DNA of 64,000 nucleotides. Source: Omnitrophica WOR_2 bacterium GWF2_43_52 (GTDB taxonomy: Bacteria; Omnitrophota; Gorgyraeia; Gygaellales; UBA12090). Below the pieces are notes generated by a model. That model saw only the letters and a list, made by a program, of their open reading frames with translations. It was not told the DNA's origin and searched no databases. Below, piece after piece: positions 1 through 64,000 of the stretch. A program made the position numbers and the translations under genes. Numbering within the stretch: position 1 is the stretch's first letter; the number at the start of each line of letters is the position of its first letter. The stretch lies in NCBI GenBank assembly GCA_001805445.1, contig MHGF01000022.1, positions 74,613 through 138,612 of the forward strand, in the 5' to 3' direction.

Positions 1-784
1 AATTATCATCCTGAAGGACGACCACTTTAACCCCGTATTGTTTATGCAGCATCTCCAATTCTTCAATAACCCTTTTTGGGCTTTTGGCGCGCCATTTAAG
101 AAAATCACTCGGGGAGCGCGGGTCATACTGATCCCACTCATAGCAAAAGGTACACGCTGAAGGGCAGCCGCGGGATGAGACCATATCCACAAAGGGCTTC
201 CAATGGGTATGCCCCACATATTTATCCATCGGGAATAAATCATAAGCCGGAAGAGGTAAAGAATCCAAATCCTGCTGTAAGGCTTTATAAGGGCCCATCA
301 CAATTTCCCCATTTATTCTGGAAGTAACTCCTCCCACATTTTTTAAATCTTTCTTTTTTTCTATCGCTTCTAATAAATCATAAAAACACTCTTCCTCACC
401 CATTACCACAAAGTCCGCCGCGGGATTAGCCGCAAGGCTTTCAGTCGGCATTGCCGAATACCACAGGCCGCCGAAGATTATTTTTACCTTAGGGAGCGCC
501 TGCTTTATTTTCTTGGCTGCCTCGTTAAAATACCAGACTACCGCGTAGCCGCCGTAGGAATGAAGCTGTTCGCCCAAAACCACGATATCCGGATTTTTCT
601 CTTTCACTTGGGCGGTCATTTCATCCATAGACAATTCAAAAGCTTTACAATCCAATACCGCAACATCCTTATACCCCTTTTCCCTGACATACGCCGCCCA
701 ATGGGTATACAACTGATTCGGTGCCACATGTTTTCCATGCGTTGCCCAAGCGCCCACTTTAGGCATGACAAATAAAATTTTCAT
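1..784 (-). CDS. B12-binding radical SAM protein (N-terminal ~260 aa; 3' end runs off window start)
   Basis: Reverse-strand translation begins MKILFVMPKVGAWATHGK... (B12-binding-like N-domain) and continues to SSRGCPSACTFC, the CxxxCxxC radical-SAM cluster motif. A GGAGGA RBS lies upstream of the ATG at 784. Not in the ORF track because it is truncated by the window edge. Confidence 0.7.
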   Translation of the reverse strand, partial: MKILFVMPKVGAWATHGKHVAPNQLYTHWAAYVREKGYKDVAVLDCKAFELSMDEMTAQVKEKNPDIVVLGEQLHSYGGYAVVWYFNEAAKKIKQALPKVKIIFGGLWYSAMPTESLAANPAADFVVMGEEECFYDLLEAIEKKKDLKNVGGVTSRINGEIVMGPYKALQQDLDSLPLPAYDLFPMDKYVGHTHWKPFVDMVSSRGCPSACTFCYEWDQYDPRSPSDFLKWRAKSPKRVIEELEMLHKQYGVKVVVLQDDN

Positions 785-858
785 TCTTTATCCTCCGTCT
801 TTAGGGACGGTTCTTTATTGGTAGTAATTCTATAGAAAGAACCGTCCCTGAATAGTTG

Positions 859-2250
859 TTAAAATGATTGAAAAACAATGTCTCCTTTTGCCTTGCTTAA
901 ACCGTGCGCCTCTTCATCAATCTCAACGCCAGCGAAATCATCCTGTTTATCAGGGCCAAAACTATACACAATCCAGCCATTCTCCTTTTTCACATATTTT
1001 AATGGCTTAAAATTGTCAAATGGATCTTCAGGGATTTTCTCAAGATAGGCAGGGACTAATTCTTGTAAATTCTCCAGCATCTTACCTTTTTCTATTTCGT
1101 AGCATCTTACGGCGACAGCCGCAATCAAAAGGTTTAGCCTGCTCACTGAGTTATAATAATAAACTATCTGTCGGTTATAACCAGGCATTGGCATTTGCAC
1201 AAAAAGCCTAGAAATCGTCTTGGCAATGGTTGAGGAAAACATCCATTGAAATAATTTATTCTTAAGAAGATACGGCTGTGTAAAAACGAACCACGAGAAT
1301 GGTGTAAACTTTAATACGCCTGATTGCTCATACCGTTTATTGAAGGCATTATAATTATTTTCTCGAAAAGCTGCGACGAGATAGGGATACCATTCATTAT
1401 CTGATTTATTATATTCTTTATAAATTGCCTGCCGAACCTTTTTGATAAGTTTTATTGGTTTGTCTTTAGCAGATTCTTTTCCCTTGTCAGGAGTAACAGC
1501 TTTTCCCGAGGCCTCTTGTTCCCTTTCGTTTTGTCCAAAATATTCCGAAAGAAAATCCGGAGAATCAAGCAGTCTTATTATAGTATTTCTATGAGCCGTT
1601 CTTTCTTCTTCAAAAGCGTTTTCCAGGGTAATTCTCAATTTATCGCTTTTTAGAGAAAGGAGCATACTAAGTATCGATTGGAAATCTTCGATATTGACGT
1701 TTTCATTTTGTTCAAGGTACCTGTCTATGGCAGAATATAATGGCGTTTCCGTAACCCAAACCGTTGCTTTTGTGAGCAGGATAAATGCTTTTTGTTGCTC
1801 TAAATGTCTGACATAACGCGTAAGCGCAAGATAATTTTCTAAAGCCAAATCGGGCTTATGTTCTTCTTCATACAATTTAGCTTCTAACATCATTAACTTT
1901 GCTATACGCAATTCTTTTAAATGGGAAGGCCCCATTGCAATTAAATCTTTTACCGGCGGCTTACCAAAAGTAAAGTCACAATAGGTGATCTCAGTTGCCT
2001 TCTTAAATCCCTCTATCGCTTCTTTGTTTTGGGCGAGAATAGCTTTTAATCCCTCATTACCCTCTTTCCAGCCATCCTTGATTACCTTATTTATCTCATC
2101 ATGAGGAAAAGATGAAATATCGGAAAATAAAGATGACGCTTGTTGATACATCGTAGCGGCATTTTCTTCAGCATAGCTTGAAGCAATAAATAATATGCTA
2201 GATAGAAAGATAAAAAAACAAGTACATCTTAACCTATTTTTGCTTGGCAT
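859..2250 (-). CDS. secreted hypothetical protein (463 aa) with N-terminal signal peptide
   Basis: ORF track. N-terminus MPSKNRLRCTCFFIFLSSILFIASSYAEE has a hydrophobic core plus an A-x-A-like cleavage region. No recognisable catalytic motif. Sits 3 bp downstream of the KS-like gene. Confidence 0.5.
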   Translation of the reverse strand: MPSKNRLRCTCFFIFLSSILFIASSYAEENAATMYQQASSLFSDISSFPHDEINKVIKDGWKEGNEGLKAILAQNKEAIEGFKKATEITYCDFTFGKPPVKDLIAMGPSHLKELRIAKLMMLEAKLYEEEHKPDLALENYLALTRYVRHLEQQKAFILLTKATVWVTETPLYSAIDRYLEQNENVNIEDFQSILSMLLSLKSDKLRITLENAFEEERTAHRNTIIRLLDSPDFLSEYFGQNEREQEASGKAVTPDKGKESAKDKPIKLIKKVRQAIYKEYNKSDNEWYPYLVAAFRENNYNAFNKRYEQSGVLKFTPFSWFVFTQPYLLKNKLFQWMFSSTIAKTISRLFVQMPMPGYNRQIVYYYNSVSRLNLLIAAVAVRCYEIEKGKMLENLQELVPAYLEKIPEDPFDNFKPLKYVKKENGWIVYSFGPDKQDDFAGVEIDEEAHGLSKAKGDIVFQSF

Positions 2251-2253
2251 TTA

Positions 2254-3483
2254 CTATTCTTTCTCCACTACCAGCGCTGAGTTTATTCCTCCTCTGCCGC
2301 GGGAAATCACCAGAGCCTTATTTATCTTATGCTCTTTGGCTTCTTTTTTGATATAGTTTAGGCCGTTATTTGCCGGCTCATCCAAGTTTATGGTTGGGGG
2401 AACTAAATTATGCTCCATGCTCAGAATTGTGGTAATCATATCTACCGCCCCTGATGCGCCCAACAAATTACCGAACATTGACTTAGGGCAGCTGGTGGGA
2501 AGAGTCTTTGCCTTAGCGCCAAAGACCTGCTTTATAGCACTCACTTCGCCCAAATCCCAATCATCGCAAGCCATACCGTCTAAACTAATATAATCTATTT
2601 TTTCCGGAGAAACCTTGGCATCATCCAAAGCCATTTGAATTGCCCGGGCTAATTCCTTACCGTCAGTCGCCGGATTAATCCTGTCTTTTGCGTCGCAGGT
2701 TGTGCCATATCCGGAAATCACCGCCTGGATATTTGCCTTACGAGCCTTGGCGCGTTCAATATTTTCTAGCGTTACAATCCCCGCGCCTTCGCCAATCACA
2801 CAACCGTCGCGTTTTTTGTCAAATGGCCGATACGCGCTTTGGGGATTATCATTATTTTTGGATAAACAGCCGTAGGTATTACAACACAAAAGGGCGTAGG
2901 GAGTAACCGGCGCTTCCATTCCTCCGGCAAGAATCAAATTCAACTTATCCTTACCCAAAGTCTTACTGGCATAACCTAAAGCCATCAAAGAGCTGGCCCG
3001 GTCAGAAACTACGGTTTTACTAAAACCCTTGATACCGTAATAAATGGAAACCTGGCCTTGGGGAGCCGCGGGAAACCAAGCGCTGGCCATATACGGTGAA
3101 ACCCCTGAGCGTCCTTCCAAATATAAATCCCGCAATTCCGTTTCCGCGTAAAGCCAGCCGCCAATGGCATTGCCTAAAAATATCCCCACCAAATTGGGGT
3201 CTTCTTTTTGAATGTCAAGGCCGGCATCCTGCAGGCTCATTTCCGAGGCAATCAATGCCATATGCGAAAAGGCATCCATCTTTTTTAAGAGGCGCTCGGA
3301 GACATGCGTATAAGCATCCAAATCATCAATCTGCCCGGCAATGTGCGACGAATAATCCTTGGCGTCAAAACGGGTGATAGGCTTAATGAAACTTCTTCCT
3401 GCCTTAATATTCGCCCAGAACTGGCGCTTGCCGATGCCGCTGGGGGCAACAATCCCAATTCCTGTAACTGCTATTTTACGCAT
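2254..3483 (-). CDS. beta-ketoacyl synthase family protein lacking the Cys-His-His catalytic triad (chain-length-factor-like KS partner)
   Basis: Thiolase-fold KAS I/II-like over its full length (GIGIVAPSG...PFDKKRDGCVIGEGAG...). Aligned to the adjacent KAS, the active-site TGCTAG is replaced by SDRASS (Cys to Arg), ISAHGSS by ISLDGMA (His to Asp) and IGHPLAA by FGNLLGA (His to Asn). An RBS, GGAGAGGG, lies upstream. Confidence 0.75.
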   Translation of the reverse strand: MRKIAVTGIGIVAPSGIGKRQFWANIKAGRSFIKPITRFDAKDYSSHIAGQIDDLDAYTHVSERLLKKMDAFSHMALIASEMSLQDAGLDIQKEDPNLVGIFLGNAIGGWLYAETELRDLYLEGRSGVSPYMASAWFPAAPQGQVSIYYGIKGFSKTVVSDRASSLMALGYASKTLGKDKLNLILAGGMEAPVTPYALLCCNTYGCLSKNNDNPQSAYRPFDKKRDGCVIGEGAGIVTLENIERAKARKANIQAVISGYGTTCDAKDRINPATDGKELARAIQMALDDAKVSPEKIDYISLDGMACDDWDLGEVSAIKQVFGAKAKTLPTSCPKSMFGNLLGASGAVDMITTILSMEHNLVPPTINLDEPANNGLNYIKKEAKEHKINKALVISRGRGGINSALVVEKE

Positions 3484-3571
3484 TCCCTCTCCATTAAAAA
3501 ATAATGCTTCGTGTGCCGTGTACCGCTCACCGTGTACCGTTACGGTGAACGGTACACGGTAAACGCAACAA
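3484..3571 (-). terminator. strong hairpin (ccgtgtaccg...cggtacacgg) followed on the minus strand by TTATTTTTT, between the two KS genes; terminator or attenuator-like
   Basis: Inverted repeat CCGTGTACCGTT/AACGGTACACGG seen directly. The minus-strand reading gives a stem-loop followed by a T-rich tract. Confidence 0.4.
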
Positions 3572-4831
3572 TCATTCCATTCTTTTTAACACTAGTGATG
3601 AATGTATCCCGGAAAAACCGCTTGAGGTTTTGATAATCATATTTACCTTTTTCTGCCGGGCAGTATTAGGGATATAATCCAGGTCGCATAATGGATCTTT
3701 TTCTTCCTGATTTATCGTAGGAGGTAAAATGTTCTTCTGAAAAATCATGGCGCAGACACTTAGCTCAACGGCATTGGCTGCCGCCAAAGGATGCCCAATC
3801 ATAGACTTAAGCGAACTCATCGGCAGTTTATACGCATAATCCCCAAAGACCATTTTGTAAGCGCTGGTTTCAAAAATATCGTTCATCCGGGTGGATGAGC
3901 CGTGGGCGCTGATATAATCTATATCCCGCGGCTTTACCGCGGCATCCTTAAGGGCTAAATTGATACAACTTGCCATTGCCGTGCCGTCTGCGGGAAGGTC
4001 AGTCATATGAAAGGCGTTGCAACTGGTGCCAAATCCGATGACTTCACAATAAATATGGGCGTTTCGTTTAAGCGCATGATTTAATTCCTCTAAAATTAAA
4101 ATCCCCGCGCCTTCGGAAAGCACAAACCCATCGCGTTTTTTATCAAACGGCCGCGATGCCTTTTCCGGAAAATCGTTACGCACGGACAATACATTCACCA
4201 CATCAAACGCCCCAAAGGTAATCGGCGTAAGGGGCGCTTCGGCAGCTCCGGCTATCATAATATCCGCTTCTCCATCCTGAATCGTCTCTAAGCAAAAACC
4301 TAAAGAATCCGTGCCGGCGGTGCATCCGGTTGAAATGGTATTACAAAGGCCATTCAACCCATATCGGGCGGAAAGCTCAATTGACGGAGTATTAAACATC
4401 GCGGCATCATAGAGGTCAGGGCGGACTAATTTTGGATTGATGGGATTTTTGCCGTTATCGGTAACTAAAGAAAACTCCTCCTCCATATATTTTGTCCCGC
4501 AGATAGCATTGGCTAATGACACACCTACTCTTTCTGTATCTTCTTTACTAAAATCCAAACCGCTATCTTTAATAGCCATATCCCCTGCCACTACCCCAAA
4601 CTGCACATATCTATCCATGCGCACCGCCTCATCATGGGTAAGCCCAAGTTTAAACGGGTCAAAATCCCTCACCTCAGCGGCAATCCGGGTATTAAACACC
4701 GAAACATCAAAATCATCCACCAGCCTCACCGCAGATTTTCCGTTAATCATGGCATTATAGACATTATCTTTACCAATGCCGTTAGGCGAAATCACGCCGA
4801 TTCCTGTTATCACTACGCGTCTTTTTTGCAT
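3572..4831 (-). CDS. 3-oxoacyl-ACP synthase II-like ketosynthase (FabF family), catalytically intact
   Basis: 419 aa. Motifs VITGIGVISPNG, active-site Cys in NTISTGCTAGTDS, His in ISAHGSS and IGHPLAA, and PFDKKRDGFVLSEGAG. Confidence 0.85.
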   Translation of the reverse strand: MQKRRVVITGIGVISPNGIGKDNVYNAMINGKSAVRLVDDFDVSVFNTRIAAEVRDFDPFKLGLTHDEAVRMDRYVQFGVVAGDMAIKDSGLDFSKEDTERVGVSLANAICGTKYMEEEFSLVTDNGKNPINPKLVRPDLYDAAMFNTPSIELSARYGLNGLCNTISTGCTAGTDSLGFCLETIQDGEADIMIAGAAEAPLTPITFGAFDVVNVLSVRNDFPEKASRPFDKKRDGFVLSEGAGILILEELNHALKRNAHIYCEVIGFGTSCNAFHMTDLPADGTAMASCINLALKDAAVKPRDIDYISAHGSSTRMNDIFETSAYKMVFGDYAYKLPMSSLKSMIGHPLAAANAVELSVCAMIFQKNILPPTINQEEKDPLCDLDYIPNTARQKKVNMIIKTSSGFSGIHSSLVLKRME

Positions 4832-4846
4832 AATTTATTTTTTCTC

Positions 4847-5485
4847 CTAACAACCACAGGGCGGTGGGACTTTATTTTTAGAAACCACATCTTTATTTTC
4901 CGCTTCGCCTGTCCGCGTCACTTTAAATACTATATGGCCGCCGTCTGGACAAGTTACCGTATCTATAGAATCGGGGTCCTTCATAAAGAAAAACTTAGCC
5001 CCGAAATTAAGGGCAAATAATGCCGGAAACATCGTATGGAATGCCGCGCCGCAAAAATTAGGAATAGTCTCTAAACCTTTGGTTTCCCATTTCTGGCCTA
5101 AAACATACTTATAGGCGCAATGGCCCTCAGATTTAACGACTTCAACAGCCATCTTTTTTGGTTTTGGGCCTTTCCAATTTTGGTCTTTAGGTATAAACTC
5201 AACCTTACCATCCTTATCCAAAACCTCGGCCTTAAATTCTAACTTTCCTCCGTCAGGACAAGTGGTCAATAACGAGCGCTGGTTTTCCATAAAAGGAAAC
5301 CGCGCCCCAAAGCTTAAGGCATAGATTACAGGAAAAAGCACCTGGGCTAGGCCTAAACAAAAGTGCTCCGGAGGATGGGTAAAATCTTCTAAAATTAATA
5401 CATCCCCCAATTTATAGTTATGATAACAGTGCCCCCCGACCTTATTGACCGTAAGTTTTAATTTTGGAAACGGCGTCTCTACCAT
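4847..5485 (-). CDS. tandem-repeat Cys/His-rich protein (2 x ~100-aa 'HC..YKLG...TCPDGG' domains)
   Basis: 212 aa. Two internal repeats each carry a GHC.[HY].YKLG motif, an F/LFPxxxALxFGA[RK]F motif and a TCPDGG motif, and the protein ends in CGC. May be related to small TIGR04076-like proteins, recalled from memory and not verified. Confidence 0.55.
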   Translation of the reverse strand: MVETPFPKLKLTVNKVGGHCYHNYKLGDVLILEDFTHPPEHFCLGLAQVLFPVIYALSFGARFPFMENQRSLLTTCPDGGKLEFKAEVLDKDGKVEFIPKDQNWKGPKPKKMAVEVVKSEGHCAYKYVLGQKWETKGLETIPNFCGAAFHTMFPALFALNFGAKFFFMKDPDSIDTVTCPDGGHIVFKVTRTGEAENKDVVSKNKVPPPCGC

Positions 5486-5506
5486 CTATAAATCCTCCCT
5501 GAGAAA

Positions 5507-5533
5507 CCAATTCAACCTACGAGGTTGAATTGG
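5507..5533. repeat. hairpin ccaattcaacct-acg-aggttgaattgg (12-bp stem) with core CAACCTACGAGGTTG; same core as the palindrome at 18766-18816
   Basis: Direct inspection. Lies between the stop of the oxidoreductase gene and the start of the CPDGG gene. Confidence 0.6.
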
Positions 5534-6532
5534 TTATAATCCTTTTGTTTTTTCTATGAGCTCTTTTACATCTAAAAAGCGCTTACTTTTCTCTACCGTA
5601 TGCACAAGCTCAACTAATTTTCCATTGAGTTTGGCGCAGATACTGTGCTCTTTTGCCAAAGCTACAAACGCGCCATTAATATAATCAATTTCCGAAAGGC
5701 GATTTCTTTTAATGCTCTGAAGTATTGAGCCATACAAAGGCTCTTTGCTTAAATTCATCATAATACCGGAAAATATCTTCGCCGACTCATCCAAGGGCAA
5801 TGCCGCTAATTTTTCCAGGCGTTCCAAAGGGAAATCCGGCAAAGAAACAAGCTTTATTCCTACCTTTGTAATAATAGCCAGCCCCTCTTGCCAAATACGC
5901 ATACTCAGCTTGCAAAGCTCTGAATTGCTAAAAGTTTCTTGCATGCTTTTACCAATAAGCGCGGGCAAACAATTATTGGCATTGACAAAAACCTTAAGCC
6001 ACTTCATTCCTGCAATATCATCAGTTGTAATAACAGGAAAAATTTTATTTAAAAAAACGGCAATTTCTTCTGCCTTTGTATCATTCTTCATAAACGGCCT
6101 GCCGATAATCCATTTCCCCTCAAAATTATGCACGATTTTATTTAAGCCTAAATAGGTTGAGCCAAACATCACGATGCTTGAGATAATCTTTTCTTCAGAA
6201 AAATATTTGGCTAAAATTTTATCCGCCTGTATGCCGTTTTGAGTGGTTAAAATTATCGTATTCTTTAAATACGCTAAATTTTCTTTTATAACCTTTTCAA
6301 TATCCTGTGTCTTTACGGTAAGAATGGCAAGATCAACTTTTTTCCCTAATTTTGGGACAATATCAATTTTTATTTTCAAGTCGCCGCGCGTGCCGGAGAT
6401 TTCGAAGCCGTTTTTGCTGATAGCCTCAACTGCCTCCTTGCGGCCGACTAAAAAAACATCCTCCCCTCTATGCTTAAGGTAGCCCGCAACCAAACCACCA
6501 ATTGCCCCTGGGCCTATGACTGCTATTTTCAT
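5534..6532 (-). CDS. 2-dehydropantoate 2-reductase family (ApbA/PanE-like) NAD(P)-dependent oxidoreductase
   Basis: 332 aa. N-terminal Rossmann motif MKIAVIGPGAIGG and overall ApbA/PanE-family architecture. The KS/CLF context suggests a ketoreductase role, which is inference. Confidence 0.7.
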   Translation of the reverse strand: MKIAVIGPGAIGGLVAGYLKHRGEDVFLVGRKEAVEAISKNGFEISGTRGDLKIKIDIVPKLGKKVDLAILTVKTQDIEKVIKENLAYLKNTIILTTQNGIQADKILAKYFSEEKIISSIVMFGSTYLGLNKIVHNFEGKWIIGRPFMKNDTKAEEIAVFLNKIFPVITTDDIAGMKWLKVFVNANNCLPALIGKSMQETFSNSELCKLSMRIWQEGLAIITKVGIKLVSLPDFPLERLEKLAALPLDESAKIFSGIMMNLSKEPLYGSILQSIKRNRLSEIDYINGAFVALAKEHSICAKLNGKLVELVHTVEKSKRFLDVKELIEKTKGL

Positions 6533-6552
6533 AGTTCGCTTCGCTCACTCAC

Positions 6553-6650
6553 GAATTACCACGAATTTTTATCGAATTTACACAAATTAAATCTATATTT
6601 TATTCGTGGCCTTTCGGCTTCTTATTCGTGTGAATTCGTGTTTCTCGGAA
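6553..6650. repeat. MITE-like intergenic element with multiple ACACGAATT/AATTCGTG(T) half-sites in both orientations
   Basis: The sequence cacgaattaccacgaattt...ttattcgtgg...ttattcgtgtgaattcgtgttt belongs to the same family as elements at 17493, 22961, 29925, 36700, 37722, 41383 and 50218. Confidence 0.6.
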
Positions 6651-6897
6651 AGCCATACTTCCTATAATCAAACCCTACATCTTCCAAAAGGCGAATCATC
6701 AGGCTATAAAAAGGTTTAGGTACATCGCTAAAAAGCGCGGCAATAACATCTTGTTCTTCAACCTGGCGTACGGCGCGCGCTTTTGCATTTTCCTGAGCCT
6801 TAAGCGTTACCGCTTCTTCGGCAATACGCCGGTGAAACACCGGCATCTTAGCAACCATTAACTTAAATTTTTCTTGTGTCTTTATATTCCACTCCAT
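6622..6897 (-). CDS. small PCP_red-like domain protein (similar to the BchB/ChlB C-terminal 'protochlorophyllide reductase 57 kD' domain)
   Basis: 91 aa. The pattern W..K.QEKF...VAKMPVFHRRIAEEAV...A..AV..V...DVIAALF resembles the stand-alone PCP_red domain. Pattern match from memory. Confidence 0.4.
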   Translation of the reverse strand: MEWNIKTQEKFKLMVAKMPVFHRRIAEEAVTLKAQENAKARAVRQVEEQDVIAALFSDVPKPFYSLMIRLLEDVGFDYRKYGFPRNTNSHE

Positions 6898-6918
6898 AAT
6901 TTGCTCACTCCGCTCGCA

Positions 6919-6975
6919 AATAGTCGATAGCCTATAGTCGATTGTCCGCAGTAAGATCTATAGCTTATCGATTAT
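6919..6975. repeat. ATAGTCGATAG-type repeat element (aatagtcgatagcctatagtcgattg...ctatagcttatcgatta)
   Basis: Shares the ATAGTCGATAG/CTATAG motif with 25998-26032 and with an in-frame segment of mnmE at 45667-45696. Confidence 0.55.
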
Positions 6976-8516
6976 TAACTGTCGACCGCTTTCAGCTTTT
7001 CCTTTTGTATCTTCCCACTTGGGGTCTTGGGTAAGGTATCTCTGATTTCTACATTATGGGGAACCTTAAAATGCGCTAAATGCTCCCGGCAAAAAGAGCG
7101 GATATCTTCGGTGGTTGCCTCAACACCTTGCTTAAAGACCACAAACGCTTTGACGATTTCACCCCGCAGTTTATCCGGTATACCCACTACCGCCGCTTCT
7201 TGCACTGACGGGTGTTTTAAAAGCACGTTTTCCACTTCAAAAGAGTAAACAATCTCACCGGAAACTTTAATCATATCCTTTTTACGGCCTACTATATAAA
7301 GGAAACCTTCCTCATCAAATCTTCCTAAATCACCAGTGTGAAACCAGCCGTTTTTAATTACCTCTGAGGTAGTTTCTGGGTCCTTATAGTAGCCTTCCAT
7401 CACCACCCAGCCTTTAATAATAATCTCCCCTACCTCACCTTTCGGTAATTCCGTATCATCGTCAGCGGCTATTTTTACCTCAACCCATGGCGCTGGCTTT
7501 CCTATACTTTCAATTTTTTTTGAACCAAGAGGAATGACGGTGTTCGGCGGGCAGGTCTCAGTAAGCCCCCAGCCGTTTAAAAGATGCGCCTTAGGACAAT
7601 ACTGCTGGAATCGCCTCAAGGAATGAGGATCGCTCGGCGCCCCAAACACCACCACCCAGCGTAAGCTGGATAAATCAAAACTCTCAAACTCCTTTAAGTT
7701 TAAAATGGCATAATACATTGAAGGCACTAAATGAAAACAGGTGACTTTATATTTCTGGATATTCCTTAAGAATTCTAAAGGTTGAAAACGCTCCATCAAT
7801 ACAAGAGTAATTCCGTAGCAAATACAATTCTGGATATAAACAAGCCCGCCTGAATGGGACAAAGGAAGCGCGGAAAGTTTTACATCCTTATCCGTTAAAT
7901 CCACAAAATACTCCATAGCCTTTGGCGAACCGTCAAGATGCTTATAATTAAGCGAAATTCCTTTGGGCGAGCCGGTTGTGCCGGAAGTATACATAATAAG
8001 CGCGGGGTCTGTATCTTCTACTTTTATATCGGTAGGAAACGGCCTTGCAGAGGCTACCATATCCGTAAAAGAGCGAAAGCCGCTCTTCTGCGGCTCTAAA
8101 ACAATTACATGGGCTAAGCTGGAGGCTCGGTTTTTCAGGCTTTCAAGTGAAAGCCGCTCTTTTTCCTTAGCAATTAAAGCCTTGGCTTCACAATGGCTTA
8201 AACAGCTCGCCAGTTCATCCTCGGTAAGCATGTAATCCAGAGGAACAATGGTAGCGCCTATAGAAAATAGGGCCAAATAGCTATAGATATATTCAGGGCA
8301 ATTAGGTAAGTAAATGGCAACCTTGTCTGATTTCTTTATGCCTAAGCTAAGCAGACCATTGGCGAGCTTAAAGACATTATCATAGAGCTCTAAGAAGCTA
8401 ATCGGCTTGTCTCTTCCCGATAAATCGGGATCCCGACTCTTTTGTCGGGAAAAGATTATGGCCGGCTTGGAATGGAATTTCTTGGTAGTATCAATTAAGA
8501 CTTGGGCGACATTCAT
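6975..8516 (-). CDS. AMP-dependent synthetase/ligase (acyl-CoA or acyl-ACP ligase)
   Basis: 513 aa. Adenylation P-loop YTSGTTGSPKG, plus GWGLTE and a lysine near the C-terminus (PKTPSGKIQK). Confidence 0.85.
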   Translation of the reverse strand: MNVAQVLIDTTKKFHSKPAIIFSRQKSRDPDLSGRDKPISFLELYDNVFKLANGLLSLGIKKSDKVAIYLPNCPEYIYSYLALFSIGATIVPLDYMLTEDELASCLSHCEAKALIAKEKERLSLESLKNRASSLAHVIVLEPQKSGFRSFTDMVASARPFPTDIKVEDTDPALIMYTSGTTGSPKGISLNYKHLDGSPKAMEYFVDLTDKDVKLSALPLSHSGGLVYIQNCICYGITLVLMERFQPLEFLRNIQKYKVTCFHLVPSMYYAILNLKEFESFDLSSLRWVVVFGAPSDPHSLRRFQQYCPKAHLLNGWGLTETCPPNTVIPLGSKKIESIGKPAPWVEVKIAADDDTELPKGEVGEIIIKGWVVMEGYYKDPETTSEVIKNGWFHTGDLGRFDEEGFLYIVGRKKDMIKVSGEIVYSFEVENVLLKHPSVQEAAVVGIPDKLRGEIVKAFVVFKQGVEATTEDIRSFCREHLAHFKVPHNVEIRDTLPKTPSGKIQKEKLKAVDS

Positions 8517-8798
8517 TTGATGTACTCACTAACAATGGGATCCCACAGTTAAAGGCGGATAATCGCTACGAAGCCCTCCCGTCGTTTGCATGTTCAGGGC
8601 GAAGCAGGATAGTAAAATTTTACTATTTAACTTTTCTTAATTATAAGAGGCATAAAACCTATTGTCAATAATTATTTTGCGAAGGTTTCTATGATGAGGT
8701 AATTGCTGGAAAATGGATCTGGATTCCCCGGTTAAGCCGAAGAATAACAGAATACCCAAATTTACTGTTACCGGTTACAATTAAGGCGGGATTATGAT

Positions 8799-9092
8799 CT
8801 ACGGATGTGGGGTTATGGCAGCGACACTTATTTGATTCTTTCGCGGCCCATAATACCAAAATATACGATACGCGCCAGGAGTAGAAGCTTGAGCATATGC
8901 CTCAAAAACTTTTTCTCCATGCGGCCCTTTAAGGCTTGTGAATTCATGCGTATTTAAACTCGGATGGCGAAGGTTGTGCTGCATCAGGGCTAGAGTTTTT
9001 TTGACTGCCTTCTCAATCTTCCTGCGAGAACGATCGTTTTCAAGCGCGGTTAACTGTTCTTGCGCCGTATCCGTAAGAACAATTTCATTCAT
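8799..9092 (-). CDS. type II toxin, RelE/ParE superfamily
   Basis: 97 aa. The C-terminus ...YRIFWYYGPRKNQISVAAITPHP is typical of RelE/ParE-fold toxins. The 8-nt overlap with the upstream antitoxin gene is typical of TA operons. Confidence 0.6.
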   Translation of the reverse strand: MNEIVLTDTAQEQLTALENDRSRRKIEKAVKKTLALMQHNLRHPSLNTHEFTSLKGPHGEKVFEAYAQASTPGAYRIFWYYGPRKNQISVAAITPHP

Positions 9093-9369
9093 TATCTTGC
9101 AAATGTTTAGACATATCCGGTAATTTATGCTTGGGTTTTTCGCTTAAACCACGCTTAACGCTGGATAAGGCCGCGGCATTCTTATAAAGCCACGCTTCAT
9201 GTTCTGGAACAGCCACCATAGGCTCAAGGACAATCTTGCCGGCGATTATTTCAGCATTATAAAGAGTAACCTTTAATTTTCCTGCCTTTATAATTTTACC
9301 TAATGGAATACGTTTGCGTTCATCTAACGACAATAACATGGGGAACTCCTCCTTTTTCGCTCGCTCCAT
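9085..9369 (-). CDS. AbrB/MazE/SpoVT-family antitoxin
   Basis: 94 aa. The looped-hinge-helix-like segment IPLGKIIKAGKLKVTLYNAEIIAGKIVLEP. The gene sits immediately upstream of the toxin and overlaps it. Confidence 0.55.
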   Translation of the reverse strand: MERAKKEEFPMLLSLDERKRIPLGKIIKAGKLKVTLYNAEIIAGKIVLEPMVAVPEHEAWLYKNAAALSSVKRGLSEKPKHKLPDMSKHLQDNE

Positions 9370-9427
9370 CTAAAGTATACAATATTGTATCAATGTTGTC
9401 AAGTGGGTATTGTTACAGATATAGTTT

Positions 9428-12400
9428 TTATACTTTATCCGATTCCAGGGCAATAAGCAATCCCTTTAGGGAGGGTTCGGTGGCAGGCAATTTTTCATCC
9501 TCTTCCTCGCGCCGAAGGATATCGGCAAGCATAGCGCGAACCTGGTCTATTCTCTCTTCAGAGAGCGGACTGGCCACAGCTGCTGCCGTGTATTCGCCAA
9601 TGCGCTGGACAGACGGCCGGATCCCGGCGTTAAAGACAGCTTGAATTTGAGACCATTCTTTATCCAAATCCGACTTAGGGGTTATAGACAGCGGCCTAGA
9701 GACTAAAGACTGGAGACTTTGAATTTGCTGGGTTTGGATAGGTAGGGCGGCAAAATCGATGCCACCCTTGTCATCGCTGACTGATGAGGAGCTTGTTGAA
9801 TCCAAACTAATCTTATATACACCACCTTCATCAGAATAAATAATCACGGTTGATTCATTAATTACTTCTATCTTTTCTGGAATAATTGACAAACATGGCC
9901 AAACATTCAGGCTATTACTCGCAAAACGAATTGGCTTACCAACATAGGCAGAGGTCATAGGATCCCATAATTCTCCTTTGAGCTTTGTATTCGGCCTTAC
10001 TCCTTTTAATTCTTCTTTCTTCCAAAAAGTATTATTTTCGTCACTTCCACCGACTAATTCTAACGTGACTTTTGCATCCTCTTTAAATTTCTCGAAAACT
10101 TCTTCCTTAGATACGTTTCCTTTCTCTGGTTCCAACAAATAATTATATTGCTTACCAAAAAACAGCACGTTTCCTAAATGCTTAGCCACCTCGGCGAACC
10201 TGCCTAAAGAAGGCTTACAGGCACGTGCAGAATTAAAAAGATATTCTGCCCCTGCCACTGCTACTGCCTCTTTGGGTGTAGTTTTCCAATATTGCGTATA
10301 TCTTTTCAAGGCAACATTTGCATCTTGATATTTAGAATCGTTCTTCAATTCTTCATAACTATCTTCGCCCACGTAACACACCAGCCTTCCGCCATCTTCT
10401 CGATACACCCAATCTCCGTAATTAAAATCGCGAATCTCAGTATAATTCCCTTTTAACTCTCTTTTCAGCTCATCTAATGTCTTCAACTTGCCATTATGAA
10501 ACGCGCCGTAAAACCCAGCTTTGCGGGTAATCTCAATCCACGCATCAAAAGACACTATCGGATTGCTATTCTTATCGCTTGAAAGTGATATTTTATGCAT
10601 AATCTCATGCCAAAATGTTTTGGCCAAGTCTATGAAATTATTCTCATTCCGGACACCATTGATAAATATCGTATGGACTGTTTTTTGGCCAACCCACCCC
10701 CCAGCATTAACATCCAGCTCCGCAAAATCTATTTTTATGGGTATTTTTATCTTTCCCAGCAAATCTTTCGGAAACGATCCTAATATCTTTCTTACGTCTC
10801 CAAAACGTGATGGTGCCACATAAGAGAGAAATTCTATGTTTAATCCTTCCCTTATATCTCGCACTAACAAGAGATAACCCTCAAGGTCTTTTATGGTTTG
10901 CGAGTTATCAATTTTTCTCATACTGCCTAATTCAGACAATATCCTGCTTAACTTCTGAGAATCAATCCGACCGGACGTCTCAAATAGACCCTGTTCATTC
11001 TCTATATATAAATGCACCAGTTCTACCACATATTCATTAAATTCCGACCCTTTACTTTTAAGTATTTTCCCTAACAACTCTTTAGGGGACATCTTCTTTA
11101 TAGCCACTGCTTCCAAAAAATAAGTTTCCTTTATATGTTTAAGGAAAGACACATAATCTCTTAGACCAACCAACGCTACCAGCCTTTTCCTTTCCTTTCT
11201 TATTTCAGCTTCCGGCAATTCTGTATTTATCTGAACAATTACGTTATTTAACACATCCAGATTTATCTCATCGCTTTCCTTATTATCCTTCTGCTTAAGA
11301 TACTTAGCGATGTATTCTTTTATACCGTCATTCAGCCTTCCGGCACCTATATTCTTTTTTATAATCCATTTCACAAAATCTTCAAGAGATAACTCCCTTA
11401 ATTTTTCTGGTGAAGCTGCATATTTATCAAAATCGTGCTTTTCAAAACCTGCATTTCCCACCGCCGAGCTGGCGGAGGAACCATCTATAGGCAAATTAAT
11501 AATTTGTTTCCTTTCTACAGCTGAACTTACAGATAATAATTTACCTATTCCCCTATTATCTCTAACATTAGACAAATTAATCGCGCTTGTTTCATTAGGC
11601 ATAGTAAATGTTTCTTCTGTCATTACGTTAGTTAATGTAGCTGGCTTATAGTTATACTCAGCCATTACAAATTCTTCTCCGTCATGCCAATCTATAAAAA
11701 TCTTAGTCCCTTCATAACCCTCAGGCATATCACCAGTAAAACCAATCCAGAGATCTCTTTTTGTTTTTAGATTCTGGGCATAAAGAACATTCTCACCAGG
11801 GTCATATAGATATTTAAAATTCTCTTTATCCTTATCTTCACACACTTTCAGCTTGAAGGTGGCATGGGTTATAGGGTTAGTAACTTCTATTGTTCCATCG
11901 GCTCGCAATTCACTAAGTAGCCCCTGCCGCATTCTTAGTAAATGCTGCTCTCGCTCCTTCACTGTTTTTTCTTCTCCACCGGTGTCCTCAGAATAAAACG
12001 AGCAACCTCGAAAAATAGTGCGAAAAGGAGTTATATCTATGCCAGCCTCTATAAATTCTTTTTTCAACTCTGCTATAAACTGTGTGAGAAGAAAAGGAGA
12101 ATTTCTATACCTTGAAAAATATTCCTGCCGATGGTCTTTTCGAGCCGCGTCTGTAGAAGGATAGATAATGTCCCACAACAACTTCGTCTGAGGCTTAGTC
12201 GAATGATCGTTATCCTTAATTTCAAGGCTGTCATGAATTATTCTAAACAAAAATCTTTGTAATTCTGAAACCTTCAAGTCACTTGAAAGTAATCGGTCGC
12301 TATTAATGTCTTCTATCACTTTCTTAATATCACTCATTGTAATTGTGTTACCCCATTCCAGCTTTACGTCTGCGGAATCCTCTACCGCCGAGCTGGCGGG

Positions 12401-15400
12401 GGCAGGAGCACCTGTAGATTCATCTTGAAGCGGCACACCCCATAAATTAAGCACCTTTTCTATATCTCGAATATATTCTTCACCAATCTCTTTTTTAGGA
12501 TCGAGTTTAATCCGATCCTTTATTTTCTCTATTTGATCCCTCCAAGCCTTTATACGTGTTTCTAACTCGCCTATTTCAGAAGCAAATTTAAGTTCTTCTT
12601 CTAATATTCTCGGATGGGCATGTTGAAAAAAAAAGTTAAAGTCAGAATCAATAGCCCCTCTTTCTACAAATTTTTGCTCAAGTAATTCATGTAAAAATAC
12701 AGATTTTGTAGGAGAAATGCCTAATTCCTGACAAAACGCATGATAAGCCGCGGGAGAATAATATATGCCCTCCTTCTGGACAGACGGATGAAACATCCAT
12801 ACAATGGATGGTATGGATTCTGGGGCCATATATCTTGTAGCTTTTTCAATTTCATCCCATACTTTGCCTGCGCCACCCGCTAATTCCCTAACTCTTTTGA
12901 TCAATTCCGCAGATGCCCTATCCAACATAAACATCGTAATTCCTATTTTTACCTTAAAAACTCCAATTTCTTCTATAAATTTTTCAAGAGTCATTTTCCT
13001 AATTTTATCCTTGGAACCTATTTTGTTTTCAAGATATTCTGCGGTATCCTTCACCGCAGAATCTATTACATTGGAATCGGGTTTAGCCTTAGGCTGATTA
13101 TGAGCGCTGGCCATCTCCATTTGACTCACTACCTCTGCGATATTACGACTCTTTAAAGCACCCCAGATGTTTTTAGCGTCCAAATTATCTTTACTACCGT
13201 TTGCCAAAGTTACCAGAGACAGCTCCTTAGGCTCTGGATTCCGTCCAAAAAAGCTCATCAAAGAAGAAGAAGCTACTTTTTCTTTTTCACTTATTTCTTC
13301 CACCGCCGAGCTAGGCACATTATTATATGATTTTTCGCTATTGATACTATTTGTTCGATTTAAACCAACCCTTCTTACCATATCGTCTTCGGTAGGTAAC
13401 CTTTTTCCATGAACCCAAAGGGTAAGTCCTGGGTTCTTCTCTGTTATCTCCTTTAGTGCCGACTGATAATCCGGAACAAACATTTTGGCTGTCCAGCCTT
13501 CATAACCATATCCGCCAAAATAATCCAGATTAGTTACTTCTACTTTTTCTGAACTCTTTTTTACAAATATCAATTTTTTAGAATACTCGGCAAAAACTTT
13601 CTCTGCCTGATCCCTGAGAAATTCAGGGACTAAAATATAGTCTATATCTTCAAAACTGACTTCCTGAACACTCCAAGCTAAAGCACCACTTTTACCCGTA
13701 AGCAAGCCTATATCTTTCTTCTTAATAGTGTCAAATTGAGAGACAAAGAGAACAGAATGCATAACCCGCTCCTCCATCATTTCAGATAGAAGGCCATATC
13801 CATGAAGCAAACGTAAATCTTCCCCGTATCTTTCTGTAACAACTGGTAATACCGCATTGCCGTCGCGTCCATTATATAATGCGTCATAGGAAGTATTCAT
13901 AAATCCATTTCTTATTCCTTCTTTAGCCAATTCCTCTACATCTTCCAAAGATAATCCGGGGAGTCTATAGCTCTTATATATTTCCCCTGTTTGCTTAATG
14001 ATTACATTCCATGTCGTGCCATCATCTCCTTTCTCTAATGACAATGTAGGATTGATTATGACCCCATAAACTATAGGTGCTGGCGTTCGCGAGGATAGCG
14101 ACGTATCAACACGCAAACCTCCTCTTTTAATTTGCTCAAGTTGATAAACAATCTCGTCTCCGACCCGTTTCGAAATAAAAAATCCTAATTGCCTGCCTAA
14201 TGCCTTTGGAGATGACAACATACTCAAATCTACAGATAGAAGATAACTCAAAGATTGACCGCTGTGCCCGGTAACAGGATTGAATCTATCCATAATTATT
14301 CTATTTACCCTATATTCCCAATTATTAGCTGGAGATGTAAATTGAGAAACCGCCTTATCAATAAATATTGCCAGATTTTCTTTTCCTGCCCACTGAGCAT
14401 AATCTTTAAAAAGCTCTTCTAAATAGCTTAATCCTGCCACATCATTATTTTCTGTCCGCATAAATCTAACAACATCCTCTCCAGAGGTGCCAATACCAGC
14501 TGCCTTTCCTATGATTGTTGCTACACCATATTTGTTCAACGCTTCTGCAAATATTTTATAAGACTGCTCAATAATTGAAGATGAAGCTCTATCAGTTGCA
14601 AAGGACTCTATTAAAAATTTAGTTCTCGGAGGACTAATTGTCTTAGCAGGAATCTTAGAGATTGCGCTGCTAACTTGTTCCGTTCCAAACATCATCCCCC
14701 CGCTCATATACTTGCGGATACTCTGGCCCATAGGAGTATATATCGGCTCAGTGAGGTTGTATTCGCCATCTTGGAATGATTTCTGGTATTGCTGGAAGTA
14801 ATCTTGCTTGTCATACAGTTCTTTAGAAACCAAATTAGTCAAAGCCCCGGAATCTATGAGCTTGAAGTAATCATTGGCTTTTTCTGTCCTCTGTTCCCTG
14901 TTCTCTGTCATCTGCGAGCGAAAGCGAGCTTTAAACCACTGCGCCAAGATGAGCGAATAATACACCTGCCGAAGAGAAGCGTATCTCTTTGAGGTATTCA
15001 CCTGATAGGTAAGCTTAGGGATTACCAATTCTCTGATAAGCTGGGTAGAATATTCATTGAGCTCCTTTAGCCTTGGATCTTTGAAACTATAATTTATTAT
15101 CGTCCCTCGTCCTTCATCCTTCATCCCTCGTAAATAATCCTCCTCCAGCATCACTTTTAGGGTTGCTTTGTATATGTACGCATTATCAGGGGCTTCTCTG
15201 ATGATTATCTCATTGGGCACTATCCAGGGGCGGGTTAAGGTGGGTATGGTAATATTCTCCGTTCCAAATAATTCTTCTGCTTTCTTATAGAGTTTATCCC
15301 AGTAAACTTTTCCTTCAGGGTCTTGGGGTGAAGTAAAGTTTGCGGTGTCCTTCTTTAGCTGGACATCTGCTTCTAAGAATATCCTGCCGATATCAGTCAT

Positions 15401-15868
15401 TGCTACGTCATCATCTATGATGTTATCCGGTGAATCCGGCCTTAGGTTTACCCAGAATTTATCATTAGGCAGGCTTAAGCCGATAAAGAAGTATTTCAAT
15501 AGCTCTTTGGTAGCATTATTGAGCTCATTAGCTGGTGAGCTGGTTAGCTCATTAGCTAAATGGTTATCAAATTTAGTATCTCCTTTGTCTAACAATAGCT
15601 GAAAGTCATTGCTTTGGCTATCGTAGGAGATGTACCTTAGATGTAAGGGACGGAATTTGTCTTGGGGGATAACCGCATTACGGGCTTGGTTAAAGTAACC
15701 AGAAATATCCAGAGTCTGGGCTACTTGGGCAAAGCTGGTTTGCTCAAAGATAAGGCAGAAACAAAAGAAAAAATGGGCTATGCGCCCGCCACACTGCCTT
15801 GGCGGGCGTCCGCCTATGCTTTGTGGTGGACGTTGTGCGTTATGAGTCATGTCGAATACGATAGGCAA
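9428..15868 (-). CDS. giant multidomain protein A (2146 aa) of unknown function, sharing N- and C-terminal modules with the 26062-29616 paralog
   Basis: Single uninterrupted ORF. The first ~430 aa are ~85% identical to paralog B. The C-terminal ~100 aa (GGIDFAALPI...TEPSLKGLLIALESD) resemble the B C-terminus. An internal HExxH motif (FWHEIMHKISL) is present. The SSAVE linker motif recurs four times. The N-terminus has a long charged region before a hydrophobic stretch, IAHFFFCFCLIF. Confidence 0.8.
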   Translation of the reverse strand: MPIVFDMTHNAQRPPQSIGGRPPRQCGGRIAHFFFCFCLIFEQTSFAQVAQTLDISGYFNQARNAVIPQDKFRPLHLRYISYDSQSNDFQLLLDKGDTKFDNHLANELTSSPANELNNATKELLKYFFIGLSLPNDKFWVNLRPDSPDNIIDDDVAMTDIGRIFLEADVQLKKDTANFTSPQDPEGKVYWDKLYKKAEELFGTENITIPTLTRPWIVPNEIIIREAPDNAYIYKATLKVMLEEDYLRGMKDEGRGTIINYSFKDPRLKELNEYSTQLIRELVIPKLTYQVNTSKRYASLRQVYYSLILAQWFKARFRSQMTENREQRTEKANDYFKLIDSGALTNLVSKELYDKQDYFQQYQKSFQDGEYNLTEPIYTPMGQSIRKYMSGGMMFGTEQVSSAISKIPAKTISPPRTKFLIESFATDRASSSIIEQSYKIFAEALNKYGVATIIGKAAGIGTSGEDVVRFMRTENNDVAGLSYLEELFKDYAQWAGKENLAIFIDKAVSQFTSPANNWEYRVNRIIMDRFNPVTGHSGQSLSYLLSVDLSMLSSPKALGRQLGFFISKRVGDEIVYQLEQIKRGGLRVDTSLSSRTPAPIVYGVIINPTLSLEKGDDGTTWNVIIKQTGEIYKSYRLPGLSLEDVEELAKEGIRNGFMNTSYDALYNGRDGNAVLPVVTERYGEDLRLLHGYGLLSEMMEERVMHSVLFVSQFDTIKKKDIGLLTGKSGALAWSVQEVSFEDIDYILVPEFLRDQAEKVFAEYSKKLIFVKKSSEKVEVTNLDYFGGYGYEGWTAKMFVPDYQSALKEITEKNPGLTLWVHGKRLPTEDDMVRRVGLNRTNSINSEKSYNNVPSSAVEEISEKEKVASSSLMSFFGRNPEPKELSLVTLANGSKDNLDAKNIWGALKSRNIAEVVSQMEMASAHNQPKAKPDSNVIDSAVKDTAEYLENKIGSKDKIRKMTLEKFIEEIGVFKVKIGITMFMLDRASAELIKRVRELAGGAGKVWDEIEKATRYMAPESIPSIVWMFHPSVQKEGIYYSPAAYHAFCQELGISPTKSVFLHELLEQKFVERGAIDSDFNFFFQHAHPRILEEELKFASEIGELETRIKAWRDQIEKIKDRIKLDPKKEIGEEYIRDIEKVLNLWGVPLQDESTGAPAPASSAVEDSADVKLEWGNTITMSDIKKVIEDINSDRLLSSDLKVSELQRFLFRIIHDSLEIKDNDHSTKPQTKLLWDIIYPSTDAARKDHRQEYFSRYRNSPFLLTQFIAELKKEFIEAGIDITPFRTIFRGCSFYSEDTGGEEKTVKEREQHLLRMRQGLLSELRADGTIEVTNPITHATFKLKVCEDKDKENFKYLYDPGENVLYAQNLKTKRDLWIGFTGDMPEGYEGTKIFIDWHDGEEFVMAEYNYKPATLTNVMTEETFTMPNETSAINLSNVRDNRGIGKLLSVSSAVERKQIINLPIDGSSASSAVGNAGFEKHDFDKYAASPEKLRELSLEDFVKWIIKKNIGAGRLNDGIKEYIAKYLKQKDNKESDEINLDVLNNVIVQINTELPEAEIRKERKRLVALVGLRDYVSFLKHIKETYFLEAVAIKKMSPKELLGKILKSKGSEFNEYVVELVHLYIENEQGLFETSGRIDSQKLSRILSELGSMRKIDNSQTIKDLEGYLLLVRDIREGLNIEFLSYVAPSRFGDVRKILGSFPKDLLGKIKIPIKIDFAELDVNAGGWVGQKTVHTIFINGVRNENNFIDLAKTFWHEIMHKISLSSDKNSNPIVSFDAWIEITRKAGFYGAFHNGKLKTLDELKRELKGNYTEIRDFNYGDWVYREDGGRLVCYVGEDSYEELKNDSKYQDANVALKRYTQYWKTTPKEAVAVAGAEYLFNSARACKPSLGRFAEVAKHLGNVLFFGKQYNYLLEPEKGNVSKEEVFEKFKEDAKVTLELVGGSDENNTFWKKEELKGVRPNTKLKGELWDPMTSAYVGKPIRFASNSLNVWPCLSIIPEKIEVINESTVIIYSDEGGVYKISLDSTSSSSVSDDKGGIDFAALPIQTQQIQSLQSLVSRPLSITPKSDLDKEWSQIQAVFNAGIRPSVQRIGEYTAAAVASPLSEERIDQVRAMLADILRREEEDEKLPATEPSLKGLLIALESDKV

Positions 15869-15877
15869 TGCCAGGCA

Positions 15878-15940
15878 TAAACAAGTATCATTTTTACTTG
15901 ACTATGCCTGGCATTGTGCGGGGCTATTAGCTACCTAAAA
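15878..15940. repeat. AATGCCAGGCATA ... TATGCCTGGCATT hairpin element (14-bp stem, ~24-nt loop) in the giant gene A leader
   Basis: Inverted repeat seen directly. Near-identical copies at 29625-29680 and, with a short loop, at 20698-20735. Confidence 0.65.
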
Positions 15941-16082
15941 TATACTATATTTTAAGCCCAAAACAAGGCTAAAACAGGGGGTTTGGGAAAGCGCTTTCTG
16001 CAACCGCAGATTACGCGGATTTTGAAAAAAACAAGTCCGCGGATTGCGCAGATTGAAAGGGACGGTTGTTCCTATATATAGT

Positions 16083-16100
16083 TTGTGAAATCTTTCATAA
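16083..16100 (+). promoter_or_regulatory. candidate Rex operator TTGTGAAATCTTTCATAA immediately upstream of the nuoA promoter
   Basis: Matches the Rex-box consensus TTGTGAA-N4-TTCACAA with one mismatch. It abuts a -35-like TTGACA, and a rex gene lies at 55836-56459. Confidence 0.4.
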
Positions 16101-16107
16101 TTTTTTC

Positions 16108-16137
16108 TTGACAGTCAATCTGCCTACATGCTAAGAT
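16108..16137 (+). promoter_or_regulatory. sigma70-like promoter for the nuo operon (TTGACA -18 bp- TAAGAT)
   Basis: Hexamers read directly. About 30 bp upstream of the RBS (AGGAG) and the nuoA ATG. Confidence 0.35.
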
Positions 16138-16168
16138 TATTGAGTTTTTAACAGGAGTAAAACAACCT

Positions 16169-16528
16169 ATGTTATTAAATAGTTACAGCTATGCCCTACT
16201 TTTTTTGGCCGCGGGCACAGTCTTTGTCTTGGCCGCGTTTGTCACCTCATGGATTTTAAGGCCAAGCAAGCCAACCAAAGAAAAAATTACCCCCTACGAA
16301 TGCGGGGAATTTACTACAGGGACAAGCTTTGTCCAATACAATGTCCGCTACTATATTTTCGCCCTGATTTTCGTGGTTTTCGATGTGGAAGTGGCATTTT
16401 TACTCCCCTGGGCGGTTATTTTTAAAGACTGCGGGGCATGGGCATTCTTAGAGGCCGCGGTATTTATCTTTATCTTATTGGTAGGGCTGTTTTACGCTTT
16501 AAAGAAGAAGGCATTAGAATGGGTCTAA
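16169..16528 (+). CDS. nuoA: NADH-quinone oxidoreductase subunit A
   Basis: 119 aa with three TM helices. Conserved YECGE and FDVE motifs. Confidence 0.9.
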
Positions 16529-17037
16529 TACAAAAACTGCCTCTATTTACCGAAAAGATTCCCGGAGGCCAAATCATTCTCTCCGCCACAGACTTTATCC
16601 TCAACTGGGCAAAGGAATCAAGTCTCTGGCCGATGTCATTCGGGCTTGCCTGCTGCGCGATTGAGATGATGGCAGCCGGAGCTTCCCGTTATGACTTAGA
16701 CCGTTTTGGCGCCGGCGTCTTCCGCGCTACTCCCCGCCAGTGCGACCTGATGATTGTTGCCGGCACGGTAAACCAGAAGATGTCTAAACGGCTTCGCCTT
16801 CTTTATGACCAGATGCCTGAGCCCAAGTATGTCCTGGCAATGGGCAGCTGCGCGATTTCCGGCGGCCCTTATTATTATGATAGCTATAACGTAGTAAAAG
16901 GCGTGGATCAGGTGGTCCCCGTGGATATCCATGTTCCCGGGTGCCCTCCCCGGCCCGAAGCGCTCCTCTTTGGCATTATGAAACTCCAGGAAAAAATCAA
17001 AAAATCAAGCCTTAAAGACGAAATTACCAAAAAATAG
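16519..17037 (+). CDS. nuoB: NADH-quinone oxidoreductase subunit B (20 kDa, N2 cluster)
   Basis: In-frame ATG at 16519 (MGLIQKL...). The track ORF starts earlier and overlaps nuoA. Motifs [14 protein letters not shown] and GCPPRPE. Confidence 0.9.
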
Positions 17038-17038
17038 C

Positions 17039-17482
17039 ATGGCTGACGCAATAGCAACTTTAAAAACTAAATTTCCCGCGATTACCGAAGAGGCAAATAC
17101 CCAATGCCTTATTCTTGAAAGCAAAGATATCAAAAATGCCTGCCGCTTCCTCAAAGAAAACTTAAGCTTTGAACAATTAGCCTGTATATCCGCTATAGAT
17201 TATAAGGACAAATTTGCCATAGCGTATAACCTCTATTCTTACACAACTAGAGAAAAAATCACTCTCAAGGTATTCTTGGATAAAAATAACCCCTCTGTAG
17301 AAAGCATCACTCCCCTATGGAGCGCGGCGAATTGGCATGAACGGGAGGCCTTTGATATGATGGGAATTACCTTTACCGGGCACCCGGATTTACGGCGCAT
17401 ACTCTTGCCCGACGACTGGCAGGGATACCCTTTAAGAAAAGAGTATACCAATGAAAACTTTGTCCGCATGCCTTCTATTTAG
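17039..17482 (+). CDS. nuoC: NADH-quinone oxidoreductase subunit C (30 kDa)
   Basis: 147 aa. The conserved ERE.FDM.GI.F.GHPDLRR.L motif. Confidence 0.85.
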   Translation: MADAIATLKTKFPAITEEANTQCLILESKDIKNACRFLKENLSFEQLACISAIDYKDKFAIAYNLYSYTTREKITLKVFLDKNNPSVESITPLWSAANWHEREAFDMMGITFTGHPDLRRILLPDDWQGYPLRKEYTNENFVRMPSI

Positions 17483-17492
17483 TTAGTGCTGA

Positions 17493-17572
17493 AAAACTAA
17501 TTTCCACACAAATTAACACGAATAGATTTGTGGGAATTCGATAAAAATTCGTGGGAATTCGTGTTATCAAAT
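17493..17572. repeat. MITE-like ACACGAATT-family element between nuoC and nuoD
   Basis: The sequence aacacgaatagatttgtgggaattcgataaaaattcgtgggaattcgtgtt has half-sites in both orientations. Confidence 0.6.
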
Positions 17573-17605
17573 ACCTTTTTTAGTGGAAACTATTTAAAAC
17601 ACTCT

Positions 17606-18760
17606 ATGGACCTTCAAATACACACTGAAAATTTAGGCACACAAAATAAACCTCAAGCCGCTTTTGAAACAGAAGACTTTGAAGTCAGCTTTGGCCCGCA
17701 GCATCCCTCAACCCACGGGGTTTTACGCCTGCAATTAACCCTTGACGGTGAAGTCGTGATTGGCTGTGTACCCCATATAGGCTACCTCCACAGGGACTTT
17801 GAAAAAATCTGCGAAAACAGGACCTATACCCAAATTATTCCCTACACCGACCGCCTTGATTATCTGGGGGCAATGAACAATAACTTTGGTTATTGCATGG
17901 CGATAGAAAAATTAATGGGCCTCGCGATTCCTGAGCGCGCGGACTATATCCGGGTGATTATCGCGGAATTAAACCGCATTGCCAGCCATCTTTTGGCTGT
18001 CGGGACATTCGTTCAGGATTTAGGCGCGTTTGGCACTCCCCTGCTTTATTGCTTTCGCGAAAGAGAAAAAATCCTGGATATCTTTGAAAGCACCTGCGGC
18101 AGCCGACTTACCTATAATTATTACCGCATAGGAGGGGTATCCGCGGACATCCCCGCTGATTTTCAAAAAAAGGTAAAAGAATTTATAGATTATTTTAAGC
18201 CAAAACTCAAAGAGTATGAAGACCTAATGCCTCTTAATGCTATACTTCTGGTGCGCACCAAGGGTATCGGAATACTCAGCAAGGAAAAAGCGCTTGCCTA
18301 TGCTGTAACCGGCCCTAACTTGCGGGCAAGCGGAGTCAAATTTGACTTACGAAAGGAAGAGCCTTATTCTATCTATCCCCGTTTTGAATTTGACATTCCC
18401 GTAATAACTACCGGGGACACCTGGGATAGGCTCAGAATAAGAATGGATGAACTCTACCAGTCTCTGAGGATTATTGAACAGGCTATAGATAACATCCCGC
18501 AGGGAGAACATATTGCCAAGGTGCCAAAAATCTTAAAACCTCCGGCAGGTGAAATTTACTTCAGGTCAGAAAGCCCGCGCGGTGAGTTAGGATTTTATGT
18601 AATCAGTGACGGCTCAACTAAGCCTTACCGGCTAAAATGCCGGGCGCCGTCTTTCTGTAATCTGGCGGTGATTTCGGATTTAGTCAAAGGAGTAAAAGTA
18701 GCTGATGTCATTGCCATTCTGGGAAGCCTGGATGTAGTATTAGGCGAGATTGATCGATAA
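17606..18760 (+). CDS. nuoD: NADH-quinone oxidoreductase subunit D (49 kDa)
   Basis: Likely true start MDLQIHTEN at 17606. The track start at 17528 lies inside the repeat element. Motifs GPQHPSTHGVLRL and RAPSF.NL. Confidence 0.85.
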   Translation: MDLQIHTENLGTQNKPQAAFETEDFEVSFGPQHPSTHGVLRLQLTLDGEVVIGCVPHIGYLHRDFEKICENRTYTQIIPYTDRLDYLGAMNNNFGYCMAIEKLMGLAIPERADYIRVIIAELNRIASHLLAVGTFVQDLGAFGTPLLYCFREREKILDIFESTCGSRLTYNYYRIGGVSADIPADFQKKVKEFIDYFKPKLKEYEDLMPLNAILLVRTKGIGILSKEKALAYAVTGPNLRASGVKFDLRKEEPYSIYPRFEFDIPVITTGDTWDRLRIRMDELYQSLRIIEQAIDNIPQGEHIAKVPKILKPPAGEIYFRSESPRGELGFYVISDGSTKPYRLKCRAPSFCNLAVISDLVKGVKVADVIAILGSLDVVLGEIDR

Positions 18761-18765
18761 CCGTA

Positions 18766-18816
18766 ACAACCTACGAGGTTGAAATTTTCAACCTCGTAGG
18801 TTGTTATATGGACGTA
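18766..18816. repeat. perfect 20-bp-arm palindrome aacaacctacgaggttgaaa/tttcaacctcgtaggttgtt between nuoD and nuoH
   Basis: Read directly. Shares the CAACCTACGAGGTTG core with the hairpin at 5507-5533. Confidence 0.65.
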
Positions 18817-18825
18817 TAACATAAA

Positions 18826-19797
18826 ATGATGGATTTACCGTTTATTCTAAATTTTCTTCTGATGTGCGCTAAGGCCGCGGGGCTGCTTGGTTTTGTCAGC
18901 ATATCGGTCATGTTTCTTATCTGGTGGGAACGTAAAATAAGCGCGCACATCCAATCCCGCTTAGGGCCAATGATTGTCGGCTGGCATGGCGCTCTTCAAA
19001 CTATCGCTGATACCCTAAAGCTGCTTCTTAAAGAAAACATCGTCTGTAGAGAAGCGGATAAACTCACTTTCTGGCTCGCGCCGCTGGTTGTCTTTGTGGC
19101 AAGCTTTCTTCCTTTTGTGGCTATCCCTTTTAGCAAAAATCTGATTGCGCAAGACTTACCTTTAGGGTTGCTCTATATTTTAGCGGTAAGCAGTGTCGGT
19201 GTCATCGGCATTTTTATGGCCGGATGGGGCTCCGGCAATAAATATTCTCTGCTTGGAGGGATGCGCACCGCGGCCCAAATCATCAGCTATGAAATCCCGC
19301 TTGTGCTTTCCATCCTTCCTATTGTGATGATGACCGGCTCTCTGAGCATGAATACAATTATCGGAGCCCAGAAAAATGTATGGTTTATCTGTTACCAACC
19401 CATCGCGTTTTTGATATATTTTATATCGGCGATTGCCGAGGTGAACCGCGCGCCTTTTGATATTGCCGAGGCCGAGTCGGAATTAGTCGCCGGATTTCAT
19501 ACGGAATATAGCGGAATGAAGTTTTCCATGTTCTTCTTGGCCGAATATACCAATATGTTTGTAGTGTCGGTTATCGCCACCACCCTCTTTTTAGGAGGAT
19601 GGCAAGGGCCATTATTACCGGGAATCGCCTGGTTTTTATTAAAAGTTTACTTCCTGATTTTTGTGATGATGTGGATACGCTGGACATTCCCGCGGCTGCG
19701 CGTAGACCAGCTGATGGATTTCGCTTGGAAATTCCTTATGCCTTTGGCATTTTTGAATATATTGGTTACCGCGCTGGTAATGGCGCTCATAAAATAA
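18826..19797 (+). CDS. nuoH: NADH-quinone oxidoreductase subunit H
   Basis: 323 aa polytopic membrane protein. Motifs WERK and PFDI.E.ESEL..GF..EYSG. Confidence 0.9.
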   Translation: MMDLPFILNFLLMCAKAAGLLGFVSISVMFLIWWERKISAHIQSRLGPMIVGWHGALQTIADTLKLLLKENIVCREADKLTFWLAPLVVFVASFLPFVAIPFSKNLIAQDLPLGLLYILAVSSVGVIGIFMAGWGSGNKYSLLGGMRTAAQIISYEIPLVLSILPIVMMTGSLSMNTIIGAQKNVWFICYQPIAFLIYFISAIAEVNRAPFDIAEAESELVAGFHTEYSGMKFSMFFLAEYTNMFVVSVIATTLFLGGWQGPLLPGIAWFLLKVYFLIFVMMWIRWTFPRLRVDQLMDFAWKFLMPLAFLNILVTALVMALIK

Positions 19798-19799
19798 CG

Positions 19800-20207
19800 A
19801 TGAAAGAATTTTTTGAGTATACGGCAAGTTTAATCAAAGGCTTAGGCGTAACGCTTAAATATCTCTGCAGGCCCGCGGTTACTTTGCAATACCCCAAACA
19901 AAGATGGACCCCGCCTGAACGCTACAGGGGGAGGGTCGCGCTTCGCCCTAAAAAATGCATCTCCTGCCAGATGTGCGCGCGGGCGTGCCCTAACAATTGT
20001 TTAGAAGTTAAATTTAACGTAGGCGACGATAAAAAAAGGAAACTTACCGAATTTGTGTATCATATAGACACCTGTTTATTCTGCGGGCTTTGCGCTGAAC
20101 CCTGCCCGACGTCCGCGATATTTATGAACCATGATTACGAGCTCGCGGTTTGTGACCGTAAGGATTTGATTGTAGACTTGGTAAAGGTTGATAGTTATGT
20201 GGAGTAA
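19800..20207 (+). CDS. nuoI: NADH-quinone oxidoreductase subunit I (2 x [4Fe-4S] ferredoxin)
   Basis: In-frame ATG at 19800 (MKEFFEY...). Two CxxCxxCxxxCP motifs: CISCQMCARACP and CLFCGLCAEPCP. Confidence 0.85.
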   Translation: MKEFFEYTASLIKGLGVTLKYLCRPAVTLQYPKQRWTPPERYRGRVALRPKKCISCQMCARACPNNCLEVKFNVGDDKKRKLTEFVYHIDTCLFCGLCAEPCPTSAIFMNHDYELAVCDRKDLIVDLVKVDSYVE

Positions 20208-20697
20208 TTATATCGCAACAAGCCTTTTTTATGGCATTGCCGGGGTTATCGTTATCTTTTCAATTCTGAGCGTTACCCTGAAAAATATATTCTACAGCGC
20301 TTTGTCGTTGATCGTGGCTTTACTGGGAATTGCCGCGATATATATTTACTTAAACGCCGAATTTTTAGCGTTAATACAAATCTTGATTTATATCGGGGCA
20401 ATTATGACCCTGATTATCTTCGGCATCATGCTTACGCTTAAGATTTCGGATAAAACCCTGCAACAACATAATAAACAGCAAGGCCTTTCTTTCCTGGTTT
20501 CCGGAGCCCTTGCCGCGATACTGATTTTAATTTTTATCCGCTTCAAGACTACGGAGGCTGTTTCTCTCAAGGCTGTTTCGCTTGCGGATATCGGCAAAGA
20601 GCTCTTAACCACCTACGCCCTGCCGTTTGAGGTAATTTCTATTATATTACTTGCGGCACTGATTGGGGCGGTAGTAATTAGCAGTAAGGATATGTAA
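20188..20697 (+). CDS. nuoJ: NADH-quinone oxidoreductase subunit J
   Basis: 169 aa membrane protein in the canonical position. The start may be M at 20197. Confidence 0.8.
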   Translation: MIVMWSNYIATSLFYGIAGVIVIFSILSVTLKNIFYSALSLIVALLGIAAIYIYLNAEFLALIQILIYIGAIMTLIIFGIMLTLKISDKTLQQHNKQQGLSFLVSGALAAILILIFIRFKTTEAVSLKAVSLADIGKELLTTYALPFEVISIILLAALIGAVVISSKDM

Positions 20698-20735
20698 TGC
20701 CAGGCATACTACTTGTGTATGCCTGGCATTAAGAA
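20698..20735. repeat. short-loop copy of the AATGCCAGGCATA hairpin between nuoJ and nuoK
   Basis: The sequence taatgccaggcata-ctacttgtg-tatgcctggcatta is read directly. Confidence 0.65.
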
Positions 20736-20744
20736 AATTATAAG

Positions 20745-21053
20745 ATGATACCTTTACACCATTATTTAATTTTATCGGCACTGCTTTTTTGTATCGGGCT
20801 TTACGGCGTCTTTACCAGAAGAAGCGCCATCGGCATCCTTCTGTCTCTTGAAATCATGCTCAATGCCGCGAATATTAACTTTGTGGCATTCTCTAAATTT
20901 GTAACACCGGATAACCCTATTGGGCAGATTTTTGTCATTTTTACCATCGGCGTCTCTGCCGCTGCCGCGGTAGTGGGCCTGGCAATTATCGTAGCGATAT
21001 ACCGTAACTATAAAACAATTTTTGTTGATGAAATAAACATAATGAAATGGTAA
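20745..21053 (+). CDS. nuoK: NADH-quinone oxidoreductase subunit K
   Basis: 102 aa with three TM helices. Conserved LSLEIMLNA motif. Confidence 0.9.
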   Translation: MIPLHHYLILSALLFCIGLYGVFTRRSAIGILLSLEIMLNAANINFVAFSKFVTPDNPIGQIFVIFTIGVSAAAAVVGLAIIVAIYRNYKTIFVDEINIMKW

Positions 21054-22960
21054 ACGCCGCCTATTCTCTCGCCCTGCTTCCTGTTGTGGGTTTTATAGTA
21101 AATATCTTCTTTGGCAGTAAGCTCAAACTCAAGGGAGCGTTATTTTCTATTGCCTGCATTGCCGGCTCCTTTCTTTGTGCCTGCCTTTTGCTACGGCATG
21201 TTATCGCCGGAAATAGTATCGAACAAAGCGCCACGTGGTTTACCTGCGGAAAATACTCTTTTAGCGCAGGTCTTGTCATTGACCAGCTCACGGCAATAAT
21301 GCTTATTGTCGTCACCCTGGTAAGCCTGCTGGTACAGATTTATTCCATAGGGTATTTGCACGGGGAAAAGAATTCAACCCGCTTTTTTGCCTTTATATCG
21401 CTATTTACCTTTTCCATGCTGGGGCTGGTTTTGGCAGACAATTTAATATTGGTCTACGTCTTCTGGGAATTAGTAGGGCTTTGCTCATACCTGCTTATCA
21501 GCTATTGGTATAATAAACCATCCGCCGCTCTTGCCGGGAAAAAGGCTTTTATTACCAATAGAATAGGCGACGCGGGCTTCTTCTTGGGTATCGCGACCCT
21601 GTTTTATTATTTAGGCACAGCCAATTTCCGTGAAATCGCCGAAAAGCTGCATCACGGCGGCTTTGACCCCCATATCATAACCATTGCCGGCATACTCTTA
21701 TTTTGCGGGGCAATCGGAAAATCAGCGCAATTTCCTTTACACGTATGGCTTCCTGATGCCATGGAAGGGCCTACTCCGGCAAGCGCGCTTATTCACGCGG
21801 CGACCATGGTTGCCGCCGGGGTGTATCTTACCGTGCGAAGTTATAGTGTTTTTTCCGCCGGGAATTTTTCCCTGCAGTTTGTTTCATATATAGGGATCAT
21901 TACCTCGCTCTTAGCCGCCTCAATTGCCCTTGTGCAAAATGATATCAAGAAAATTCTGGCCTACTCTACTATCAGCCAGTTAGGCTTAATGATGGTGGCA
22001 TTAGGAGTTGGCGGGTATACCGCGGGGGTATTTCATTTAATGACCCATGCTTTTTTTAAGGCGCTTTTGTTTTTATGCGCGGGCGCGGTAATTCATAATA
22101 CCGGCGTCCAGGATATCCGTCAGATGGGCGGGCTATTCGGGAAAATGAAAATTACCGCCAGCACCTGTTTCATTGCCTGCCTTGCGATTGCGGGAGTGCC
22201 TCCTTTTAGCGGATTCTGGAGCAAGGATGAAATCCTGCTGGCTGCGTTTAATCATAACAAGGTACTCTACGGGTTATCCTCACTGGTTGCCTTTATGACC
22301 GCCTTTTATATGTTTCGGCTTTATATCCTGACCTTTACAGGCAAACCCCGCGACCCCCATCTTCATCCCCATGAATCGCCGAAAGTAATGACCTGGCCAT
22401 TGATAATTCTTGCGTCATTAAGCGCGGTAAGCGGCCTTATCGGCTCACCGCTTACGAATCACTGGTTTTCGCATTTTATTTATTTTCATCCCGAGCATCA
22501 TATTGAAGTTAATTATTTGGTGATGTATTCATCTATCGCGGTGGGATTGTTGGGTATAGCCATGGCCTGGCTATTTTATAAAGCCTGCCCGAACATCCCC
22601 AAAGCCTTGGCGGAAAATTATAAACCGATATACAATTTACTTCTTAACAAATACTATATTGATGAAATTTATGATACAGTTATTGTCCGGCCGTTTTTGG
22701 CTTTGACACGGTTTTCCTTCTCCTTTGACTCCAAGATAATCGACGGCTCGGTCAATGGGACAGCAACGGTTACTATCTGGATAAGCACTATAAAGGCCTG
22801 GATCGATAAATATATTGTTGACGGCTTAGTAAACCTGACGGCATCTATGGTAGGCGCTATAGGGATAGTCTTAAGACGCCTGCAGAGCGGTTTTATCCAG
22901 AATTATATTCTTTTGATTTTCACCAGTGTCATAATTATTGTTTTATTGAAATTGATTTAA
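21047..22960 (+). CDS. nuoL: NADH-quinone oxidoreductase subunit L
   Basis: 637 aa antiporter-like subunit. Motifs WLPDAMEGPTPASALIHAATMV and a C-terminal amphipathic extension. Confidence 0.9.
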   Translation: MVNAAYSLALLPVVGFIVNIFFGSKLKLKGALFSIACIAGSFLCACLLLRHVIAGNSIEQSATWFTCGKYSFSAGLVIDQLTAIMLIVVTLVSLLVQIYSIGYLHGEKNSTRFFAFISLFTFSMLGLVLADNLILVYVFWELVGLCSYLLISYWYNKPSAALAGKKAFITNRIGDAGFFLGIATLFYYLGTANFREIAEKLHHGGFDPHIITIAGILLFCGAIGKSAQFPLHVWLPDAMEGPTPASALIHAATMVAAGVYLTVRSYSVFSAGNFSLQFVSYIGIITSLLAASIALVQNDIKKILAYSTISQLGLMMVALGVGGYTAGVFHLMTHAFFKALLFLCAGAVIHNTGVQDIRQMGGLFGKMKITASTCFIACLAIAGVPPFSGFWSKDEILLAAFNHNKVLYGLSSLVAFMTAFYMFRLYILTFTGKPRDPHLHPHESPKVMTWPLIILASLSAVSGLIGSPLTNHWFSHFIYFHPEHHIEVNYLVMYSSIAVGLLGIAMAWLFYKACPNIPKALAENYKPIYNLLLNKYYIDEIYDTVIVRPFLALTRFSFSFDSKIIDGSVNGTATVTIWISTIKAWIDKYIVDGLVNLTASMVGAIGIVLRRLQSGFIQNYILLIFTSVIIIVLLKLI

Positions 22961-23075
22961 TTACACACGAATTAACACGAATCAAAGGCCGAATTAGCAC
23001 GAATAAAAACCGTAGTTTTTCCCACACACAGGGAAATTCGTGTGTAATTTGTTTAAATTCGTGTTTACAGGAGGG
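22961..23075. repeat. MITE-like ACACGAATT-family element with perfect 13-bp terminal inverted repeats (ttacacacgaatt ... aattcgtgtgtaa) between nuoL and nuoM
   Basis: TIRs at 22961-22973 and 23035-23047. Additional cacgaat half-sites lie inside and after the element. Confidence 0.65.
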
Positions 23076-23080
23076 AAATT

Positions 23081-24559
23081 ATGTTTGGTTTACCACTTTT
23101 AAGTTTAATAATATTCTTGCCGGTACTAGGCATATTGATTTTATTCTTTATTCCTAAAGCGCAAACCTCAACCATCCGGGGTGTAAGTGTCGCCACCACG
23201 CTGGTTACCTTTTTGCTTTCTCTTCTTATTTTGGCTCATTTTAATACCGCTCAACCGGGCTTTCAATTAGAAGAGAAATTAAGCTGGATACCGCAGGTGA
23301 ATATCAATTACCATGTAGGTGTTGACGGGCTAAGTTATTCAATGATATTCCTCACTGCCCTATTATGCTTCTTGGCCTGCTTTGCCTCATTCTCCATCAA
23401 AGATAGAATCAAGGAATATTTCATATTCTATCTTATGCTTGAAGTAGGGATGATAGGGACATTTTTGGCGTTAGACTTATTCCTCTTCTATGTCTTCTGG
23501 GAAATTACCCTGGTCCCTATGTATTTCTTAATTGGCATCTGGGGGGGTTCACGCAAAGAATACGCGGCAATCAAATTCTTCCTTTACACTCTTGCGGGAA
23601 GCGTCTTCATGCTCCTCGGTATCCTGGCACTATATTTTAACTCTGCTCCTCATACCTTTAGCATTGTTGAGCTTATCGCCCAAAACAGCCTTTTCCCGCG
23701 ATTATTTCAAAACATTATTTTTGCCGCGCTCTTTTTTGGTTTTGCCATTAAGGTACCGGTTTTCCCGTTTCACACCTGGCTTCCCGATGCCCACGTAGAA
23801 GCCCCCACACCCGCAAGCGTCTTGCTTGCCGGTGTTTTATTAAAGATGGGCGGATACGGGTTTTTCAGGATAAGCTATCCCATACTCCCAGAGGCGGCAA
23901 AATTCTTTGCCCCGGCCATAGCGCTTTTAGCGCTTATCGGTATTGTCTACGGGGCTTTTGTGGCGATGGCACAAACTGATTTTAAGAAAATGGTCGCCTA
24001 TTCCAGCGTCAGCCATATGGGTTTTGTGATGCTGGGATTGGCGTCTTTAAACCCAATCGGTTTTAGCGGAGCGTATTTGCAGATGTTCAATCACGGTATT
24101 ATCACGGGGGCAATGTTCTTATTAGTCGGGGTATTATATGACCGGGCGCATACCCGCGACTTAAATGCCTTTGGGGGTCTGCGCGAAGTTGTACCTGTTT
24201 TCTCAGGCATGCTCATCTTTTTTTCCCTGGCTTCTTTGGGGCTTCCCGGCTTAAGCGGTTTTGTGAGCGAATTCCTGTCGTTACTCGGCGGCTTTAAGGC
24301 ATTTCGCCTCTTTACCATTATCTCGGTTACGGGTATTATCGTAACCGCGGGCTATATTCTTTTTATGATTCAGCGCATCCTCTTAGGGCCGCTTAATCCC
24401 AAATGGAAATCGCTTGCTGAAATTAACACGCGGGAAATCTTAACCCTTGTGCCTTTACTTATTCTAACCTTGGCGTTAGGGGTGTATCCTAAATTGATAC
24501 TGGATATACTTAATCCCGGGTTAAACCTGATCTTAAAAGCTATCGGGGTGGCGAATTGA
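23081..24559 (+). CDS. nuoM: NADH-quinone oxidoreductase subunit M
   Basis: 492 aa. Motif WLPDAHVEAPTPASVLLAGVLLKMGGYG. Confidence 0.9.
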   Translation: MFGLPLLSLIIFLPVLGILILFFIPKAQTSTIRGVSVATTLVTFLLSLLILAHFNTAQPGFQLEEKLSWIPQVNINYHVGVDGLSYSMIFLTALLCFLACFASFSIKDRIKEYFIFYLMLEVGMIGTFLALDLFLFYVFWEITLVPMYFLIGIWGGSRKEYAAIKFFLYTLAGSVFMLLGILALYFNSAPHTFSIVELIAQNSLFPRLFQNIIFAALFFGFAIKVPVFPFHTWLPDAHVEAPTPASVLLAGVLLKMGGYGFFRISYPILPEAAKFFAPAIALLALIGIVYGAFVAMAQTDFKKMVAYSSVSHMGFVMLGLASLNPIGFSGAYLQMFNHGIITGAMFLLVGVLYDRAHTRDLNAFGGLREVVPVFSGMLIFFSLASLGLPGLSGFVSEFLSLLGGFKAFRLFTIISVTGIIVTAGYILFMIQRILLGPLNPKWKSLAEINTREILTLVPLLILTLALGVYPKLILDILNPGLNLILKAIGVAN

Positions 24560-25998
24560 ATGTAGCGCCTTTTATAGCTGATATAAAATATATCCTTCCG
24601 GAAATAATCTTAACTATTGCCGCGCTGGTAATACTTATCTTTAGCGTGCTGATTAAAAATAAGCGCGCGCTTGCCTATTTCTCCCTGGCTTCCCTTGGCA
24701 TTACTTTATTGTATGTAAGCAAAACACCCGTTATTACGACAAGCTTATTTTCGGGGATGTTAGTAAACGACTCCTTTGCCGCTTTTTTTAAGATAATTTC
24801 TATCATCATTGCCTTAGCGGTAATCCTGATTTCCCTAGAGTATAAGGAAATTTCACCCAACTATCGGGGAGAATTCTACTGTTTTATCCTCTTAGCCACG
24901 ACCGCTATTATGTTTATGGGGGCAGCCTCAAATTTACTGATGATATATCTGGGAGTTGAGTTTTTAAGCCTTATTTCATACATTATCGCCGCCTACTGGA
25001 GGGGCAATGTAAAATCAAGCGAAAGCGGGCTGAAATACTTTCTTATCGGCACAGCCTGCTCTATTACCATGCTCTATGGCATCTCGCTTCTCTACGGCTT
25101 AACCGGAAGCTTAGATTTAGAGCAAATCAATGCTATCCTTTATGGCAACACCTCGCAGCCGGCCGCGATTTCTATCATCATTCTGACTATCCTTATCGGC
25201 CTTGGGTTTAAGATTGCCATGGTGCCGGTGCATTTCTGGTGCCCGGATGTCTATGAAGGAGCGCCCACTCCGGTAACCGCCTTCTTTTCCGTAGGCCCCA
25301 AAATCGCGGGGTTCGCGGTATTATTACGGTTTCTCCTGACAGGAAGCATATTCTTCTATGAACACTGGGCGCATCTTTTGGGGATACTTGCCATTATCAC
25401 GATGGTTGTGGGAAATCTTACCGCGCTTTCCCAAACTAATATCAAAAGGCTTTTAGCCTATTCTTCCATTGCCCATGCCGGATATGCCTTAATAGGTTTG
25501 GTAATTGGCACACACATAGGGCAGGTAAGCCTTTTTGTGTATTTACTTACCTACACAGTGATGAACTTAGGCGCCTTCGCGGTAGTTATCGCGGTTTCTA
25601 ATAAAATAAAGAGCGATGAAATAAAAGATTATGCCGGGCTTTCTTTACATTCGCCATATTTAGCCGCGGCTCTTGCGGTTTTTTTGCTTTCTTTGGCAGG
25701 CATTCCGCCTCTGGCGGGATTTATCGGGAAGTTTTATATCTTTAGCGCAGCAATTGAGGAAGGATTTATCACTCTGGCAATTGCCGCGGTAATCAACAGC
25801 GTCATAGCCGCCTATTATTATTTTATCGTCATAAAAACAATGTATCTGGAAAAACCGCAGGCAAAGATAGAAATCAAACCAGCCCCATCTCTTAATTTTG
25901 CCTTAATTATCGCCCTTATTCTTACCCTCGCCATCGGCATTTACCCACAACCCATCTTAGATTTTGTAATCCACACCTCAAGCATATTCATTCCATAA
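24556..25998 (+). CDS. nuoN: NADH-quinone oxidoreductase subunit N
   Basis: 480 aa, last gene of the operon. Overlaps nuoM by 4 nt. Confidence 0.85.
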   Translation: MNVAPFIADIKYILPEIILTIAALVILIFSVLIKNKRALAYFSLASLGITLLYVSKTPVITTSLFSGMLVNDSFAAFFKIISIIIALAVILISLEYKEISPNYRGEFYCFILLATTAIMFMGAASNLLMIYLGVEFLSLISYIIAAYWRGNVKSSESGLKYFLIGTACSITMLYGISLLYGLTGSLDLEQINAILYGNTSQPAAISIIILTILIGLGFKIAMVPVHFWCPDVYEGAPTPVTAFFSVGPKIAGFAVLLRFLLTGSIFFYEHWAHLLGILAIITMVVGNLTALSQTNIKRLLAYSSIAHAGYALIGLVIGTHIGQVSLFVYLLTYTVMNLGAFAVVIAVSNKIKSDEIKDYAGLSLHSPYLAAALAVFLLSLAGIPPLAGFIGKFYIFSAAIEEGFITLAIAAVINSVIAAYYYFIVIKTMYLEKPQAKIEIKPAPSLNFALIIALILTLAIGIYPQPILDFVIHTSSIFIP

Positions 25999-26032
25999 AT
26001 AGTCGATAGTCAATAGTCTATAGCCGATAGCA
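25998..26032. repeat. ATAGTCGATAG-type repeat element (aaatagtcgatagtcaatagtctatagccgatagc) after nuoN
   Basis: Read directly. Closely related to the 30-bp segment inside mnmE at 45667-45696. Confidence 0.6.
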
Positions 26033-26061
26033 CAAGGCAACAAAGTAGCGCCTTTCAACAA

Positions 26062-29000
26062 TCAGTTATGAGGGTTCACTACTATTCGGCTTAAGGCAAG
26101 CTGTACTTCTTGGGCAGGATTATCTGACTCAAGCGCGATAAGGATTTGTTTTAAGGCGGGCTCGGTGGGAATAAACTTTTGCTCCTGCGCGCGTAAAATT
26201 TCGGCGATATGGGTAATGACAACTTCTATCTGCTCACTGCTTACCGCTGACGATTGGCTTGCCGTATAGGCCATATCGCGTATGCGCGCGGTTGCGGGGA
26301 TAAAATCATTCTTGAGCATCACTTCAATCTGCCGGCACTCCTCGTCAAAATTAATATTCAGGCTTATGGGCGCAGAACCAAACATAGAAAGTTGATTCCC
26401 TAGAGCTGGCTGCGCGGTTATAGGCAATGCGCGTAAGTCTATACCTCCCACATCATGAACTTTTTCATTAAGGGGCGAGGAATTCGCTATTGCGGCGATA
26501 CCGCCATGATCTGCTAAATATGTTAAAAGCCCTTTATAATTTGTAAACTTATTTTCTTTAACAATTCTCGCAATATTTTCTATGGGCAAAGCTTCTAAAA
26601 TGCTAAAGAGTGTTTGCCTCGTGCCGCCAATTTCCTTTAACAAAGGAATAATCGTATCCGGATTCTTCGCGCGGGCAAACATATCCAGGAAATTCTCAGG
26701 GATATTATGAATATTTTGTTTTGGTTTTTTTAAATAATTAGACACTATTTCTCTGATTGTTTTGCTCTCCACTTCACTCATTTCATCTACAATTCTCTTT
26801 ATCTCTTCCCTTGATTTATCATCAACGGTCATGTCAGGGAATTCCAACATCAAGCGTACACACCTAAATATAGTATCTAACTTTAATAAACGATTTGTTC
26901 CATGGCGCGACACGGCAGGAATAAGGCTAAGGCGTTTTTGTATAATATCTTCGGCATAATCTCCTCCCGCGCTACTTGTAACTACCCAACCGCTCGTATC
27001 CTTATGAACGATAAGCCTGTTAAGGGAAAAATCACGCAAAATATCTACTTTGGCATATAGTTCATCTTCGTAAAGGAATAATTCTTCAGAATCAGGGTCC
27101 TTACCAAGGTTAAGGACATGCAAAGGGGTATCTTTAAATTTTATCCTTGTCATATCCTCTATAAAATAAATAATCTCACTTACCGATCGCACTTTGCTCT
27201 TATCATAACCCCTAATAACAATATCAATATCTGCCGCTCTCAAAGACGGCTTTATCCCTGTAACCATTTTCCGCGCTATCCCTCCCGCAAACCCAAAGTA
27301 TACTCCTTTTTTTTCTAACTCGTTTGTAATATATAAGATATCCTCGTCCACGGCTATATTAATTCCTCGGTTTTCTTTTCTTTCTGAATCTTCCAGCCGT
27401 GCAAGTTGAAATGATTTTCCATCTACCTCCACCACCGAGCTGGCAGCTGATATTGAAACACATCCTCCTACATAACTTTGCTCTGGCCGTGTATGAAAGC
27501 CATATTTTTTTAATTGAGCTATATCGCCATCTGGCAAATGCCCTATGAATTCCTTTGACTGATAACCTCCTAAAATAATCTTGTCAATTCTAATGTTACG
27601 ATCTTTAATCATGTTTAATATAAGGCCAACGCTGGTCAAGTTAGTTACCGGCCCATAATCACCAGGCCAAGTTCCGATGTTGCTTATTAAGACAATGCTA
27701 TCTTTTATCTCAGGGATTTTTGGCATAAGTGTATCTTTATTCGTCAAATCTCCGGCAATACACCAAAAATGCACACCTTCCCTAAACTTGTTAGCCTCAA
27801 AATGTTGCCTTGCTTTGTTCAAAGAGGCTTCATCATTATCTATAAGTATGGCCTGGGAAGCCCCCAGCTTAAGCGCCGTCAAAGCAAGCAGTCCGTCTCC
27901 GGATCCGGAATCAATAACACACTTTCCTGCGATATTGCTATTCAGCATTAAAAGTATAGTCGCAGAAGTGAAAAGCTTCATCCTGCCGCCTTTTTCCTCC
28001 GATTCACCAATCGTGGAGTCAGATAAATCCGATACAACAATAGCTCTTTCTTTCAAGGCAGCGCGTAACTCCAAATCTTTCTCTAAATCCTCATACACTT
28101 CCTTGTCTATAAAAAACAAACCTCCGATCTTAACCAAATCATATCCTTGATGATTATCTTTGACTCTTACCAATAAAGTTGCCTGCTCTATTCCATTGTA
28201 AGTTACACTATCATCAATTTCCCTTTGAGCATGAATGTAATACTTTCTCTCCCCGCCAACCCCTTTAATTGCTTTCAATTCTTTCTCTATGCGCTGCCAA
28301 AGCTGTTTTTCTAAATTCGTAAGATACTTTATCGGGTAAGCATATGCGTCATTCATTATTTCTGGCATATCTTTTTTTGCTGGTATCATTGTAGTCACAG
28401 CCGAACTACTCATAAATCCTTCTATTCCTCCGCTCAGATACCTACGAATATTTTGGCCATAAGGGGTATAGACTGGTTCTGTAATATTATATTCGCCATC
28501 TTGGAATGATTTCTGGTATTGTTTAAAGTATTCTTCTTTATCATAAGGCTCTTTTGAAGTGAGGTTAGTCAAGTCTCTTGAATCAATAAGCTTACTATAG
28601 GGGTTATCCGGTTTACCGGTAAGCGAGTTAACCGGTTTACTGGCTAACCCGTTCACCGGCACACTAAATTTATTCTTAAACCACTGCGCCAATATAAGCG
28701 AGTAATACACTTGCCTAAGAGAAGCATATCTCTTTGAGGTATTCACCTGATAGGTGAGCTTAGGGATTATCAATTCTCTGATAAGCTGGGTTGAGTATTC
28801 ATTGAGCTCCTTTAGCCTGGGGTCTTTGAAATTGTATTGCTGCTGGCTGACAGCTGAAAGCTGAAAGCTTTTCAGATAGTCTTCTTCAAGCATCACTTTT
28901 AGCGTTGCCTTGTAGATATAAGCATTATCTGGGGATTCCCTGATGATGATTTCATTGGGCACGATCCAAGGACGGGTTAAGGTAGGTATAGTAATATTCT

Positions 29001-29616
29001 CTGAACCAAATAATTCCCCCGCCTTCTTATAGAGCTTATCCCAATATTGTTTGCCTTCTGGGGTCTGGGGTGAAGTAAAGTTCGCGGTATCCTTCTTTAG
29101 CTGGACATCCGCCTCTAAGAATATCCTGCCAATATCAGTCATTGCCAAGTCATCATCTATGATGTTATTTGGCGAATCCGGCCTTAGGTTGACCCAGAAT
29201 TTATCATTAGGCAGGCTTAAGCCTATGAAGAAATACCTGAGTAAATTTTGAGTCTCACCTTCAAGGGCTTTTTCTTGTTTCTCTGGTGACGTGGTGACCT
29301 GGTGACGGGGTGACTCTTTTAAGAAATCCCCTTTATCTACAAGAAGCTTAAAATCATTGCTTTGGCTATCGTAGGAGATGTATCTTAAGTGCAGTGGACG
29401 AAATTTATCTTGGGGAATAACCGCGTTACGGGCTTGGTTAAAGTAACTGGAGATATCCAGCGTCCGGGCTACTTGGGCAAAGACTGGCTGTTCAAAGATA
29501 AGGCAAAAACAAAGGAAAAAATGGGCTATGCGCCCGCCACACTGCTTTGGCGGGCGTCTGCCTATGCTTTGTGGCGGACGTTGTGCGTTATGAGTCATAT
29601 TGAATATGATAGGCAA
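26062..29616 (-). CDS. giant multidomain protein B (1184 aa): conserved N-module, class I SAM-methyltransferase-like motif, Pol-beta-type nucleotidyltransferase-like motif and conserved C-module
   Basis: The N-terminal ~430 aa are ~85% identical to giant A. The central segment VIDSGSGDGLLALTALKLGASQAILIDND is a GxGxG SAM-binding-like motif. GFAGGIARKMV...AADIDIVI fits the hG[GS]x9-13Dh[DE]h nucleotidyltransferase signature. The C-terminus GGIDLRALPI...TEPALKQILIALESD matches A. Confidence 0.75.
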   Translation of the reverse strand: MPIIFNMTHNAQRPPQSIGRRPPKQCGGRIAHFFLCFCLIFEQPVFAQVARTLDISSYFNQARNAVIPQDKFRPLHLRYISYDSQSNDFKLLVDKGDFLKESPRHQVTTSPEKQEKALEGETQNLLRYFFIGLSLPNDKFWVNLRPDSPNNIIDDDLAMTDIGRIFLEADVQLKKDTANFTSPQTPEGKQYWDKLYKKAGELFGSENITIPTLTRPWIVPNEIIIRESPDNAYIYKATLKVMLEEDYLKSFQLSAVSQQQYNFKDPRLKELNEYSTQLIRELIIPKLTYQVNTSKRYASLRQVYYSLILAQWFKNKFSVPVNGLASKPVNSLTGKPDNPYSKLIDSRDLTNLTSKEPYDKEEYFKQYQKSFQDGEYNITEPVYTPYGQNIRRYLSGGIEGFMSSSAVTTMIPAKKDMPEIMNDAYAYPIKYLTNLEKQLWQRIEKELKAIKGVGGERKYYIHAQREIDDSVTYNGIEQATLLVRVKDNHQGYDLVKIGGLFFIDKEVYEDLEKDLELRAALKERAIVVSDLSDSTIGESEEKGGRMKLFTSATILLMLNSNIAGKCVIDSGSGDGLLALTALKLGASQAILIDNDEASLNKARQHFEANKFREGVHFWCIAGDLTNKDTLMPKIPEIKDSIVLISNIGTWPGDYGPVTNLTSVGLILNMIKDRNIRIDKIILGGYQSKEFIGHLPDGDIAQLKKYGFHTRPEQSYVGGCVSISAASSVVEVDGKSFQLARLEDSERKENRGINIAVDEDILYITNELEKKGVYFGFAGGIARKMVTGIKPSLRAADIDIVIRGYDKSKVRSVSEIIYFIEDMTRIKFKDTPLHVLNLGKDPDSEELFLYEDELYAKVDILRDFSLNRLIVHKDTSGWVVTSSAGGDYAEDIIQKRLSLIPAVSRHGTNRLLKLDTIFRCVRLMLEFPDMTVDDKSREEIKRIVDEMSEVESKTIREIVSNYLKKPKQNIHNIPENFLDMFARAKNPDTIIPLLKEIGGTRQTLFSILEALPIENIARIVKENKFTNYKGLLTYLADHGGIAAIANSSPLNEKVHDVGGIDLRALPITAQPALGNQLSMFGSAPISLNINFDEECRQIEVMLKNDFIPATARIRDMAYTASQSSAVSSEQIEVVITHIAEILRAQEQKFIPTEPALKQILIALESDNPAQEVQLALSRIVVNPHN

Positions 29617-29760
29617 TGCCAGGCATAGTCAAGTGAAAATGACACTTGTTTATGCCTGGCATTGTGCGGGGCTATTAGCTACCTAAAATATACTACATTT
29701 TAAGTCCAAAACAAGGCTAAAACAGGGGGTTCGGGAAAGCGCTTTCTAATGAGGCCACAA
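29617..29760. promoter_or_regulatory. duplicated leader and promoter region of giant gene B, near-identical to 15869-16010 upstream of giant gene A; contains the AATGCCAGGCATA hairpin
   Basis: Nucleotide-level near-identity between the two regions, seen by direct comparison. The hairpin copy at 29625-29680 lies inside it. Confidence 0.6.
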
Positions 29761-29924
29761 CTTATGGAGCGCAAGCGAACATAAGTTGTCTGGCCGAATT
29801 ATCCCGCCGAGTGAGGCCAAAATTATCGAAGACCTTTCCTTAAGCGGACAGGAAAGTCTACCCTTCTGGGTTAGAGAATTTTGCCTCGGCTTACCTGTAT
29901 GCCAAACAAGCAGGCAGGCGAGGT

Positions 29925-30005
29925 GGGAAATACACGCGAATGGACGCGAATAAAGGGGAAGAATATTTGCGCGAATTTACGCGAATTGACCAAGAAAACA
30001 GATGC
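29925..30005. repeat. CGCGAAT/ACGCGAAT variant of the MITE-like half-site array
   Basis: The sequence cacgcgaatggacgcgaataaagg...gcgcgaatttacgcgaattgacc. The 29881-30123 '+' ORF overlapping it is probably not coding. Confidence 0.45.
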
Positions 30006-30246
30006 GCAAGTTTATGCGGATTTTGAGAAAAAAAGTTCGCAGATTATGCAAAGAGCATTAGAATGGTTCTTCAGAGCAGCACTTTCTTTGAAAGAACCAT
30101 TTCTGCGAATTGAAAAATATTGATAGTTTAGCAATAATATCAAAACTTTAATGCTTCCTTCCAAAGGCAAGGCTAGCGCCTACCTGATAGGCAGGGAAGC
30201 ACGAAGTGACATTCGTTCGATTGTCAGGTATTTGTAACACAGAACA

Positions 30247-33200
30247 CTACTTTTTATCTTTATTAAATGCCATATATAAAACCGGCACAAGGATTAAGGT
30301 GATAAAGGTCGAGAAGCTTAATCCGCCGAGCATGCTTACCCCTAAGGGCCTCCACAATTCCGAGCCCTCCCCCCTGCTTATTGCTAACGGAAGCATCCCA
30401 AATAAAGTCGTAATAGTGGTCATCAATACCGGACGAAGCCTGTTTACCCCGCCGGTAACAATGGCCTCAAAGATAGGAAGGCCTTTTTTACGCAGAAGAT
30501 TCGTATAGTCAACCAGCACGATAGCGTTATTAACCACGATACCGCCTAGCATCACTAATCCTAAGAATGCCAGGATGCTTAAATGTACCCCTGATACTAA
30601 AAGGCTAAAGGCTACACCGGTAAAAGCAAAGGGCACGGAAAACATAACAATAAAGGGGTCAACCAGCGACTCAAACTGGGAAGCCATTACCATATACACA
30701 AGGATTCCTCCCAGCATAAAAAGTAAGATTAAATCCTTAAATGCCTTTGCCTGCTCTTCAACATCGCTTCCTAAGTTAATCACTACATCCCTGGGAATAT
30801 CCATATCCGCAAGTATTCCCCGAATGTCTTTAGTAATGTCTCCCAATGAACGCTTAAAGGTATTCGCCTCAACCTTAATAATCCTCTGCTGATTCTGCCT
30901 TTCAATATCAATAGGCCCTACCCCTTGGCTTATATATGCCACATTATTAAGCCGGATTATCTTTCCTGAATGAGAGGTAAGCGGAATGTTTTCTATATCA
31001 GGGATACTTGCGCGGTCATCATCTTTGAGGCGCAAGAATATATCATATTCATCCCCTCCTTGGCGAAACTTGCTTGCGGTTTTACCGGAAAAATACGTCT
31101 GCAAGGAATCAGTAATACCTGCCATACTCAGTCCTAAGGAAGAAGCCTTTTGCCTATCTACTACCACCTTAAGCTCCGGCCTGCCTAATTCCCGGGAAAT
31201 TGTTATATCCGAAAGGCCTTGTACCTGGGATATTTCGGATTGAAGCTTATAGGCAAGCGCGTCGGTATCCTTGAAGTCATGGCCTAAGATTTCTATGGAA
31301 ACAGGCTTACCGCCGCCGAAGATAATCCGCGAGAAAGGGCTACCTCCTTGAATATTTACTTTTTTTACCCCTAAGAGCGCTTTAATCTTTGGGCGTATAC
31401 CTTGAGCAATCTCTTTAGATGAACGCGCGCGCGTATCCAGTTTCGCTAACTTAATCGCCATATTAATAACATGTGAGCCCATCTTTGAGCCAAAGGCCGC
31501 GCCAAAGCGTGCCGCGCCCGAATACCCGTAGCGGCTGGATACCGCCACTGCCTCTGGAACATTTTTGCTGATAATATTTTCTATCTCTAGCACTGCCTTG
31601 GCGGTTTCTTCGTAGCGGGTTCCCACCGGAAGCTCAATCATCAGGCTTAAATCTCCGGTATCTTCTTCAGGAATAAATTCTGTGCCTATCTTGGGGACGA
31701 TGAGGATACTGGCGATAAAAACAGCCAGGGCAGCCGTAAAGGTCATCTTTTTATGCCCTAATGCCCAGGCTAACGTTTTGGAATACCTTTGCTCTACAAA
31801 GGTAAAAAAACCGCCGCTTGTTTCATAAAACCTCTGATAGAAGGTTTTGTTTTTATTTTTTATATTTTCTTCCGGAAGATGAGTAAGTAATTTTGAGCAA
31901 AGCATAGGGCTTAAGGTTAAAGCCGTAAAAAGCGAGGCAAGTAAAGTTACCGTGACAAGTATTGCCAACTGTTTAAACATAATTCCCGTGACGCCTGTAA
32001 GAAACGCCATAGGCAAAAATACTACCACCGTAGTAAGGGTCGACGCGGAAATGGCAAGGCCGACCTCTGATGTTCCGTTAATAGCCGCATCCCTAGGATT
32101 TTCTCTTTTCTCCCTGTGGCGGTACACATTATCGGTAACCACAATGGCATTATCCACGACCATGCCAATGGCAATCGCTAAACTTGAGAGCGACATAATG
32201 TTAATGGTATAACCCAGAAAATACATCACAATAAAAGCTATGATGAGAGAAAAAGGAATGGTTAAGGCGATGATAAGGCTTGGGCGAAGTTGGCGCAAAA
32301 AGAAAAACACTACCAGGACGACAAACAACCCGCCCCAATATACGGTTTTGCTCAAGTCGCGGATTGACTGCAGGATGTGTTCGGAATTATCAATAAGAAA
32401 TGAAAATTTGATATCCGAGGGAAGCCTCCCCTCCAAGCCATTGATTGCTTTTTTTACCTGGCCTGCTACCTCAACCGTATTTGCCCCGGAGCGCTTTTGC
32501 ACCATAAGCGTTACCCCAGGCCTGCCATTACTGCGCACGCCCATGGTCTGCTCTTTAAACGAATCCTCAACAAGCGCGATATCTTTTATATACACCATCT
32601 TTTCGCCGTCCTGAGCAATCACGATATCCTTAATTTCATCGGCTGAAATAAATTCTCCCGGAACCCGCAAGGTATAATCAAGATATCCTGTTTTTAAGTT
32701 TCCGGCAGGAAGGCTTACGTTTTCATTTTTGATTCTTTGCGCGACTTCCTGGACAGAAAGGCGGTATGCCTCTAAGCGGCCGCGGTCAAGCCTTACATTA
32801 ATCTGGCGCTCAAAGCCCCCGTATATCTGCACTGCCCCTACCCCGGGAATCCTTTTGAGGTAATCGCCTACCTGCTTATCAACCAGATGATAGAGCTGCT
32901 GATAATTTTCCTGGGCACAATTGACCCCGATAAATAAAATTGGAATCATGGATGTGTTAAACTTAAAGACTATCGGGGTTTCAATCTCTTCCGGCAGGCT
33001 TCTCTTGGCAAACTCAAGCCTGTCGCGCACATCATTAGATGCCTCATCAAGGTTTACCCCCCACTTAAAGCGGCAGCTTACCATAGAAAGCCCCTCCATC
33101 GAACGGGAGGTAAGCTTATCAAGGTTAGAAACAATAGCCAAATTATTCTCTATAACTTCGGTTATCTTCGCCTCAACATCTTCCGCTGAAGCCCCTTCAT

Positions 33201-33351
33201 AAACCGTTAATACTGAAATAACCGGCGGCTCAATCTCGGGCATAAGGTCTATTGACAGCTTGCCTAGCGACACAAGCCCAATGACCAATACCGCAAAGAA
33301 AATCATGATATTGGTAACCGGAAATTTTACTCCAAATTCTGGTAACCGCAT
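30247..33351 (-). CDS. RND efflux transporter permease (AcrB/HAE1 family)
   Basis: 1034 aa with 12 TM helices and two large periplasmic loops. Typical AcrB-family layout. Confidence 0.9.
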   Translation of the reverse strand: MRLPEFGVKFPVTNIMIFFAVLVIGLVSLGKLSIDLMPEIEPPVISVLTVYEGASAEDVEAKITEVIENNLAIVSNLDKLTSRSMEGLSMVSCRFKWGVNLDEASNDVRDRLEFAKRSLPEEIETPIVFKFNTSMIPILFIGVNCAQENYQQLYHLVDKQVGDYLKRIPGVGAVQIYGGFERQINVRLDRGRLEAYRLSVQEVAQRIKNENVSLPAGNLKTGYLDYTLRVPGEFISADEIKDIVIAQDGEKMVYIKDIALVEDSFKEQTMGVRSNGRPGVTLMVQKRSGANTVEVAGQVKKAINGLEGRLPSDIKFSFLIDNSEHILQSIRDLSKTVYWGGLFVVLVVFFFLRQLRPSLIIALTIPFSLIIAFIVMYFLGYTINIMSLSSLAIAIGMVVDNAIVVTDNVYRHREKRENPRDAAINGTSEVGLAISASTLTTVVVFLPMAFLTGVTGIMFKQLAILVTVTLLASLFTALTLSPMLCSKLLTHLPEENIKNKNKTFYQRFYETSGGFFTFVEQRYSKTLAWALGHKKMTFTAALAVFIASILIVPKIGTEFIPEEDTGDLSLMIELPVGTRYEETAKAVLEIENIISKNVPEAVAVSSRYGYSGAARFGAAFGSKMGSHVINMAIKLAKLDTRARSSKEIAQGIRPKIKALLGVKKVNIQGGSPFSRIIFGGGKPVSIEILGHDFKDTDALAYKLQSEISQVQGLSDITISRELGRPELKVVVDRQKASSLGLSMAGITDSLQTYFSGKTASKFRQGGDEYDIFLRLKDDDRASIPDIENIPLTSHSGKIIRLNNVAYISQGVGPIDIERQNQQRIIKVEANTFKRSLGDITKDIRGILADMDIPRDVVINLGSDVEEQAKAFKDLILLFMLGGILVYMVMASQFESLVDPFIVMFSVPFAFTGVAFSLLVSGVHLSILAFLGLVMLGGIVVNNAIVLVDYTNLLRKKGLPIFEAIVTGGVNRLRPVLMTTITTLFGMLPLAISRGEGSELWRPLGVSMLGGLSFSTFITLILVPVLYMAFNKDKK

Positions 33352-33441
33352 ATTATCCTCGTTTCGCTCGGGAGTTTACAGTTAACAGTGAACAGCACAT
33401 GAAAAAACTATCTTCTTTTAACAAATGTTTCAGCTGTTATT

Positions 33442-34368
33442 TTACTCCGCTACATTCACCTGCGCGCCGTCTTTTAACCCCTGCTGGCCAAAGACAAGTA
33501 TCCTTTGATTTTCCTCTAAACCTTCAAGAATTTCAATTTTATTGTCCTGCCGTATCCCCAGCCTTACCCTTACTTTCTTAGCAATAGAATCTTCTGCCAC
33601 ATACACAAAATCACTGTTATCTTCTTTGACCAAGGCATCCGCGGGGATAACCAAAACGTTAGCGTGTTTTCCGGCGAAAATCCTGATTCGGGCGAACATC
33701 CCTGACTTTAGGCGATGTTGGGGATTGGAAATAACAATTTCTATAGGAAGTGTCCTGGTAAGAGTATCAACCACCTCGCTTACTTTTGAAATTTCTCCGC
33801 TGAATTCTTCATTCGGGTAGGCATCAACAAGAAGAAAAGCCTTAAACCCTTTGGCAATAAAAGGAATATCCTGTTCCCGTATGGCTAATCTTACAATCAT
33901 CTCATCCATATTCAGCACTATAGCTACAGCTGTTGGTTTTGCCGTGTTCGCTGCCATCACATCAGCTCCTTTATCAAGCAAAGTCATGCCTACCCTGCCG
34001 GCTATTGGCGCCTCTACCTTGGCTAATTCATACTTTAACCCGGTCTCATCCCTGTCTATCAAGGCAATTACCTGTCCCTTTTCCACCGGCTCGCCTTCTA
34101 TTGCCGCGTAGCTCGACAACTTGCCGCCAACTTTAGAGAAAATAAACACCTCATCTTTAGCTTTTATATTCCCCACGTACGAAAGGATAAAATCCAAGTC
34201 CTCTCTTTTTACCCTATCTGACTTAACGGTTGTCTTCTCGTGGCTTCGCTTTTGCGCAAGGACAACTTTATCCGTAGGTTTTTTGGAAAGAAACAACCTT
34301 TTCACAAAACCTATACCGATAATATGTAAAACAATAATTAAAAAAACTATGCTTTTCTTTCTTTTCAT
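33442..34368 (-). CDS. RND efflux periplasmic adaptor (membrane fusion protein, HlyD family)
   Basis: 308 aa. N-terminal TM anchor, then biotinyl-lipoyl-like and beta-barrel segments (VEAPIAGRVG...). Lies upstream of the RND gene. Confidence 0.8.
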   Translation of the reverse strand: MKRKKSIVFLIIVLHIIGIGFVKRLFLSKKPTDKVVLAQKRSHEKTTVKSDRVKREDLDFILSYVGNIKAKDEVFIFSKVGGKLSSYAAIEGEPVEKGQVIALIDRDETGLKYELAKVEAPIAGRVGMTLLDKGADVMAANTAKPTAVAIVLNMDEMIVRLAIREQDIPFIAKGFKAFLLVDAYPNEEFSGEISKVSEVVDTLTRTLPIEIVISNPQHRLKSGMFARIRIFAGKHANVLVIPADALVKEDNSDFVYVAEDSIAKKVRVRLGIRQDNKIEILEGLEENQRILVFGQQGLKDGAQVNVAE

Positions 34369-35642
34369 CGTGCCCCCATCGCGCTATCCAGTTCTGCCTT
34401 TGCCATCAGGCAATCATAGAGCGCTTGCGTATGATTAAACCCAGAAACTAAAAGCGCTAAGCTGGCGTCTTTCATATCGAGCTGGCTTGCTATGCCATCG
34501 TTATACCGCGCTTCCAGGATACGCGCGTTATCCGCGTATACCTCACTATCTTTCTTGCTCGCGGCGAGTTTCGCTATCGCTGTTTTTAAAGATACATACG
34601 CTTCTTTTACCTGAAACGCAATATCCATAATAAGCTTATCTTTCAAAATTGCATCTTGCTTCAAGGCACTTACTGCCTGCTCAACCTTTGCCTTCGTAAG
34701 CCATCCGTCAAAAATAGGCCAGCTCATTGTAAGCCCCAGCGTATTATAATCCTGCCATCCTTTACCGGGAGAAAAGGTCAACGAGGTAGTGGAACGGCTG
34801 GCATAATCAAAAGACGCGTAAATACTCGGCCGGTTATCCGCCCTGGCTATTGCGACGGCCTTGGTATCAACTGCCTGCTGCGCCTCATACTGCTTAATTT
34901 CCGGCCGCTGCCGTAACGCGCTAAGTATAGCCTCATCTATGGCTATCTGGCGCTCTGAATATTCAAAATTGTACACTATGTCAAACTCGGTATCAACCTG
35001 AAGATAGAGAATATTCTTTAATACCACTAAGGCATTCTCCTTCTGATTAAGCGCTTCCTCGCTCAGGCTTTCATAGACGGCAAGGCTTGACTCAAAACGC
35101 AGCACCTCCGACTCAGAGGCTTGCCCTTTTTCATAGCGCGCCCGGACAGCCGCGCAATGTTCTTGAGTATTCTCAAGAATTTCGCTATTTACCCGCGCCA
35201 ATTCCTTGGCAAGCGATAAGGCGTAAAAAGCCTTCTTTACCTTTGTCACTGTATCCAAAACCGCCTTTTCTAAAATCGCCTCTTGAAGTTCACTTTTATG
35301 TCCGGCCTGCTTTAAGGTATTGACAGTTTTACCTCCTTGGTAAAGGTACTGTTTTACCCCTGTTGAAAAAGAATAGCTAAGAATATCTTTCTTATAAAGC
35401 CCGCGCGTATCGGTAGCGGTACTGCCTAAGGTTACTTCCGGGAAATACCCGCTTCTTGCCTCATCAATTTCAAGCGCCGCCTGACGCAGCTTCTCTTGAT
35501 TCCAGAGGATATCGCAATTATCTCTCAAAGCAATCGCGATTGCTTCATCTAACGTAAAAACAATATTTTTTATCTCGGCTCTTGCAGGGCAGGCCGCGCT
35601 CAAAAGGAAAAAAAATATGTAGAGTACGTTAGATAGCCTCAT
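34365..35642 (-). CDS. TolC-like outer membrane efflux protein (OEP family)
   Basis: Two repeated coiled-coil/beta halves typical of OEP. Preferred start MRLSNV... at 35642 avoids overlap with the marR ORF. The track start is 35711. Confidence 0.75.
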   Translation of the reverse strand: MRLSNVLYIFFFLLSAACPARAEIKNIVFTLDEAIAIALRDNCDILWNQEKLRQAALEIDEARSGYFPEVTLGSTATDTRGLYKKDILSYSFSTGVKQYLYQGGKTVNTLKQAGHKSELQEAILEKAVLDTVTKVKKAFYALSLAKELARVNSEILENTQEHCAAVRARYEKGQASESEVLRFESSLAVYESLSEEALNQKENALVVLKNILYLQVDTEFDIVYNFEYSERQIAIDEAILSALRQRPEIKQYEAQQAVDTKAVAIARADNRPSIYASFDYASRSTTSLTFSPGKGWQDYNTLGLTMSWPIFDGWLTKAKVEQAVSALKQDAILKDKLIMDIAFQVKEAYVSLKTAIAKLAASKKDSEVYADNARILEARYNDGIASQLDMKDASLALLVSGFNHTQALYDCLMAKAELDSAMGAR

Positions 35643-35643
35643 G

Positions 35644-36045
35644 CTAATTCTTGTTTTCCTTAAGATGCCGGTGAATCTTGGTAAGTATGTCGCGATAGGT
35701 ATTCCTGTCATAGGCGCTCAGATGCCCAAACATGCTAATAATGGCTTTATGCCGGGCTTGATTATGCTTTGCTATCACTTTTCTTCCGCCTGCGGTAATG
35801 CTGATATTCACCACGCGCCTGTCACCGGCGCTGCTGCCGCGCACCACAAAACCATTCTTTACCAGCCTGTCCACAATACCCGTTGTGGCCGCCGTGCTTA
35901 CTGAAAGGTGTTTTGCCAGTTCTCCCATGCGCATTGAGGTTTTATCCTTTAACACATCAAGGACAAAAACCTGCGGCAGCGATATACGGCCTTCAACGAC
36001 CTCTTTCGCCTGCTGTTTCAAAAACTTACGCATGATATCCGACAA
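35644..36045 (-). CDS. MarR family transcriptional regulator
   Basis: 133 aa. Winged-HTH pattern MGELAKHLSVSTAATTGIVDRLVKNGFV.R....DRR. First gene of the efflux operon. Confidence 0.8.
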   Translation of the reverse strand: MSDIMRKFLKQQAKEVVEGRISLPQVFVLDVLKDKTSMRMGELAKHLSVSTAATTGIVDRLVKNGFVVRGSSAGDRRVVNISITAGGRKVIAKHNQARHKAIISMFGHLSAYDRNTYRDILTKIHRHLKENKN

Positions 36046-36179
36046 CAGTATTGAAACGTCGTCAGCAAAATTGACAAGCGCGTCGCCAGGAATAATTAAC
36101 CTCCATAATATTTAAGTATCTTAAATATTTACTAAATAAAGTTTATCACACTTCTCCCGAATTTCAAGAAAAGAATCTG

Positions 36180-36695
36180 TTAGGGCCTTACGATGAGGCG
36201 GTTTAAAAAGGCAATTTCCGCTTCAAGTAATTCCTGATTATGCGCGACTATTACGGATAAATTTGGCGGGGCGCCTTTAGAAAGCGTGGCTTTAAGTTTT
36301 TCTAAGCCTTTTTTGAGGCGGGTGAGCAATTTCAGCCTCACTTTCAGGTAGCGCTCTCTTTGTTCTGGAGGGATATAGTTAAGAAAATAGAGCGATACAT
36401 CAATGCTGAAATACGGCCGCTCAATAGTGAGTAAATTTTTAAGCAAAAGCTTCTTAAATGCTTCCTTGCCCTTCGGAGTAATCTTATAGGTATAGCGGAT
36501 AGGCCTCTTGCCTTCTTTATCAACAGCCTGGGTAACCAAGCCGCCTTTTAACATCTTTTTAAGAGGATAATAAATAGAGTCGGTTTTTATACCGGTAAAG
36601 GTAGCGGTAATTTCCTGAAGGAGTTTTTTTAACTGGTAGCCGTGTTTTGGCCCGTCTTGGAGAAGGCCTAGGAAGAATAATTCCTGCTCTTTCAT
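36180..36695 (-). CDS. PadR family transcriptional regulator
   Basis: 171 aa. PadR signature HGYQL....L......GIKTDSIYYPLKKMLKGGLV plus a C-terminal extension. Confidence 0.75.
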   Translation of the reverse strand: MKEQELFFLGLLQDGPKHGYQLKKLLQEITATFTGIKTDSIYYPLKKMLKGGLVTQAVDKEGKRPIRYTYKITPKGKEAFKKLLLKNLLTIERPYFSIDVSLYFLNYIPPEQRERYLKVRLKLLTRLKKGLEKLKATLSKGAPPNLSVIVAHNQELLEAEIAFLNRLIVRP

Positions 36696-36699
36696 TTCT

Positions 36700-36790
36700 T
36701 AAACGCGAATTTACGCTGATTTTTTCTTGCCTGCCGTATAGGCAAGCGCGAATATCCGCGAATTTTTATTCGCGTCTATTCGAGTTTTAG
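36700..36790. repeat. CGCGAAT-variant half-site array (aaacgcgaatttacgc...gcgcgaatatccgcgaatttttattcgcg)
   Basis: Read directly. Same family as the other MITE-like elements. Confidence 0.5.
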
Positions 36791-37719
36791 GCGAAGACGC
36801 CGATTTTTCTGAATTTCTGATAACGTTGGGCGAGTAGTATATCAACAGGAATTTGTTTTAACTCATCAAGGTGTTTCTTGATTGTCTTTTTAAGGCTTTG
36901 GGCGGTTTTCTGCGCGTCGCGATGCGCGCCTCCCTGAGGCTCATTCACAATATCATCAATAATCCCTAACTCTAAGAGTTCCTGAGCGGTTAATTTTAAG
37001 GCGCTTGCCGCCTCGTTGGCCTTGGCAGAATCTTTCCAGAGAATAGCCGCGCAGCCTTCGGGAGAAATTACTGAATAATAAGCATTTTCCATCACGCATA
37101 CCCTGTCTCCTATGCCAATACCAAGCGCGCCTCCTGAGCCGCCTTCCCCAATAACTACCACGACTATCGGCACTCCTATCAGGACCATCTCGCGCAGGTT
37201 TAAGGCAATAGCCTGGGCCTGGCCCCTTTCTTCCGCGCCTATCCCCGGGTATGCCCCGGGAGTATCAATCAAGGTAACTATAGGAACATTGAATTTTTGG
37301 GCAAGCTGCATAAGGCGAAGCGCTTTACGGTAGCCTTCGGGATGGGCGCAGCCGAAATTACGCTTAAGGTTTTCTTTGGTATCCCTGCCTTTTTGATGGC
37401 CCAGCACCAAAATCTTCTGGCCATCGAGTTTAGCCAGCCCGGAAACCATTGCTTTATCGTCGCTAAAAAGCCTGTCACCGTGCAATTCGCAAAAATCAGT
37501 TAGCATTAAGTCGATATAATCAAGGGTATACGGGCGCCGGGGATGGCGGGCAATCTTGACGCGCTGCCAAGCTGTAAGGTTTTGGTAAATCTCATTCTTC
37601 TTTTTTTCCAATTCCTGCTCAAGGCGCTTGATTACCTCTTTATCTTTGGTAATGTGCCGTAATTCCTCAATCTTGCGCTCTAATTCCAGTATTGGCCGCT
37701 CGAAATCTAATCCAATCAT
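36787..37719 (-). CDS. accA: acetyl-CoA carboxylase carboxyltransferase subunit alpha
   Basis: 310 aa, colinear with E. coli AccA. Motifs LDFE.PI.ELE.KI, ARHP.RPYTLDY, GRDTKE...RNFG and GEGGSGGALGIG. Confidence 0.9.
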   Translation of the reverse strand: MIGLDFERPILELERKIEELRHITKDKEVIKRLEQELEKKKNEIYQNLTAWQRVKIARHPRRPYTLDYIDLMLTDFCELHGDRLFSDDKAMVSGLAKLDGQKILVLGHQKGRDTKENLKRNFGCAHPEGYRKALRLMQLAQKFNVPIVTLIDTPGAYPGIGAEERGQAQAIALNLREMVLIGVPIVVVVIGEGGSGGALGIGIGDRVCVMENAYYSVISPEGCAAILWKDSAKANEAASALKLTAQELLELGIIDDIVNEPQGGAHRDAQKTAQSLKKTIKKHLDELKQIPVDILLAQRYQKFRKIGVFA

Positions 37720-37721
37720 TT

Positions 37722-37790
37722 TAAAACACGAATAGACACAAATTATACACGAATACGCGCGAATATCCGCATAAAATATAATTTGCTGCT
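37722..37790. repeat. MITE-like ACACGAAT-family element (aaaacacgaatagacacaaattatacacgaatacgcgcgaatatccgc)
   Basis: Read directly. Confidence 0.5.
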
Positions 37791-37811
37791 ATTCCTATGA
37801 ATTTAGAGATA

Positions 37812-38636
37812 TCAATCAACAATAATAACCTCTGTGCCTACGGGAAGCAGGCTATAGAGTTCCTCTACTTCTGCGTTATGCATCCGCACGCAGCCGGCAG
37901 TCGCTTGTTTTCCAATACTTCCGGGGTCGGTAGTGCCGTGGATACCATAGCTTGCGATATCGAAACCAAGCCAGCGTGTCCCTAAAATATTTTCCGGGCT
38001 ATCAGCAGGAACAACCGCTCCTGCTTTATACCAGGTAGGATTTACCAATTTTGTGGTTATTTTAAAATTACCCACTGGAGTTGAATTGCTGGTTCCGGTT
38101 GCTACATTATATATTTTCACAATCTCATCGTTTGATTTCAGGACCAGAATATTCTGTGATTTATCAACAAACACGCTGAACTTAGCCGTCCATATTTTAA
38201 GCTTTTGGCCCGGGGTGATTCGGTCAGAGGTAAGATTATTGCTTCTTTTAATGAGTTCTACGGTGGTAGTAAATTGCTTGGCAATTTTGACAAGAGAATC
38301 TAACGGCTGAACATCATACGATTGGCTTACACCGGTAACAATAAGCGGAGAGAGGATAATTTTCAGGTTCACTTCATCAAGTCTTTTCTGCCACGCGTTT
38401 ACGTCTTTATGCCCGGGGAAATCATTGATTAATTTTGTATACGCTGCCTTGATGGCCACAAGATCCCCTTTTTGCTCCATGGCTTGAGCTTCTTTGAGAA
38501 GGCTTTGCACTGACGTGTGTGCTGCAACAGGAGAATTACCTGTCGATGAAACACGGGGCCTAAAAATAAAAAAGGCTCCGGCTATCCCTACGGCTAAGAA
38601 AAATATCACAATAAGCACAATTCTGTTTCTCACCAA
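37812..38636 (-). CDS. L,D-transpeptidase (YkuD domain) with LysM domain
   Basis: 274 aa. N-terminal TM or signal, LysM-like YDVQPLDSLVKIAKQF...GQKLKI, and catalytic HGTTDPGSIGKQATAGCVRM. Confidence 0.8.
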   Translation of the reverse strand: MVRNRIVLIVIFFLAVGIAGAFFIFRPRVSSTGNSPVAAHTSVQSLLKEAQAMEQKGDLVAIKAAYTKLINDFPGHKDVNAWQKRLDEVNLKIILSPLIVTGVSQSYDVQPLDSLVKIAKQFTTTVELIKRSNNLTSDRITPGQKLKIWTAKFSVFVDKSQNILVLKSNDEIVKIYNVATGTSNSTPVGNFKITTKLVNPTWYKAGAVVPADSPENILGTRWLGFDIASYGIHGTTDPGSIGKQATAGCVRMHNAEVEELYSLLPVGTEVIIVD

Positions 38637-38648
38637 ACCCTCCTTAGG

Positions 38649-39101
38649 TTATCTGCTTAAGATAACCGCAATTAATGCGCCAATGATTGAGCCAATAAGC
38701 ACCTGAATGGGCGTGTGTCCGAGCAGCTCCTTGAGCTTGTTCTCTTTGATTTTTCCCTGCCAAGAAATATCTTCCATAATTTTATTGAGAATTTCCGCCT
38801 GCCTTCCTGCTGAACGGCGTACTCCCTGGGCATCAAACATCGTAACCATCGCAAATACGAATGCCAAGGCAAATAATGGCGATGAAAAACCTACTTCCAG
38901 GCCGCTGGAAAGGGCAAGCGCTGTTGCCCCCGCGGCATGTGATGAAGGCATGCCTCCGGTGCCGATAAACCAACGGAAATCGAATTTCTTCTGCTGCATT
39001 ACCCCCAGCGTTACCTTAATTGTCTGGGTAAATACCCAGGCAACAATGGTAACCGCGAGAATATGATTATTCAGAAAATAACGGGCTAAAAATTCTTTCA
39101 T
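38649..39101 (-). CDS. divergent PAP2 family membrane protein (DUF212)
   Basis: 150 aa. Motif GGMPSSHAAGATALA typical of the acid phosphatase/vanadium haloperoxidase-related family. Confidence 0.7.
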   Translation of the reverse strand: MKEFLARYFLNNHILAVTIVAWVFTQTIKVTLGVMQQKKFDFRWFIGTGGMPSSHAAGATALALSSGLEVGFSSPLFALAFVFAMVTMFDAQGVRRSAGRQAEILNKIMEDISWQGKIKENKLKELLGHTPIQVLIGSIIGALIAVILSR

Positions 39102-39694
39102 TTGAGCGGAGTCACCTCTATTGTAACGCGCGTATTTACGGTAGAAGCGCCATCTTTAATTAAATAGCCTAAGTTACCATTCAAACTATCGTCTTGTGTT
39201 AGGGGCATTACTCTCCATCTCGCAGATGATTGCCGCATTTTTACTTTTTGCTCCCTTATTGCTTTTTTTAATTCTGTTAAAGAATGAAACCGCGCGTTCA
39301 GCTGCGCGTTCTCCTGCTCAAGAAGCATGTTTTTTTCGATTAATACCTGATGTCCATCTTTTAATTGGGCATTTTCCTTTCGCCAATGTTTAATCTCTCT
39401 GATAAGCGAAAAAATGTGTTTCTGCTTTTTATGATTATAGTCCTTGAGCTCCTGCGCCCTGGCTCGAACGAGCTTCAGCCTTTCTAAGGTGGGAGACTGC
39501 CCCTGATTTTCTGCACTGCCTGCTGCCCATTCACTGGCAAGCTGTCCTTCCAATAGCGCAATCTCCTTATCTACCTCTTGTAATTGAGCTTCCAGCCTAT
39601 TTTCTTCATGAGACACATTTACATATCTCAAACCCAGGAAAACCGTTATCCCTAAAAGCACAGTAAACAATAAGACTACCGCGTTCTTTGGCAT
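39098..39694 (-). CDS. membrane-anchored coiled-coil protein, function unknown
   Basis: 198 aa. N-terminal TM helix followed by a long heptad-rich region. Overlaps the downstream gene by 4 nt. Confidence 0.5.
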   Translation of the reverse strand: MPKNAVVLLFTVLLGITVFLGLRYVNVSHEENRLEAQLQEVDKEIALLEGQLASEWAAGSAENQGQSPTLERLKLVRARAQELKDYNHKKQKHIFSLIREIKHWRKENAQLKDGHQVLIEKNMLLEQENAQLNARFHSLTELKKAIREQKVKMRQSSARWRVMPLTQDDSLNGNLGYLIKDGASTVNTRVTIEVTPLK

Positions 39695-39815
39695 CTTTAG
39701 ATCCCCTAACTTTTAAAATATAGATTTTCTTGCTTTCTGACAGCGCTTATGTTATTGTAAAAATACTATTATATTCGCGTTTTGCTATTTGTGCAAGGTT
39801 TTTTTGGAGAGGCAG

Positions 39816-41381
39816 ATGCTTTCTAAAGTCTTAAGCTATGGGTTATTAGGTATTGAAGCCTATTGTGTAGAAATAGAAGTTGATGTCCGGCAAGGGCTTC
39901 CAGCTGTTAACTTTGTAGGGCTTGCGGACCAGTCAACGAAAGAAAGTAAAGACAGGATTAAATGCGCGATACAGAATAGCGGCTTTCAATACCCCGCAGA
40001 AAGAATTACCGTTAACCTTGCGCCTGCTGATATCCCCAAAAGCGGCCCTGCCTTTGACCTTCCGATAGCCTTAGGGTTACTGGCAAGCGCTTCGCATATT
40101 AGCAAAAAAACGCTCCAGGATTTTGTGTTTCTCGGAGAGCTTGCATTAAATGGCGATATCCGGCCAATCAAAGGAAGCCTGCCTATTGCTATGGCAATGC
40201 GAGACACAAAAACTACCCCTAAAAGGCTTATTCTTCCCCTGGGCAACGCGGCTGAAGCAGGAATAATCGAACAAATAGACGCCTATGGAGTTACAAGCCT
40301 CAAAGAAGTTATCCACTTTTTATCTGAACAAACCGCGCTTTCACCTACAAAAATCAATCTTCTCCAATCAATGCAAGGCATACACTACCCTTTTGACTTT
40401 CAGGAGGTAAAAGGGCAGAATTTAGCTAAGAGGGCATTAGAAGTAGCTGTTTCCGGCGCGCACAATGTGCTGATGATTGGCCCTCCCGGAAGCGGGAAGA
40501 CGATGCTTGCCAAACGAATTCCCAGTATTTTACCGGACATTACCTTGGAAGAAGCCCTGGAAACCACTCAAATACACTCAAGCTTAGGAGCAGTATCCCC
40601 GCGGCGAGGCCTGGTTACTCAACGGCCCTTTTTTGCGCCACACCATACTATCTCGGATATAGCAATGGTCGGAGGAAGCCAATTGCCGCAACCCGGAGAA
40701 ATCAGCCTTGCTCATAACGGAGTCTTATTCTTAGATGAACTTCCCGAGTTTAAGCGTAATGTGCTTGAGGCGCTTAGGCAACCCCTTGAGGAAGGAAAAA
40801 TAAAAATTTCACGAATCCAAAAAACCTTAAGCTTTCCGGCTAAGTTTATGCTGGTTGCGGCGATGAATCCCTGCCCCTGCGGTTATTATACCGACCCCAC
40901 AAAACAGTGCCGCTGTAATTCCACAAAAATAGAACGCTATCTCTCCAAAATCTCAGGGCCCCTTTTGGATAGAATAGATATTCACATTGAGGTCCCGGCG
41001 ATAAAATATAAAGAGCTTACTTCCTGCGACAGCCCTGAACCGTCAGTAACGATACAAACGCGGGCCAAAAATGCCCGCGCCATACAATTGCAGCGTTTTT
41101 CCGCCAAAGGCGGATCCGCCTGCGGCGAAAAGGCCGAAGGGATATTTGCCAACGCGCAGATGAGCCATGCTCATATTAAAAAATACTGTACCGTTTCCTG
41201 CGATGGGCAGGCCCTGCTTAAGGCCGCGATTGAGGAATTAGGGTTCTCGGCACGGGCTTACGATAAAATCTTACGCGTCTCGCGCACTATTGCCGATTTA
41301 GCTGAATCTGAAACGATTGAAGCGGAACATATTTCAGAAGCAATACAATACAGAAGTTTAGACAGGCAGCTCTTTAGTTAA
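39816..41381 (+). CDS. YifB/ComM family Mg-chelatase-like AAA+ ATPase
   Basis: N-terminal Lon-protease-like domain, Walker A GPPGSGKT, sensor regions and C-terminal ChlI-like domain. The start is M at 39816 or 39789. Confidence 0.85.
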   Translation: MLSKVLSYGLLGIEAYCVEIEVDVRQGLPAVNFVGLADQSTKESKDRIKCAIQNSGFQYPAERITVNLAPADIPKSGPAFDLPIALGLLASASHISKKTLQDFVFLGELALNGDIRPIKGSLPIAMAMRDTKTTPKRLILPLGNAAEAGIIEQIDAYGVTSLKEVIHFLSEQTALSPTKINLLQSMQGIHYPFDFQEVKGQNLAKRALEVAVSGAHNVLMIGPPGSGKTMLAKRIPSILPDITLEEALETTQIHSSLGAVSPRRGLVTQRPFFAPHHTISDIAMVGGSQLPQPGEISLAHNGVLFLDELPEFKRNVLEALRQPLEEGKIKISRIQKTLSFPAKFMLVAAMNPCPCGYYTDPTKQCRCNSTKIERYLSKISGPLLDRIDIHIEVPAIKYKELTSCDSPEPSVTIQTRAKNARAIQLQRFSAKGGSACGEKAEGIFANAQMSHAHIKKYCTVSCDGQALLKAAIEELGFSARAYDKILRVSRTIADLAESETIEAEHISEAIQYRSLDRQLFS

Positions 41382-41382
41382 A

Positions 41383-41450
41383 GGTTAAACACGAATTCCC
41401 ACTAATTTTTATCGAATTAACACGAATCAATTCACGGAAATTCATGTTTT
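41383..41450. repeat. MITE-like ACACGAATT-family element (aaacacgaattcccac...cgaattaacacgaatcaattcacggaaattcatgttt)
   Basis: Read directly. Confidence 0.5.
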
Positions 41451-41505
41451 AAACGGGATTTTTTAGTGTACACATTAACACCTAAGAGAAAGGAGAAAAA
41501 ACAGA

Positions 41506-41820
41506 ATGATACTCACCAATATCGAATCCGTTCCAGGTAAGAAAATCATCGAACATTACGGCTTAGTCTGCGGGAGCACCATACGGGCAAAAAACGCGTT
41601 TAAAGATTTAGGCGCGGGCTTCAAAAACATCTTTGGCGGGGAGTTAAAAAGTTATACCGCGTTAATGGAAGAATCGCGCGGCCAGGCCATAGAACGCATG
41701 ATGCAGCAGGCGCAGGCGCTTGGGGCCAACGCGATTATCAATGTGCGTTTTTCCACCTCAAACATCGCGCAGGGAGCGGCTGAATTATACGTCTACGGCA
41801 CCGCGATCAAAACAGAATAG
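41506..41820 (+). CDS. YbjQ/UPF0145 family protein
   Basis: 104 aa. Characteristic GANAI.NVRF and AELYVYGTAI motifs. Confidence 0.75.
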   Translation: MILTNIESVPGKKIIEHYGLVCGSTIRAKNAFKDLGAGFKNIFGGELKSYTALMEESRGQAIERMMQQAQALGANAIINVRFSTSNIAQGAAELYVYGTAIKTE

Positions 41821-41830
41821 GAGGCGCGCT

Positions 41831-42259
41831 ATGTTTGATTTGATTTCTTTTATTATTTTGGTTGGCCTGGGCTATTTCATAGGTACACAGATAGAAAAAA
41901 AGCACTACGCGTCGCTGAAACGCCGCGAAGCGCTTTACTTACAGCTTCCCGCGGTTACCGCCAAAAACATGCTTGAAGAGAGGCCGATTGAAAAGGCCAG
42001 CCTCATTTCAGGGAGTGCCGCGATCTCCACCGATTATTTTAAAACACTGCTTTCCGGGCTGAGGAATTTCTTAGGCGGAGAAATATCAGCTCACGAAACC
42101 ATCCTTGACCGGGCGCGAAGAGAGGCCATCGTGCGCCTTAAGGAAAAAGCGGCCGATGCGGATATTATTTTAAATCTGCGTATTGAAACTTCCACCGTAA
42201 GCCTCATGGGCGGGGCCGAGGTTTTAGCCTATGGCACGGCGATATATTATAAAAAATGA
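41831..42259 (+). CDS. membrane-anchored YbjQ/UPF0145-like protein
   Basis: In-frame ATG at 41831 preceded by AGGAGG. N-terminal TM helix, then a UPF0145-like core ending AEVLAYGTAIY. Confidence 0.6.
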   Translation: MFDLISFIILVGLGYFIGTQIEKKHYASLKRREALYLQLPAVTAKNMLEERPIEKASLISGSAAISTDYFKTLLSGLRNFLGGEISAHETILDRARREAIVRLKEKAADADIILNLRIETSTVSLMGGAEVLAYGTAIYYKK

Positions 42260-43080
42260 AGTTTACGCCCAAAACGATTGAGGAAAATGTCAATGTTTCG
42301 CCAACCTCTCCGGTTAAGGATTTCTTTGAGTTAATCCTTAAAATACTGGGTATATTTTTAGCCTTGTATATCCTGCTTGGCTTCGCGGTTGATTATATCG
42401 CCCCCCGCATCTCGGAAAAAACAGAAGCTCAATTTGGCGCTTTATTTAACAGTATCTACGAAGAACAAAAACTCCCGGACTCCGAGAAAACAGTTCAATC
42501 TATTGTAGATAAATTATTATCGCACAATCCTTCGCTGCCAAGATTCACGTATCAAACACACCTTATTGAATCAAAAAAAATCAACGCGCAGGCCTTCCCC
42601 GGAGGGCATATTATCATCTATACCGGCTTATTAAAGGAAATGCGTTCTGAAAATGAGTTGGCGATGGTCATTGCCCATGAGTTAGGCCATTTTGCCCATC
42701 GAGACCACTTGCGCGGCTTAGGCAGGGGCCTGGTATTCCTGGTATTTTCCACCTTTCTCTCCGGAGCCGATAGTTCCGTAAGCAGGTTCATTGCCAATTC
42801 AATGACCAATGCCGAAATGAGATTTTCTCAAACGCAGGAAAGCGCCGCGGACTCCTTCGCGCTGGAATTATTGAATAAAACCTACAGCCATGCCGCGGGG
42901 GCAACGGATTTCTTCGAGAAAATGTCGCTAAAGTATCCGGCGCCGCGTTTTTTCTATATCTTCGCGACCCACCCGTATCCTCAACGCCGCATTGAAGCGC
43001 TCAAAAATACTATCAAAGAAAAACACTACTTAATAAAAGAAAAAATCCCCCTGTCGCTGCCGCACCAAGATGTTCACTGA
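42256..43080 (+). CDS. M48 family zinc metallopeptidase
   Basis: 274 aa. HELGHFAHRDH (HExxH) and downstream E...ADxF motifs. N-terminal TM helix. Confidence 0.8.
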   Translation: MKFTPKTIEENVNVSPTSPVKDFFELILKILGIFLALYILLGFAVDYIAPRISEKTEAQFGALFNSIYEEQKLPDSEKTVQSIVDKLLSHNPSLPRFTYQTHLIESKKINAQAFPGGHIIIYTGLLKEMRSENELAMVIAHELGHFAHRDHLRGLGRGLVFLVFSTFLSGADSSVSRFIANSMTNAEMRFSQTQESAADSFALELLNKTYSHAAGATDFFEKMSLKYPAPRFFYIFATHPYPQRRIEALKNTIKEKHYLIKEKIPLSLPHQDVH

Positions 43081-43082
43081 GA

Positions 43083-43184
43083 AAAAAGGGGTCACACCTA
43101 TTTTTCCGCTTTTCTCTTCGTTATCTGGTGAAAACTATATTGTGAAGAAAAAGTGAACAAAAATAGGGGTGACCCCTTTTTTCT
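43083..43184. terminator. long imperfect palindrome (24-bp arms aaaaaaggggtcacacctattttt / aaaaataggggtgacccctttttt, ~54-nt spacer) between convergent M48 and L27-like genes
   Basis: Arms read directly. T-runs follow on both strands, consistent with a bidirectional terminator. Confidence 0.45.
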
Positions 43185-43189
43185 TTATT

Positions 43190-43450
43190 TTATTCTTTCT
43201 TGCCTAAAGGCTTAACATTAATTACCGTGTGTTTTTTATCGGTTTTGTAGGTCCCTCTTTTGCGGGTAAAATATACCGTACCATCGCAAACAGCAGACAG
43301 GCTGCCTTTACCGGCAACATTAAGGCCGGCTTTCCATTTATTGCCTTCACGGGTTAGAATCGCGCCCTTTTTCACTACCTGGCCACCAACAACCTTCAAC
43401 CCTTTGGTTTCAGGATAATGCTTATGCGTTACTCCGCCAACTCCTATCAT
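43190..43450 (-). CDS. rpmA: ribosomal protein L27-like protein with non-canonical N-terminus
   Basis: 86 aa. The core GLKVVGGQVVKKGAILTREGNKWKAGLNVAGKGSLSAVCDGTVYF aligns to the L27 fold. The conserved N-terminal AHKKGGGS segment is absent (MIGVGGVTHKHYPETKG), and an in-frame stop lies 6 codons upstream. Confidence 0.6.
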   Translation of the reverse strand: MIGVGGVTHKHYPETKGLKVVGGQVVKKGAILTREGNKWKAGLNVAGKGSLSAVCDGTVYFTRKRGTYKTDKKHTVINVKPLGKKE

Positions 43451-43481
43451 ACGTAAACACCCCTTTCTTTACATAACTTTG

Positions 43482-43880
43482 TTACAGCTGCTGCCATAAC
43501 AAGATGACCCTGTTTAAAAATACAAAAAATCCTAAAATCCCCGCAAAGAGCACCGCCACCAAGACTACTCCCGCGGCTACGTCTTTAATAAGCTTGATTT
43601 TCGGATGGAACTCTTCGGTAATCAAATTGCTCAAATCTTCAATGAGCGTATTGATGACTTCCGCGAGAAAAACAACCATAATCGCTACGCTTAAAACGAA
43701 TATTTCTAATTTTGATATCCCCAGATAAAAACCGCATACCATCGCGAAGATAAAGGAAAGAAATATCAAGCGGGCATTACGGTGATTGGTGAGAATATGG
43801 TATATCCCCCGCAGAGCATTCTGGATACTCTCAAGTAAAGTATCGCTACTCCAAGAGCGGATTTCTTTTTTCGTACCCAT
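43482..43880 (-). CDS. dgkA: diacylglycerol kinase (prokaryotic DgkA family)
   Basis: 132 aa with three TM helices. Motifs EVINT.IE and KD.AAG.VL. Confidence 0.75.
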   Translation of the reverse strand: MGTKKEIRSWSSDTLLESIQNALRGIYHILTNHRNARLIFLSFIFAMVCGFYLGISKLEIFVLSVAIMVVFLAEVINTLIEDLSNLITEEFHPKIKLIKDVAAGVVLVAVLFAGILGFFVFLNRVILLWQQL

Positions 43881-43884
43881 AGCC

Positions 43885-44442
43885 CTAATCCTTCATCAAT
43901 GACAAGGCCTCTGAACGGGTTTTAACGTTTTCCTTAAAAATACCCCGCACCGCGGAAGTCACTGTGCGTGTCCCCGGTTTTTGGACTCCGCGCATGGACA
44001 TGCAAAGATGCTCTGCTTCTATAACTACCATTACGCCCAAAGGCTTGAGTTTTTCCATGATAATCTCGGCAATCTGTGTCGTCAAACGCTCCTGGACCTG
44101 TGGGCGGCGCGCCAAGGTATCGACGACCCGGGCAATCTTACTTAAGCCGGTAACTCTGCCATGTTTAGGAATATAGGCAACGTTGGCTTTGCCGATAAAA
44201 GGAATAAGATGATGTTCGCAAATGGAATATAACGGGATGCCTTTGAGCAGAATGATTTCCTCATGCTTTTGGTCTAAAATAACCTCAAGCTCTTTTGCCG
44301 GATCCTTCTGCGTGCCGGAGAAAATTTCTTCATACATTTCGGCTACCCGCCGAGGAGTTTCCACTAAGTCTCTGCGCTTAGGATTCTCTCCGATAGCTTC
44401 CAAAATATCCCGAATCGCCTTTTCTATCTTTTTTTTGTCCAT
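43885..44442 (-). CDS. folE: GTP cyclohydrolase I
   Basis: 185 aa. Motifs CEHHL.PF.G...AY.P and a conserved C-terminal region. Confidence 0.9.
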
Positions 44443-44478
44443 TCTCTATCTCTCGGCGAAATTTAACAACCGCCTCTC

Positions 44479-45933
44479 TTACTTACCGACGCAAAACTCA
44501 CCAAATATTTTATCTAAAATATCTTCTTCAATGATTTCGCCAGTTATATGCGCCAAATGATTACTACAGATTTTTAAATCTTCGGCGATAAACTCAATAG
44601 ATGCCTCTCTGGCTAAAGAATCTTTTGCCTGTTGTAAGGCTTTACGCGCCTCTTTAAGCGCCTGGATATGGCGCGCGTTAGTAATAATGATTTCCTCCGA
44701 AGCCTCTAGGTTACCCTGCCACACCGTTTGAAAAATACTCTCTTCAAGCGCCATAAGCCCTTTTTGTTTTCGGGTTGAAATTTTCACGCTACGAGAAAAA
44801 GAGCGCTGTATCTGGCCTTCTTCTATTCGTATCTTAAGATCGCACTTATTCAATACCGCGATCACGCTCTTGTGGCTGGCTTTTTTGATTAAGGCTCTAT
44901 CTTCTTGCGTAAGCCTGCGGCTTGCGTCAAAAACCAAAAGTACCAGATTCGCCTTTTCAAAATAGCTCTGGGTGCGTTTAAGCGCTTCCTTTTCTATGAA
45001 ATCCCGCGGCTCTATTATACCTGCAGTATCGGCAATCTTCAAGGGAATTCCCTGTAAATCCAGAATTTCCTCAATAGCATCCCGGGTGGTTCCGGCAACA
45101 GGGCTTACTATTGCCCGCTCCTCCCGCAATAAGGCATTCAGAAGCGACGACTTTCCTACGTTTGCCTTGCCCACAATGACAACGCGTATTCCTTCGCGTA
45201 AAATTTTCCCGTGAGAAGCTGAATGCAGCAATGCCTGTATCAAGCCGGATACTACGTCTATCGACTGGGCAATCTTTTCTCTCTGGACAGGCGTTATTTC
45301 CTCTTCAGAAAAATCGATATTTGCCTCAAGCAGCGCAAGGACTTCCAAAAGCTTTGCTTTTAGCTTATTGATTTCCTGCGACAATGCTCCTTTAAGCTGC
45401 CGTATGCCGCTCTCTAAGCCGCGGGTAGTCTTGGCATTAATAACATCCAAAACAGCCTCTGCCTTACTTAAATCAATCCTGCCGTTTAAAAATGCCCTTT
45501 TGGTAAATTCTCCGGGTAATGCCAAACGCGCGCCAGCTGAAAGCACTACGTCTAAAATTTCCCGTAGCACTACAATCCCGTTATGGCAGCTGATTTCTAC
45601 AATATCTTCCTTGGTGTAACTTCGCGGAGCGCGCATCACGGTCAAAAGCACTTCGTCAATTACATTGGTCGATAGTCTATGGTCAATAGCCGATGGTTTT
45701 TTCTGATGGCGTGGCGACATGCCTGCCCCGACTGAAACGTCGGGGATGCTCTGGTGACTTTTCACAATCCATCCATAATGCACCGTATAGGTTTTGTACC
45801 CTGAGGGTTTGCCTCCATCCTTAGAAACAAATATTTTATCCGCGATTGGCAAAACATCCTGGCCGCTTAGACGGATTATTCCTATGCCGCCCTGGCCTAT
45901 GGGTGTAGAAATTGCGGCAATGGTATCATTCAT
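44479..45933 (-). CDS. mnmE: tRNA modification GTPase MnmE, with a ~40-aa N-domain insertion
   Basis: C-terminal CVGK. G-domain VVIVGKANVGKSSLLNAL and DTAG. Likely start MNDTIAAISTP at 45933 (track start 45972). The insertion SKDGG...KKPSAIDHRLSTNVID relative to typical MnmE contains the ATAGTCGATAG-family repeat. Confidence 0.85.
   Translation of the reverse strand: MNDTIAAISTPIGQGGIGIIRLSGQDVLPIADKIFVSKDGGKPSGYKTYTVHYGWIVKSHQSIPDVSVGAGMSPRHQKKPSAIDHRLSTNVIDEVLLTVMRAPRSYTKEDIVEISCHNGIVVLREILDVVLSAGARLALPGEFTKRAFLNGRIDLSKAEAVLDVINAKTTRGLESGIRQLKGALSQEINKLKAKLLEVLALLEANIDFSEEEITPVQREKIAQSIDVVSGLIQALLHSASHGKILREGIRVVIVGKANVGKSSLLNALLREERAIVSPVAGTTRDAIEEILDLQGIPLKIADTAGIIEPRDFIEKEALKRTQSYFEKANLVLLVFDASRRLTQEDRALIKKASHKSVIAVLNKCDLKIRIEEGQIQRSFSRSVKISTRKQKGLMALEESIFQTVWQGNLEASEEIIITNARHIQALKEARKALQQAKDSLAREASIEFIAEDLKICSNHLAHITGEIIEEDILDKIFGEFCVGK
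45667..45696. repeat. ATAGTCGATAG-family repeat copy located in-frame inside the mnmE coding sequence
   Basis: ggtcgatagtctatggtcaatagccgatgg closely matches the intergenic copy at 25998-26032 and encodes ...PSAIDHRLSTN... in MnmE. Confidence 0.55.
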
Positions 45934-46033
45934 AGTTTTAAACATATTCTCTTTGTTAATAGCGGTTACCAACGGTTAAAAGCAGTTAATAACAGTTACT
46001 GTTGTAACCGATTGTAACCAATAGTAACTGCTC

Positions 46034-47431
46034 TTAACTGTTTGTAACTGCCTTTAATATTATCTTTCTGGCTTCTCCCACTACAAATAATGAACCGGTA
46101 ATCAAAATTAAGTCTTTGGAGCCGGCGAGGTATTTGGCAAGGACAATTGCTTTCTTTACATCAGACGTTACTTCTAACGGTTTGCCTATATATTTTTTAA
46201 TGCTTTCAGGCTCTTCTGCCCTAGGATTCCAGGCTTTAGTCAGAATGACCTTATCCGCGATATCCTCAAGCATCGCACAGACACCCTCTATATCTTTATC
46301 AGAAGAAATCCCTAAAACTAAAATCAGCTTTTGATACGTATAATATTTCTTTAATGCTTCCTTGAGCGTAAACGCTGAAGCCGTGTTTTGCGCTCCATCA
46401 AGAATTATCGTCGGCTTTCTCCCCGCTATTTCAAGCCTGCCCGGCCAAGAGGCGCTCATTAAACCTCTTTTTATTACGTGGGGACTCAGGCGCTTATCCT
46501 CAAGCGCCTCTGCCATACCGATAGCCAAAGAAGCATTATCCAATTGATGTTCACCAAGCAGTTTTATTTTCAGGCCCGTATACTTTCTCTTCAGCCCTCT
46601 GACCTCAAAGCTCTGCCACTCACCCTTGATTCTTCCTAAACGCCAGACAATATCTTTACCTACTTCATATAACCTTGCCTTTTCTTTAAGGCAACGTTTT
46701 TTTATAACTGCCCGTGCCTCTTTCTTCTGCGCCGCACTTATGACAATGAGGGAATTGCCGTATCTATCGTCCTTCGTCCCTCGTCCCTCGTCCCTCTTAA
46801 TAATCCCCGCCTTCTCTTTCGCTATTTTTGCGAGGCTCTTGCCTAAAAGATCCATATGGTCATAGCTTATCGGGGTAATCCCGCAGACTAAAGGGTCTAC
46901 CACATTAGTAGCGTCAAGCCTCCCGCCTAACCCTGTTTCTAAAACCGCGTAATCCACTCGTTGTTCCTTAAAATACATAAACGCAAGCGCCGTATACACC
47001 TCAAAAAAAGTCAAATCCCCATATTTACTTACGCGCTGATATTTCTCAATTAACGGCTTTACTCTTTCTACAAGATGTGTTATCTCTTTCTTGCTTATCA
47101 TCCCCTCAAACTCGTCCTTCGTCTTTCGTCTTTCGTCCTTCGTCTTTCGTAATACGCGAATTCTCTCCCTTACATCCATTAAATGCGGCGAGGTATATAA
47201 TCCCACGCTATAGCCGGCTTCTCTTAAAATAGAGGCAATAAAAATACATACTGAGCCTTTCCCCTTAGTGCCGGCAATATGCAGGCATTGTAAGGCCTCT
47301 TGCGGATTACCGATAAGTTCCAAAAAATCCTGAATTCTTTCTAACTTAAAGGATTTTCTATAAGAATACGTATTTTTATTCTCATAGTTAATGAACGAAT
47401 TAAGATAGGCGAGTGCCTCTGTATAAGTCAT
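46034..47431 (-). CDS. folC: bifunctional folylpolyglutamate synthase / dihydrofolate synthase
   Basis: 465 aa. P-loop GTKGKGS, SPHL and Mur-ligase central and C-terminal domains. Two low-complexity insertions (RKTKDERRKTKDE and DEGRGTKDDRYG) are encoded by the GACGAAGGACGA-type microsatellite. Confidence 0.85.
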   Translation of the reverse strand: MTYTEALAYLNSFINYENKNTYSYRKSFKLERIQDFLELIGNPQEALQCLHIAGTKGKGSVCIFIASILREAGYSVGLYTSPHLMDVRERIRVLRKTKDERRKTKDEFEGMISKKEITHLVERVKPLIEKYQRVSKYGDLTFFEVYTALAFMYFKEQRVDYAVLETGLGGRLDATNVVDPLVCGITPISYDHMDLLGKSLAKIAKEKAGIIKRDEGRGTKDDRYGNSLIVISAAQKKEARAVIKKRCLKEKARLYEVGKDIVWRLGRIKGEWQSFEVRGLKRKYTGLKIKLLGEHQLDNASLAIGMAEALEDKRLSPHVIKRGLMSASWPGRLEIAGRKPTIILDGAQNTASAFTLKEALKKYYTYQKLILVLGISSDKDIEGVCAMLEDIADKVILTKAWNPRAEEPESIKKYIGKPLEVTSDVKKAIVLAKYLAGSKDLILITGSLFVVGEARKIILKAVTNS

Positions 47432-47495
47432 AGGAAGGAAACGTACGATACGTTAAAGCTATTTCCGTATTGAGATAATCCCTATGCCCCTCTGT

Positions 47496-49064
47496 TTAAT
47501 GTTTGAAGTGCCTTAGCCCGGTAAATACCATAGAGATCTTATGCTGATCAGCGGTTTTGATAATCTGTTCGTCAGCAATTGAACCGCCGGGCTGGATTAT
47601 CGCGGCAATCCGGTATTTTGCCGCTAACTGTACCGCGTCTTCTTTGGGAAAAAACGCGTCTGAGGCAAGGACTGATCCTGCGGTATGAATATCTGCTTTT
47701 CTGGTTGCGATAAATACTGAATCTACCCGAGACATCTGCCCCGCGCCGATGCCAACGGTTTTTTTCCCTTTGGCTAAAATAATCGCGTTAGACTTGGTAT
47801 GCTTGGCCACTTTCCAGGCAAAAATCAGGGATTCCATTTCTTTGGCAGTGGGTTTTTGCTTGGTCACCACTTTGAGATTTTTTTCATCCAAGGTAAGCGC
47901 ATCTTCATCTTGCACCAAGAGGCCGCCTGAAATCCGCTTGAAATCCAGCTGTAGTAAGTTTTCCCGCAATGAAGGCAACTCTAAAAGCCGCACATTTTTC
48001 TTTTCCTTTAATACGCTCAGCGCCTCTAAACTGAACCTGGGAGAAACAACACATTCCAGAAAACCACTTTTTGCAATTAATTTTGATAAGGATAAATCTA
48101 TTTCCCTGTTTACAGCGACAATCCCGCCGAAAGCTGAAAGTTTATCGCACGCCCATGCCTGACGGTACGCCTTAAGCACATCGTCGTTTTCTGCCACACC
48201 GCAGGGATTATTATGTTTGATAAAAACTGCCGCCGGTAAACTAAATTCCTTGACGATATTAACCGCGGCATTTAAATCTAAAATATTGTTAAAAGAAAGC
48301 TCCTTGCCCCAAAGCTGTTTCATTGCCGCGAGGCCCTTTGTTTCATTTCCATCGCGGTAAAACGCGGCTTTCTGGTGCGGATTTTCGCCGTAACGTAAAT
48401 CCTGGATCTTGACAAAATTGAGGCCTACACAATGGGGAAACCCGTGTGTAGTGCTATCTTTTTCTAAAATATGCGCCTTTAGGTAACGATGTATAGCCGC
48501 GTCATAATGGCTGGTTTCCTTAAACACCTCTATACCTAATTCTTGAAGCGTTTTTTCAGAAAGGCTACCCTTGTTTTCTTTTAATTCGGTTACAATTGAG
48601 GAATAACGGCTCGTAGTACAGACGACGGCAACAGACCGGTGATTCTTGGCCGCTGAACGCAGCATACTTGGGCCGCCGATATCAATATTTTCAATTACTT
48701 CCTCTATTGAAACACCCGGCTTCTGGGTTGTTTTTTCAAAAGGATACAAATTTACCACCACCATATCAATAAGCCCGATCTTATGCTCTTTCAAGCTTTC
48801 CATATGCTTAGGGTTATCCCGAAGCGCAAGCAAACCTCCATGAATCTTTGGATGCAGCGTCTTTACTCTTCCGTCGAGCATTTCGGGAAATCCTGTGTAA
48901 TCAGAGACCTCTATCACCGGTATTTTCGCCTCCCGCAATGCCTTGGCGGTTCCGCCGGTAGATAAAATCTCAACCCCTAAAGTATGCAACTCTAACGCAA
49001 AATCCACAATTCCGGCTTTATCCGAAACACTAATCAACGCGCGTTTAATTTTTACCATTTTCAC
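47496..49064 (-). CDS. purH: bifunctional AICAR formyltransferase / IMP cyclohydrolase
   Basis: 522 aa. The MGS-like N-domain (RALISVSDKAG) and AICARFT C-domain are colinear with PurH. GTG start at 49064, or ATG two codons downstream. Confidence 0.9.
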   Translation of the reverse strand: MKMVKIKRALISVSDKAGIVDFALELHTLGVEILSTGGTAKALREAKIPVIEVSDYTGFPEMLDGRVKTLHPKIHGGLLALRDNPKHMESLKEHKIGLIDMVVVNLYPFEKTTQKPGVSIEEVIENIDIGGPSMLRSAAKNHRSVAVVCTTSRYSSIVTELKENKGSLSEKTLQELGIEVFKETSHYDAAIHRYLKAHILEKDSTTHGFPHCVGLNFVKIQDLRYGENPHQKAAFYRDGNETKGLAAMKQLWGKELSFNNILDLNAAVNIVKEFSLPAAVFIKHNNPCGVAENDDVLKAYRQAWACDKLSAFGGIVAVNREIDLSLSKLIAKSGFLECVVSPRFSLEALSVLKEKKNVRLLELPSLRENLLQLDFKRISGGLLVQDEDALTLDEKNLKVVTKQKPTAKEMESLIFAWKVAKHTKSNAIILAKGKKTVGIGAGQMSRVDSVFIATRKADIHTAGSVLASDAFFPKEDAVQLAAKYRIAAIIQPGGSIADEQIIKTADQHKISMVFTGLRHFKH

Positions 49065-49084
49065 CCTCTCATAGTTATTGAATG

Positions 49085-49285
49085 ACGCAAGCTCAACAAT
49101 TCTTTTAGAGCGAGCTTAAGGAGCGCAGGAGCTGTTTATGAGGCCGCAGCGAAAAGCAGGGGGACACGGAAACTGACCGAGCCCGCCGAAGGCGGGGCGA
49201 GGGAATTTCCGAGGGGGCTCCGCCCGCTTTGAGCAAGGCCGAATGCTCCGAGCACCGCGCGAGCGAAAAATAATTGTTGAGCTTT
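49085..49285. repeat. ~200-bp GC-rich element bounded by 13-bp inverted termini (aagctcaacaatt ... aattgttgagctt) in the purH leader; MITE-like or structured RNA
   Basis: Terminal inverted repeats read directly. The interior contains several GC-rich stem-loops, for example gagcccgccgaaggcggggcgag. Confidence 0.45.
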
Positions 49286-49302
49286 TATTCCCACGACCAA
49301 TT

Positions 49303-49995
49303 TTACGTCCTCACATTCAGCGTATCTCCATCCTTCATCACATATTCTCTACCCTCAAGATGCATATACTGTTTTGCCTGGGCTAAACCTCCTGCCTTCA
49401 CCACATCCTCATAACCGATAATCTCAGCCTTAATAAACTTCTGCTGGATAGCCGAATGAATCGCTCCGGCCGCGTCATAAGCGGTCGCGCCTTTTTTTAT
49501 GGGCCAGGCCTTAAGTTCCTTGTCTTTTGCCCCGGTAATAAAGCAAATCATCCCAAAGGCGTAAAAACTTTCAAACATTATATCCTGTGCCGGTTTATTT
49601 TCATTTTTATCCACAAAAAGTGTCGGCTTTATGCTTACCAGGTTATAATTAAGCAGTAATTTCCTTTCCTCTTCGCTAAAGTTTTCTTCTATCAGGCATT
49701 TATTCTTGTCTAAAATATCTTTGAGGCGCAGAATAAAGCTTTTATCTTCCCCCTCTTTGAGGCGCTCAAGACGGTTTTCTACCATCTCTATATCCTGAAT
49801 AATCAAATCTAATTTCGCCTCTTTTTCGCAAATAATCCCATCAGCATCCTTAACCCTTGAGCCGTCAAAATATTCATTAGTGATATACGTGGTCTTGGAA
49901 GGTTTGATCAGGGGCTCCAGGATATCCAAACGCCCATCAACCATGTTTTTCTTACCTAACGGAAACTCGGACAATCCAATAACAGATATTTTCAT
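49303..49995 (-). CDS. YchF-like protein with degenerate or truncated G-domain and intact C-terminal TGS domain
   Basis: 230 aa, versus ~363 for canonical YchF. The P-loop position reads GLSEFPLGKK instead of GLPNVGKST. The C-terminal GAKDKELKAWPIKKGATAYDAAGAIHS..FIKAEII.YED......EGREYVMKDGD aligns to the YchF TGS domain. Confidence 0.6.
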   Translation of the reverse strand: MKISVIGLSEFPLGKKNMVDGRLDILEPLIKPSKTTYITNEYFDGSRVKDADGIICEKEAKLDLIIQDIEMVENRLERLKEGEDKSFILRLKDILDKNKCLIEENFSEEERKLLLNYNLVSIKPTLFVDKNENKPAQDIMFESFYAFGMICFITGAKDKELKAWPIKKGATAYDAAGAIHSAIQQKFIKAEIIGYEDVVKAGGLAQAKQYMHLEGREYVMKDGDTLNVRT

Positions 49996-50217
49996 TCTTT
50001 CCTTTCTTCGTAATGAAATAGCACATCGATACTTATGTTTCTACTCAAATAACGCACTCGATCCTGTTGTCGCACACACTGGACTTTTCCATAATTTTGA
50101 CAGGCACTATCATGGGAGTGTATTTTACCACAAAAGAGAGGCTTTGGAACTCAAATTTTCTTATATTGACGCTCCGAGATTACGGTGGTATAAATAAAAC
50201 AACGTAGCAGCCACAAT

Positions 50218-50240
50218 AATAAAAAACGAATTCGTGTATT
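50218..50240. repeat. single palindromic ACGAATTCGTGT half-site pair upstream of the lipoprotein gene
   Basis: aacgaattcgtgtattc is read directly. Confidence 0.35.
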
Positions 50241-50253
50241 CATGGTTAGCAGA

Positions 50254-50625
50254 ATGAAAAAAAGGTTAGCCGCACTACTTCTTTGTCTTGCTATTCTTTC
50301 TCCTCTTGCTTGTAAAAAAGCTACTAAAACTGATTTTGATAATAAAAATAACGCGCATTTTCAATCGGAATACAAAAATTACAAAGGATTTACTATCCCC
50401 ACCGAATGGATTGACAGGCAACCTTCATCTAAAGAGAAGTCTCTACAGATATACGAAGGAGACTCATTTGATAAAGCAATAGATCTTCTGGGAATACCCT
50501 TTCAAGATTCAGGAAAAGATAAAAACATTTGGCATTACAGATTAGACGACGGGACTTATGTACAGCTCATCGGAACAGAAAAGATAGAAAAAATAGTAAG
50601 ATTCACCGACAAAGATATTAAATAA
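50254..50625 (+). CDS. small lipoprotein, function unknown
   Basis: Signal peptide MKKRLAALLLCLAILSPLAC with a lipobox-like LAC. The start is M at 50254, or 50242 in the track. Confidence 0.5.
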   Translation: MKKRLAALLLCLAILSPLACKKATKTDFDNKNNAHFQSEYKNYKGFTIPTEWIDRQPSSKEKSLQIYEGDSFDKAIDLLGIPFQDSGKDKNIWHYRLDDGTYVQLIGTEKIEKIVRFTDKDIK

Positions 50626-50725
50626 AACCTGCTTTTGTATTGAGCCCCATCTTAAATTTATTTTTGTAAATAGGGACACGCCCCAATTTTTAACGATGTA
50701 ATGCACTTAAAGTTGGGAGGTGCCC

Positions 50726-51889
50726 CTATTTTTTTGTTTTGGCTTCCTTGACAAAGATTAAGAAGATAAGCGAGATAATGGTAAGGGTAAGAGATAGATA
50801 GAAAGGGCTTACGATGCTCACTTTATCCCAGAGCAGGCCGGCGATAAGCGAAGCGGGCAGGGCAGAGAGGCCTATCACCATCTGAAATGCCCCTAAACTG
50901 CTTGCCTTATAATCTTGTGGGGCAAGTTCGGAAACAAAGGTCTTTTGCACCGGCTCCAAAGCTGCCTTGTGCAGGCCGTATAACACAAATACCAGGACAA
51001 TCGCGGTATGCGCCTTAGAAAAGATAGCAATCAAGCACACCGCTATCCATAAACTATAGGCAACCACTAATACCGCTTTTCTTCCTATGCGGTCGGAAAG
51101 CCTGCCAAAAGGAAGAGAAAATATCGCCGCAAAAATGGTAAATAGTAAATACAACACCGGCACCGCGGCTATACTAAATCCGCATTTTTTGGCATAGATA
51201 AGCAAAAACGAATAACTAAAAGAGCCAAGGGCAAAGATGGCGTTTAAGAAAAGAAATAGCCTAAAATTCCTATCCAGATGTTTTACGGTAAGGCCTTTAT
51301 AAATCTTTGTATCAGAAACCTTTTGTTCTTTGATAAAGAGAAAAATTATAAGTGCTCCGATAAGAGATGGAATTGCCGCCAGAAGAAACAGCTTTCTATA
51401 TCCTAAGATATTTAAAAATACAATGCTCACGACAATCCCGCAGACCGCGCCAAAATTATCCATTGCCCGCAGTAAACCAAAATTGTAGCCCCTGTTTTCT
51501 TTAGTGGAAATATCGGCAACAATGGCGTCTCGGGGGGCACTGCGTATTTTTCCTGCCCTATCTAAAATCCTAAAAGGTATCAAATGCTGCCATATGCCTG
51601 ATATGCTATAGCCTATCCTTGAAGCTCCGCCGCACAAATATCCTATCCAGACAAAAACCTTTCTTTTGCGTATCCTGTCTGAAACATAGCCGGAAGCTGC
51701 CTGCGATAGAGATACTAAGGCCTCCCCCAAGCCGTCCAAAAGCCCCAAGACCGCCATATTCGCCCCTAATACCGAAGTAACAAACATCGGCCAGATAGGA
51801 TAAATAATATCTGAACCTAAATCATTCAAGAATGAGGCTAAGGCGAAAATCCTGACCGTTTTTTTTGTTTCTTTAGGCTCCATACTCAT
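50726..51889 (-). CDS. MFS transporter
   Basis: 387 aa with ~12 TM helices. The G..SDR.GRK motif sits between TM2 and TM3. Confidence 0.8.
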   Translation of the reverse strand: MSMEPKETKKTVRIFALASFLNDLGSDIIYPIWPMFVTSVLGANMAVLGLLDGLGEALVSLSQAASGYVSDRIRKRKVFVWIGYLCGGASRIGYSISGIWQHLIPFRILDRAGKIRSAPRDAIVADISTKENRGYNFGLLRAMDNFGAVCGIVVSIVFLNILGYRKLFLLAAIPSLIGALIIFLFIKEQKVSDTKIYKGLTVKHLDRNFRLFLFLNAIFALGSFSYSFLLIYAKKCGFSIAAVPVLYLLFTIFAAIFSLPFGRLSDRIGRKAVLVVAYSLWIAVCLIAIFSKAHTAIVLVFVLYGLHKAALEPVQKTFVSELAPQDYKASSLGAFQMVIGLSALPASLIAGLLWDKVSIVSPFYLSLTLTIISLIFLIFVKEAKTKK

Positions 51890-51949
51890 AATAAAAAATG
51901 GGCTAGAGTTATCCCTGCTTTTCTAGCCCATTTTCTGTTATATACGTTA

Positions 51950-53101
51950 TTATTCGATATACGTATAAATCTTCCCGCGGTAGTTGCGTAAGACATACTT
52001 TCCTTTTGCCTGAGAAAGCATATAATTCGGGCTTACGGGGATTTTTCCACCGCCGCCGGGGCCGTCAATGACAAAAGTAGGAACGGCATACCCTGAGGTA
52101 TGGCCCCTGAGCTTTTCTATAATGTTTATTCCTGTAGCCACAGGCGTCCTAAAATGCGCGGTGCCTTTTACAGGATCACACTGGTAAATATAATACGGCC
52201 GCACCCTGATTTCTAAAAGCTCGTGCATTAACCGTTTCATAATATACGGTTTGTCGTTAATACCTTTTAAAAGCACAGTCTGGCTGCCCATAGGGAAACC
52301 GTTATCTGCCAACATATCACAGGCAAGCTTTGTGCGCTTATTGATTTCTTTAGGATGATTGAAATGGATGCTCAGCCAAATAGGCGAATATTTCTTAAGC
52401 ATTCTGACAAAATCCTCGGTTATTCTCTGGGGCAGGCTTACCGGAATGCGCGTTCCGATACGCAACAACTCCACATGAGAAATAGCACGAAGATTCTTCA
52501 GGATTTCCTCCAGGTTCTCATCCTCAAGCATAAAGGGGTCGCCGCCTGAAATAAGCACATCGCGTATTTTGCGGTTTGCCTTGATATACTCAAATGCTTG
52601 ATCAAACTTGGAAGGAGCGGCAACTGCCGATTTATCGCCAACAAGCCTGCGCCGCGTGCAATGGCGGCAATATGCCGCGCAGCTTTCGGTAGCCAAAAAC
52701 AATACCCTGTCCGGATAACGGTGCACAAGCCCGGGGACAGGAGAATCCCTGTCCTCCGCGCAAGGGTCAGACATCTCATGCGGGCTATTCTGAAATTCAA
52801 GGCCTAAGGAGACAAATTGCCTGCGGATGGGGCAATTAGGGTCATTAGGGTCCATCAACGTTGCCAAATGCGGAGTGATAGCAAGCCCAAGCTTCCCGCT
52901 TGATTTCTTAATTCCCAGCTCTTCCTCTTTTGTTAAATTGATTACCTTGGCAAGCGCCTCCTTGGTGCGGATTCTGTTACGCATCTGCCAATGCCAATCT
53001 TCCCAGTCCAAAGGATTCACGTCTTTAAAAAGCTCAATATCATGATAATCAACACCCGTGCGCCTGGTAACATGGTTATTTGATAAAAAGGGCAATGCCA
53101 A
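51950..53101 (-). CDS. KamA family radical SAM aminomutase (lysine 2,3-aminomutase-like)
   Basis: 383 aa. The CAAYCRHCTRRR cluster motif and GGDPFML are typical of the KamA/EpmB family. Unusual TTG start with an AAGGAGG about 47 nt upstream, so the start is uncertain. Confidence 0.8.
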   Translation of the reverse strand: MALPFLSNNHVTRRTGVDYHDIELFKDVNPLDWEDWHWQMRNRIRTKEALAKVINLTKEEELGIKKSSGKLGLAITPHLATLMDPNDPNCPIRRQFVSLGLEFQNSPHEMSDPCAEDRDSPVPGLVHRYPDRVLFLATESCAAYCRHCTRRRLVGDKSAVAAPSKFDQAFEYIKANRKIRDVLISGGDPFMLEDENLEEILKNLRAISHVELLRIGTRIPVSLPQRITEDFVRMLKKYSPIWLSIHFNHPKEINKRTKLACDMLADNGFPMGSQTVLLKGINDKPYIMKRLMHELLEIRVRPYYIYQCDPVKGTAHFRTPVATGINIIEKLRGHTSGYAVPTFVIDGPGGGGKIPVSPNYMLSQAKGKYVLRNYRGKIYTYIE

Positions 53102-53393
53102 CTGGTATTTAAGTTTTTCAGCTACAAGTGTATTATTCAGTGTACACCTCCTTGTATAATATATGTAATTAACTATGTTACATGCGGGGATTAGGTGATT
53201 AGGGGATCGGGATTTGAGGATTGGGATATCAGGATATTGGGAACAAAATCCCGGTCTTTCCCCTAATTCCCCAGTCTCCTAATCTCCTCCCGCCCACGGC
53301 GGGATCCCGCTTCATCCAAGACTATAGCGGGAAAACCCTAATTTCCTAATACCCTGGTGTCCCTGCCTGCGGCAGGCAGGCGCACCCCCCCTT

Positions 53394-53436
53394 TAGTGCA
53401 CTAATAATTCTTAGAAACTAATTTCATAGTGCACTA
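53394..53436. promoter_or_regulatory. two copies of the perfect 10-bp palindrome TAGTGCACTA spaced 33 bp apart (candidate dimeric-regulator operator) in the 350-bp leader upstream of the KamA gene
   Basis: Palindromes at 53394-53403 and 53427-53436, read directly. Confidence 0.4.
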
Positions 53437-53451
53437 GTATTTGCGTAACCG

Positions 53452-54522
53452 TTATGGCGTAGTTTTACGTAATATGCCTCGTTGTTCGGCGTAGTCAACC
53501 GAACAGACATCTTTTTTCAACCCATATCTTTCTAACGCGCCATGCAATACTGTTTTAATCAAATCTGGGTATCCCATGCCTGCTGCGCGGCTCATCACCG
53601 GAAAATTCGATTCTTTCGGGTCAAGGCCGGGCAGAGGATTCACTTCTAAGACATACGGAATATTATCATGGCTTAACCGGATATCGGTCCGGGATATATC
53701 ATAGCATCCCAGAGCCTTGTGGGCGCGCAGCGCCACTTCTTTTATTGTATCCGTAGTTTCTTCAGACAGCCTCGCGGGGCAATAAAAATGCGGGACACAT
53801 CCCATTTCCTTATTTCCCTGAAATTCCTTCATCTTCCAGGAATAAAAAAACTCCCCACTGGCATGGCAATTAGAAAAATCGACCTCTAATATAGGCAGCG
53901 CGATTGCTTTCGCGTTACCTAATACCCCCACCGTTATTTCTTTTCCTTCAATAAATTCCTCAACCAATGCCTCATGCTTGTACGTTTCTAATGTCCGTTC
54001 TATTTGCCTGCGAAGATCTTCTTTGGTATAAACAACGCTTGAAACGCTGATACCTTTTCCCGAACCTTCACAGTTTGGCTTAACGATTAAAGGGAATTTG
54101 AGCTTGGGGTTGAGGGATGTATGTAAAGAATCAAATATCTGAAAACGCGGGGTAGGTATATTTTCCGCCATAAAGACCCGTTTTGCCATGGCTTTATCTA
54201 ACGCTAATGCGAGCGCGAAAGGGCCTGAACCTGTATACGGAATTCTAAAAAAATCAAGCAGCGCGGGGACCTCGGATTCCCTGAATTTAGAATCAGAGCC
54301 CTCGGCAATATTAAAGACAAAGTCTACAGAATTATTTTGAAAAAAGGAGAGGAGCTGTTTAGGGTTATTCGCTTCAACTAAAACAACTTCATGGCCCAGG
54401 TTTTTTATGGCCGCGGCAATACTTAAGACCGTCTCCTCGGAATCAAATTCCGAATAATAATCGGGAGGCTTATCAGAGGCCTTATCTTTCTTTTTTATAC
54501 TACAGGTAAGGGCTATCTTCAT
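53452..54522 (-). CDS. D-alanine--D-alanine ligase family ATP-grasp enzyme (paralog 2)
   Basis: 356 aa. Ddl-like N-domain, ATP-grasp core and C-terminal EVNPLPGL motif. Tandem with a second paralog. Confidence 0.7.
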   Translation of the reverse strand: MKIALTCSIKKKDKASDKPPDYYSEFDSEETVLSIAAAIKNLGHEVVLVEANNPKQLLSFFQNNSVDFVFNIAEGSDSKFRESEVPALLDFFRIPYTGSGPFALALALDKAMAKRVFMAENIPTPRFQIFDSLHTSLNPKLKFPLIVKPNCEGSGKGISVSSVVYTKEDLRRQIERTLETYKHEALVEEFIEGKEITVGVLGNAKAIALPILEVDFSNCHASGEFFYSWKMKEFQGNKEMGCVPHFYCPARLSEETTDTIKEVALRAHKALGCYDISRTDIRLSHDNIPYVLEVNPLPGLDPKESNFPVMSRAAGMGYPDLIKTVLHGALERYGLKKDVCSVDYAEQRGILRKTTP

Positions 54523-55518
54523 TTAGTTCATACCGTAGCGCGAAAACGCGGCATCAATGATACGCTTAATCATTTCCGCGTACGGCACCTTGAGGTAATT
54601 GGCAATACACATAAAGACATCTTCCCCGGACAAGCTCGGTAGAGGATTAATCTCCAAGACATACGGCTCATTATCCGCGGTTACCCGGAAATCGACTCTT
54701 CCGAAATCGCGGCAGTCAATTGCCTTATAGGTGCGTAAAGCCAAGCTTTTAAGTTTACGTTCTAAAGATTTATCTATCGCGGGAGAACAGACGTACTCCA
54801 GGCGGTTAGAATGGATTCTGGTAAACGTATAGAATTTATCACCCAGTTTTAATTTTCCGTCAATCTTTATCTGTACCGGAGGCAACACTTCAGGATTATG
54901 ATTGCCTATTATGGCTACGGTGTACTCGGTGCCCGGGATAAATTCTTCAATGATCGCTGCCTGGCGATAGGTTTTGACGATATAGGCTATTTGTCTTTCG
55001 AGCGCGTCAACAGTTTTGACACGCGATTTTTCGCTCAAACCTTTTGAAGAACCTTCATAGCGCGGTTTAACGATTAAAGGGAATTTCATCTTTTTCATCT
55101 TGGCGACAGTGTCGCTAACGCTCTCTGTTTCAAAAAATCTTGGTGTAGGAATCCCTTCCGCTGCAAGAATCCGCTTTGTTATCGCCTTATCCAAACTGAT
55201 TCCAAGCGTCAGGGCATCAGAACCAACACAAGGAATACCTTTCATTTCGAGAATTAGCGGCACCTGAGATTCCCTGTTCCTGCCGGCTTTACCTTCGGCA
55301 ATATTAAAAACTATATCGACGTTCAGATGGCCTATTTTCTTCAGAAGATTATCGACATTACCGATTTTTACTACCGTATAGCCCAGCGATTCTATTGTCT
55401 GGGCAATCAGATTAACAGTAAGAGGATGATCGAATTCGGCATTGGCATCCGGAGGATCGCTATCTTTTAATTTATACTCTGTCCTTAAATCGTAGGTTAA
55501 GCCGATTTTTCTCTTCAT
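54523..55518 (-). CDS. D-alanine--D-alanine ligase family ATP-grasp enzyme (paralog 1)
   Basis: 331 aa. Same architecture, with EINPLPSL. The stop abuts the paralog 2 start. Confidence 0.7.
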   Translation of the reverse strand: MKRKIGLTYDLRTEYKLKDSDPPDANAEFDHPLTVNLIAQTIESLGYTVVKIGNVDNLLKKIGHLNVDIVFNIAEGKAGRNRESQVPLILEMKGIPCVGSDALTLGISLDKAITKRILAAEGIPTPRFFETESVSDTVAKMKKMKFPLIVKPRYEGSSKGLSEKSRVKTVDALERQIAYIVKTYRQAAIIEEFIPGTEYTVAIIGNHNPEVLPPVQIKIDGKLKLGDKFYTFTRIHSNRLEYVCSPAIDKSLERKLKSLALRTYKAIDCRDFGRVDFRVTADNEPYVLEINPLPSLSGEDVFMCIANYLKVPYAEMIKRIIDAAFSRYGMN

Positions 55519-55835
55519 ATAGATTTAGTGCTCCGTGACATAACTTTCTGCTAATTTATGATGTAGTAGTGCATCAACAAAAAAGAGACACAGTGTACTC
55601 CTTTGTGTCTCTTTGCGTTATCTCATTTTTGATTGCGAAATCCCGTCCTCCCTAAAAAACTCTTTTTTTTACGCATCTACATATTGTGTTACTATCATTT
55701 TTTTAGCACAACATATTCGTATTGTCAAGAAAAAAATCACTCTTTCGAAGAGCTTTTTTATTCATTGTCGGGCCAGGAGCTGTTTCCTGATGCTCTTTTT
55801 AAAAGAATCTCGCGCAGAGCAGTCTACTACCACAG

Positions 55836-56459
55836 CTAGGCCTGCGACAAAAAATACGTTAAATTAAAAAGTTCCGTTGACAAATCCACGTTGCGCAATT
55901 TCACAGCCGCAGGCGCTGCCAAAGTTATCGGAGCAAAATTCAGTATCGCTTTTATACCGCACTGTGTCAATTGTTCCATAACCGCTTGCGCCGCGTTAAC
56001 CGGCGTCGCGATAATAGCTATTTCTATAGTAAGGGATTTCACTATTTTTTTCATGTCTTCTAAAGGATAAATCGTTACTCCGCCCTTTTTCTTATCGAAT
56101 TTCTTGGGGTCGACATCAAAACAAGCAACGATAGTAAGGTTTTGCTCTTTGAAACCTTTGTAGGTTAAAAGCGCCGAACCAAGGTTACCCGCGCCGCAGA
56201 CACAGACATTCCAGCTTTTATTTAACCCTAATATCTGGCTAAGCTTATTTTTCAAGCTATCAATGGAATATCCGACTCCGCGCCTGCCAAACTGCCCGAA
56301 ATACCAGAGGTCTCGGCGCAATTGATCTGAACTAATGGTTAGTTCCCGGGCTAAATCCTGCGACGATATCGTGGTAGTAGTCCTCGTCTTAGACAATTCC
56401 TGCAAGGTGCGTAAATATAAGGCCAAACGGCTTATAGTATCCTTAGATGGCTTTTTCAT
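55836..56459 (-). CDS. rex: redox-sensing transcriptional repressor Rex
   Basis: 207 aa. N-terminal wHTH (RLALYLRTL), Rossmann GxGxxG (VCVCGAGNLGSAL) and overall Rex colinearity. Confidence 0.85.
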   Translation of the reverse strand: MKKPSKDTISRLALYLRTLQELSKTRTTTTISSQDLARELTISSDQLRRDLWYFGQFGRRGVGYSIDSLKNKLSQILGLNKSWNVCVCGAGNLGSALLTYKGFKEQNLTIVACFDVDPKKFDKKKGGVTIYPLEDMKKIVKSLTIEIAIIATPVNAAQAVMEQLTQCGIKAILNFAPITLAAPAAVKLRNVDLSTELFNLTYFLSQA

Positions 56460-56506
56460 ACGTCAATAGCTTGATAAACAACACTGATTACAAAAAATTT
56501 CCGCGC

Positions 56507-57166
56507 TCATCGGTGTTTCACAACCCCTCTGCGCGGGCAATATTTTCTAATAGCACACACACTGCATAATGGCGATACGGGTTTGCATACATTTTGTCCC
56601 CAGGTAACTAAGAGTTTATTATATTCTATCCAATGCCTTTTTGGCAATCTATTTCTCAAACACATCTCTGTTTTTTCCGGAGTCTTAGTCCTGCAAAAAC
56701 CTAAACGGTTGGTTATCCTATGCACATGGGTATCGACACATATCCCCAATTTCCCAAAGCCTTCGGTCATGACTAAATTAGCGGTTTTTCTCCCTACCCC
56801 TTTCAAACGTAAAAGCCCTTCTAAGGTATCCGGCACTGCTGAAGAAAATTGTCCTGTCAATACCTTACAGATATCCTTAATCCTTTTTGCTTTGGTATGG
56901 TAAAAACCGACGGGATAGATCGCCTTTTCTATCTGCCTTTTTGTAAGCCTCAGTATCTGAGAAGGAGTTTTTGCCAATGCAAAGAGGCGGCGGGACGCAT
57001 CTTGCGTCGTTTTGTCTTTTGTGCGTAAACTCAAAATACACGATATAAGCACAAAAAATGCTCCGCGATATTCTTTGGATATTTGGCTTACTGAGGGAAG
57101 GTTAAAATGAAAGGTTTCCCTTTCTAAAATACCGATAATCGCATCAAGCTTTTTTTCTTCTTTCAC
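56507..57166 (-). CDS. nth: endonuclease III (HhH-GPD base-excision glycosylase with [4Fe-4S] cluster)
   Basis: 219 aa. HhH-GPD motif LKGVGRKTANLV and C-terminal C-x6-C-x2-C-x5-C (CKPVSPLCSVCAIRKYC). Confidence 0.85.
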   Translation of the reverse strand: MKEEKKLDAIIGILERETFHFNLPSVSQISKEYRGAFFVLISCILSLRTKDKTTQDASRRLFALAKTPSQILRLTKRQIEKAIYPVGFYHTKAKRIKDICKVLTGQFSSAVPDTLEGLLRLKGVGRKTANLVMTEGFGKLGICVDTHVHRITNRLGFCRTKTPEKTEMCLRNRLPKRHWIEYNKLLVTWGQNVCKPVSPLCSVCAIRKYCPRRGVVKHR

Positions 57167-58218
57167 TGCTTGCTGCCCAATGGCCCTGATTGAGATTTCA
57201 ATTCCTGGGCTATCTTCTGAAGCCGCGCCATCCGTTCCGGGCTTGAAGGATGGCTGCTAAAAAAATTGCGTGTCATGCTTTCCGGAATCTCAATGGCAAA
57301 ACGCTCCCATACGCTCACTCCGGCATCACTATCGAATCCTGCCGCAAAGGCATACTTCAAACCGAAATAATCTGCTTCACGTTCAAAATCCTGGGAAAAC
57401 CGGGCATTGAAAGCCGAAGAAACCGCGCGCGTTACCGCATCTGCCGAACCCGGAGAAACCTTATTCGCGCCAATGCCCGCGGCAATACCGGTAATCATTG
57501 AGATTAAACCAATGCCCGATTCTTTCACATGATGGCCCCTGGCAATATGCGCAAGCTCATGGCCTAAGACTACCGCGATTTCATCGTCGTTTTTCGCGAA
57601 GCGCATCAATCCGTACGTAACGACAATAAGGTTAGGGCTTGCTCCGGCATTTACTTCCTGCTCATCAACCATACGAAAGGAAACATCAAGCGGTTTAGCG
57701 CCTAAACGAAATACGCTCTTTTTCTCAGAACCTCCCCCTAGAAGCGAAAGCTCAACCTGTTGATTATCCGCCTTATGATTAAACACATAAGCAACATCCG
57801 GTAATCCATGTATCGGCAGCCCATCTATACTTTTAATCACATCCCCCGCGATAATCCCGCTTTGTTGCGCGGGGCTATGATCCACAACCCCTACAACAAC
57901 GACACCCCTGTCTTCTGTTATCTGGTAGAGCCTTTGTAGATGAGGATCAATTTCTGAAAGGAGTAATCCGGAAAAAACAAAACTGCCTTTTTTATCTTCA
58001 TCCGGCAGTTTCATAAGCAGGCGGTATCCGATATTATTTACTTTGGTCAAAGAGTCAATCTGGTATTTAACCGCCTTGACTTTTAACTCATCGCTGGCTG
58101 CTTGAATTTCTTCTTGAGAAACAGGAGGGCCTACCACCGCGCAGCCGCACAAGGCAATGGACAATAGACACAAAAGACTAAGCAGTGAAAAATATTTATT
58201 TCTTTTGAGAAATAGCAT
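57163..58218 (-). CDS. PDZ-domain-containing M48 family metallopeptidase, probable lipoprotein
   Basis: 351 aa. Lipobox-like LCGCA, PDZ-like GVVDHSPAQQSGIIAGDVIKSIDG, HELAHIARGHH and E.EADYFG. Confidence 0.75.
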   Translation of the reverse strand: MLFLKRNKYFSLLSLLCLLSIALCGCAVVGPPVSQEEIQAASDELKVKAVKYQIDSLTKVNNIGYRLLMKLPDEDKKGSFVFSGLLLSEIDPHLQRLYQITEDRGVVVVGVVDHSPAQQSGIIAGDVIKSIDGLPIHGLPDVAYVFNHKADNQQVELSLLGGGSEKKSVFRLGAKPLDVSFRMVDEQEVNAGASPNLIVVTYGLMRFAKNDDEIAVVLGHELAHIARGHHVKESGIGLISMITGIAAGIGANKVSPGSADAVTRAVSSAFNARFSQDFEREADYFGLKYAFAAGFDSDAGVSVWERFAIEIPESMTRNFFSSHPSSPERMARLQKIAQELKSQSGPLGSKQ

Positions 58219-58840
58219 TAATGCCTAAGCGCTTGAATTCCTGGCTTAGATGAATAGTATCTTTAAACTGGATTGAGCGAATGCCGTAACCGCTGGCTGC
58301 CTCAATTAAATCCTGCCGGTCATCAACATACACAATACTCCCCTTGCCTATTCCTGCCTTTTTGATTGCCAGTTCATAAATTTCCTTTGCGGGTTTAACA
58401 AACCCTGTCATAAACGACGCGATGATATTCTCAATTCCGAATAAATTTATTGCCGAAGGAAACGCGCTTACAATATATTCATAGTGCAGGCGATTGATAT
58501 TTGAAAGCATGATTAAACGGATATGTGACGGCAGCGAAGCTATCAATTCCTCCGTTTCTGGTTTGGCAAAGAATATCTCATTCCAGATGGGCAAAAACTC
58601 CTTATAGCTAAGGCGTAACCCGAGCAGTACTTTTATTTTTTTAAAAAATACCACGGGGCCCATCTTTCCTTCCTCAAAAGACCGGGTAAGCTTAGAGTCA
58701 AAGAATAAATCATAAATCTCCCGCACGGTCATGTCCGTATGCTTAACGATTTTTTTAACGGCGATACGATGGTCAAAGCCGATAAGGACGTTGCCTAAAT
58801 CAAAAATAATTGCTTTTATAGCAGTTTTTTTATTGTTCAC
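58196..58840 (-). CDS. HAD superfamily hydrolase (subfamily IA)
   Basis: 214 aa. Motif I DLGNVLI (IIFDLGNV), motif II S/T and a C-terminal DD motif (VYVDDR). Confidence 0.75.
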   Translation of the reverse strand: MNNKKTAIKAIIFDLGNVLIGFDHRIAVKKIVKHTDMTVREIYDLFFDSKLTRSFEEGKMGPVVFFKKIKVLLGLRLSYKEFLPIWNEIFFAKPETEELIASLPSHIRLIMLSNINRLHYEYIVSAFPSAINLFGIENIIASFMTGFVKPAKEIYELAIKKAGIGKGSIVYVDDRQDLIEAASGYGIRSIQFKDTIHLSQEFKRLGINAISQKK

Positions 58841-59438
58841 GATATTCTTTAATAATAAACCCTGAGGTCGTCACATAAACGCCAAAGGTTTTATTCTCGC
58901 CAAAGGCGTACGCCCCGTTTCCATAGACCGCTTCAACGAAAGGGAAGAATTGCTGATACTTATGTAAAAAAAGCCAGAACCAATCCGTGCCTCCGTTAAC
59001 CGTATACATTGTCTGGCCGGCCTGCACCTGCTGCTGGGCATAAACAGAGCGCCCTGAAACACGAGTAATTTTATACAGTGTCTTAAGCCCCATGACATTC
59101 AGCGCGGGTTTCCATTTCAGGATATCTCCATCAACCATCCATTGATTGCCCTTTAACAAGTACGTTTCCTCGCCCTGGAGGCTGCCCTTTTTTGCTTGTC
59201 GCAGCGTTACTACCATATCGTAGAGCTGCCCATGTTTCTTTTCAACCTTAACCGTCGCAGCCAATTGCTCGCTGGTAAAGGCGGTATAGCTATTGAGGGT
59301 AAGGCAAAAAACAGTACTCCCTGCACTTAACCCAAGGAGTGCCACAGCCAATAGCTTTACCTTGATTTTCCGGGATACAACCAAGAGCGTTATTCCTAAA
59401 ACAAAAAGGAGGATAGCGATAATACTCAACGTAACCAT
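58830..59438 (-). CDS. membrane-anchored hypothetical protein
   Basis: 202 aa. Two N-terminal hydrophobic segments. No recognisable motifs. Confidence 0.45.
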   Translation of the reverse strand: MVTLSIIAILLFVLGITLLVVSRKIKVKLLAVALLGLSAGSTVFCLTLNSYTAFTSEQLAATVKVEKKHGQLYDMVVTLRQAKKGSLQGEETYLLKGNQWMVDGDILKWKPALNVMGLKTLYKITRVSGRSVYAQQQVQAGQTMYTVNGGTDWFWLFLHKYQQFFPFVEAVYGNGAYAFGENKTFGVYVTTSGFIIKEYREQ

Positions 59439-59480
59439 TCTTAAAGATTATCTCCCTGCCGACGCCGAAGAAAACATTCG

Positions 59481-60479
59481 TTAATTATGCGTTCTTTCCT
59501 CTTTGTCTTTTGGTTTCTTAAAGAGGTCTAAAAACATGTCTTCGTATTCCTTATAGACATTCCATTGATCAAGTTCTTTTTTAAGTTCGGAGGCCTTGGC
59601 GATATTTTGTTTTACTTCCTGAAAGAGTTTTTCTATTTTTTCCATCGCGGATTTAGGCAGTTTCGTTTGAAGGCTGAGTGATTTTTTAATCTTCTCAATC
59701 TCTTCCTCTCCTATCGGGCCCGGAGCTCCATGCTGCGTTTCAGGATTTTGAATAAATTCAATCAGCTTTTCTATCTCCTGCTCCACCACCTTTGCTTGCT
59801 CAGCCAAAGCGCTTGTATCAACATTAATTTTCAGTATCTGCGTTAGCTTCGTAAGCAAAGAAAGCGAAGATTTTGGATTTTCTATCTGGATGGTAAAAAG
59901 AGGGATTTCACCTAAGAGGCATATCCCTTCAAATCCCGACTCCTTGGCAATACCCAGCAACAAACCATTAAGGCCGCTGACCTGGCCCGCGGCAAGCAGC
60001 TTAAGGCCAATCTTAAGGGCTTCTAATTCCTCAATTATTTTTTTGTGTGTTACCGAGAACCATACCTCAGGCGTTGTTGCATGATCTATTGCCTGCGGCA
60101 TTGCCGCGAAGGTAAGTATTCTTTTTACCCCCAATTCCTTGCCTAAGGACAAGATTCTCTTGCAATAATCATAGGCATGCTCTAAAAGCGGCTGGGCATC
60201 GCTAATAAAAAGAATGATATCGTTGGCGGCGTTCTTATTCTTATAAAAATAAAATTTTCCCGCCCCTGACTTCGGAAGCTGAATTATAGTATTCTGAATC
60301 CAGATACCGGTAGGGGGAAATAACTCCGGAGCCTCAAGGCTCGCGAATTCCTCCATCTTCAATTTATCCCTTAAGTAAACCCCAAGCTTAAAAGCAACCT
60401 CACCCATCCCGGGCCACACACATATCATAATGGTTTTTTTCAATCGCGGTTTTTTCGTTAGTGAAAGATATATTTTCAT
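59481..60479 (-). CDS. PAC2 (proteasome assembly chaperone-like) family protein
   Basis: 332 aa. The N-terminal WPGMGEVA segment resembles the G.PG.G.VG motif of PAC2/PbaA-like proteins, followed by a C-terminal coiled-coil tail. Tentative. Confidence 0.4.
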   Translation of the reverse strand: MKIYLSLTKKPRLKKTIMICVWPGMGEVAFKLGVYLRDKLKMEEFASLEAPELFPPTGIWIQNTIIQLPKSGAGKFYFYKNKNAANDIILFISDAQPLLEHAYDYCKRILSLGKELGVKRILTFAAMPQAIDHATTPEVWFSVTHKKIIEELEALKIGLKLLAAGQVSGLNGLLLGIAKESGFEGICLLGEIPLFTIQIENPKSSLSLLTKLTQILKINVDTSALAEQAKVVEQEIEKLIEFIQNPETQHGAPGPIGEEEIEKIKKSLSLQTKLPKSAMEKIEKLFQEVKQNIAKASELKKELDQWNVYKEYEDMFLDLFKKPKDKEERTHN

Positions 60480-60510
60480 TGTTCTACAATTCTCCTTTAA
60501 AGTGAAGATT

Positions 60511-60540
60511 CCCCGTGATAAATCACGGGGCTTCTTTTCT
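60511..60540 (+). terminator. GC hairpin ccccgtgataaatcacgggg followed by cttcttttct (intrinsic-terminator-like on the + strand)
   Basis: Read directly. No annotated + strand gene lies upstream, so this is possibly a small RNA end or a regulatory hairpin. Confidence 0.35.
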
Positions 60541-60814
60541 GTATGGTTCCGACGCTCTTCGGAGTAAAAATGTCCGTTAACGTAGATTTATCAGGATTGC
60601 CAGTGGCTCTTTGTCACCAGCGTTTCTTTGAGTATCGTTTCTGCCATGGTTAAACCCGAATCGTGCATTAGAAATGGATGAAGATAGCTAAGATCTTGGA
60701 GATAGAAGAGTTACAAAAATACGAAGCGTATTTAAAAATACGGTGAGTACTTTTGTAACTTCTTATAGCCCAAGAGATTAGCCATATTCGCCATTATCTA
60801 ATGCACAATTTGGG

Positions 60815-61939
60815 TTAAAGCCCCTTTCTTAAAAATTCCTCAAGCGCCTTTGCCCCAAGATAGAGATTATCCACACGCGCGTACTCATCGTTAGCGTGAG
60901 CGCATCCATACGAGCCGAATCCGGTGGCAACCGCGGGAATATTCTTTTCTTTAAAAAAGGTGATGACGGTTGCTCCTTCTGAACCTTTCAGCGCAGCACG
61001 CGGCTTGTAGGTGTGCCATGTTTTTAGCAACGCCTTTACCAAAGGCGACTGGCTATCAATTTCGTAGGGATTCTGTATGCCATCAATCTGCAATTTGAAG
61101 TTTTTTGCTCTTCTGGCTATAAGCTTTTTAAAAACGGCCAAAAGCTTCTGCGCGGACATTCCCGGCAAATACCGCACATCTACTTCAATGTCACACCAGT
61201 CTGCCACCATATTCACCTTATCTCCACCGTGAATAGTGCCTATATTCAGCGTTGGCGGATGTAAAAGAGGATGCCTTGTAAAACGAAAGGTTACCTTTCG
61301 TAAATCCTGAATAATATCATTAGCGATGGTAATCGCGTTGATTCCTCTCCAAGGATACGCGCCGTGGGCTTTTTTTCCAAATACCGAAATCTTGAAATGA
61401 AGCAACCCTTTCTGGACAACCACAATATCAAATTCATCCGCGTCTAAAATAAGCGCGTAATCGGCCCTTATAATATTCTTTTTAAGCAAAGGAATCAGCC
61501 CTAAATTCGAGCCTGCCTCTTCATCCGCGGTTGCCGCAAACAGAATAGTGTTATTGAGTAATGCTTTTTCTTCGCTTAAGCTCTGCAAAACCTCCATTGC
61601 GACGGCGAGATTACACTTACAATCCGTTACGCCCCGGCCGTAGATTTTACCATTTTTAATACGCCCTGCAAAAGGCGGGAATTTCCACCCTAACCCTACG
61701 GGCACAGTATCTAAGTGAGGGCTTATCAGGATTGTCTTGGCGGAAGAAGCGTGGGCTTTTATCAAAGCCACGACATTCGTCCGGTTTTGGGCAAATTCAT
61801 AGAGCTTGCTTGATACCCCAAAGCTCTTCAGATAGCCTCGAACAAATGCCGCAATCTCAGCCTCATTCCCCGGAGGATTTTCCGAATTAATCTGAACAAG
61901 TTTTTGAGTTAAGGCAAGTAATCTTTTTTTATGGATCAT
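60815..61939 (-). CDS. M20 family peptidase (ArgE/DapE-like deacylase)
   Basis: 374 aa. Metal-binding motifs around SPHLDTV and GRG..D.K, plus conserved Glu and His positions of the ArgE/DapE family. Confidence 0.75.
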   Translation of the reverse strand: MIHKKRLLALTQKLVQINSENPPGNEAEIAAFVRGYLKSFGVSSKLYEFAQNRTNVVALIKAHASSAKTILISPHLDTVPVGLGWKFPPFAGRIKNGKIYGRGVTDCKCNLAVAMEVLQSLSEEKALLNNTILFAATADEEAGSNLGLIPLLKKNIIRADYALILDADEFDIVVVQKGLLHFKISVFGKKAHGAYPWRGINAITIANDIIQDLRKVTFRFTRHPLLHPPTLNIGTIHGGDKVNMVADWCDIEVDVRYLPGMSAQKLLAVFKKLIARRAKNFKLQIDGIQNPYEIDSQSPLVKALLKTWHTYKPRAALKGSEGATVITFFKEKNIPAVATGFGSYGCAHANDEYARVDNLYLGAKALEEFLRKGL

Positions 61940-62006
61940 TGTAATGTCCGCGCGTCAAGCAATTGCTGCTGGTACAACCGGCACGGGAAAAACTCGCGGC
62001 ATACCT

Positions 62007-62390
62007 TTACGAAAGCAATTTTTCTCTGACTTCTTGCGGAATTTTTATCGGCTGAATATCTTTACTGACGCAAACTAAAATTGTGCTTGCGGTAGCAATA
62101 GTCTGGGTGGTTTTTTTATTTTTTACTACATAATCAAAAACAAGGCTGGCCGAGGATATTTTTGCAATCCTTGTCTCTATAGTCAGTACATCCGCGTAAA
62201 ACGCGGGAGCTTTGTAGTCAATATCCTGATGCGCTACCACAAAAAAGAAGCCTTTAGAAATACATTCTTTGACATAAATATTCCTTGCCTCTAAGTATTC
62301 AGTGCGCGCGCGCTCGAAATACCGTAAATAATTAGCATAATACACCACTCCGCCGCAATCTGTATCTTCGTAATAAATACGGATATCCAT
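62007..62390 (-). CDS. acyl-CoA thioesterase, YbgC/FadM (4HBT hot-dog) family
   Basis: 127 aa. N-terminal YYEDTD.GGVVYYANYLRYFE.AR.E motif. Confidence 0.8.
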   Translation of the reverse strand: MDIRIYYEDTDCGGVVYYANYLRYFERARTEYLEARNIYVKECISKGFFFVVAHQDIDYKAPAFYADVLTIETRIAKISSASLVFDYVVKNKKTTQTIATASTILVCVSKDIQPIKIPQEVREKLLS

Positions 62391-62473
62391 ATATAAATAG
62401 TGTAATACAATCTACCGATATTGCAAGCAAAAGGGAAAGACAAAAAACGTTTCTTACGTTTCTCTTTTTCTCT

Positions 62474-62887
62474 TCAGGAATGTTCCCGTTCAGGAAAAAG
62501 AATTTTATCAATCGCTGCCAACAATTCTTTTTTATTTACCGGCTTTGCCAATACTCTATGGCTTCCGGCAACGCTGCCAGCTCCCTGTTTCTTCGTTAAC
62601 GCTTCTTCCTGCTTATTAATCATTCCCGTTAAGAAGATAATAGGGATGTGCTTTGTGGACTCGCCTTCCGAAAGGATTGTAGCAACCCCTGTACCGCTGA
62701 TATCCGGGATAAGAATATCAAGGATAATCAGATCAGGGGAAGATTTCCTGGCTGCCTCAATAGCTTCCTGGCCGCTTTCTGCGGTAACGACATCAAAATG
62801 GGCCCGCCGTAAAATATTCCCTAAATACACCAAGACGTCTTTCTCATCATCAACGAGCAATATTTTCTTGGGCTTGTTATTAAGCAT
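62474..62887 (-). CDS. single-domain response regulator (CheY-like receiver)
   Basis: 137 aa. Acidic pocket LLVDDE, phospho-acceptor LIILDILIPD and the conserved T and K (LAKP) positions. Confidence 0.8.
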   Translation of the reverse strand: MLNNKPKKILLVDDEKDVLVYLGNILRRAHFDVVTAESGQEAIEAARKSSPDLIILDILIPDISGTGVATILSEGESTKHIPIIFLTGMINKQEEALTKKQGAGSVAGSHRVLAKPVNKKELLAAIDKILFPEREHS

Positions 62888-62939
62888 GTTTTTCTCCTCC
62901 TAAAACAATCTTTTTCACGCTTAACTATTAACCTCGTCC

Positions 62940-63596
62940 TCAGGCGTCTTTGGGAAACCCTATAGCTGCTATCACGACCTCACCCATATAGCGGCCTGCC
63001 TTTGGATTTTTAAATCCTGCTTTTAGATAGCCGAAGGCTAGCGTTTTTGCTGCCTTTATCGCGGCACCTAAGGGCTCTCCGCTATCCGCATCCAAACCAC
63101 TGGGGATATCTACTGCCAGTATCGGCACATCTTGAGCATTAATCTTCTCAAACAGCCTTAGATAAAAATCTTCCAAAACTCCTTTTATGCCAATGCCAAA
63201 GATAGCGTCAATAATTAAATCGGGTTGAACCAGAGTATCAAAAATTGTTTCTATATCTTCTAAAGTAGTAATAGTTTCTGGCATACGCGCTAACGCTCTA
63301 AGAGCCTGATAATTGGCTTGAGTATGCGCGCTCATCTGTTTAGGCTTTCCCACTAAAAAAACCTTAACCTGATAACCGCTTTTCAAAAGATATCTCGCTG
63401 TCACCAGGCCATCGCCGCCATTATTGCCATAGCCGGCAAAGACGACAATGCTTCCCTTGCCTGCCATAGAGAGTGCTTCTTCAGCAACTGCCTTACCGGC
63501 ATTCTCCATTAACGTAGCCACGGAAATCCCGTTTTTAACCGCGGCCTCTTCCATCTGCCGCATTTGCGCTACAGTAACGCGGGTTAAATCCTTCAT
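62940..63596 (-). CDS. nnrE: NAD(P)H-hydrate epimerase (YjeF N-terminal domain)
   Basis: 218 aa. Motifs GYGNNGGDGLV and DAIFGIG characteristic of YjeF_N. Confidence 0.8.
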   Translation of the reverse strand: MKDLTRVTVAQMRQMEEAAVKNGISVATLMENAGKAVAEEALSMAGKGSIVVFAGYGNNGGDGLVTARYLLKSGYQVKVFLVGKPKQMSAHTQANYQALRALARMPETITTLEDIETIFDTLVQPDLIIDAIFGIGIKGVLEDFYLRLFEKINAQDVPILAVDIPSGLDADSGEPLGAAIKAAKTLAFGYLKAGFKNPKAGRYMGEVVIAAIGFPKDA

Positions 63597-63629
63597 CTTT
63601 AATCTTACACCTTGAGCGGCGTAAATGGC

Positions 63630-64000
63630 TTATTCTATCATCAAACCACTAAGCGGTTTTCGGCAGCCTTCGGCAATATCTTCATCAGAATACCCAAGAG
63701 CTATCACTGCCATAATCTCTAAATCCTCATCAAACTTTAAGTATTTCGCGAGCTTTTCTTTTTGGTTAATAATCTCTCCCATCCAGCAGGTTGCTATCCC
63801 CGTAGTATGGGCAGTAAGCAATATATTTTCAATACAGGCGCCTATTGCCATCAAATCTTTATCACGGTTGTAACTATCTGCGTTATCCATACACACGATT
63901 AAAACGACAGGGGCATTTCTTATAGTATCAGCGTATTCAGGTTTAGTAAATTTACCTAAGCCGTCTTTTTTGCCCTTTTCTTTAATAACGAGAAACCGCC
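63630..64000 (-). CDS. nitroreductase family protein (C-terminal portion; 5' end probably beyond the window)
   Basis: The C-terminal 88 aa (GIATCWMGEI...IALGY) match the nitroreductase fold. The reading frame stays open to the window edge. Confidence 0.55.
   Translation of the reverse strand, partial: RFLVIKEKGKKDGLGKFTKPEYADTIRNAPVVLIVCMDNADSYNRDKDLMAIGACIENILLTAHTTGIATCWMGEIINQKEKLAKYLKFDEDLEIMAVIALGYSDEDIAEGCRKPLSGLMIE

Follow-up and report, generated by a model that had tools for sequence, protein, structure and literature searches.

A conserved operon of Candidatus Omnitrophota that likely encodes an anaerobic aromatic type II polyketide synthase

Genes of the locus

Analysis of the window (the whole 64-kb stretch of DNA studied here) confirmed the presence of eight co-oriented, tightly spaced genes on the minus strand between positions 2 and 8516, as proposed in a preliminary description of this DNA, with gaps of 3 to 89 bp between them. 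These genes, at their confirmed coordinates, and the other features of the window are the following:

2–784, minus strand: B12-binding radical SAM enzyme, N-terminal 261 aa of 486 (PF02310, PF04055, CxxxCxxC)
804–848, no strand: perfect 13-bp inverted repeat GGGACGGTTCTTT with a 19-nt spacer, between the gene of the 463-aa protein and the radical SAM gene
859–2250, minus strand: 463-aa protein with a predicted signal peptide (hydrophobic N-terminus, judged by eye)
2254–3483, minus strand: KS2, triad-less protein of the ketosynthase (KS) fold (PF00109/PF02801; Arg/Asp/Asn at the Cys/His/His positions)
3572–4831, minus strand: KS1, active ketosynthase, KS-alpha-like (intact Cys170-His310-His347 triad)
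4847–5485, minus strand: tandem TIGR04076 protein (88.7 bits against a cut-off of 33, in two stretches; TCPDGG twice)
5534–6532, minus strand: ApbA/PanE-family NAD(P)H-dependent reductase (PF02558 and PF08546; TIGR00745, 168.9 bits)
6622–6897, minus strand: 91-aa protein similar to PCP_red/DUF2621 (from orthologue matches), with which the conserved operon begins
6975–8516, minus strand: AMP-forming acyl ligase (PF00501 and PF13193)
8640–8668, minus strand: promoter-like site upstream of the ligase, a 12/12 match to TTGACA-17-TATAAT (sigma-70 consensus match only)
36192–36695, minus strand: PadR-family regulator (tblastn of family representatives on the window; PadR match on orthologues)
36796–37719, minus strand: AccA (tblastn on the window; AccA model matched by the orthologues at 500 bits, cut-off 357)

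The small protein had been described as PCP_red-like, which agrees with its 45 orthologues, 44 of them matching DUF2621 and 24 matching PCP_red. For the 463-aa protein, no Pfam or NCBIfam match was obtained, and the inverted repeat next to its gene has no further copies in the window, where it does not represent a dispersed REP family.

The sequence past window position 1 was read on the public contig DMEX01000009.1 of GCA_003451255.1. There, the radical SAM gene is completed (486 aa, L001 12700-14160) and followed by a gene for a 100-aa ACP, as had been anticipated, and the order continues with a PF04199 (OxyN-type) cyclase, a cupin, a Polyketide_cyc2 protein, an MFS transporter, and an SDR. 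Over its whole length, the SRPBCC protein aligns with the aromatase/cyclases TcmN, WhiE, and ZhuI (E about 1e-25). The SDR belongs with generic short-chain dehydrogenases and shows no close resemblance to known polyketide ketoreductases; its top NCBIfam match is a 3-ketoacyl-ACP reductase model. A dehydratase and a phosphopantetheinyl transferase had also been thought worth looking for 5' of position 1; neither a dehydratase nor an enoyl reductase is present at the locus, and neither a phosphopantetheinyl transferase nor a malonyl transferase was found in the operon. The window holds the upstream half of the operon, with at least seven conserved genes lying past its start.

Conservation of the operon in Omnitrophota

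The locus was compared with those of 80 Omnitrophota genomes, chosen as the best KS2 matches, and hence the counts given here, whose denominators (59, 56, 41, or 36) are the loci covering each position, do not represent phylum-wide frequencies. In these genomes, the conserved order runs from the PCP_red-like protein through the ApbA reductase, the tandem TIGR04076 protein, the KS, the triad-less KS, and the B12 radical SAM enzyme to the ACP, and from there to the PF04199 cyclase, the TcmN-type cyclase, the SDR, the protein u143, and an Amidohydro_2 enzyme, all co-oriented in the 80 loci. KS1, the TIGR04076 protein, the ApbA reductase, and the 91-aa protein were each found in 59/59 loci, the ACP and the cyclase in 56/56, the SRPBCC protein and the SDR in 41/41, u143 in 39/41, and Amidohydro_2 in 36/36, the latter usually followed by genes resembling a 5'-deoxyadenosine salvage route (phosphorylase, 34/36; MtnA-like isomerase, 30/36). 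The radical SAM gene lies between those of KS2 and the ACP in 55 of 56 related loci. An MFS transporter was present in most genomes and a cupin in some. The PadR and AccA block adjoins the operon directly in other Omnitrophota; here, it is displaced by about 21.7 kb.

The boundaries of the unit had to be redrawn from those first proposed. The acyl ligase was found upstream of the operon in just 5 of 59 related loci and is an accessory gene of this lineage. The 463-aa gene was seen solely on identical contigs, being absent from 56/56 related loci covering its position, and is a lineage-specific insertion outside the conserved system.

Conservation of the operon is vertical within Candidatus Omnitrophota, a group listed among the phyla with KS-CLF pairs (PMC10132072). 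Identities across genomes reached 87% for the radical SAM enzyme (median pairwise), 84.5% for the SDR, 83% for the TIGR04076 protein, 82% for KS1, and 80% for KS2, higher than those of AccA (78%) and ComM (65%). Instead of a specialised function of the sporadic kind, the operon is among the most conserved loci of these genomes. Identities this high point to a core role in the physiology of the cell.

Identities of 80–87% are unusual for a secondary-metabolite cluster, and this counts against the assignment to a polyketide synthase (PKS) presented below.

The ketosynthase pair and its relatives

The pairing of an active with a triad-less KS, already noticed in the single sequence, holds throughout the family, with Cys170/His310/His347 kept in 75/75 orthologues of KS1 and Arg/Asp/Asn replacing Cys/His/His in 75/75 of KS2. 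The top solved-structure matches of KS1 were the actinorhodin KS (1TQY_A, 381.6 bits) and AntD of the ant system (6SMO_B, 376.3 bits), all FabF structures giving 350.7 bits or less. In a tree built by neighbour-joining only, in which many taxa are cluster representatives, KS1 clustered with the Clostridium PKS KS in 200/200 bootstraps, and the triad-less clade was split from the Cys-His-His clade in 144–167 of 200. KS2 sits in the former, among non-actinobacterial chain-length factors. Its nearest relatives outside Omnitrophota are the partner KSs of Clostridium, Paenibacillus, and Archangium type II PKS loci and a Ktedonobacter KS-family protein; those of the last three are 39–40% identical to it, several of them with Arg at the Cys position. 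KS2 is chain-length-factor-like and would be the partner of KS1.

These results bear on whether the locus might serve housekeeping fatty-acid elongation, with a FabF, its degenerate paralogue, an ACP, and a FabG-like SDR placed among unrelated neighbours. KS1 and KS2 do score 460 and 388 bits on the FabF model, KS1 exceeds the cut-off of the broader PRK07314 subfamily, the best model for the SDR is a fatty-acid-type reductase, the operon is better conserved than AccA, and further fab genes were not seen in the window. However, both KSs fall under the FabF equivalog cut-off of 493.75, KS2 lacks the catalytic triad in every orthologue, and KS1 groups with a PKS KS, not with Cys-His-His FabF-like representatives; the preliminary description had likewise set the cluster apart from core FabF metabolism. 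Moreover, FabD, FabH, FabZ, and FabI are neither in nor beside the operon in the 80 loci, and an order of at least 12 genes, cyclases included, does not vary between genomes and is seen again in another phylum. We therefore assign very little probability to a housekeeping function.

The closest characterised counterpart was found in Clostridium beijerinckii and C. puniceum, anaerobes like the Omnitrophota host, whose type II PKS locus has six proteins in common with the operon in a similar order, in addition to the ACP: the KS (45% identity), the CLF (45%; triad-less, its Cys replaced by Arg), the PF04199 cyclase (47%), the TcmN-type SRPBCC protein (41%), Amidohydro_2 (35%), and the TIGR04076 domain. 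This locus is presumably the published clr cluster (ClrA/ClrB, PMC7693217), an equation that relies on species names and not on a mapped accession. It differs from the operon in having no B12 radical SAM enzyme, ApbA reductase, PCP_red-like protein, SDR, or u143, and carries instead ACPS, CMD, DUF362, DUF169, alpha/beta hydrolases, and KSIII. In the other phylum mentioned above, a MAG labelled as Deltaproteobacteria, the same set was present (radical SAM enzyme, 54% identity; ApbA reductase, 52%, adjoining the cluster; tandem TIGR04076 protein, 53%), together with phosphorylase, isomerase, and aldolase genes.

Based on the TcmN-type and PF04199 cyclases, the KS1 scores, and the homology to the Clostridium locus, the operon is likely a type II (dissociated) aromatic PKS of the "ancestral" non-actinomycete kind, homologous to the locus of the clostrubin producers. 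The ancestral architecture is KS-CLF-ACP-TcmN-OxyN (PMC7693217), and KS-CLF-ACP with TcmN and an OxyN-type cyclase is common to the dendrubin (den), AQ-256 (ant), pyxidicycline (pcy), Ktedonobacter, and Paenibacillus systems (PMC7693217). Both ant and the present genome also have a CoA-ligase-type gene and an alpha/beta hydrolase nearby. In contrast to these systems, the Omnitrophota locus shows the radical SAM gene between CLF and ACP, a different tailoring set, and no cluster-encoded phosphopantetheinyl transferase, and is kept across many species of the phylum and not sporadic. With the actinorhodin minimal PKS (1TQY), it shares the logic of KS/CLF, ACP, and cyclases, but KS2 scores no better with the actinorhodin CLF (251 bits) than with FabFs (301 bits) and has Arg where classical actinobacterial chain-length factors have Gln, and the Omnitrophota cyclases are of the monodomain TcmN type and the OxyN type. 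These two traits of KS2, the 460 bits of KS1 on the FabF model, the generic nature of the SDR, and the lack of both transferases from the operon speak against the PKS assignment.

Of the three affiliations first offered, aromatic type II PKS was thus favoured over aryl-polyene and specialised-lipid synthesis. An aryl-polyene or non-aromatic type II PKS-like system (ishigamide/cispentacin type), yielding a polyene or a small carbocycle and not fused aromatic rings, would likewise use a KS/CLF-like heterodimer and adenylating enzymes; the ishigamide KS (6KXD) appears among the solved-structure matches of KS1 (230 bits), and the cispentacin AmcF model was matched at 144–156 bits. However, the AmcF scores are less than half of its 325-bit cut-off, the adenylating enzyme is the ligase that most related loci lack, cyclases of the TcmN type and of PF04199 occur throughout the family, and the hot-dog dehydratases, the LolA/MMPL export set, and the acyl- and glycosyltransferases typical of aryl-polyene clusters are missing, which makes this origin quite improbable.

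For the aromatic PKS, the following route can be proposed. Acetyl-CoA carboxylase, whose AccA is an ancestral neighbour, would supply malonyl units for loading onto the ACP; genes for the malonyl transferase and the phosphopantetheinyl transferase presumably lie elsewhere. The KS1/KS2 heterodimer would make a poly-beta-keto chain, with the KS2 side of the tunnel setting its length; the SDR and/or the ApbA reductase may reduce selected carbonyls, the two cyclases would fold and aromatise the chain, and the Amidohydro_2 enzyme would take off the terminal carboxyl. Judging from these homologies, the product is most likely an aromatic polyketide made without oxygen and related to the clostrubin pathway. 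By analogy with clostrubin in C. puniceum, it may be a polyphenol that is redox-active or protects against oxygen, and not a strain-variable antibiotic; clostrubins let an anaerobe grow under oxic conditions (PMC8222398).

Radical SAM enzyme, TIGR04076 protein, and co-inherited genes

The named families that score best with the full-length radical SAM enzyme are BchE (anaerobic Mg-protoporphyrin monomethyl ester oxidative cyclase; 213.5 bits) and HpnJ (146 bits), with which it has in common the B12-binding and radical SAM architecture and an oxygen-independent chemistry on unactivated carbon. However, the BchE score is less than half of the equivalog cut-off (481), the match spans profile positions 2–416 of 497, and the gene belongs to a PKS operon, not to tetrapyrrole or hopanoid synthesis. 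Its role may be oxygen-independent radical tailoring at an unactivated carbon (an anthrone methylene, for example), which would be either C-methylated or oxidised/cyclised; the enzymes for methylation and oxidation of anthraquinones of anaerobes are stated to be unknown (PMC7693217).

A different role would follow from a ladderane-like or specialised-lipid FAS module similar to anammox Cluster I (amxFabF2/amxFabFmut/amxACP/amxFabZ/PDH/B12 radical SAM, linked to ladderane lipids), in which an acyl chain started and extended by the KS pair would be cyclised or branched by the radical SAM enzyme. An active and a triad-less KS, a dedicated ACP, and a B12 radical SAM enzyme are common to the operon and to Kuenenia Cluster I, where the two KSs work as a KS/CLF-like heterodimer (bioRxiv 10.64898/2026.05.19.726425), antiSMASH "ladderane" clusters have been reported from Omnitrophota MAGs, a label that the program can give to loci such as this one (PMC9902471), and a membrane-lipid role would fit both the high conservation and the AccA adjacency. 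Nevertheless, the radical SAM enzyme reaches 82 bits on the ladderane-type TIGR04072 against a cut-off of 360 and is not of that family. Furthermore, a FabZ-type dehydratase, an enoyl reductase, and a phytoene-desaturase homologue appear in no Omnitrophota locus, whereas two polyketide cyclase families are kept in every locus of sufficient length. The heterodimer 9S5H, probably the anammox KS pair, gives 296 bits with KS1 and 198 with KS2, below the actinorhodin KS or FabF; the triad is replaced with Val or Thr in Cluster I and with Arg in KS2; and six proteins are common to the operon and the Clostridium aromatic PKS locus. We regard a ladderane-like module as unlikely. The branched or cyclised acyl chain first suggested as the product is unlikely too, because the locus lacks both a dehydratase and an enoyl reductase and its radical SAM enzyme falls outside the ladderane-type family.

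The TIGR04076 protein is built from a duplicated unit with three invariant Cys, a His, and a CPDGG motif per copy (invariant Cys: C20, C43, C76, C123, C145, and C179), and its AF2 model (pLDDT 84) found no solved-structure match. It is free and tandem in Omnitrophota, in contrast to the Clostridium locus, where a single domain is fused to the ACP, and because of this fusion, the tandem protein may act on or with the ACP. The set of phosphorylase, MtnA-like isomerase, class II aldolase, and aldehyde-oxidising enzymes may clear a 5'-deoxyadenosine by-product.

Three features mark the Omnitrophota variant: the radical SAM gene between those of KS2 and the ACP, the tandem TIGR04076 protein, and the co-inherited set for the putative clearance of 5'-deoxyadenosine. 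A single TIGR04076 gene was also found in a Paenibacillus type II PKS locus, together with HemN-type radical SAM genes and a U32-family gene.

The operon and its conservation in Omnitrophota

The eight co-oriented minus-strand ORFs that the preliminary description had placed in the segment 1–8516 were all borne out, with intergenic gaps of 3 to 89 bp:

2–784, minus, B12-binding radical SAM enzyme, truncated at position 1 of the window (PF02310, PF04055; the translation contains CxxxCxxC)
859–2250, minus, 463-aa protein with a hydrophobic N-terminus (no family match)
2254–3483, minus, KS2, ketosynthase (KS) fold without the catalytic triad (PF00109/PF02801)
3572–4831, minus, KS1, ketosynthase fold (PF00109/PF02801)
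4847–5485, minus, tandem TIGR04076 protein (88.7 bits against a cut-off of 33, in two stretches)
5534–6532, minus, ApbA/PanE-family reductase (family match)
6622–6897, minus, 91-aa protein (weak DUF2621 match)
6975–8516, minus, AMP-forming acyl ligase (PF00501 and PF13193)

Ahead of the acyl ligase, the stretch 8668–8640 agrees with the sigma-70 consensus at 12/12 positions. For the 91-aa protein, a scan of 45 orthologues gave matches to DUF2621 in 44 and to PCP_red in 24 of them, and because of these matches its earlier label as PCP_red-like stands.

The continuation beyond position 1 was read on contig DMEX01000009.1 of MAG GCA_003451255.1, assigned to Candidatus Omnitrophota by the source names of its near homologues. 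There, the complete radical SAM enzyme reaches 486 aa and is directly followed by a 100-aa PP-binding protein with a DS motif, the acyl carrier protein (ACP) that had been predicted beyond the window start. After it come a REP-type tyrosine transposase, a PF04199 cyclase, a cupin and a nucleotidyltransferase/HepT toxin–antitoxin pair and then, on the same contig, a Polyketide_cyc2 (SRPBCC) protein, an MFS transporter, an SDR, a 143-aa protein (u143) without any Pfam family even when 45 orthologues were scanned, an alpha/beta hydrolase and an Amidohydro_2 protein.

In species-representative genomes, 183 stretches encoding a KS2 relative were detected. The best 80 of these 183 loci, all of them from Omnitrophota-type MAGs with KS2 identities of 76–94%, were used for the comparison: all proteins of the contig were mapped onto them, all their ORFs were clustered, and occurrences were counted over the loci long enough at each position, so the counts refer to these best matches and are not a share of the phylum. 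A single fixed, co-oriented gene order was found across them.

Occurrence of the operon genes among the best 80 of 183 loci
91-aa PCP_red-like protein: 59/59
ApbA reductase: 59/59
Tandem TIGR04076 protein: 59/59
KS1: 59/59
KS2: all 80, as the search query
B12 radical SAM enzyme: 55/56
ACP: 56/56
PF04199 cyclase: 56/56
Cupin: 7/41
SRPBCC cyclase: 41/41
MFS transporter: 31/41
SDR: 41/41
u143: 39/41
Amidohydro_2 protein: 36/36
PNP/UDP-family phosphorylase: 34/36
MtnA-like isomerase: 30/36, followed by a class II aldolase and an aldehyde dehydrogenase

Median pairwise identity among the loci was 87% for the radical SAM enzyme, 84.5% for the SDR, 83% for the TIGR04076 protein, 82% for KS1 and 80% for KS2, against 78% and 65% for the neighbouring genes AccA and ComM, respectively. 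Outside the conserved unit fall the acyl ligase (5/59 loci), the 463-aa signal-peptide protein (0/56) and the alpha/beta hydrolase (2/36), together with the REP-associated tyrosine transposase homologue (1/41) and the nucleotidyltransferase/HepT pair (0/41); these last two interrupt the PKS operon of this genome only, at 14498–16989 of L001, the extended locus of this genome, just beyond the window start. Locus L080 was the sole exception among 56 in missing the radical SAM gene between KS2 and ACP, and in L084 this gene was likewise not found; in both, the ACP directly follows KS2, as it does in a Deltaproteobacteria-labelled MAG (L087), whose radical SAM gene is located upstream.

In related loci, a PadR-family regulator and AccA are usually found just upstream of the operon. 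The same PadR/AccA block is present in the window at 36192–37719, about 21.7 kb before the operon, within a larger region (30229–41369) that adjoins the PKS operon in other Omnitrophota and includes an RND efflux set (OMP, MFP and AcrB-type proteins), MarR, PadR, AccA, a LysM/L,D-transpeptidase, a PAP2-like protein and a divergent ComM. Interposed here are a 1184-aa methyltransferase-like protein, a nuo operon, a giant ORF, a toxin–antitoxin-like pair and the acyl ligase.

Class of the ketosynthase pair and of the locus

The Cys170/His310/His347 triad of KS1 was intact in 75 of 75 genomes, and the product of the gene directly downstream, KS2, had Arg/Asp/Asn in place of Cys/His/His, invariant in the same number. 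A rival reading takes these proteins as housekeeping FabF enzymes; KS1 does come close to that family, and KS2 scored higher against FabFs than against the actinorhodin chain length factor (CLF). However, both fell below the TIGR03150 FabF equivalog cut-off of 493.75 (KS1 460.0 bits, KS2 387.9 bits), KS2 lacks the triad and no other fab gene lies alongside. Among solved structures, the best two matches of KS1 were the actinorhodin KS (381.6 bits) and AntD, from anthraquinone biosynthesis in Photorhabdus (376.3 bits), whereas about forty FabF entries all stayed at or below 350.7 bits, a modest margin.

When KS2 was used in an exhaustive search, the nearest proteins from outside Omnitrophota proved to be further triad-less members of the KS family: 58% identity to that of the Deltaproteobacteria-labelled MAG, which likewise carries Arg/Asp/Asn, 46% to those of Clostridium beijerinckii and C. 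puniceum (45% in the locus comparison), and 39–40% to those of Archangium, Ktedonobacter racemifer and Paenibacillus. Many of these relatives have Arg at the Cys position, and the loci retrieved for them were type II PKS clusters. Gln at the position of the KS Cys is the classical signature of actinobacterial CLFs, whereas the KS2 residue was Arg in all 75 genomes; since the same Arg occurs in the partner KSs of Clostridium, Paenibacillus, Archangium and Ktedonobacter, the Gln signature may define an actinobacterial CLF subgroup only. In a tree built by neighbour-joining only, with many taxa being unnamed cluster representatives, KS1 grouped with the Deltaproteobacteria-labelled and Clostridium KSs in 200 of 200 bootstraps, and triad-less proteins were split from those with Cys-His-His in 144–167 of 200, with KS2 clustering among the triad-less partners from PKS loci.

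The SRPBCC protein gave full-length matches to the TcmN, WhiE and ZhuI aromatase/cyclases (E about 1e-25), and the 264-aa PF04199 protein is a cyclase of the OxyN/DpsY type (second ring) with the HxGTHxD motif, seen here as HVGTHLD. Four lines of sequence evidence, namely the structure matches of KS1, the cyclases, the relatives of KS2 and the tree, thus point to an aromatic type II PKS: an intact-triad KS closer to PKS KS-alpha than to FabF, an adjacent KS without the Cys, a discrete ACP and cyclases of both the TcmN and PF04199 types. The layout KS-CLF-ACP-TcmN-OxyN has been described as the ancestral type II PKS architecture, as seen outside the actinomycetes (PMC7693217), and it is exactly that of the Omnitrophota operon. 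Against this assignment stand the Arg of KS2 instead of the classical Gln, its greater nearness to FabFs than to the actinorhodin CLF, the 460 bits of KS1 against FabF, an SDR of generic type, an operon in which no phosphopantetheinyl transferase was found and a neighbour-joining tree with unnamed representatives.

A ladderane or lipid module similar to anammox Cluster I shares the KS/mutant-KS heterodimer, the ACP and a B12 radical SAM enzyme with this locus, and antiSMASH "ladderane" calls exist for Omnitrophota MAGs. Nevertheless, this interpretation breaks down for three reasons: the radical SAM enzyme belongs to the wrong family (82.1 bits against TIGR04072, rSAM_ladder_B12, with a cut-off of 360), the FabZ-type dehydratase and the phytoene-desaturase homologue are absent from the called genes and conserved families of the Omnitrophota loci, and polyketide cyclases are universally present. 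A DAO/amino-oxidase gene was found only in the Deltaproteobacteria-labelled locus. Some antiSMASH "ladderane" calls in such phyla may be mislabelled aromatic PKS loci. The preliminary description had also considered an aryl-polyene system, but the gene lists of the Omnitrophota loci include no hot-dog dehydratases, ApeQ-type KR, LolA/MMPL export set or acyl/glycosyl transferases. The same absence of dehydratases and export sets argues against a system of the ishigamide or cispentacin type, for which AmcF scored less than half its cut-off.

In the Deltaproteobacteria-labelled MAG, nearly the whole Omnitrophota set is repeated (KS 66%, CLF 58%, radical SAM 54%, tandem TIGR04076 53% and ApbA 52% identity), in addition to genes for an ACP, both cyclases, an MFS transporter, Amidohydro_2, phosphorylase, isomerase and aldolase. 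Six proteins are common to the operon and the C. beijerinckii/C. puniceum locus: KS (45%), CLF (45%), PF04199 cyclase (47%), SRPBCC cyclase (41%), Amidohydro_2 (35%) and a TIGR04076 domain. The Paenibacillus type II PKS locus presents a single-domain TIGR04076 gene, two HemN-type radical SAM genes and a U32-family gene, and on account of the two radical SAM genes, its content suggests O2-independent tailoring in P. rhizoplanae too. In a small search, the C-terminal part of this U32-peptidase-family gene (L091, the P. rhizoplanae locus, 18734–20173) showed a resemblance of 28% over 75 aa (E 2e-6) to the PCP_red-like 91-aa protein.

Accessory proteins and a possible product

Each repeat of the TIGR04076 protein has three invariant Cys and a His, which suggests a metal or Fe-S site. 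Its AF2 model was confident (pLDDT 84), with no convincing counterpart among solved structures, and a sequence search against solved structures gave no match; a literature search for TIGR04076 returned unrelated mentions only, none stating an association with PKSs. In Clostridium, the gene right after the CLF encodes a 175-aa protein in which a TIGR04076 domain (42.7 bits, cut-off 33) is fused to an ACP with a DS motif:

L089 (C. beijerinckii locus), 11260–11787, TIGR04076–ACP fusion directly after the CLF
L090 (C. puniceum locus), 4794–5321, TIGR04076–ACP fusion directly after the CLF

Only three protein clusters with this fusion were found in a collection of 5.8 billion proteins, and depending on the public source, the Clostridium protein is labelled "TIGR04076 family protein" or "acyl carrier protein". 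TIGR04076 is, as judged by gene content, a recurrent component of these type II PKS systems, and a natural gene fusion ties this function-less family to ACP-dependent polyketide synthesis.

By profile comparison, the radical SAM enzyme resembles BchE (213.5 bits over profile positions 2–416 of 497) and HpnJ (146 bits) but belongs to neither family, the TIGR02026 equivalog cut-off for BchE being 481.35. BchE is the O2-independent counterpart of an oxygenase-type cyclase in chlorophyll biosynthesis. The enzymes for methylation and oxidation of anthraquinones from anaerobes were reported as absent from the dendrubin cluster and unknown by its authors (PMC7693217). From these two points, we infer that the radical SAM enzyme could perform O2-independent C-methylation or oxidation of an aromatic intermediate, making it a candidate to fill this gap in anaerobes.

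Downstream of the PKS operon, most Omnitrophota carry genes for a phosphorylase of the PNP/UDP family, an MtnA-like isomerase, a class II aldolase that ends in an SCP2-like tail and an aldehyde dehydrogenase, for example:

L045 (Omnitrophota locus), 17093–21220, salvage-like gene set
L087 (Deltaproteobacteria-labelled MAG), 18447–21242, salvage-like gene set, with aldehyde:ferredoxin oxidoreductases in place of the aldehyde dehydrogenase

By enzyme family, these genes match the enzyme types of the "DHAP shunt", a known route for 5'-deoxyadenosine disposal, and the set looks like one tied to the radical SAM step. Since it recurs with the homologous cluster in the Deltaproteobacteria-labelled MAG, the phosphorylase/isomerase/aldolase set is, on present gene assignments, co-inherited with the PKS cluster across phyla.

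In composition, the operon corresponds to a minimal type II PKS accompanied by a pair of cyclases and by several accessory enzymes that work independently of oxygen. A KS1/KS2 heterodimer would extend a poly-beta-keto chain bound to the ACP, selected carbonyls would be reduced by the SDR, the ApbA reductase or both, and the TcmN-type and PF04199 cyclases would aromatise the chain, whose terminus would be decarboxylated by the Amidohydro_2 protein; a terminal decarboxylation has been proposed for dendrubins and pyxidicyclines (PMC7693217).

KS-CLF pairs were already catalogued in this phylum, Candidatus Omnitrophica being among the 14 phyla in a catalogue of chain length factors, with no further analysis (PMC10132072), and the architecture is of a known kind. 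As far as searched, what is new is the delimitation of a 12–13-gene operon that is fixed and very highly conserved in Omnitrophota, its homology to the clostrubin-type locus of Clostridium, the presence within it of a BchE-like B12 radical SAM enzyme and an ApbA reductase, the PKS-associated, ACP-linked TIGR04076 protein and the co-inheritance with a 5'-deoxyadenosine-salvage-like set. No statement on polyketides, lipids or quinones concerning this locus was found in the Omnitrophota genome papers.

Type II PKSs are usually seen as sporadic antibiotic factories, mainly of actinomycetes, and Omnitrophota are an uncultured, mostly anaerobic phylum with ultra-small cells. The fixation of a type II PKS across many Omnitrophota species, under a constraint stronger than that on acetyl-CoA carboxylase, points to an aromatic polyketide with a physiological function. 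A complex I-type operon (16169–25998, plus) with NuoD-, NuoH-, NuoL-, NuoM- and NuoN-type proteins, in which no NuoE/F/G-sized genes were apparent, implies some membrane electron carrier in this organism and, together with the patchy distribution of known quinone pathways in Omnitrophota (PMC10066038), leaves room for a carrier of the aromatic polyketide type. The location of the nuo operon next to the cluster was rejected as evidence, because the ~21.7 kb that separate the RND genes from the cluster occur in this genome only. An ambitious reading, which we consider rather unlikely as a whole, would have the product as a redox-active aromatic polyketide that is central to Omnitrophota physiology and required for it, serving as an electron carrier similar to quinones or anthrones or as an O2 protectant. 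It would be made by a route entirely free of O2, with the BchE-like enzyme replacing the O2-dependent anthrone oxygenases or SAM methyltransferases of aerobic pathways, TIGR04076 acting as a hitherto unrecognised ACP-partner subunit common to ancestral type II PKSs and the phosphorylase, isomerase and aldolase recycling 5'-deoxyadenosine.

Other features of the window

Between the inserted 463-aa gene and the radical SAM gene lies an inverted repeat (804–848) that is unique in the window, its perfectly matching 13-bp arms being set 19 nt apart. Its interpretation as a dispersed REP element linked to the nearby REP-type transposase was rejected, as only two perfect arms are present in the window, and an Rfam scan of the whole window gave zero matches. 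Directly upstream of the cluster, a 2146-aa ORF (9428–15868, minus) showed zero Pfam domains; Omnitrophota have been reported to encode very long orphan proteins. Two small overlapping genes (8799–9369, minus; 94 and 97 aa, no family) resemble a toxin–antitoxin pair and are accompanied by an 11/12 promoter-like site at 9402–9374. Finally, a lysine-2,3-aminomutase-type radical SAM gene was found beside two D-Ala-D-Ala-ligase-like ATP-grasp genes (51950–55518, minus), which may constitute a small beta-amino-acid or peptide module.

Follow-up and report, generated by a model that had tools for sequence, protein, structure and literature searches.

[quoted passage not shown] The role usually given for this residue is decarboxylation of the starter unit (PMC6638757). 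In Streptomyces, the ketosynthase (KS) gene precedes the CLF gene, typically with overlapping stop and start codons, and genes for an ACP, a KR, and an aromatase/cyclase lie nearby; the Streptomyces and actinorhodin (act) CLFs carry (D/E)-Q at the position of the KS catalytic cysteine. A Gram-negative type II PKS, the Photorhabdus anthraquinone minimal PKS AntD/AntE (PDB 6SMO), has a CLF without Gln, AntE having an Asp at this position (PMC6638757), and the pyxidicycline minimal PKS operon suffices for the production of anthraquinones (PMC5982219). In anammox bacteria, a FabF-like active/dead pair, amxFabF2/amxFabFmut, co-purifies and crystallises as a KS/CLF-like heterodimer (bioRxiv 10.64898/2026.05.19.726425). 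A catalogue of non-actinobacterial CLFs that was mined with pHMMs lists KS-CLF pairs of Candidatus Omnitrophica, and many non-actinobacterial partners were labelled "type II FAS" KS by NaPDoS2 or antiSMASH; the words "active site," "arginine," and "glutamine" are all absent from its text, which names Omnitrophica only in the list of phyla (PMC10132072). Our literature searches found no description for Omnitrophota in combination with ketosynthases, nor for CLFs with an arginine at the cysteine position (Arg-type CLFs).

Omnitrophota are uncultivated, often ultra-small bacteria that are usually assigned to the PVC superphylum, as are the anammox bacteria. We analysed a stretch of 64,000 nucleotides (nt) of an Omnitrophota genome (termed the window herein), in which an open reading frame (ORF) for a KS-like protein follows the gene of an intact KS. 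We propose, with a probability of roughly 80%, that the product of this ORF (positions 2254 to 3483) is the KSβ subunit (CLF) of a type II PKS and partners the KS encoded at positions 3572 to 4831. The features of the locus are as follows:

2..784, minus strand, N-terminal 261 amino acids (aa) of a B12-binding radical SAM protein (PF02310 and PF04055), cut by the window edge
859..2250, minus strand, ORF of 463 aa with a hydrophobic N terminus and no family match
2254..3483, minus strand, putative KSβ/CLF-type subunit of 409 aa with an ATG start, assigned from sequence and alignment
3484..3571, minus strand, intercistronic spacer of 88 nt with a hairpin, a U-run, and a ribosome-binding site
3572..4831, minus strand, KSα-type ketosynthase of 419 aa with Cys170, His310, and His347 intact, the predicted heterodimer partner
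4847..5485, minus strand, TIGR04076-family protein of 212 aa with two repeats (TIGR04076, 88.7 bits, two stretches)
5534..6532, minus strand, ApbA/PanE-family NAD(P)H-dependent oxidoreductase of 332 aa, a conserved operon member
6622..6897, minus strand, small DUF2621-like protein of 91 aa, its gene conserved as the first of the core operon
6975..8516, minus strand, acyl-CoA ligase (AMP-binding) of 513 aa, its gene immediately preceding the operon
8640..8668, minus strand, TTGACA-17-TATAAT, a perfect sigma-70 consensus match that precedes the ligase gene

In a Pfam search, PF00109 (7e-43) and PF02801 (2e-27) spanned the entire KS-like protein, and its KS/thiolase fold is complete. BLASTP aligned it with the neighbouring KS at 36% identity over 416 columns (E value, 3e-89) and reproduced the motif pairings claimed by an earlier reading of the same DNA that was made from the letters alone (termed the sequence-only reading herein), with TGCTAG, ISAHGSS, and IGHPLAA of the KS opposite SDRASS, ISLDGMA, and FGNLLGA of the KS-like protein. 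Arg162 (CGG, positions 2998 to 3000) stands opposite Cys170 of the KS (positions 4322 to 4324), and the catalytic cysteine is missing; Asp302 (positions 2578 to 2580) stands opposite His310, and Asn339 (positions 2467 to 2469) opposite His347. The same placement was obtained with a MAFFT alignment including FabFs and Streptomyces KSα/CLF pairs. The claimed exchanges of Cys to Arg, His to Asp, and His to Asn were thus borne out by both methods, and no alignment register restored Cys/His/His. The segment PFDKKRDGCVIGEGAG, which had been listed as retained, is indeed present, though this motif is common to all KS-family proteins. The AF2 monomer model of the KS-like protein (pLDDT, 92.7) gave TM scores of 0.93 to 0.96 against FabF and the act KS/CLF, all so similar that structure comparison is unable to separate FabF from KS or CLF. 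The lowest-confidence stretch of the model is the interface helix-loop-helix (residues ∼111 to 140; block pLDDT, 69 to 81), which is also the part of the anammox subunit that is disordered when its partner is missing.

The sequence-only reading had compared the protein to type II PKS CLFs as a non-catalytic, analogous partner, a comparison that phylogeny, CLF motifs, gene order, and operon context support; judging from the sequences, the relation to the Streptomyces CLFs is supported as one of homology, beyond analogy. In neighbour-joining trees of 34 sequences (a distance method, not maximum likelihood, with limited sampling), the KS-like partners and the Streptomyces CLFs were monophyletic in 200/200 bootstraps, and again in 200/200 after deletion of the five motif regions, while the KS partners and the Streptomyces KSα proteins formed a clade with 94.5% and, after the same deletion, 81.5% bootstrap support. 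Long-branch attraction can inflate the grouping of degenerate paralogs, a risk that removal of the motif columns lowers but does not abolish. In an alignment that also held FabFs and KSα proteins, the CLF-only motifs GG(W/F)x(F/Y)xExELRxL(W/Y), D(Q/R)A(G/S), (A/L)DG, PK(S/T)MxG, and (A/S)RG(R/H)GG were common to the KS-like protein and three Streptomyces CLFs, with R-G-(R/H)-G-G standing where the other proteins have F-G-F-G-G and ELRxL(W/Y) following the GG gate. The act CLF (1tqy_B) reads E-Q...D...K...R...RGR, and the exchange of the first His to Asp, P-K, and R-G-R-G-G are shared between the window protein and the homologous subunits of the act KS/CLF (1TQY) and Streptomyces. They differ at the Cys position (Gln in the Streptomyces and act CLFs, Arg in the window) and at the second His (Arg versus Asn), and with only ∼37 to 39% identity to these CLFs, the window protein is more FabF-like overall.

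This likeness to FabF is also seen in PDB sequence searches, where FabF reached 301 bits with the single sequence and 449 bits with the family profile, compared to 251 and 361 bits for the act CLF. Since FabFs outrank the act CLF, membership has to be decided by phylogeny and motifs in addition to similarity scores. AntE was not among the listed PDB matches of the KS-like protein, because it is so divergent. A housekeeping FabF was considered and rejected: the triad positions read R/D/N, and TIGR03150 scored 387.9 bits against an equivalog cut-off of 493.75. An NCBIfam scan of ten Arg/Lys-type representatives (with Arg or Lys at the Cys position) reached no equivalog cut-off and yielded no family besides FabF-like models, P0121 alone passing PRK07314, a general model of the FabF subfamily. 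With actinobacterial CLFs as its training set, a classifier would probably assign the KS-like protein to the type II FAS KSs, and the "type II FAS" labelling in the published catalogue (PMC10132072) fits its FabF-like scores. The current names, "β-ketoacyl-ACP synthase family protein" or "FabF," and the cluster flag "ladderane" given to some are misleading. For the partner KS, the best PDB sequence matches were the act KSα (1tqy_A, 381.6 bits) and AntD (6smo_B, 376.3 bits), the latter being its second-best solved relative, and every FabF scored lower (≤350.7 bits).

The hallmark Gln of actinobacterial CLFs (Gln161 of the act CLF) is absent from the KS-like protein, which has Arg162 there. The sequence-only reading had called this Arg an unusual variant, which is right in comparison to actinobacterial CLFs and wrong for the non-actinobacterial clade, where Arg is prevalent. 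D/E-R-A-S is the common state in a broad CLF clade from Omnitrophota, Myxococcota, Bacillus, and two low-GC loci, so that, on the alignments at hand, only a comparison with actinobacterial CLFs makes an Arg in place of the Cys unusual. By the same sequence comparisons, the window protein adds an Omnitrophota member to this widespread non-actinobacterial Arg-type branch. Gln is not universal in working CLFs, with Asp in AntE (PMC6638757) and Arg in the pyxidicycline (pcy)-type CLF of Pyxidicoccus fallax. The P. fallax locus (L097), which belongs to the same non-actinobacterial KS/CLF clade as the window pair, matches pcyA-H and pcyJ-L by order and domain families (PMC5982219), and from this match, rather than from an accession, we infer that it is the pyxidicycline cluster (PcyE, KSα; PcyF, CLF). 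Its KS and CLF are 55% and 39% identical to those of the window, and its CLF reads E-R...D...H, with Arg and Asp as in the window protein and the second His kept where the window has Asn. Further genes of L097 code for a PF04199 cyclase, cyclases of the Polyketide_cyc type, a KR, and an ACP. Unlike the Omnitrophota operon described below, the pcy-type cluster encodes a didomain ARO/CYC, a PPTase, and tailoring enzymes for serine incorporation and lacks the B12 radical SAM, TIGR04076, ApbA-type reductase, and Amidohydro_2 genes; it is a strain-level secondary-metabolite cluster, whereas the Omnitrophota operon is phylum-wide. Orthologs of the Omnitrophota cyclase and SRPBCC genes (38 to 44% identity) lie beside the Arg-type pairs in Bacillus and the two low-GC loci, and an Archangium locus contains a 39% match to the cyclase together with Polyketide_cyc genes of its own.

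In a survey of related genomes, which the sequence-only reading had proposed for these substitutions, R/D/N was invariant in 120/120 of the nearest 90%-identity protein clusters (78 to 100% identical to the query); the substitutions are therefore neither a sequencing accident nor chance. We fetched 84 loci, 80 from Omnitrophota species genomes and 4 from metagenome contigs. Counting these and the window, the KS-like gene is full length in 82, the other 3 touching a contig end, and none of the complete orthologs in the fetched loci contains a frameshift or premature stop. Median dN/dS values were 0.050 for the KS-like gene and 0.046 for the KS gene, mean pairwise identities were 80% and 83%, respectively, and 225 of the 409 columns of the KS-like alignment were ≥95% conserved (72 genomes); the number of species-level genomes with a relative is at least 183. 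The gene is intact and under strong purifying selection, not decaying. That it might be a decaying pseudogene or a functionless redundant paralog, as could be suspected from the loss of all three catalytic residues and from the hairpin-bearing spacer that parts it from the KS gene in this genome, was rejected because of the dN/dS, the invariant residues, and the intact orthologs, and has next to no probability.

The 88-nt spacer contains an 18-bp perfect hairpin (dG, −40.1 kcal/mol; z, −5.6), with a U-run and a GGAG-type ribosome-binding site 12 nt after it. This arrangement differs from that of most orthologs, in which the stop codon of the KS gene and the start codon of the KS-like gene overlap: among ∼80 loci, the overlap was 1 or 8 nt in 52 and 4 or 7 nt in 4, and the genes abut in 6. 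Such junctions fit co-translation of the pair. In a related but different branch, natural KS-linker-KS-like fusion proteins exist (P0122 and P0271) and, like the anammox heterodimer and the low model confidence at the interface motif, lend indirect support to the pairing predicted below.

As a CLF, the KS-like protein is predicted to form an obligate heterodimer with the KS, in which the sole working Cys-His-His active site would be supplied by the product of the upstream gene (3572 to 4831). The KS-like protein, which itself presumably has no condensing activity, would complete the dimer interface as its second half, would form the acyl tunnel's far wall, and may thereby shape the tunnel. By alignment mapping only, the gate residues F109/T112/F116 of the act CLF would correspond to W110/A113/L117, and the chain-length rules for such residues come from actinobacterial CLFs.

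Besides the triad positions, Asp161, Lys334, and Arg395 are conserved in the family, and D161, R162, D302, K334, and R395 are each ≥90% conserved among 87 sequences from several phyla; Arg397 is conserved among the closest relatives and variable over the wider clade. The exchange of His to Asp is not peculiar to the KS-like protein, since canonical CLFs have the same change. At the triad positions, canonical CLFs read Q...D...R and the KS-like protein R...D...N, so that the guanidinium seems to have been transferred to the Cys position from that of the second His; judging from these alignments, the Arg appears to be relocated within the same pocket. The vestigial pocket would be filled by the conserved charged cluster of Asp161-Arg162, Asp302, Lys334, and Arg395, with Arg162 probably pairing with Asp302 in a salt bridge suggested by known KS active-site geometry. 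This large natural CLF branch, in which Gln is replaced by Arg and the neighbouring Asp is kept and which now includes Omnitrophota, is a ready comparative test of pocket function.

It is improbable, in our estimate, that the Asp-Arg/Asp/Lys/Arg cluster is a working site of a neofunctionalised protein and not merely structural, for example with a role in priming, where it would bind a carboxylate (malonyl- or starter-ACP), or in cyclisation, for which AmcG has been proposed as a factor. The replaced residues are near invariant across phyla and the KS-like gene is under selection as strong as that on the catalytic KS, which would fit such a role, as would precedents: AmcG is a "cyclization factor," a KS partner with a role beyond chain-length control (PMC10698177), and the glutamine of the act CLF has been described as intrinsic to starter-unit decarboxylation (PMC6638757). 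However, both histidines that canonical decarboxylation requires are absent, canonical CLFs have a similar Asp and Arg set, and a buried, fold-stabilising salt-bridge network would give equally strong conservation.

In Omnitrophota, the operon comprises genes for the DUF2621-like protein, the ApbA-type reductase, TIGR04076, KSα, CLF, and a BchE-like B12 radical SAM protein, followed by an ACP, a PF04199 cyclase, an SRPBCC cyclase, an MFS protein, a KR, and an Amidohydro_2 protein. This synteny is near-invariant in the fetched loci, including the ACP, the KR, and both polyketide cyclase families. The ACP, KR, and cyclase genes belonging to the window's own operon would lie past its left edge (coordinate 1), as deduced from orthologous loci such as L005 (94% identity). 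The truncated radical SAM protein at 2..784 is 75% identical to that of locus L003 (tblastn), and in orthologous loci its gene comes next after that of the CLF; the ortholog is BchE/HpnJ-like and stays under every NCBIfam cut-off. The ORF at 859..2250 is inserted between the CLF and radical SAM genes in this genome only and probably stands outside the pathway. From the operon content, the predicted product of the CLF-containing PKS is a reduced, cyclised, and probably radical-SAM-modified polyketide. The operon is flanked by accA and by 5′-deoxyadenosine-type salvage genes (PNP/IF-2B/aldolase), and there are no fab genes in the 64-kb window except accA.

Surveys based on antiSMASH tag Omnitrophota clusters "ladderane" (PMC9902471), and the KS-like protein could accordingly be the dead subunit of a ladderane- or fatty-acid-type FabF heterodimer, the operon making an unusual membrane lipid and not a cyclised polyketide. 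A KS pair with an ACP and a B12 radical SAM protein is found in anammox Cluster I as well, both proteins of the window pair score near FabF models, and the phylum-wide conservation together with the neighbouring accA and salvage genes suggests a bulk primary product. However, the operon lacks the FabZ-type dehydratase and the phytoene-desaturase homolog that the anammox cluster has, whereas a KR and two polyketide-cyclase families that have orthologs in type II PKS clusters for aromatic products are conserved in it and the anammox cluster has no cyclases. For TIGR04072 (rSAM_ladder_B12), the cut-off is 360 and the radical SAM protein reaches 70 bits; it is nearer to BchE and HpnJ. In Omnitrophota, the KS gene precedes that of the dead subunit, the reverse of the anammox order, and the anammox dead subunit has Val or Thr at the Cys position, where the window protein has Arg. 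PDB entries 9S5H and 9S5I are, we presume, the anammox heterodimer; the window KS scores 296 bits against 9s5h_B and 382 bits against the act KSα, to which it is thus closer, and the KS-like protein only 212 and 198 bits against 9s5h_B and 9s5h_C, respectively. Taken together, the genes in the cluster, their order, the TIGR04072 score, and the PDB similarities make a ladderane/FAS pair quite unlikely.

The conserved, phylum-wide operon is a more intriguing lead than the residue change in the CLF. Its conservation, the purifying selection, and the linkage to radical SAM and salvage genes hint that the product is physiologically central to the phylum. A bolder version, to which we give a small but real chance, is that the operon is a primary-metabolism type II PKS throughout Omnitrophota and that the CLF pocket could be a working site. 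If so, its product would be essential, a cyclised polyketide that might be, for example, an electron carrier resembling a quinone or a membrane component; the BchE-like radical SAM protein would carry out ring chemistry on the chain while it is bound to the ACP, and the flanking PNP/IF-2B/aldolase genes would recycle its 5′-deoxyadenosine. The Arg162-Asp302 pocket could then bind a carboxylated starter or the radical SAM partner instead of being a filled-in relic.

The TIGR04076 gene invariably lies directly upstream of the KS gene in Omnitrophota loci and is present in 78 of 85 loci. An AF2 model of its product (pLDDT, 82.8) had no fold match in the PDB (best E value, 0.36), and mentions of TIGR04076 in those parts of the literature that were available concern other organisms only. 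An Rfam scan of the window gave no match. The sigma-70 consensus match at 8640..8668 is, by sequence, a candidate operon promoter in a region whose total of promoter-like sites is not above the shuffled expectation. The acyl-CoA ligase gene downstream of it is not a universal operon member; it is also found upstream of the operon in 5 other fetched loci, and its product is a possible candidate for a starter-unit or ACP-loading enzyme.

The two ketosynthase (KS) genes of the window each encode a protein covered over its full length by the domains PF00109 and PF02801:

3572-4831, minus strand: intact KS, 419 amino acids, Cys170/His310/His347
2254-3483, minus strand: KS-like protein, 409 amino acids, Arg162/Asp302/Asn339

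BLASTP aligns the two proteins at 36% identity (E value of 3e-89) and pairs TGCTAG of the KS with SDRASS of the KS-like protein, ISAHGSS with ISLDGMA, and IGHPLAA with FGNLLGA; the codons concerned lie at 2998-3000 (Arg162), 2578-2580 (Asp302), and 2467-2469 (Asn339). Independent MAFFT alignments with FabFs and Streptomyces KS/chain-length factor (CLF) pairs gave the same residue correspondence. The sequence-only reading was therefore correct that all three catalytic residues are replaced (Cys to Arg, His to Asp, and His to Asn).

The survey of relatives for these substitutions that had been proposed gave a uniform picture: R, D, and N occupy the three positions in all 120 of the nearest clusters considered from a search space of 5.8 billion proteins (78 to 100% identical to the KS-like query), and the source-named members are Candidatus Omnitrophota MAGs. 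A scan with one genome per species detected relatives in 183 genomes; its best 80 loci, nearly all labelled Omnitrophota, show at least 76% identity, and wherever the contig spans it entirely, the gene has its full length. Mean pairwise identity is 80% for the KS-like protein and 83% for the catalytic KS (72 genomes), with median dN/dS values of 0.050 and 0.046, respectively (99 usable pairs). The intact orthologs, the low dN/dS, and the invariant R/D/N exclude a decaying pseudogene, for which frameshifts in orthologs had been named as the sign to look for; the KS-like gene is unframeshifted. The sole frameshift affects the catalytic KS of a single MAG (locus L013, 9004-10300), which is split over two reading frames, whether by misassembly or by a rare inactivation.

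The closest solved relatives of the KS are the type II polyketide synthase (PKS) subunits actinorhodin KSalpha (381.6 bits) and AntD (376.3 bits), ahead of the best FabF (350.7 bits). For the KS-like protein, similarity scores alone are ambiguous, since FabFs (301 bits) outscore the actinorhodin CLF (251 bits) and keep this order with a family profile. Placement was therefore assessed in a neighbor-joining tree. It included four FabFs from annotated plasmids and KSalpha/CLF pairs of Streptomyces (three) and of a Bacillus plasmid; further pairs were taken from a second Omnitrophota lineage, from Archangium, and from two low-GC metagenomic loci. The dead partners, Streptomyces CLFs among them, all fell into one clade (200 of 200 bootstraps), and the KS partners grouped with the Streptomyces KSalphas in a separate clade (94.5%) with FabF outside. 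Removal of 94 columns around five motif regions left support at 100% and 81.5%, respectively. Several motifs are restricted to CLFs and the KS-like protein in the alignment, namely GG(W/F)x(F/Y)xExELRxL(W/Y), D(Q/R)A(G/S), PK(S/T)MxG, (A/L)DG in place of AHG, and (A/S)RG(R/H)GG in place of FGFGG; at these places, the actinorhodin CLF (PDB 1TQY chain B) has E-Q...D...K...R...R-G-R. Because of the shared clade and these motifs, the sequence comparisons indicate that the KS-like protein is a CLF homolog. The earlier description as a CLF analog was thus right in substance and too weak in wording, and the His-to-Asp change, present as described, is no peculiarity of this protein but a CLF character, also found in 1TQY chain B.

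Run exhaustively against 1.84 billion cluster representatives, HMMER listed the nearest relatives, ranked by similarity to the Arg-type query, and in this Arg-biased list, most unfused dead partners carry Arg at the Cys position (triads RDN, RDH, REH, RAN, RHH, RNH, RDD, and RAS), with Lys, Thr, Ala, Ile, or Met in a few. A profile search reaching distant Arg-type members yielded 80 RDN, 28 RDH, and 6 REH triads, among others, and in 122 of 136 dead partners, the Cys position carries Arg or Lys and the first His position carries Asp or Glu. Arg had been regarded as an unusual variant; it does differ from the Gln of Streptomyces and actinorhodin CLFs, but appears to be a clade-wide signature. 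Members include Archangium, Sorangium, Corallococcus, Polyangium, Pyxidicoccus, a Bacillus bombysepticus plasmid, and two low-GC loci. In each inspected Arg-type locus, a KSalpha-type gene, an acyl carrier protein (ACP), and a PF04199 cyclase adjoin the CLF, and an SRPBCC or Polyketide_cyc-type protein is present too; cyclases are 38 to 44% identical to the Omnitrophota cyclase, and the SRPBCC proteins of the Bacillus and low-GC loci are ∼39% identical to their Omnitrophota counterpart. The KS-like protein is thus a member of a non-actinobacterial, Arg-type branch of the CLF family, a kind of protein already known. In Pyxidicoccus fallax, each of pcyA-H and pcyJ-L of the published pyxidicycline cluster has its counterpart in the locus (PMC5982219), whose CLF has E-R where the Cys would be and D and H at the first and second His positions, respectively. 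As the minimal PKS operon of that cluster suffices for anthraquinones (PMC5982219), an Arg-type CLF already works in a characterized aromatic polyketide pathway, provided that this correspondence of loci holds. In AntE of Photorhabdus, the Cys position is occupied by Asp (PMC6638757). Candidatus Omnitrophica KS-CLF pairs appear in a 2023 catalogue within a "previously unexplored non-actinobacterial clade" (PMC10132072), the catalogue text lacking the terms "active site," "arginine," and "glutamine," and we found no comment in the literature on arginine at the CLF Cys position. What is added here to the sequence-only reading is the clade-wide Arg-for-Gln signature, with its apparent shift in the place of the pocket arginine, and the phylum-wide PKS operon context.

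In KS enzymes, as seen in KAS II structures, the side chains of the Cys and the two His residues meet in one pocket. Canonical CLFs have Gln, Asp, and Arg at these positions and the KS-like protein has Arg, Asp, and Asn, so the pocket ingredients would be alike with positions swapped, an apparent relocation of the pocket arginine; related dead partners usually carry Arg at the Cys or second His position, but a few have it at neither. In an alignment of 87 sequences (36 to 94% identity to the query), conservation reaches at least 90% at D161, R162, D302, K334, and R395. Such strong conservation of charged residues, together with the AmcG precedent, would also fit a neofunctionalised pocket, a reading to which we assign little probability. 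In the preferred reading, the KS-like protein would have its former active site plugged by a salt-bridge cluster and would dimerize with the KS, lining the far end of the KS acyl tunnel. Its predicted fold is complete (pLDDT of 92.7, pTM of 0.93), and the actinorhodin gate residues F109/T112/F116 (1tqy_B, offset 8) align with W110/A113/L117. Confidence is lowest at residues ∼111 to 140, the interface helix-loop-helix, a region found disordered in the anammox dead subunit without its partner. The anammox FabF-like pair, an experimentally shown heterodimer, is a precedent for the predicted KS/KS-like pair; in the anammox dead subunit, Val or Thr takes the place of the Cys. Two database proteins, P0122 (869 amino acids) and P0271 (755 amino acids, N terminus cut by the contig end), naturally combine a KSalpha-type domain (CHH) and a dead domain in a single chain; the dead domain has Thr in place of the Cys, and a linker of ∼35 to 40 amino acids connects the two. 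Their KS halves are 43 to 47% identical to the window KS. These fusions, from a neighboring branch, lend Rosetta-stone support to physical association of the predicted pair.

Across Omnitrophota, the KS-like gene lies in a conserved, syntenic, and strongly constrained type II PKS operon, and the product of this operon may be important for the biology of the phylum. Gene order is near invariant in the loci compared: a DUF2621-like small protein, an ApbA/PanE-type reductase, a TIGR04076 double-domain protein, KS, KS-like, B12-binding radical SAM, ACP, PF04199 cyclase, SRPBCC (Polyketide_cyc/cyc2) protein, often an MFS transporter, an SDR ketoreductase, a 130-amino-acid protein without assignment, Amidohydro_2, PNP_UDP_1, IF-2B, class II aldolase, and aldehyde dehydrogenase. 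Both the cyclase and the SRPBCC protein reach Pfam gathering scores. Around the KS pair in the window are the following:

4847-5485, minus strand: protein of two TIGR04076 repeats, in which Cys/His positions are conserved
859-2250, minus strand: 463-amino-acid ORF with a hydrophobic N terminus, between the CLF and radical SAM genes
2-784: first 261 residues of the radical SAM protein, the only ones visible because the window ends there

The radical SAM protein is BchE/HpnJ-like and scores under every NCBIfam cutoff. This B12 radical SAM gene and antiSMASH labels in the literature might suggest a ladderane-like lipid pathway instead of a cyclized polyketide, but the operon lacks FabZ and a desaturase homolog, its radical SAM protein is outside the TIGR04072 type, gene order is reversed relative to anammox, and the KS and KS-like proteins resemble type II PKS subunits more closely, which makes such a pathway improbable. 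Of two low-GC (36%) loci with Arg-type KS/CLF pairs (L087 and L088), L088 (11285-13684 and 20457-21248) also encodes, immediately following its CLF gene, large B12 radical SAM proteins, one of them fused to an SCP2 domain. The KS-CLF-radical SAM adjacency thus recurs outside Omnitrophota, with radical SAM proteins just 24% identical. The PNP_UDP_1, IF-2B (MtnA-like), aldolase, and dehydrogenase genes accompany the operon in L001, L003, L004, L086, and most other Omnitrophota loci, though their position shifts downstream or upstream. Beside a radical SAM gene, this set resembles a 5'-deoxyadenosine/methylthioadenosine salvage route, which would suggest high flux through the radical SAM enzyme. 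In Omnitrophota, the TIGR04076 gene invariably immediately precedes that of the KS; the AF2 model of its protein (pLDDT of 82.8) had no match among solved structures (best E value of 0.36), so it may represent an uncharacterized fold tied to this PKS. The 463-amino-acid ORF has no Pfam or NCBIfam match and is absent from all 84 related loci compared, an insertion in the window genome only.

In 52 of about 80 loci, the KS stop and KS-like start codons share 1 or 8 nt, as is typical of translational coupling, whereas the window has a spacer:

3484-3571, minus strand: spacer of 88 nt containing a perfect 18-bp hairpin (dG of -40 kcal/mol, z of -5.6) and a U-run 12 nt later

Unrelated palindromic inserts occur at this junction in 11 other genomes (L005, L011, L036, L041, L045, L053, L054, L067, L070, L073, and L083). 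Small palindromic elements may have a hotspot here, or the arrangement may serve to tune subunit stoichiometry.

An accA gene and a PadR regulator precede the operon in many loci, abutting it in L003 and L004; in the window, they are ∼29 kb apart from it (about 6900-36200). The intervening block contains an acyl-CoA ligase, also found upstream of the operon in L005, L006, L011, L036, and L068, and the following:

8640-8668, minus strand: sigma-70 consensus TTGACA-17-TATAAT (12 of 12 matches), ∼125 nt upstream of the acyl-CoA ligase start
8799-9369: toxin-antitoxin-like gene pair
9428-15868: 2,146-amino-acid ORF without Pfam match
16438-25998: nuo (complex I) genes, subunits B, D, H, I, J, L, M, and N
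within about 6900-36200: 1,184-amino-acid ORF
30247-35711: RND efflux system

The perfect consensus match suggests that the acyl-CoA ligase heads the transcription unit in the window genome.

Follow-up and report, generated by a model that had tools for sequence, protein, structure and literature searches.

Two Omnitrophica proteins with common termini and different cores on either side of a nuo operon, and the multicopy family to which they belong

In the MARTX toxins of Vibrio and its relatives, conserved N- and C-terminal regions flank interchangeable effector domains, the linkers serve as processing sites, and the sets recombine between paralogues and strains. The cargo of type IX secretion carries a Sec signal together with a conserved C-terminal sorting domain, which is a beta-sandwich. 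Microsporidia secrete hexokinases, the parasite placing a secretion signal on an enzyme of glycolysis, presumably so that it acts on the metabolism of the host.

According to passages of two surveys, the long proteins of Omnitrophota tile many enzyme domains, mostly with signal peptides or transmembrane (TM) helices, and type II secretion and Tad loci are found nearby (10.64898/2026.06.07.730766; 10.1101/2023.11.21.568195). Signal peptides or TM helices were assigned to 94% of these proteins in the passages of one survey (10.64898/2026.06.07.730766), and the same sources read them as host-/prey-directed or membrane-associated (West-Roberts et al. 2023, 10.1101/2023.11.21.568195; 10.64898/2026.06.07.730766). 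The family described here, of which two genes, A and B, were analysed in detail, comes from the same phylum and likewise joins unrelated enzyme or repeat domains (methyltransferase, radical SAM, HEAT, TPR, sugar metabolism) in one polypeptide with a predicted signal peptide. It differs in size and make-up, as the published catalogue, in the passages concerned, has a cut-off of >= 10,000 aa, whereas A and B measure 1.2-2.1 kaa and lack TM helices, and their family includes proteins of about 350 aa consisting of the head domain only. The passages on long proteins in those sources make no mention of a 345-aa head domain, a GGID/helical tail or an SS[P/A]x linker motif.

Genes A and B and their shared ends

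Two open reading frames of 2146 and 1184 aa, first noticed in a sequence-only reading, were confirmed on the minus strand of the window (the whole 64,000-nt stretch of DNA that was analysed), in which tblastn detected no further copies. As that reading described, the pair flanks a nuo operon, which consists of 11 genes on the plus strand (nuoA-B-C-D-H-I-J-K-L-M-N). The true start of both genes is probably the ATG at codon 7 (window positions 15850 and 29598), the start that gene callers chose in other assemblies. The genes and their shared parts are as follows.

9428..15868, minus strand: ORF A, 2146 aa from the listed TTG, 2140 aa from the probable ATG at 15850
15869..15998, minus strand: upstream region of A, near-identical to that of B, with promoter-like hexamers and leader (alignment of both upstream regions)
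15866..15916, minus strand: leader hairpin of A, 15 + 6 bp, with about 14 nt between its end and the ATG
15728..15850, minus strand: predicted Sec-type signal peptide of A, residues 7-47 (by inspection)
14696..15727, minus strand: N-module of A, residues 48-391, the head domain conserved across the family
9431..9766, minus strand: C-module of A, residues 2035-2146, GGIDFAALPI motif and helical bundle
26062..29616, minus strand: ORF B, 1184 aa from the listed TTG, 1178 aa from the probable ATG at 29598
29617..29746, minus strand: upstream region of B, common to A, with the leader hairpin at 29614-29664
28426..29598, minus strand: predicted signal peptide (residues 7-47) and N-module (residues 48-397) of B
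26065..26448, minus strand: C-module of B, residues 1057-1184

The N-terminal block (residues 1-413 of A, 1-418 of B) was aligned by BLASTP with 314 of 421 positions identical (75%; positives 83%; E = 0), so the shared block is real, but the identity of about 85% over some 430 aa that had been claimed for it is too high. A common C-terminus had also been proposed and was recovered as a block of about 137 aa with 39% identity (BLASTP, E = 1e-15), which spans both motifs quoted for it, GGID..ALPI and TEPxLK..LIALESD. Between the terminal blocks, no significant BLASTP alignment was obtained for the two cores (best E 0.04), in keeping with the claim that the central regions differ completely.

At the DNA level, the shared block begins about 130 nt 5' of the start and continues to about nt 1150 within the gene, with an identity of 80-95% outside three variable loops; in the identity profile, values of 0.8-0.95 are reached from about -135 onwards. 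Within this genome, the 5' ends of the two genes, promoter and leader included, have been duplicated or homogenised. The leader RNA of A folds with -40.9 kcal/mol over a 121-nt stretch (z = -5.2), and that of B with -42.4 kcal/mol (z = -6.8). In the alignment, the inner stem-loop of the A leader hairpin reads as inverted relative to the copy 5' of B.

Assembly chimerism is ruled out for both genes, as both recur in several independent assemblies. For ORF A, NCBI DMEX01000009.1 has a gap-free copy with 100% identity and an independent ENA assembly one with 99.97% identity, and the exact 1178-aa product of B is found on 20 contigs from NCBI, ENA and JGI assemblies.

The N-module is a confidently modelled alpha/beta domain of about 345 aa, whose model has no fold match among PDB or viral structures and which has no Pfam or NCBIfam match at E <= 1. 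The adenovirus penton base (crown insertion) was considered as a candidate and rejected on sequence and fold similarity. In the predicted structure, the C-module consists of a disordered GGID[FL]xxLP motif and, after it, a small bundle of four helices, for which no Pfam or NCBIfam model matched; the fold of this module is generic. The termini had been called unassignable to any known family, and indeed Pfam, NCBIfam, PDB sequences and PDB folds offer no described family for them. A characterised domain family at the termini, or chimeric ORFs, had been named as grounds for giving up the proposal, and neither was found. The C-module ends 46 of the 85 extracted family genes (complete genes >600 aa number 51). 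Proteins made up of the N-module only (about 350 aa) are encoded on long contigs (P0118 and P0006), which suggests an independent role for the head domain.

A shuffled family and its cargo

A and B are members of a large, undescribed multicopy family, found only in Omnitrophota among the records that name a phylum. A search for paralogues gave 352 protein matches and 428 genomic matches confirmed by tblastn, with at least 16 family genes in the single MAG JAUSCZ01. All phylum-naming records are Omnitrophota/Omnitrophica, the exceptions being seven from ENA with the title 'uncultured Planctomycetales' and a few whose title says only 'bacterium'; the likeness to modular giant genes of uncultivated lineages, which had been pointed out for the pair, fits this distribution. 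Shared termini and swapped cores are a family-wide architecture, in which a Sec-type leader is followed by the N-module, one to many unrelated cargo modules and the C-module. Complete members reach about 3300 aa, and several of more than 3700 aa are clipped at the locus limit. The family cargo includes methyltransferases, Metallophos, HEAT, PP2C, GNAT, FHA, TIM, FBA-II, radical SAM, TPR, PGK and enolase, and one protein bears GAPDH, TIM, PGK and iPGM together. The cargo of A and B is arranged as follows.

13313..14584, minus strand: cargo segment 1 of A, residues 429-852, with ASSSII and PSSAVE junctions, without detected relatives
12395..13312, minus strand: cargo segment 2 of A, residues 853-1158, without detected relatives
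11480..12394, minus strand: cargo segment 3 of A, residues 1159-1463, with ASSAVE and VSSAVE/SASSAVG junctions, without detected relatives
10151..11131, minus strand: HExxH module of A, residues ~1580-1906, motif WHEIMHKISLSS at 10595-10609
27442..28410, minus strand: cargo segment 1 of B, residues 403-725, PrmA-type class I SAM methyltransferase, matched core 27766-27966
26467..27441, minus strand: cargo segment 2 of B, residues 726-1050, probable Pol-beta-type nucleotidyltransferase (motif region 27151-27339), then a region without family match

No Pfam domain was found in ORF A, and one or two were found in ORF B. Segments 1-3 of A (about 1000 aa) have no Pfam match and no homologue in the family or database. 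The HExxH motif noticed in A occupies residues 1754-1758, and the module around it is 37-38% identical to modules of two family members (L045 and L074), with 16 relatives among 1.84 billion representatives and a conserved WHExxHK.S.SS motif. HExxH itself is kept throughout the three aligned modules of the family and in 12 of the 16 relatives from the database. The module matches no Pfam family and no PDB sequence; judged from its motif, it is putatively zincin-like. Neither Peptidase_C80 nor another protease family of Pfam or NCBIfam was matched in A or B.

For B, the methyltransferase-like motifs that had been noticed were borne out by a match of residues 561-617 to Pfam PrmA (PF06325; E 2e-8 for the whole protein, 4e-9 for the segment), which scores 36.8 bits against a curated cut-off of 22 and covers only positions 159-215 of the 296 in the profile. 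A motif I of GxGxG type, VIDSGSGDG, is located in the region of residues ~550-700. At residues ~760-822, the nucleotidyltransferase signal is weak (MdcG, E 0.017, below cut-off; a phage NTase family, E 0.04), and a nucleotidyltransferase-type motif FAGGx13DIDIV, FAGGIARKMVTGIKPSLRAADIDIV, was recognised by inspection; segment 2 is a probable candidate for a Pol-beta-type nucleotidyltransferase.

Modules are shuffled among family members. The methyltransferase module of B is 46% identical to the core of another member (L002_14600), whose C-module is of the A type, and the HExxH module of A occurs at differing positions in four others (L045, L074, P0193 and P0199). The linkers between modules are disordered in the models and bear SS[P/A][V/I/L], with a density of 0.92 per 1000 aa in the family versus 0.045 in flanking ORFs (about 20-fold; 89 observed versus 5.5 expected). 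Speculatively, this motif may be a site of processing or modification.

According to the sequence-only reading, the cassette-like architecture recalls polymorphic toxins or effectors; a polymorphic toxin or contact-dependent competition system would have exchanged toxic domains and cognate immunity genes. As in CdiA, Rhs, LXG and MafB proteins, a conserved N-terminal part is joined to exchangeable enzymatic parts, several paralogues occur per genome, modules are exchanged, and two small overlapping ORFs (8799-9369) directly follow A on its 3' side. However, these ORFs have no relatives beside any other family gene and no family match, B has no small downstream gene because nuoN comes next on the opposite strand, and across 79 loci no recurrent small neighbour and no consistently adjacent secretion, protease, immunity or partner gene was found, the recurring neighbours being housekeeping genes. 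Unlike in polymorphic toxins, the variable part is internal, whereas A, B and 46 other family genes all end in the conserved C-module; no match to a toxin or PADLOC entry or to a domain for trafficking (TPS, LXG, PAAR/Rhs) was obtained, barring the generic methyltransferase; and the cargo is not toxin-like but includes housekeeping enzymes such as TIM, PGK, GAPDH and aldolase. The polymorphic-toxin reading fails its defining tests and is largely refuted, and such a competition system is very improbable for this family.

Leader, cofactors and possible destinations

The leader of A has an Arg-rich n-region, a hydrophobic core of about 12 residues and a cleavage-like site between SFA and Q (by inspection), and all 85 extracted family genes open with M..K/R..hydrophobic..F(E/Q)QxGFAQ. 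By the same inspection, the three parts of a Sec signal, namely a positive n-region, a core of 7-15 residues and a small-x-small site, are present in A, B and the 85 family genes. A hydropathy scan of A and B found no 19-residue window at mean Kyte-Doolittle >= 1.5, leader included, and thus no TM-length segment; a core of only about 12 residues is of the length usual in signal peptides and falls short of a TM helix. Export, which had been considered possible, is therefore plausible as a prediction from the canonical Sec-type leaders of family members.

We favour, at not quite an even chance, the reading that A and B are exported carrier proteins with swappable cargo, their localisation being predicted and the function of their caps inferred. 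The leader would send the unfolded chain through Sec, and both caps would act as common handling modules, recognised by a secretion, anchoring or delivery system common to all paralogues. Only the cargo would differ, with a zincin-like HExxH module and three relative-less modules in A and a protein-type methyltransferase and a nucleotidyltransferase in B. The cofactors on which the cargo depends (SAM, NTPs, NAD, Fe-S) are cytoplasmic, so that exported copies would most coherently be destined for a host or prey cell, either its cytoplasm or its surface; this agrees with proposals that Omnitrophota live in dependence on hosts. Against export, radical SAM, NAD-, ATP- and SAM-dependent cargo is unable to work in the periplasm, and an Fe-S enzyme exported unfolded via Sec would lack its cluster. 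The cofactor dependence fits delivery into another cell and a cytoplasmic location equally well. If the fused glycolytic enzymes are the sole copies in their genomes, an effector role is unlikely for those members.

A cytoplasmic location would correspond to a multi-enzyme scaffold or metabolon, possibly membrane-tethered, in which the leader is a short anchor that is not cleaved and the N- and C-modules assemble the paralogues into a common intracellular structure. This is possible, if on the unlikely side. Nearly all of the cargo is of a cytoplasmic, cofactor-dependent type (SAM methyltransferases, radical SAM, GNAT, PP2C/FHA signalling pairs), the GAPDH-TIM-PGK-iPGM or aldolase-TIM strings resemble a glycolytic metabolon, and the shortness of the hydrophobic core agrees with it. 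Proteins with the N-module only are as expected of a structural subunit, and the very high conservation of N-modules among paralogues and the homogenisation of A and B suit co-assembly. However, the leader has all three Sec parts, with positive charges before the core and the small-x-small site after it, and signal peptides or TM helices were assigned to nearly all long Omnitrophota proteins in the survey passages quoted above.

Alternatively, the proteins might be exported but retained by the cell that makes them, in the periplasm or at the surface, where N-modules form or bind a surface layer and the cargo acts on external or host-derived substrates. The Sec-type leaders, the multicopy paralogues with one conserved head, the stand-alone form of that head, and HEAT and TPR repeats and peptidase-like cargo suited to binding or surface work are in line with this, but ATP-, NAD-, SAM- and Fe-S-dependent cargo would lack a cofactor supply outside the cytoplasm, and Pfam, NCBIfam and hydropathy revealed neither a membrane anchor or lipobox nor a known domain for binding cell walls. 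Such enzyme display in the envelope is quite improbable.

A bolder and unlikely extension of the carrier reading is that N-module and C-module constitute an unrecognised phylum-wide sorting or delivery system. The novel-fold head and the GGID tail would label dozens of paralogues in each genome for one exit route. Between head and tail would sit the enzyme cassettes, at most a complete lower-glycolysis string, which might be set free at SS[P/A]x, and the structured leader RNA would coordinate the paralogues. If this were true, Omnitrophota would carry out or impose some of central metabolism beyond the bounds of their own cytoplasm, for example in host or prey cells.

Comparison with known systems

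Like MARTX toxins, the A/B family has conserved termini that flank a recombining array of modules. Unlike them, A and B have no RTX glycine-rich repeats or HemolysinCabind-type match and no cysteine protease domain (Pfam), and they carry a Sec leader instead of a type I signal, come from another phylum, bear housekeeping cargo and have an alpha/beta domain and a helical bundle as caps. With type IX cargo, the family has in common an N-terminal Sec signal and a conserved C-terminal domain of about 100 aa on otherwise unrelated proteins of one phylum; it differs in its tail, a disordered motif and four-helix bundle that matched no Por secretion tail model, and in its large N-module. For the capped GAPDH/TIM/PGK/iPGM and aldolase behind Sec leaders, the secreted hexokinases of microsporidia offer a precedent as a functional analogy only, as that case is eukaryotic and concerns single enzymes with no shared caps. 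In the A/B family, a shared head and tail around interchangeable enzyme modules suggest a common system for handling or delivering enzymes.

ORFs A and B and their genomic setting

The window contains two long ORFs, here called A and B, with common ends and unlike cores:
9428-15868, minus strand: ORF A, 2146 aa
26062-29616, minus strand: ORF B, 1184 aa
BLASTP between the two proteins gave an N-terminal block of 421 columns (75% identity, 83% positives, E = 0) and a C-terminal block of 137 columns (39% identity, E = 1e-15), with no significant alignment between them. Coordinates, strand and the rest of the description in the sequence-only reading were correct, except that its ~85% identity for the N-terminus was too high. 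According to tblastn with either module over the 64 kb, A and B are the only copies in the window of the N-module (the head cap after the protein leader) and the C-module (the tail cap). DNA similarity begins ~130 nt 5' of the start codon and extends to ~nt 1150, with 80-95% identity except for three variable loops, so a promoter-like region and the leader lie within the common block. Gene calls in other assemblies start at the ATG at codon 7 of A and B, and the listed TTG is located inside the stem of a leader hairpin.

The possibility that A and B are assembly chimeras, raised in the sequence-only reading, was checked across assemblies and ruled out, both ORFs being intact in independent ones. 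Counted from the ATG, B encodes 1178 aa, and this product recurs without change on 20 contigs, in the same context each time; their sources are the NCBI MAG GCA_003451255.1 (DMEX01000009.1), re-assemblies at ENA of Rifle groundwater runs, and two metagenomes from JGI. In DMEX01000009.1 the DNA of A is gap-free and 100% identical; an independent assembly from ENA, with a called product of 2140 aa, has it gap-free at 99.97% identity. Runs of N were found inside A in two older scaffolds. ENA scaffold_5948, which belongs to the same population (L080:9866-9908), has a 10-N gap at window 10041-10050 (A residue ~1940); its contig end before the gap departs from the window after ...LELVGGS, with ERDTNINELIKT vs DENNTFWKK in the window, and the divergent sequence occurs nowhere else in the window. 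Strain variation in the 3' part of A could account for the divergence, and so could an error of assembly.

That of B is the nearest relative of the N-module of A (76%), ahead of any orthologue in other genomes, while the C-modules, only 39% identical to each other, are each nearer to tails from other genomes (62% to loci L001 and L004 for A, 47% to L009 for B). Taken with the common promoter and leader, this pattern suggests that the 5' part was duplicated or underwent gene conversion within this genome, and that cores and tails have been exchanged between members of the family, which consists of A, B and their Omnitrophota relatives.

The following genes lie beside A and B:
16169-25998, plus strand: nuo operon between A and B, 11 genes (nuoA, B, C, D, H, I, J, K, L, M, N), without nuoE, F, G (NADH-oxidising subunits)
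8799-9092 and 9085-9369, minus strand: two small ORFs directly 3' of A, 94 and 97 aa, with an 8-nt overlap
The gene content of the operon agrees with a preprint (10.64898/2026.06.07.730766), according to which nuoG is missing from all 176 of its complete Omnitrophota genomes and the full operon is found in none of them. The place of A and B beside nuo was not seen among related loci and is therefore probably incidental. The layout of the small ORFs is reminiscent of a toxin-antitoxin pair; they had no Pfam or NCBIfam match and no relatives beside other family genes. A cognate immunity or partner gene had been suggested as something to look for, and no secretion, protease or immunity gene recurs beside family genes in the related loci examined. 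The sole conserved neighbourhood is one orthologous position after dnaN-gyrB-gyrA-glmS-rsmI (names given by eye from the first residues), where these genes are located upstream of the family gene in L003, L010, L018, L020, and ~20 other loci; the family genes there form one orthologous group, mostly 2000 to >3700 aa in length.

Caps, cargo and linkers of the family

The N-terminal block as query matched 352 proteins; E-values for the 120 listed lie between 1e-109 and 1e-174, and wherever a source is named it is Candidatus Omnitrophota/Omnitrophica or unclassified bacteria. When one genome per species was scanned, 428 tblastn-confirmed genomic matches were obtained; among the 80 listed, all were Omnitrophota MAGs, except for seven 'uncultured Planctomycetales' (ENA) and a few with 'bacterium' titles. 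The family is strongly multicopy, with at least 16 genes in MAG JAUSCZ01 and at least six in another among the fetched loci, and further paralogues with common ends occur in related MAGs, where the sequence-only reading had proposed to seek them.

All of the 85 genes extracted from the fetched loci open with the leader M-(K/R-rich)-(12-15 hydrophobic)-F(E/Q)Q(S/T)GFAQ, and their products range from ~180 aa to >3700 aa, the upper end being the limit of the fetched locus. The hydrophobic core of the leader in A and B is only ~12 residues, a length in keeping with a signal peptide and insufficient to form a transmembrane helix; mean hydropathy is below 1.5 in every 19-residue window of both proteins. 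A C-module like that of A and B ends 46 of the 85 genes (51 are complete and >600 aa), with the consensus GGIDFRxLPIxTQ ... LDxEWxxIQ ... GIxPSxERIKEY ... CIADILRxEEE ... LKxxLVxLES. Head-only proteins of ~350 aa are encoded on long contigs (P0118 and P0006 from the protein search). Stand-alone C-module genes were considered and rejected, the short matches looking like pieces of longer genes with internal-Met starts.

Neither cap matched a Pfam or NCBIfam model at E <= 1 or an entry in the PADLOC or PHROGs copies searched, in line with the sequence-only reading, which could not assign the ends to any known family. An AlphaFold2 model of the N-module from 75 sequences is confident (mean pLDDT 80.6, pTM 0.78), with three beta-hairpins predicted to pack against six long helices; a Foldseek search of BFVD gave no match below E = 0.16, and the module appears to have a new fold. 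In the model of the C-module (pLDDT 72), a disordered segment with the almost unvarying GGID motif precedes a four-helix bundle, and the C-module fold search returned only designed helical bundles and TPR/PPR-like repeats, which are generic and uninformative. A single-sequence phmmer search of the N-module also matched the crown region of adenovirus penton base (E 1e-4, ~28% identity over 82 aa):
about 15281-15546, minus strand: penton-like stretch, A residues 108-196
This match was judged to be due to chance because family profile and fold searches give it no support.

Between its caps, B carries a class I SAM methyltransferase of PrmA type within residues 403-725 (PF06325, 36.8 bits vs a cut-off of 22), which bears out the methyltransferase-like motif noted earlier. 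It shares 46% identity with the core of L002_14600, a family member with an A-type rather than a B-type tail. The nucleotidyltransferase-like motif proposed for B was found as GGx13DxD at the opening of residues 726-1050, with weak MdcG and phage NTase profile matches; the start of this region is a probable Pol-beta-type nucleotidyltransferase. The HExxH motif of A lies in a module at residues ~1580-1906, in which WHExxHK.S.SS is conserved. The module recurs at varying positions in L045, L074, P0193, P0194, and P0199, and also in a few further long proteins with signal peptides. A search of 1.84 billion representative proteins yielded only 16 relatives of it. The module belongs to no Pfam family and may be a zincin-type peptidase. 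Residues 430-1463 of A have no relatives among family proteins and no Pfam match; a word-indexed large-database search also found none, a weak negative because the search missed the protein's own copies too.

Pfam searches on the post-head parts of 47 family members identified as cargo (the modules between the caps) several methyltransferase types, metallophosphoesterases, HEAT/Arm repeats, PP2C, GNAT, FHA, TPR repeats, radical SAM, class II aldolase, and triosephosphate isomerase (TIM, E = 1e-80), with phosphoglycerate kinase (PGK) or enolase in other members. Two members carry strings of glycolytic enzymes between head and tail, behind a signal-peptide-type leader:
L036:581-9904, plus strand: 3108 aa, with GAPDH, TIM, PGK, and cofactor-independent phosphoglycerate mutase
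L069:9941-17830, plus strand: two class II aldolase-like modules and TIM
Short linkers between the modules carry a recurring [AGSV]SS[PA][VIL] motif, whose density is 0.92 per 1000 aa in family proteins vs 0.045 in neighbouring ORFs; a related pattern was observed 89 times vs 5.5 expected from composition. In A and B it takes the form SSAV or SSSI and is present at every definable module boundary. The motif falls within segments marked as disordered by both structure models (N- and C-module), and could be a cleavage or glycosylation site.

Leader RNAs upstream of family genes

The leaders of A and B each form a strong hairpin:
15866-15916, minus strand: leader hairpin of A, 15 + 6 bp, ~14 nt before the probable ATG, z = -5.2
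29614-29664, minus strand: leader hairpin of B, 15 + 6 bp, ~14 nt before the probable ATG, z = -6.8
A and B have identical outer stems. Apart from 2 mismatches, reverse-complementing the inner stem-loop of A gives that of B, as would result from a flip of this segment.

Other Omnitrophota genomes have a different conserved leader RNA, which directly precedes at least 16 family genes on their own strand, five of these being paralogues from a single MAG. Its elements are a hairpin with a covarying stem and a loop that often reads UGGAGG, a UUGCCACGR sequence, and an intrinsic terminator that opens with GCCGGAUU; it ends 20-60 nt before the start codon. Its positions, on the same strand as the gene, are as follows:
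L079:9789-9910
L024:9808-9923
L053:5819-5938
L051:9793-9910
L022:9332-9465
L059:9772-9905
L064:9791-9924
L043:139-292
Weaker examples: L005, L058, L026, L015, L056, L077, L042, and L069
An nhmmer profile of this RNA gave 16 matches at E < 0.1, exclusively upstream of family genes, and three weaker ones (E 0.2-0.6) elsewhere; it was not detected in the window. Pair counts showed 81.6% paired vs 30-59% for slid controls, and 7 of the 11 pairs in helix 1 were changed on both sides. No Rfam family matched the leaders, whether in the window or in related loci. The RNA of other genomes may be an undescribed attenuator or riboswitch-type control common to the family. A group I intron and an RNase P RNA (Rfam; L056:16-285 and L056:2564-2934) are unrelated to A and B.

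Possible site of action and comparison with known systems

It is established that the family is modular and capped, with a leader of Sec type, two caps that are conserved, cargo that is shuffled, and a specific linker motif. We propose that the chain would be exported by the leader, that the caps would be recognised by a common cellular system for secretion, anchoring or delivery, and that the cargo would be each paralogue's own contribution. Since the cargo depends on SAM, NTPs, NAD, acetyl-CoA or Fe-S clusters, activity in the periplasm is difficult to envisage, leaving either delivery into another cell or the producer's own cytoplasm. In the latter case, the proteins would form a cytoplasmic scaffold with the leader acting as an anchor, a serious rival that accommodates these cofactor needs; however, the leader shows every signal-peptide feature, and we regard retention as the less likely option. 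Delivery into another cell is ranked first on leader features and by analogy with microsporidia, in which secretion signals are likewise attached to hexokinase. It is also favoured because Omnitrophota are thought to be host-dependent, with type II and Tad loci linked to their long proteins, according to two preprints (10.64898/2026.06.07.730766; 10.1101/2023.11.21.568195).

One family with dozens of paralogues in each genome, all having the same kind of head and tail around swappable enzymes, would provide a concrete handle on how Omnitrophota act on other cells. With the caps as a sequence signature, the full cargo repertoire of any Omnitrophota genome can be listed, and experiments on localisation, secretion, and structure have a defined target. 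The presence of glycolytic enzymes after signal peptides poses a direct, testable question on where central metabolism takes place in Omnitrophota, a widespread, very small, and mostly uncultured phylum thought to depend on hosts or prey.

No account of this head/tail family was found in the literature, and the passages searched in 10.64898/2026.06.07.730766 and 10.1101/2023.11.21.568195 gave no description of the head domain, tail or linker motif. The family fits the published long multi-enzyme Omnitrophota proteins in phylum and domain content, not in size, and the likeness to modular 'giant genes' of uncultivated lineages drawn in the sequence-only reading fits. The likeness to polymorphic toxins, drawn there too, was rejected, as the family lacks the defining features of such a system. 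Its closest likeness in architecture is to the MARTX toxins, in which special linkers and a recombining array of effectors lie between conserved ends. It also resembles type IX secretion cargo, which combines a Sec signal with a common C-terminal domain. The defining features of both are absent from the family.
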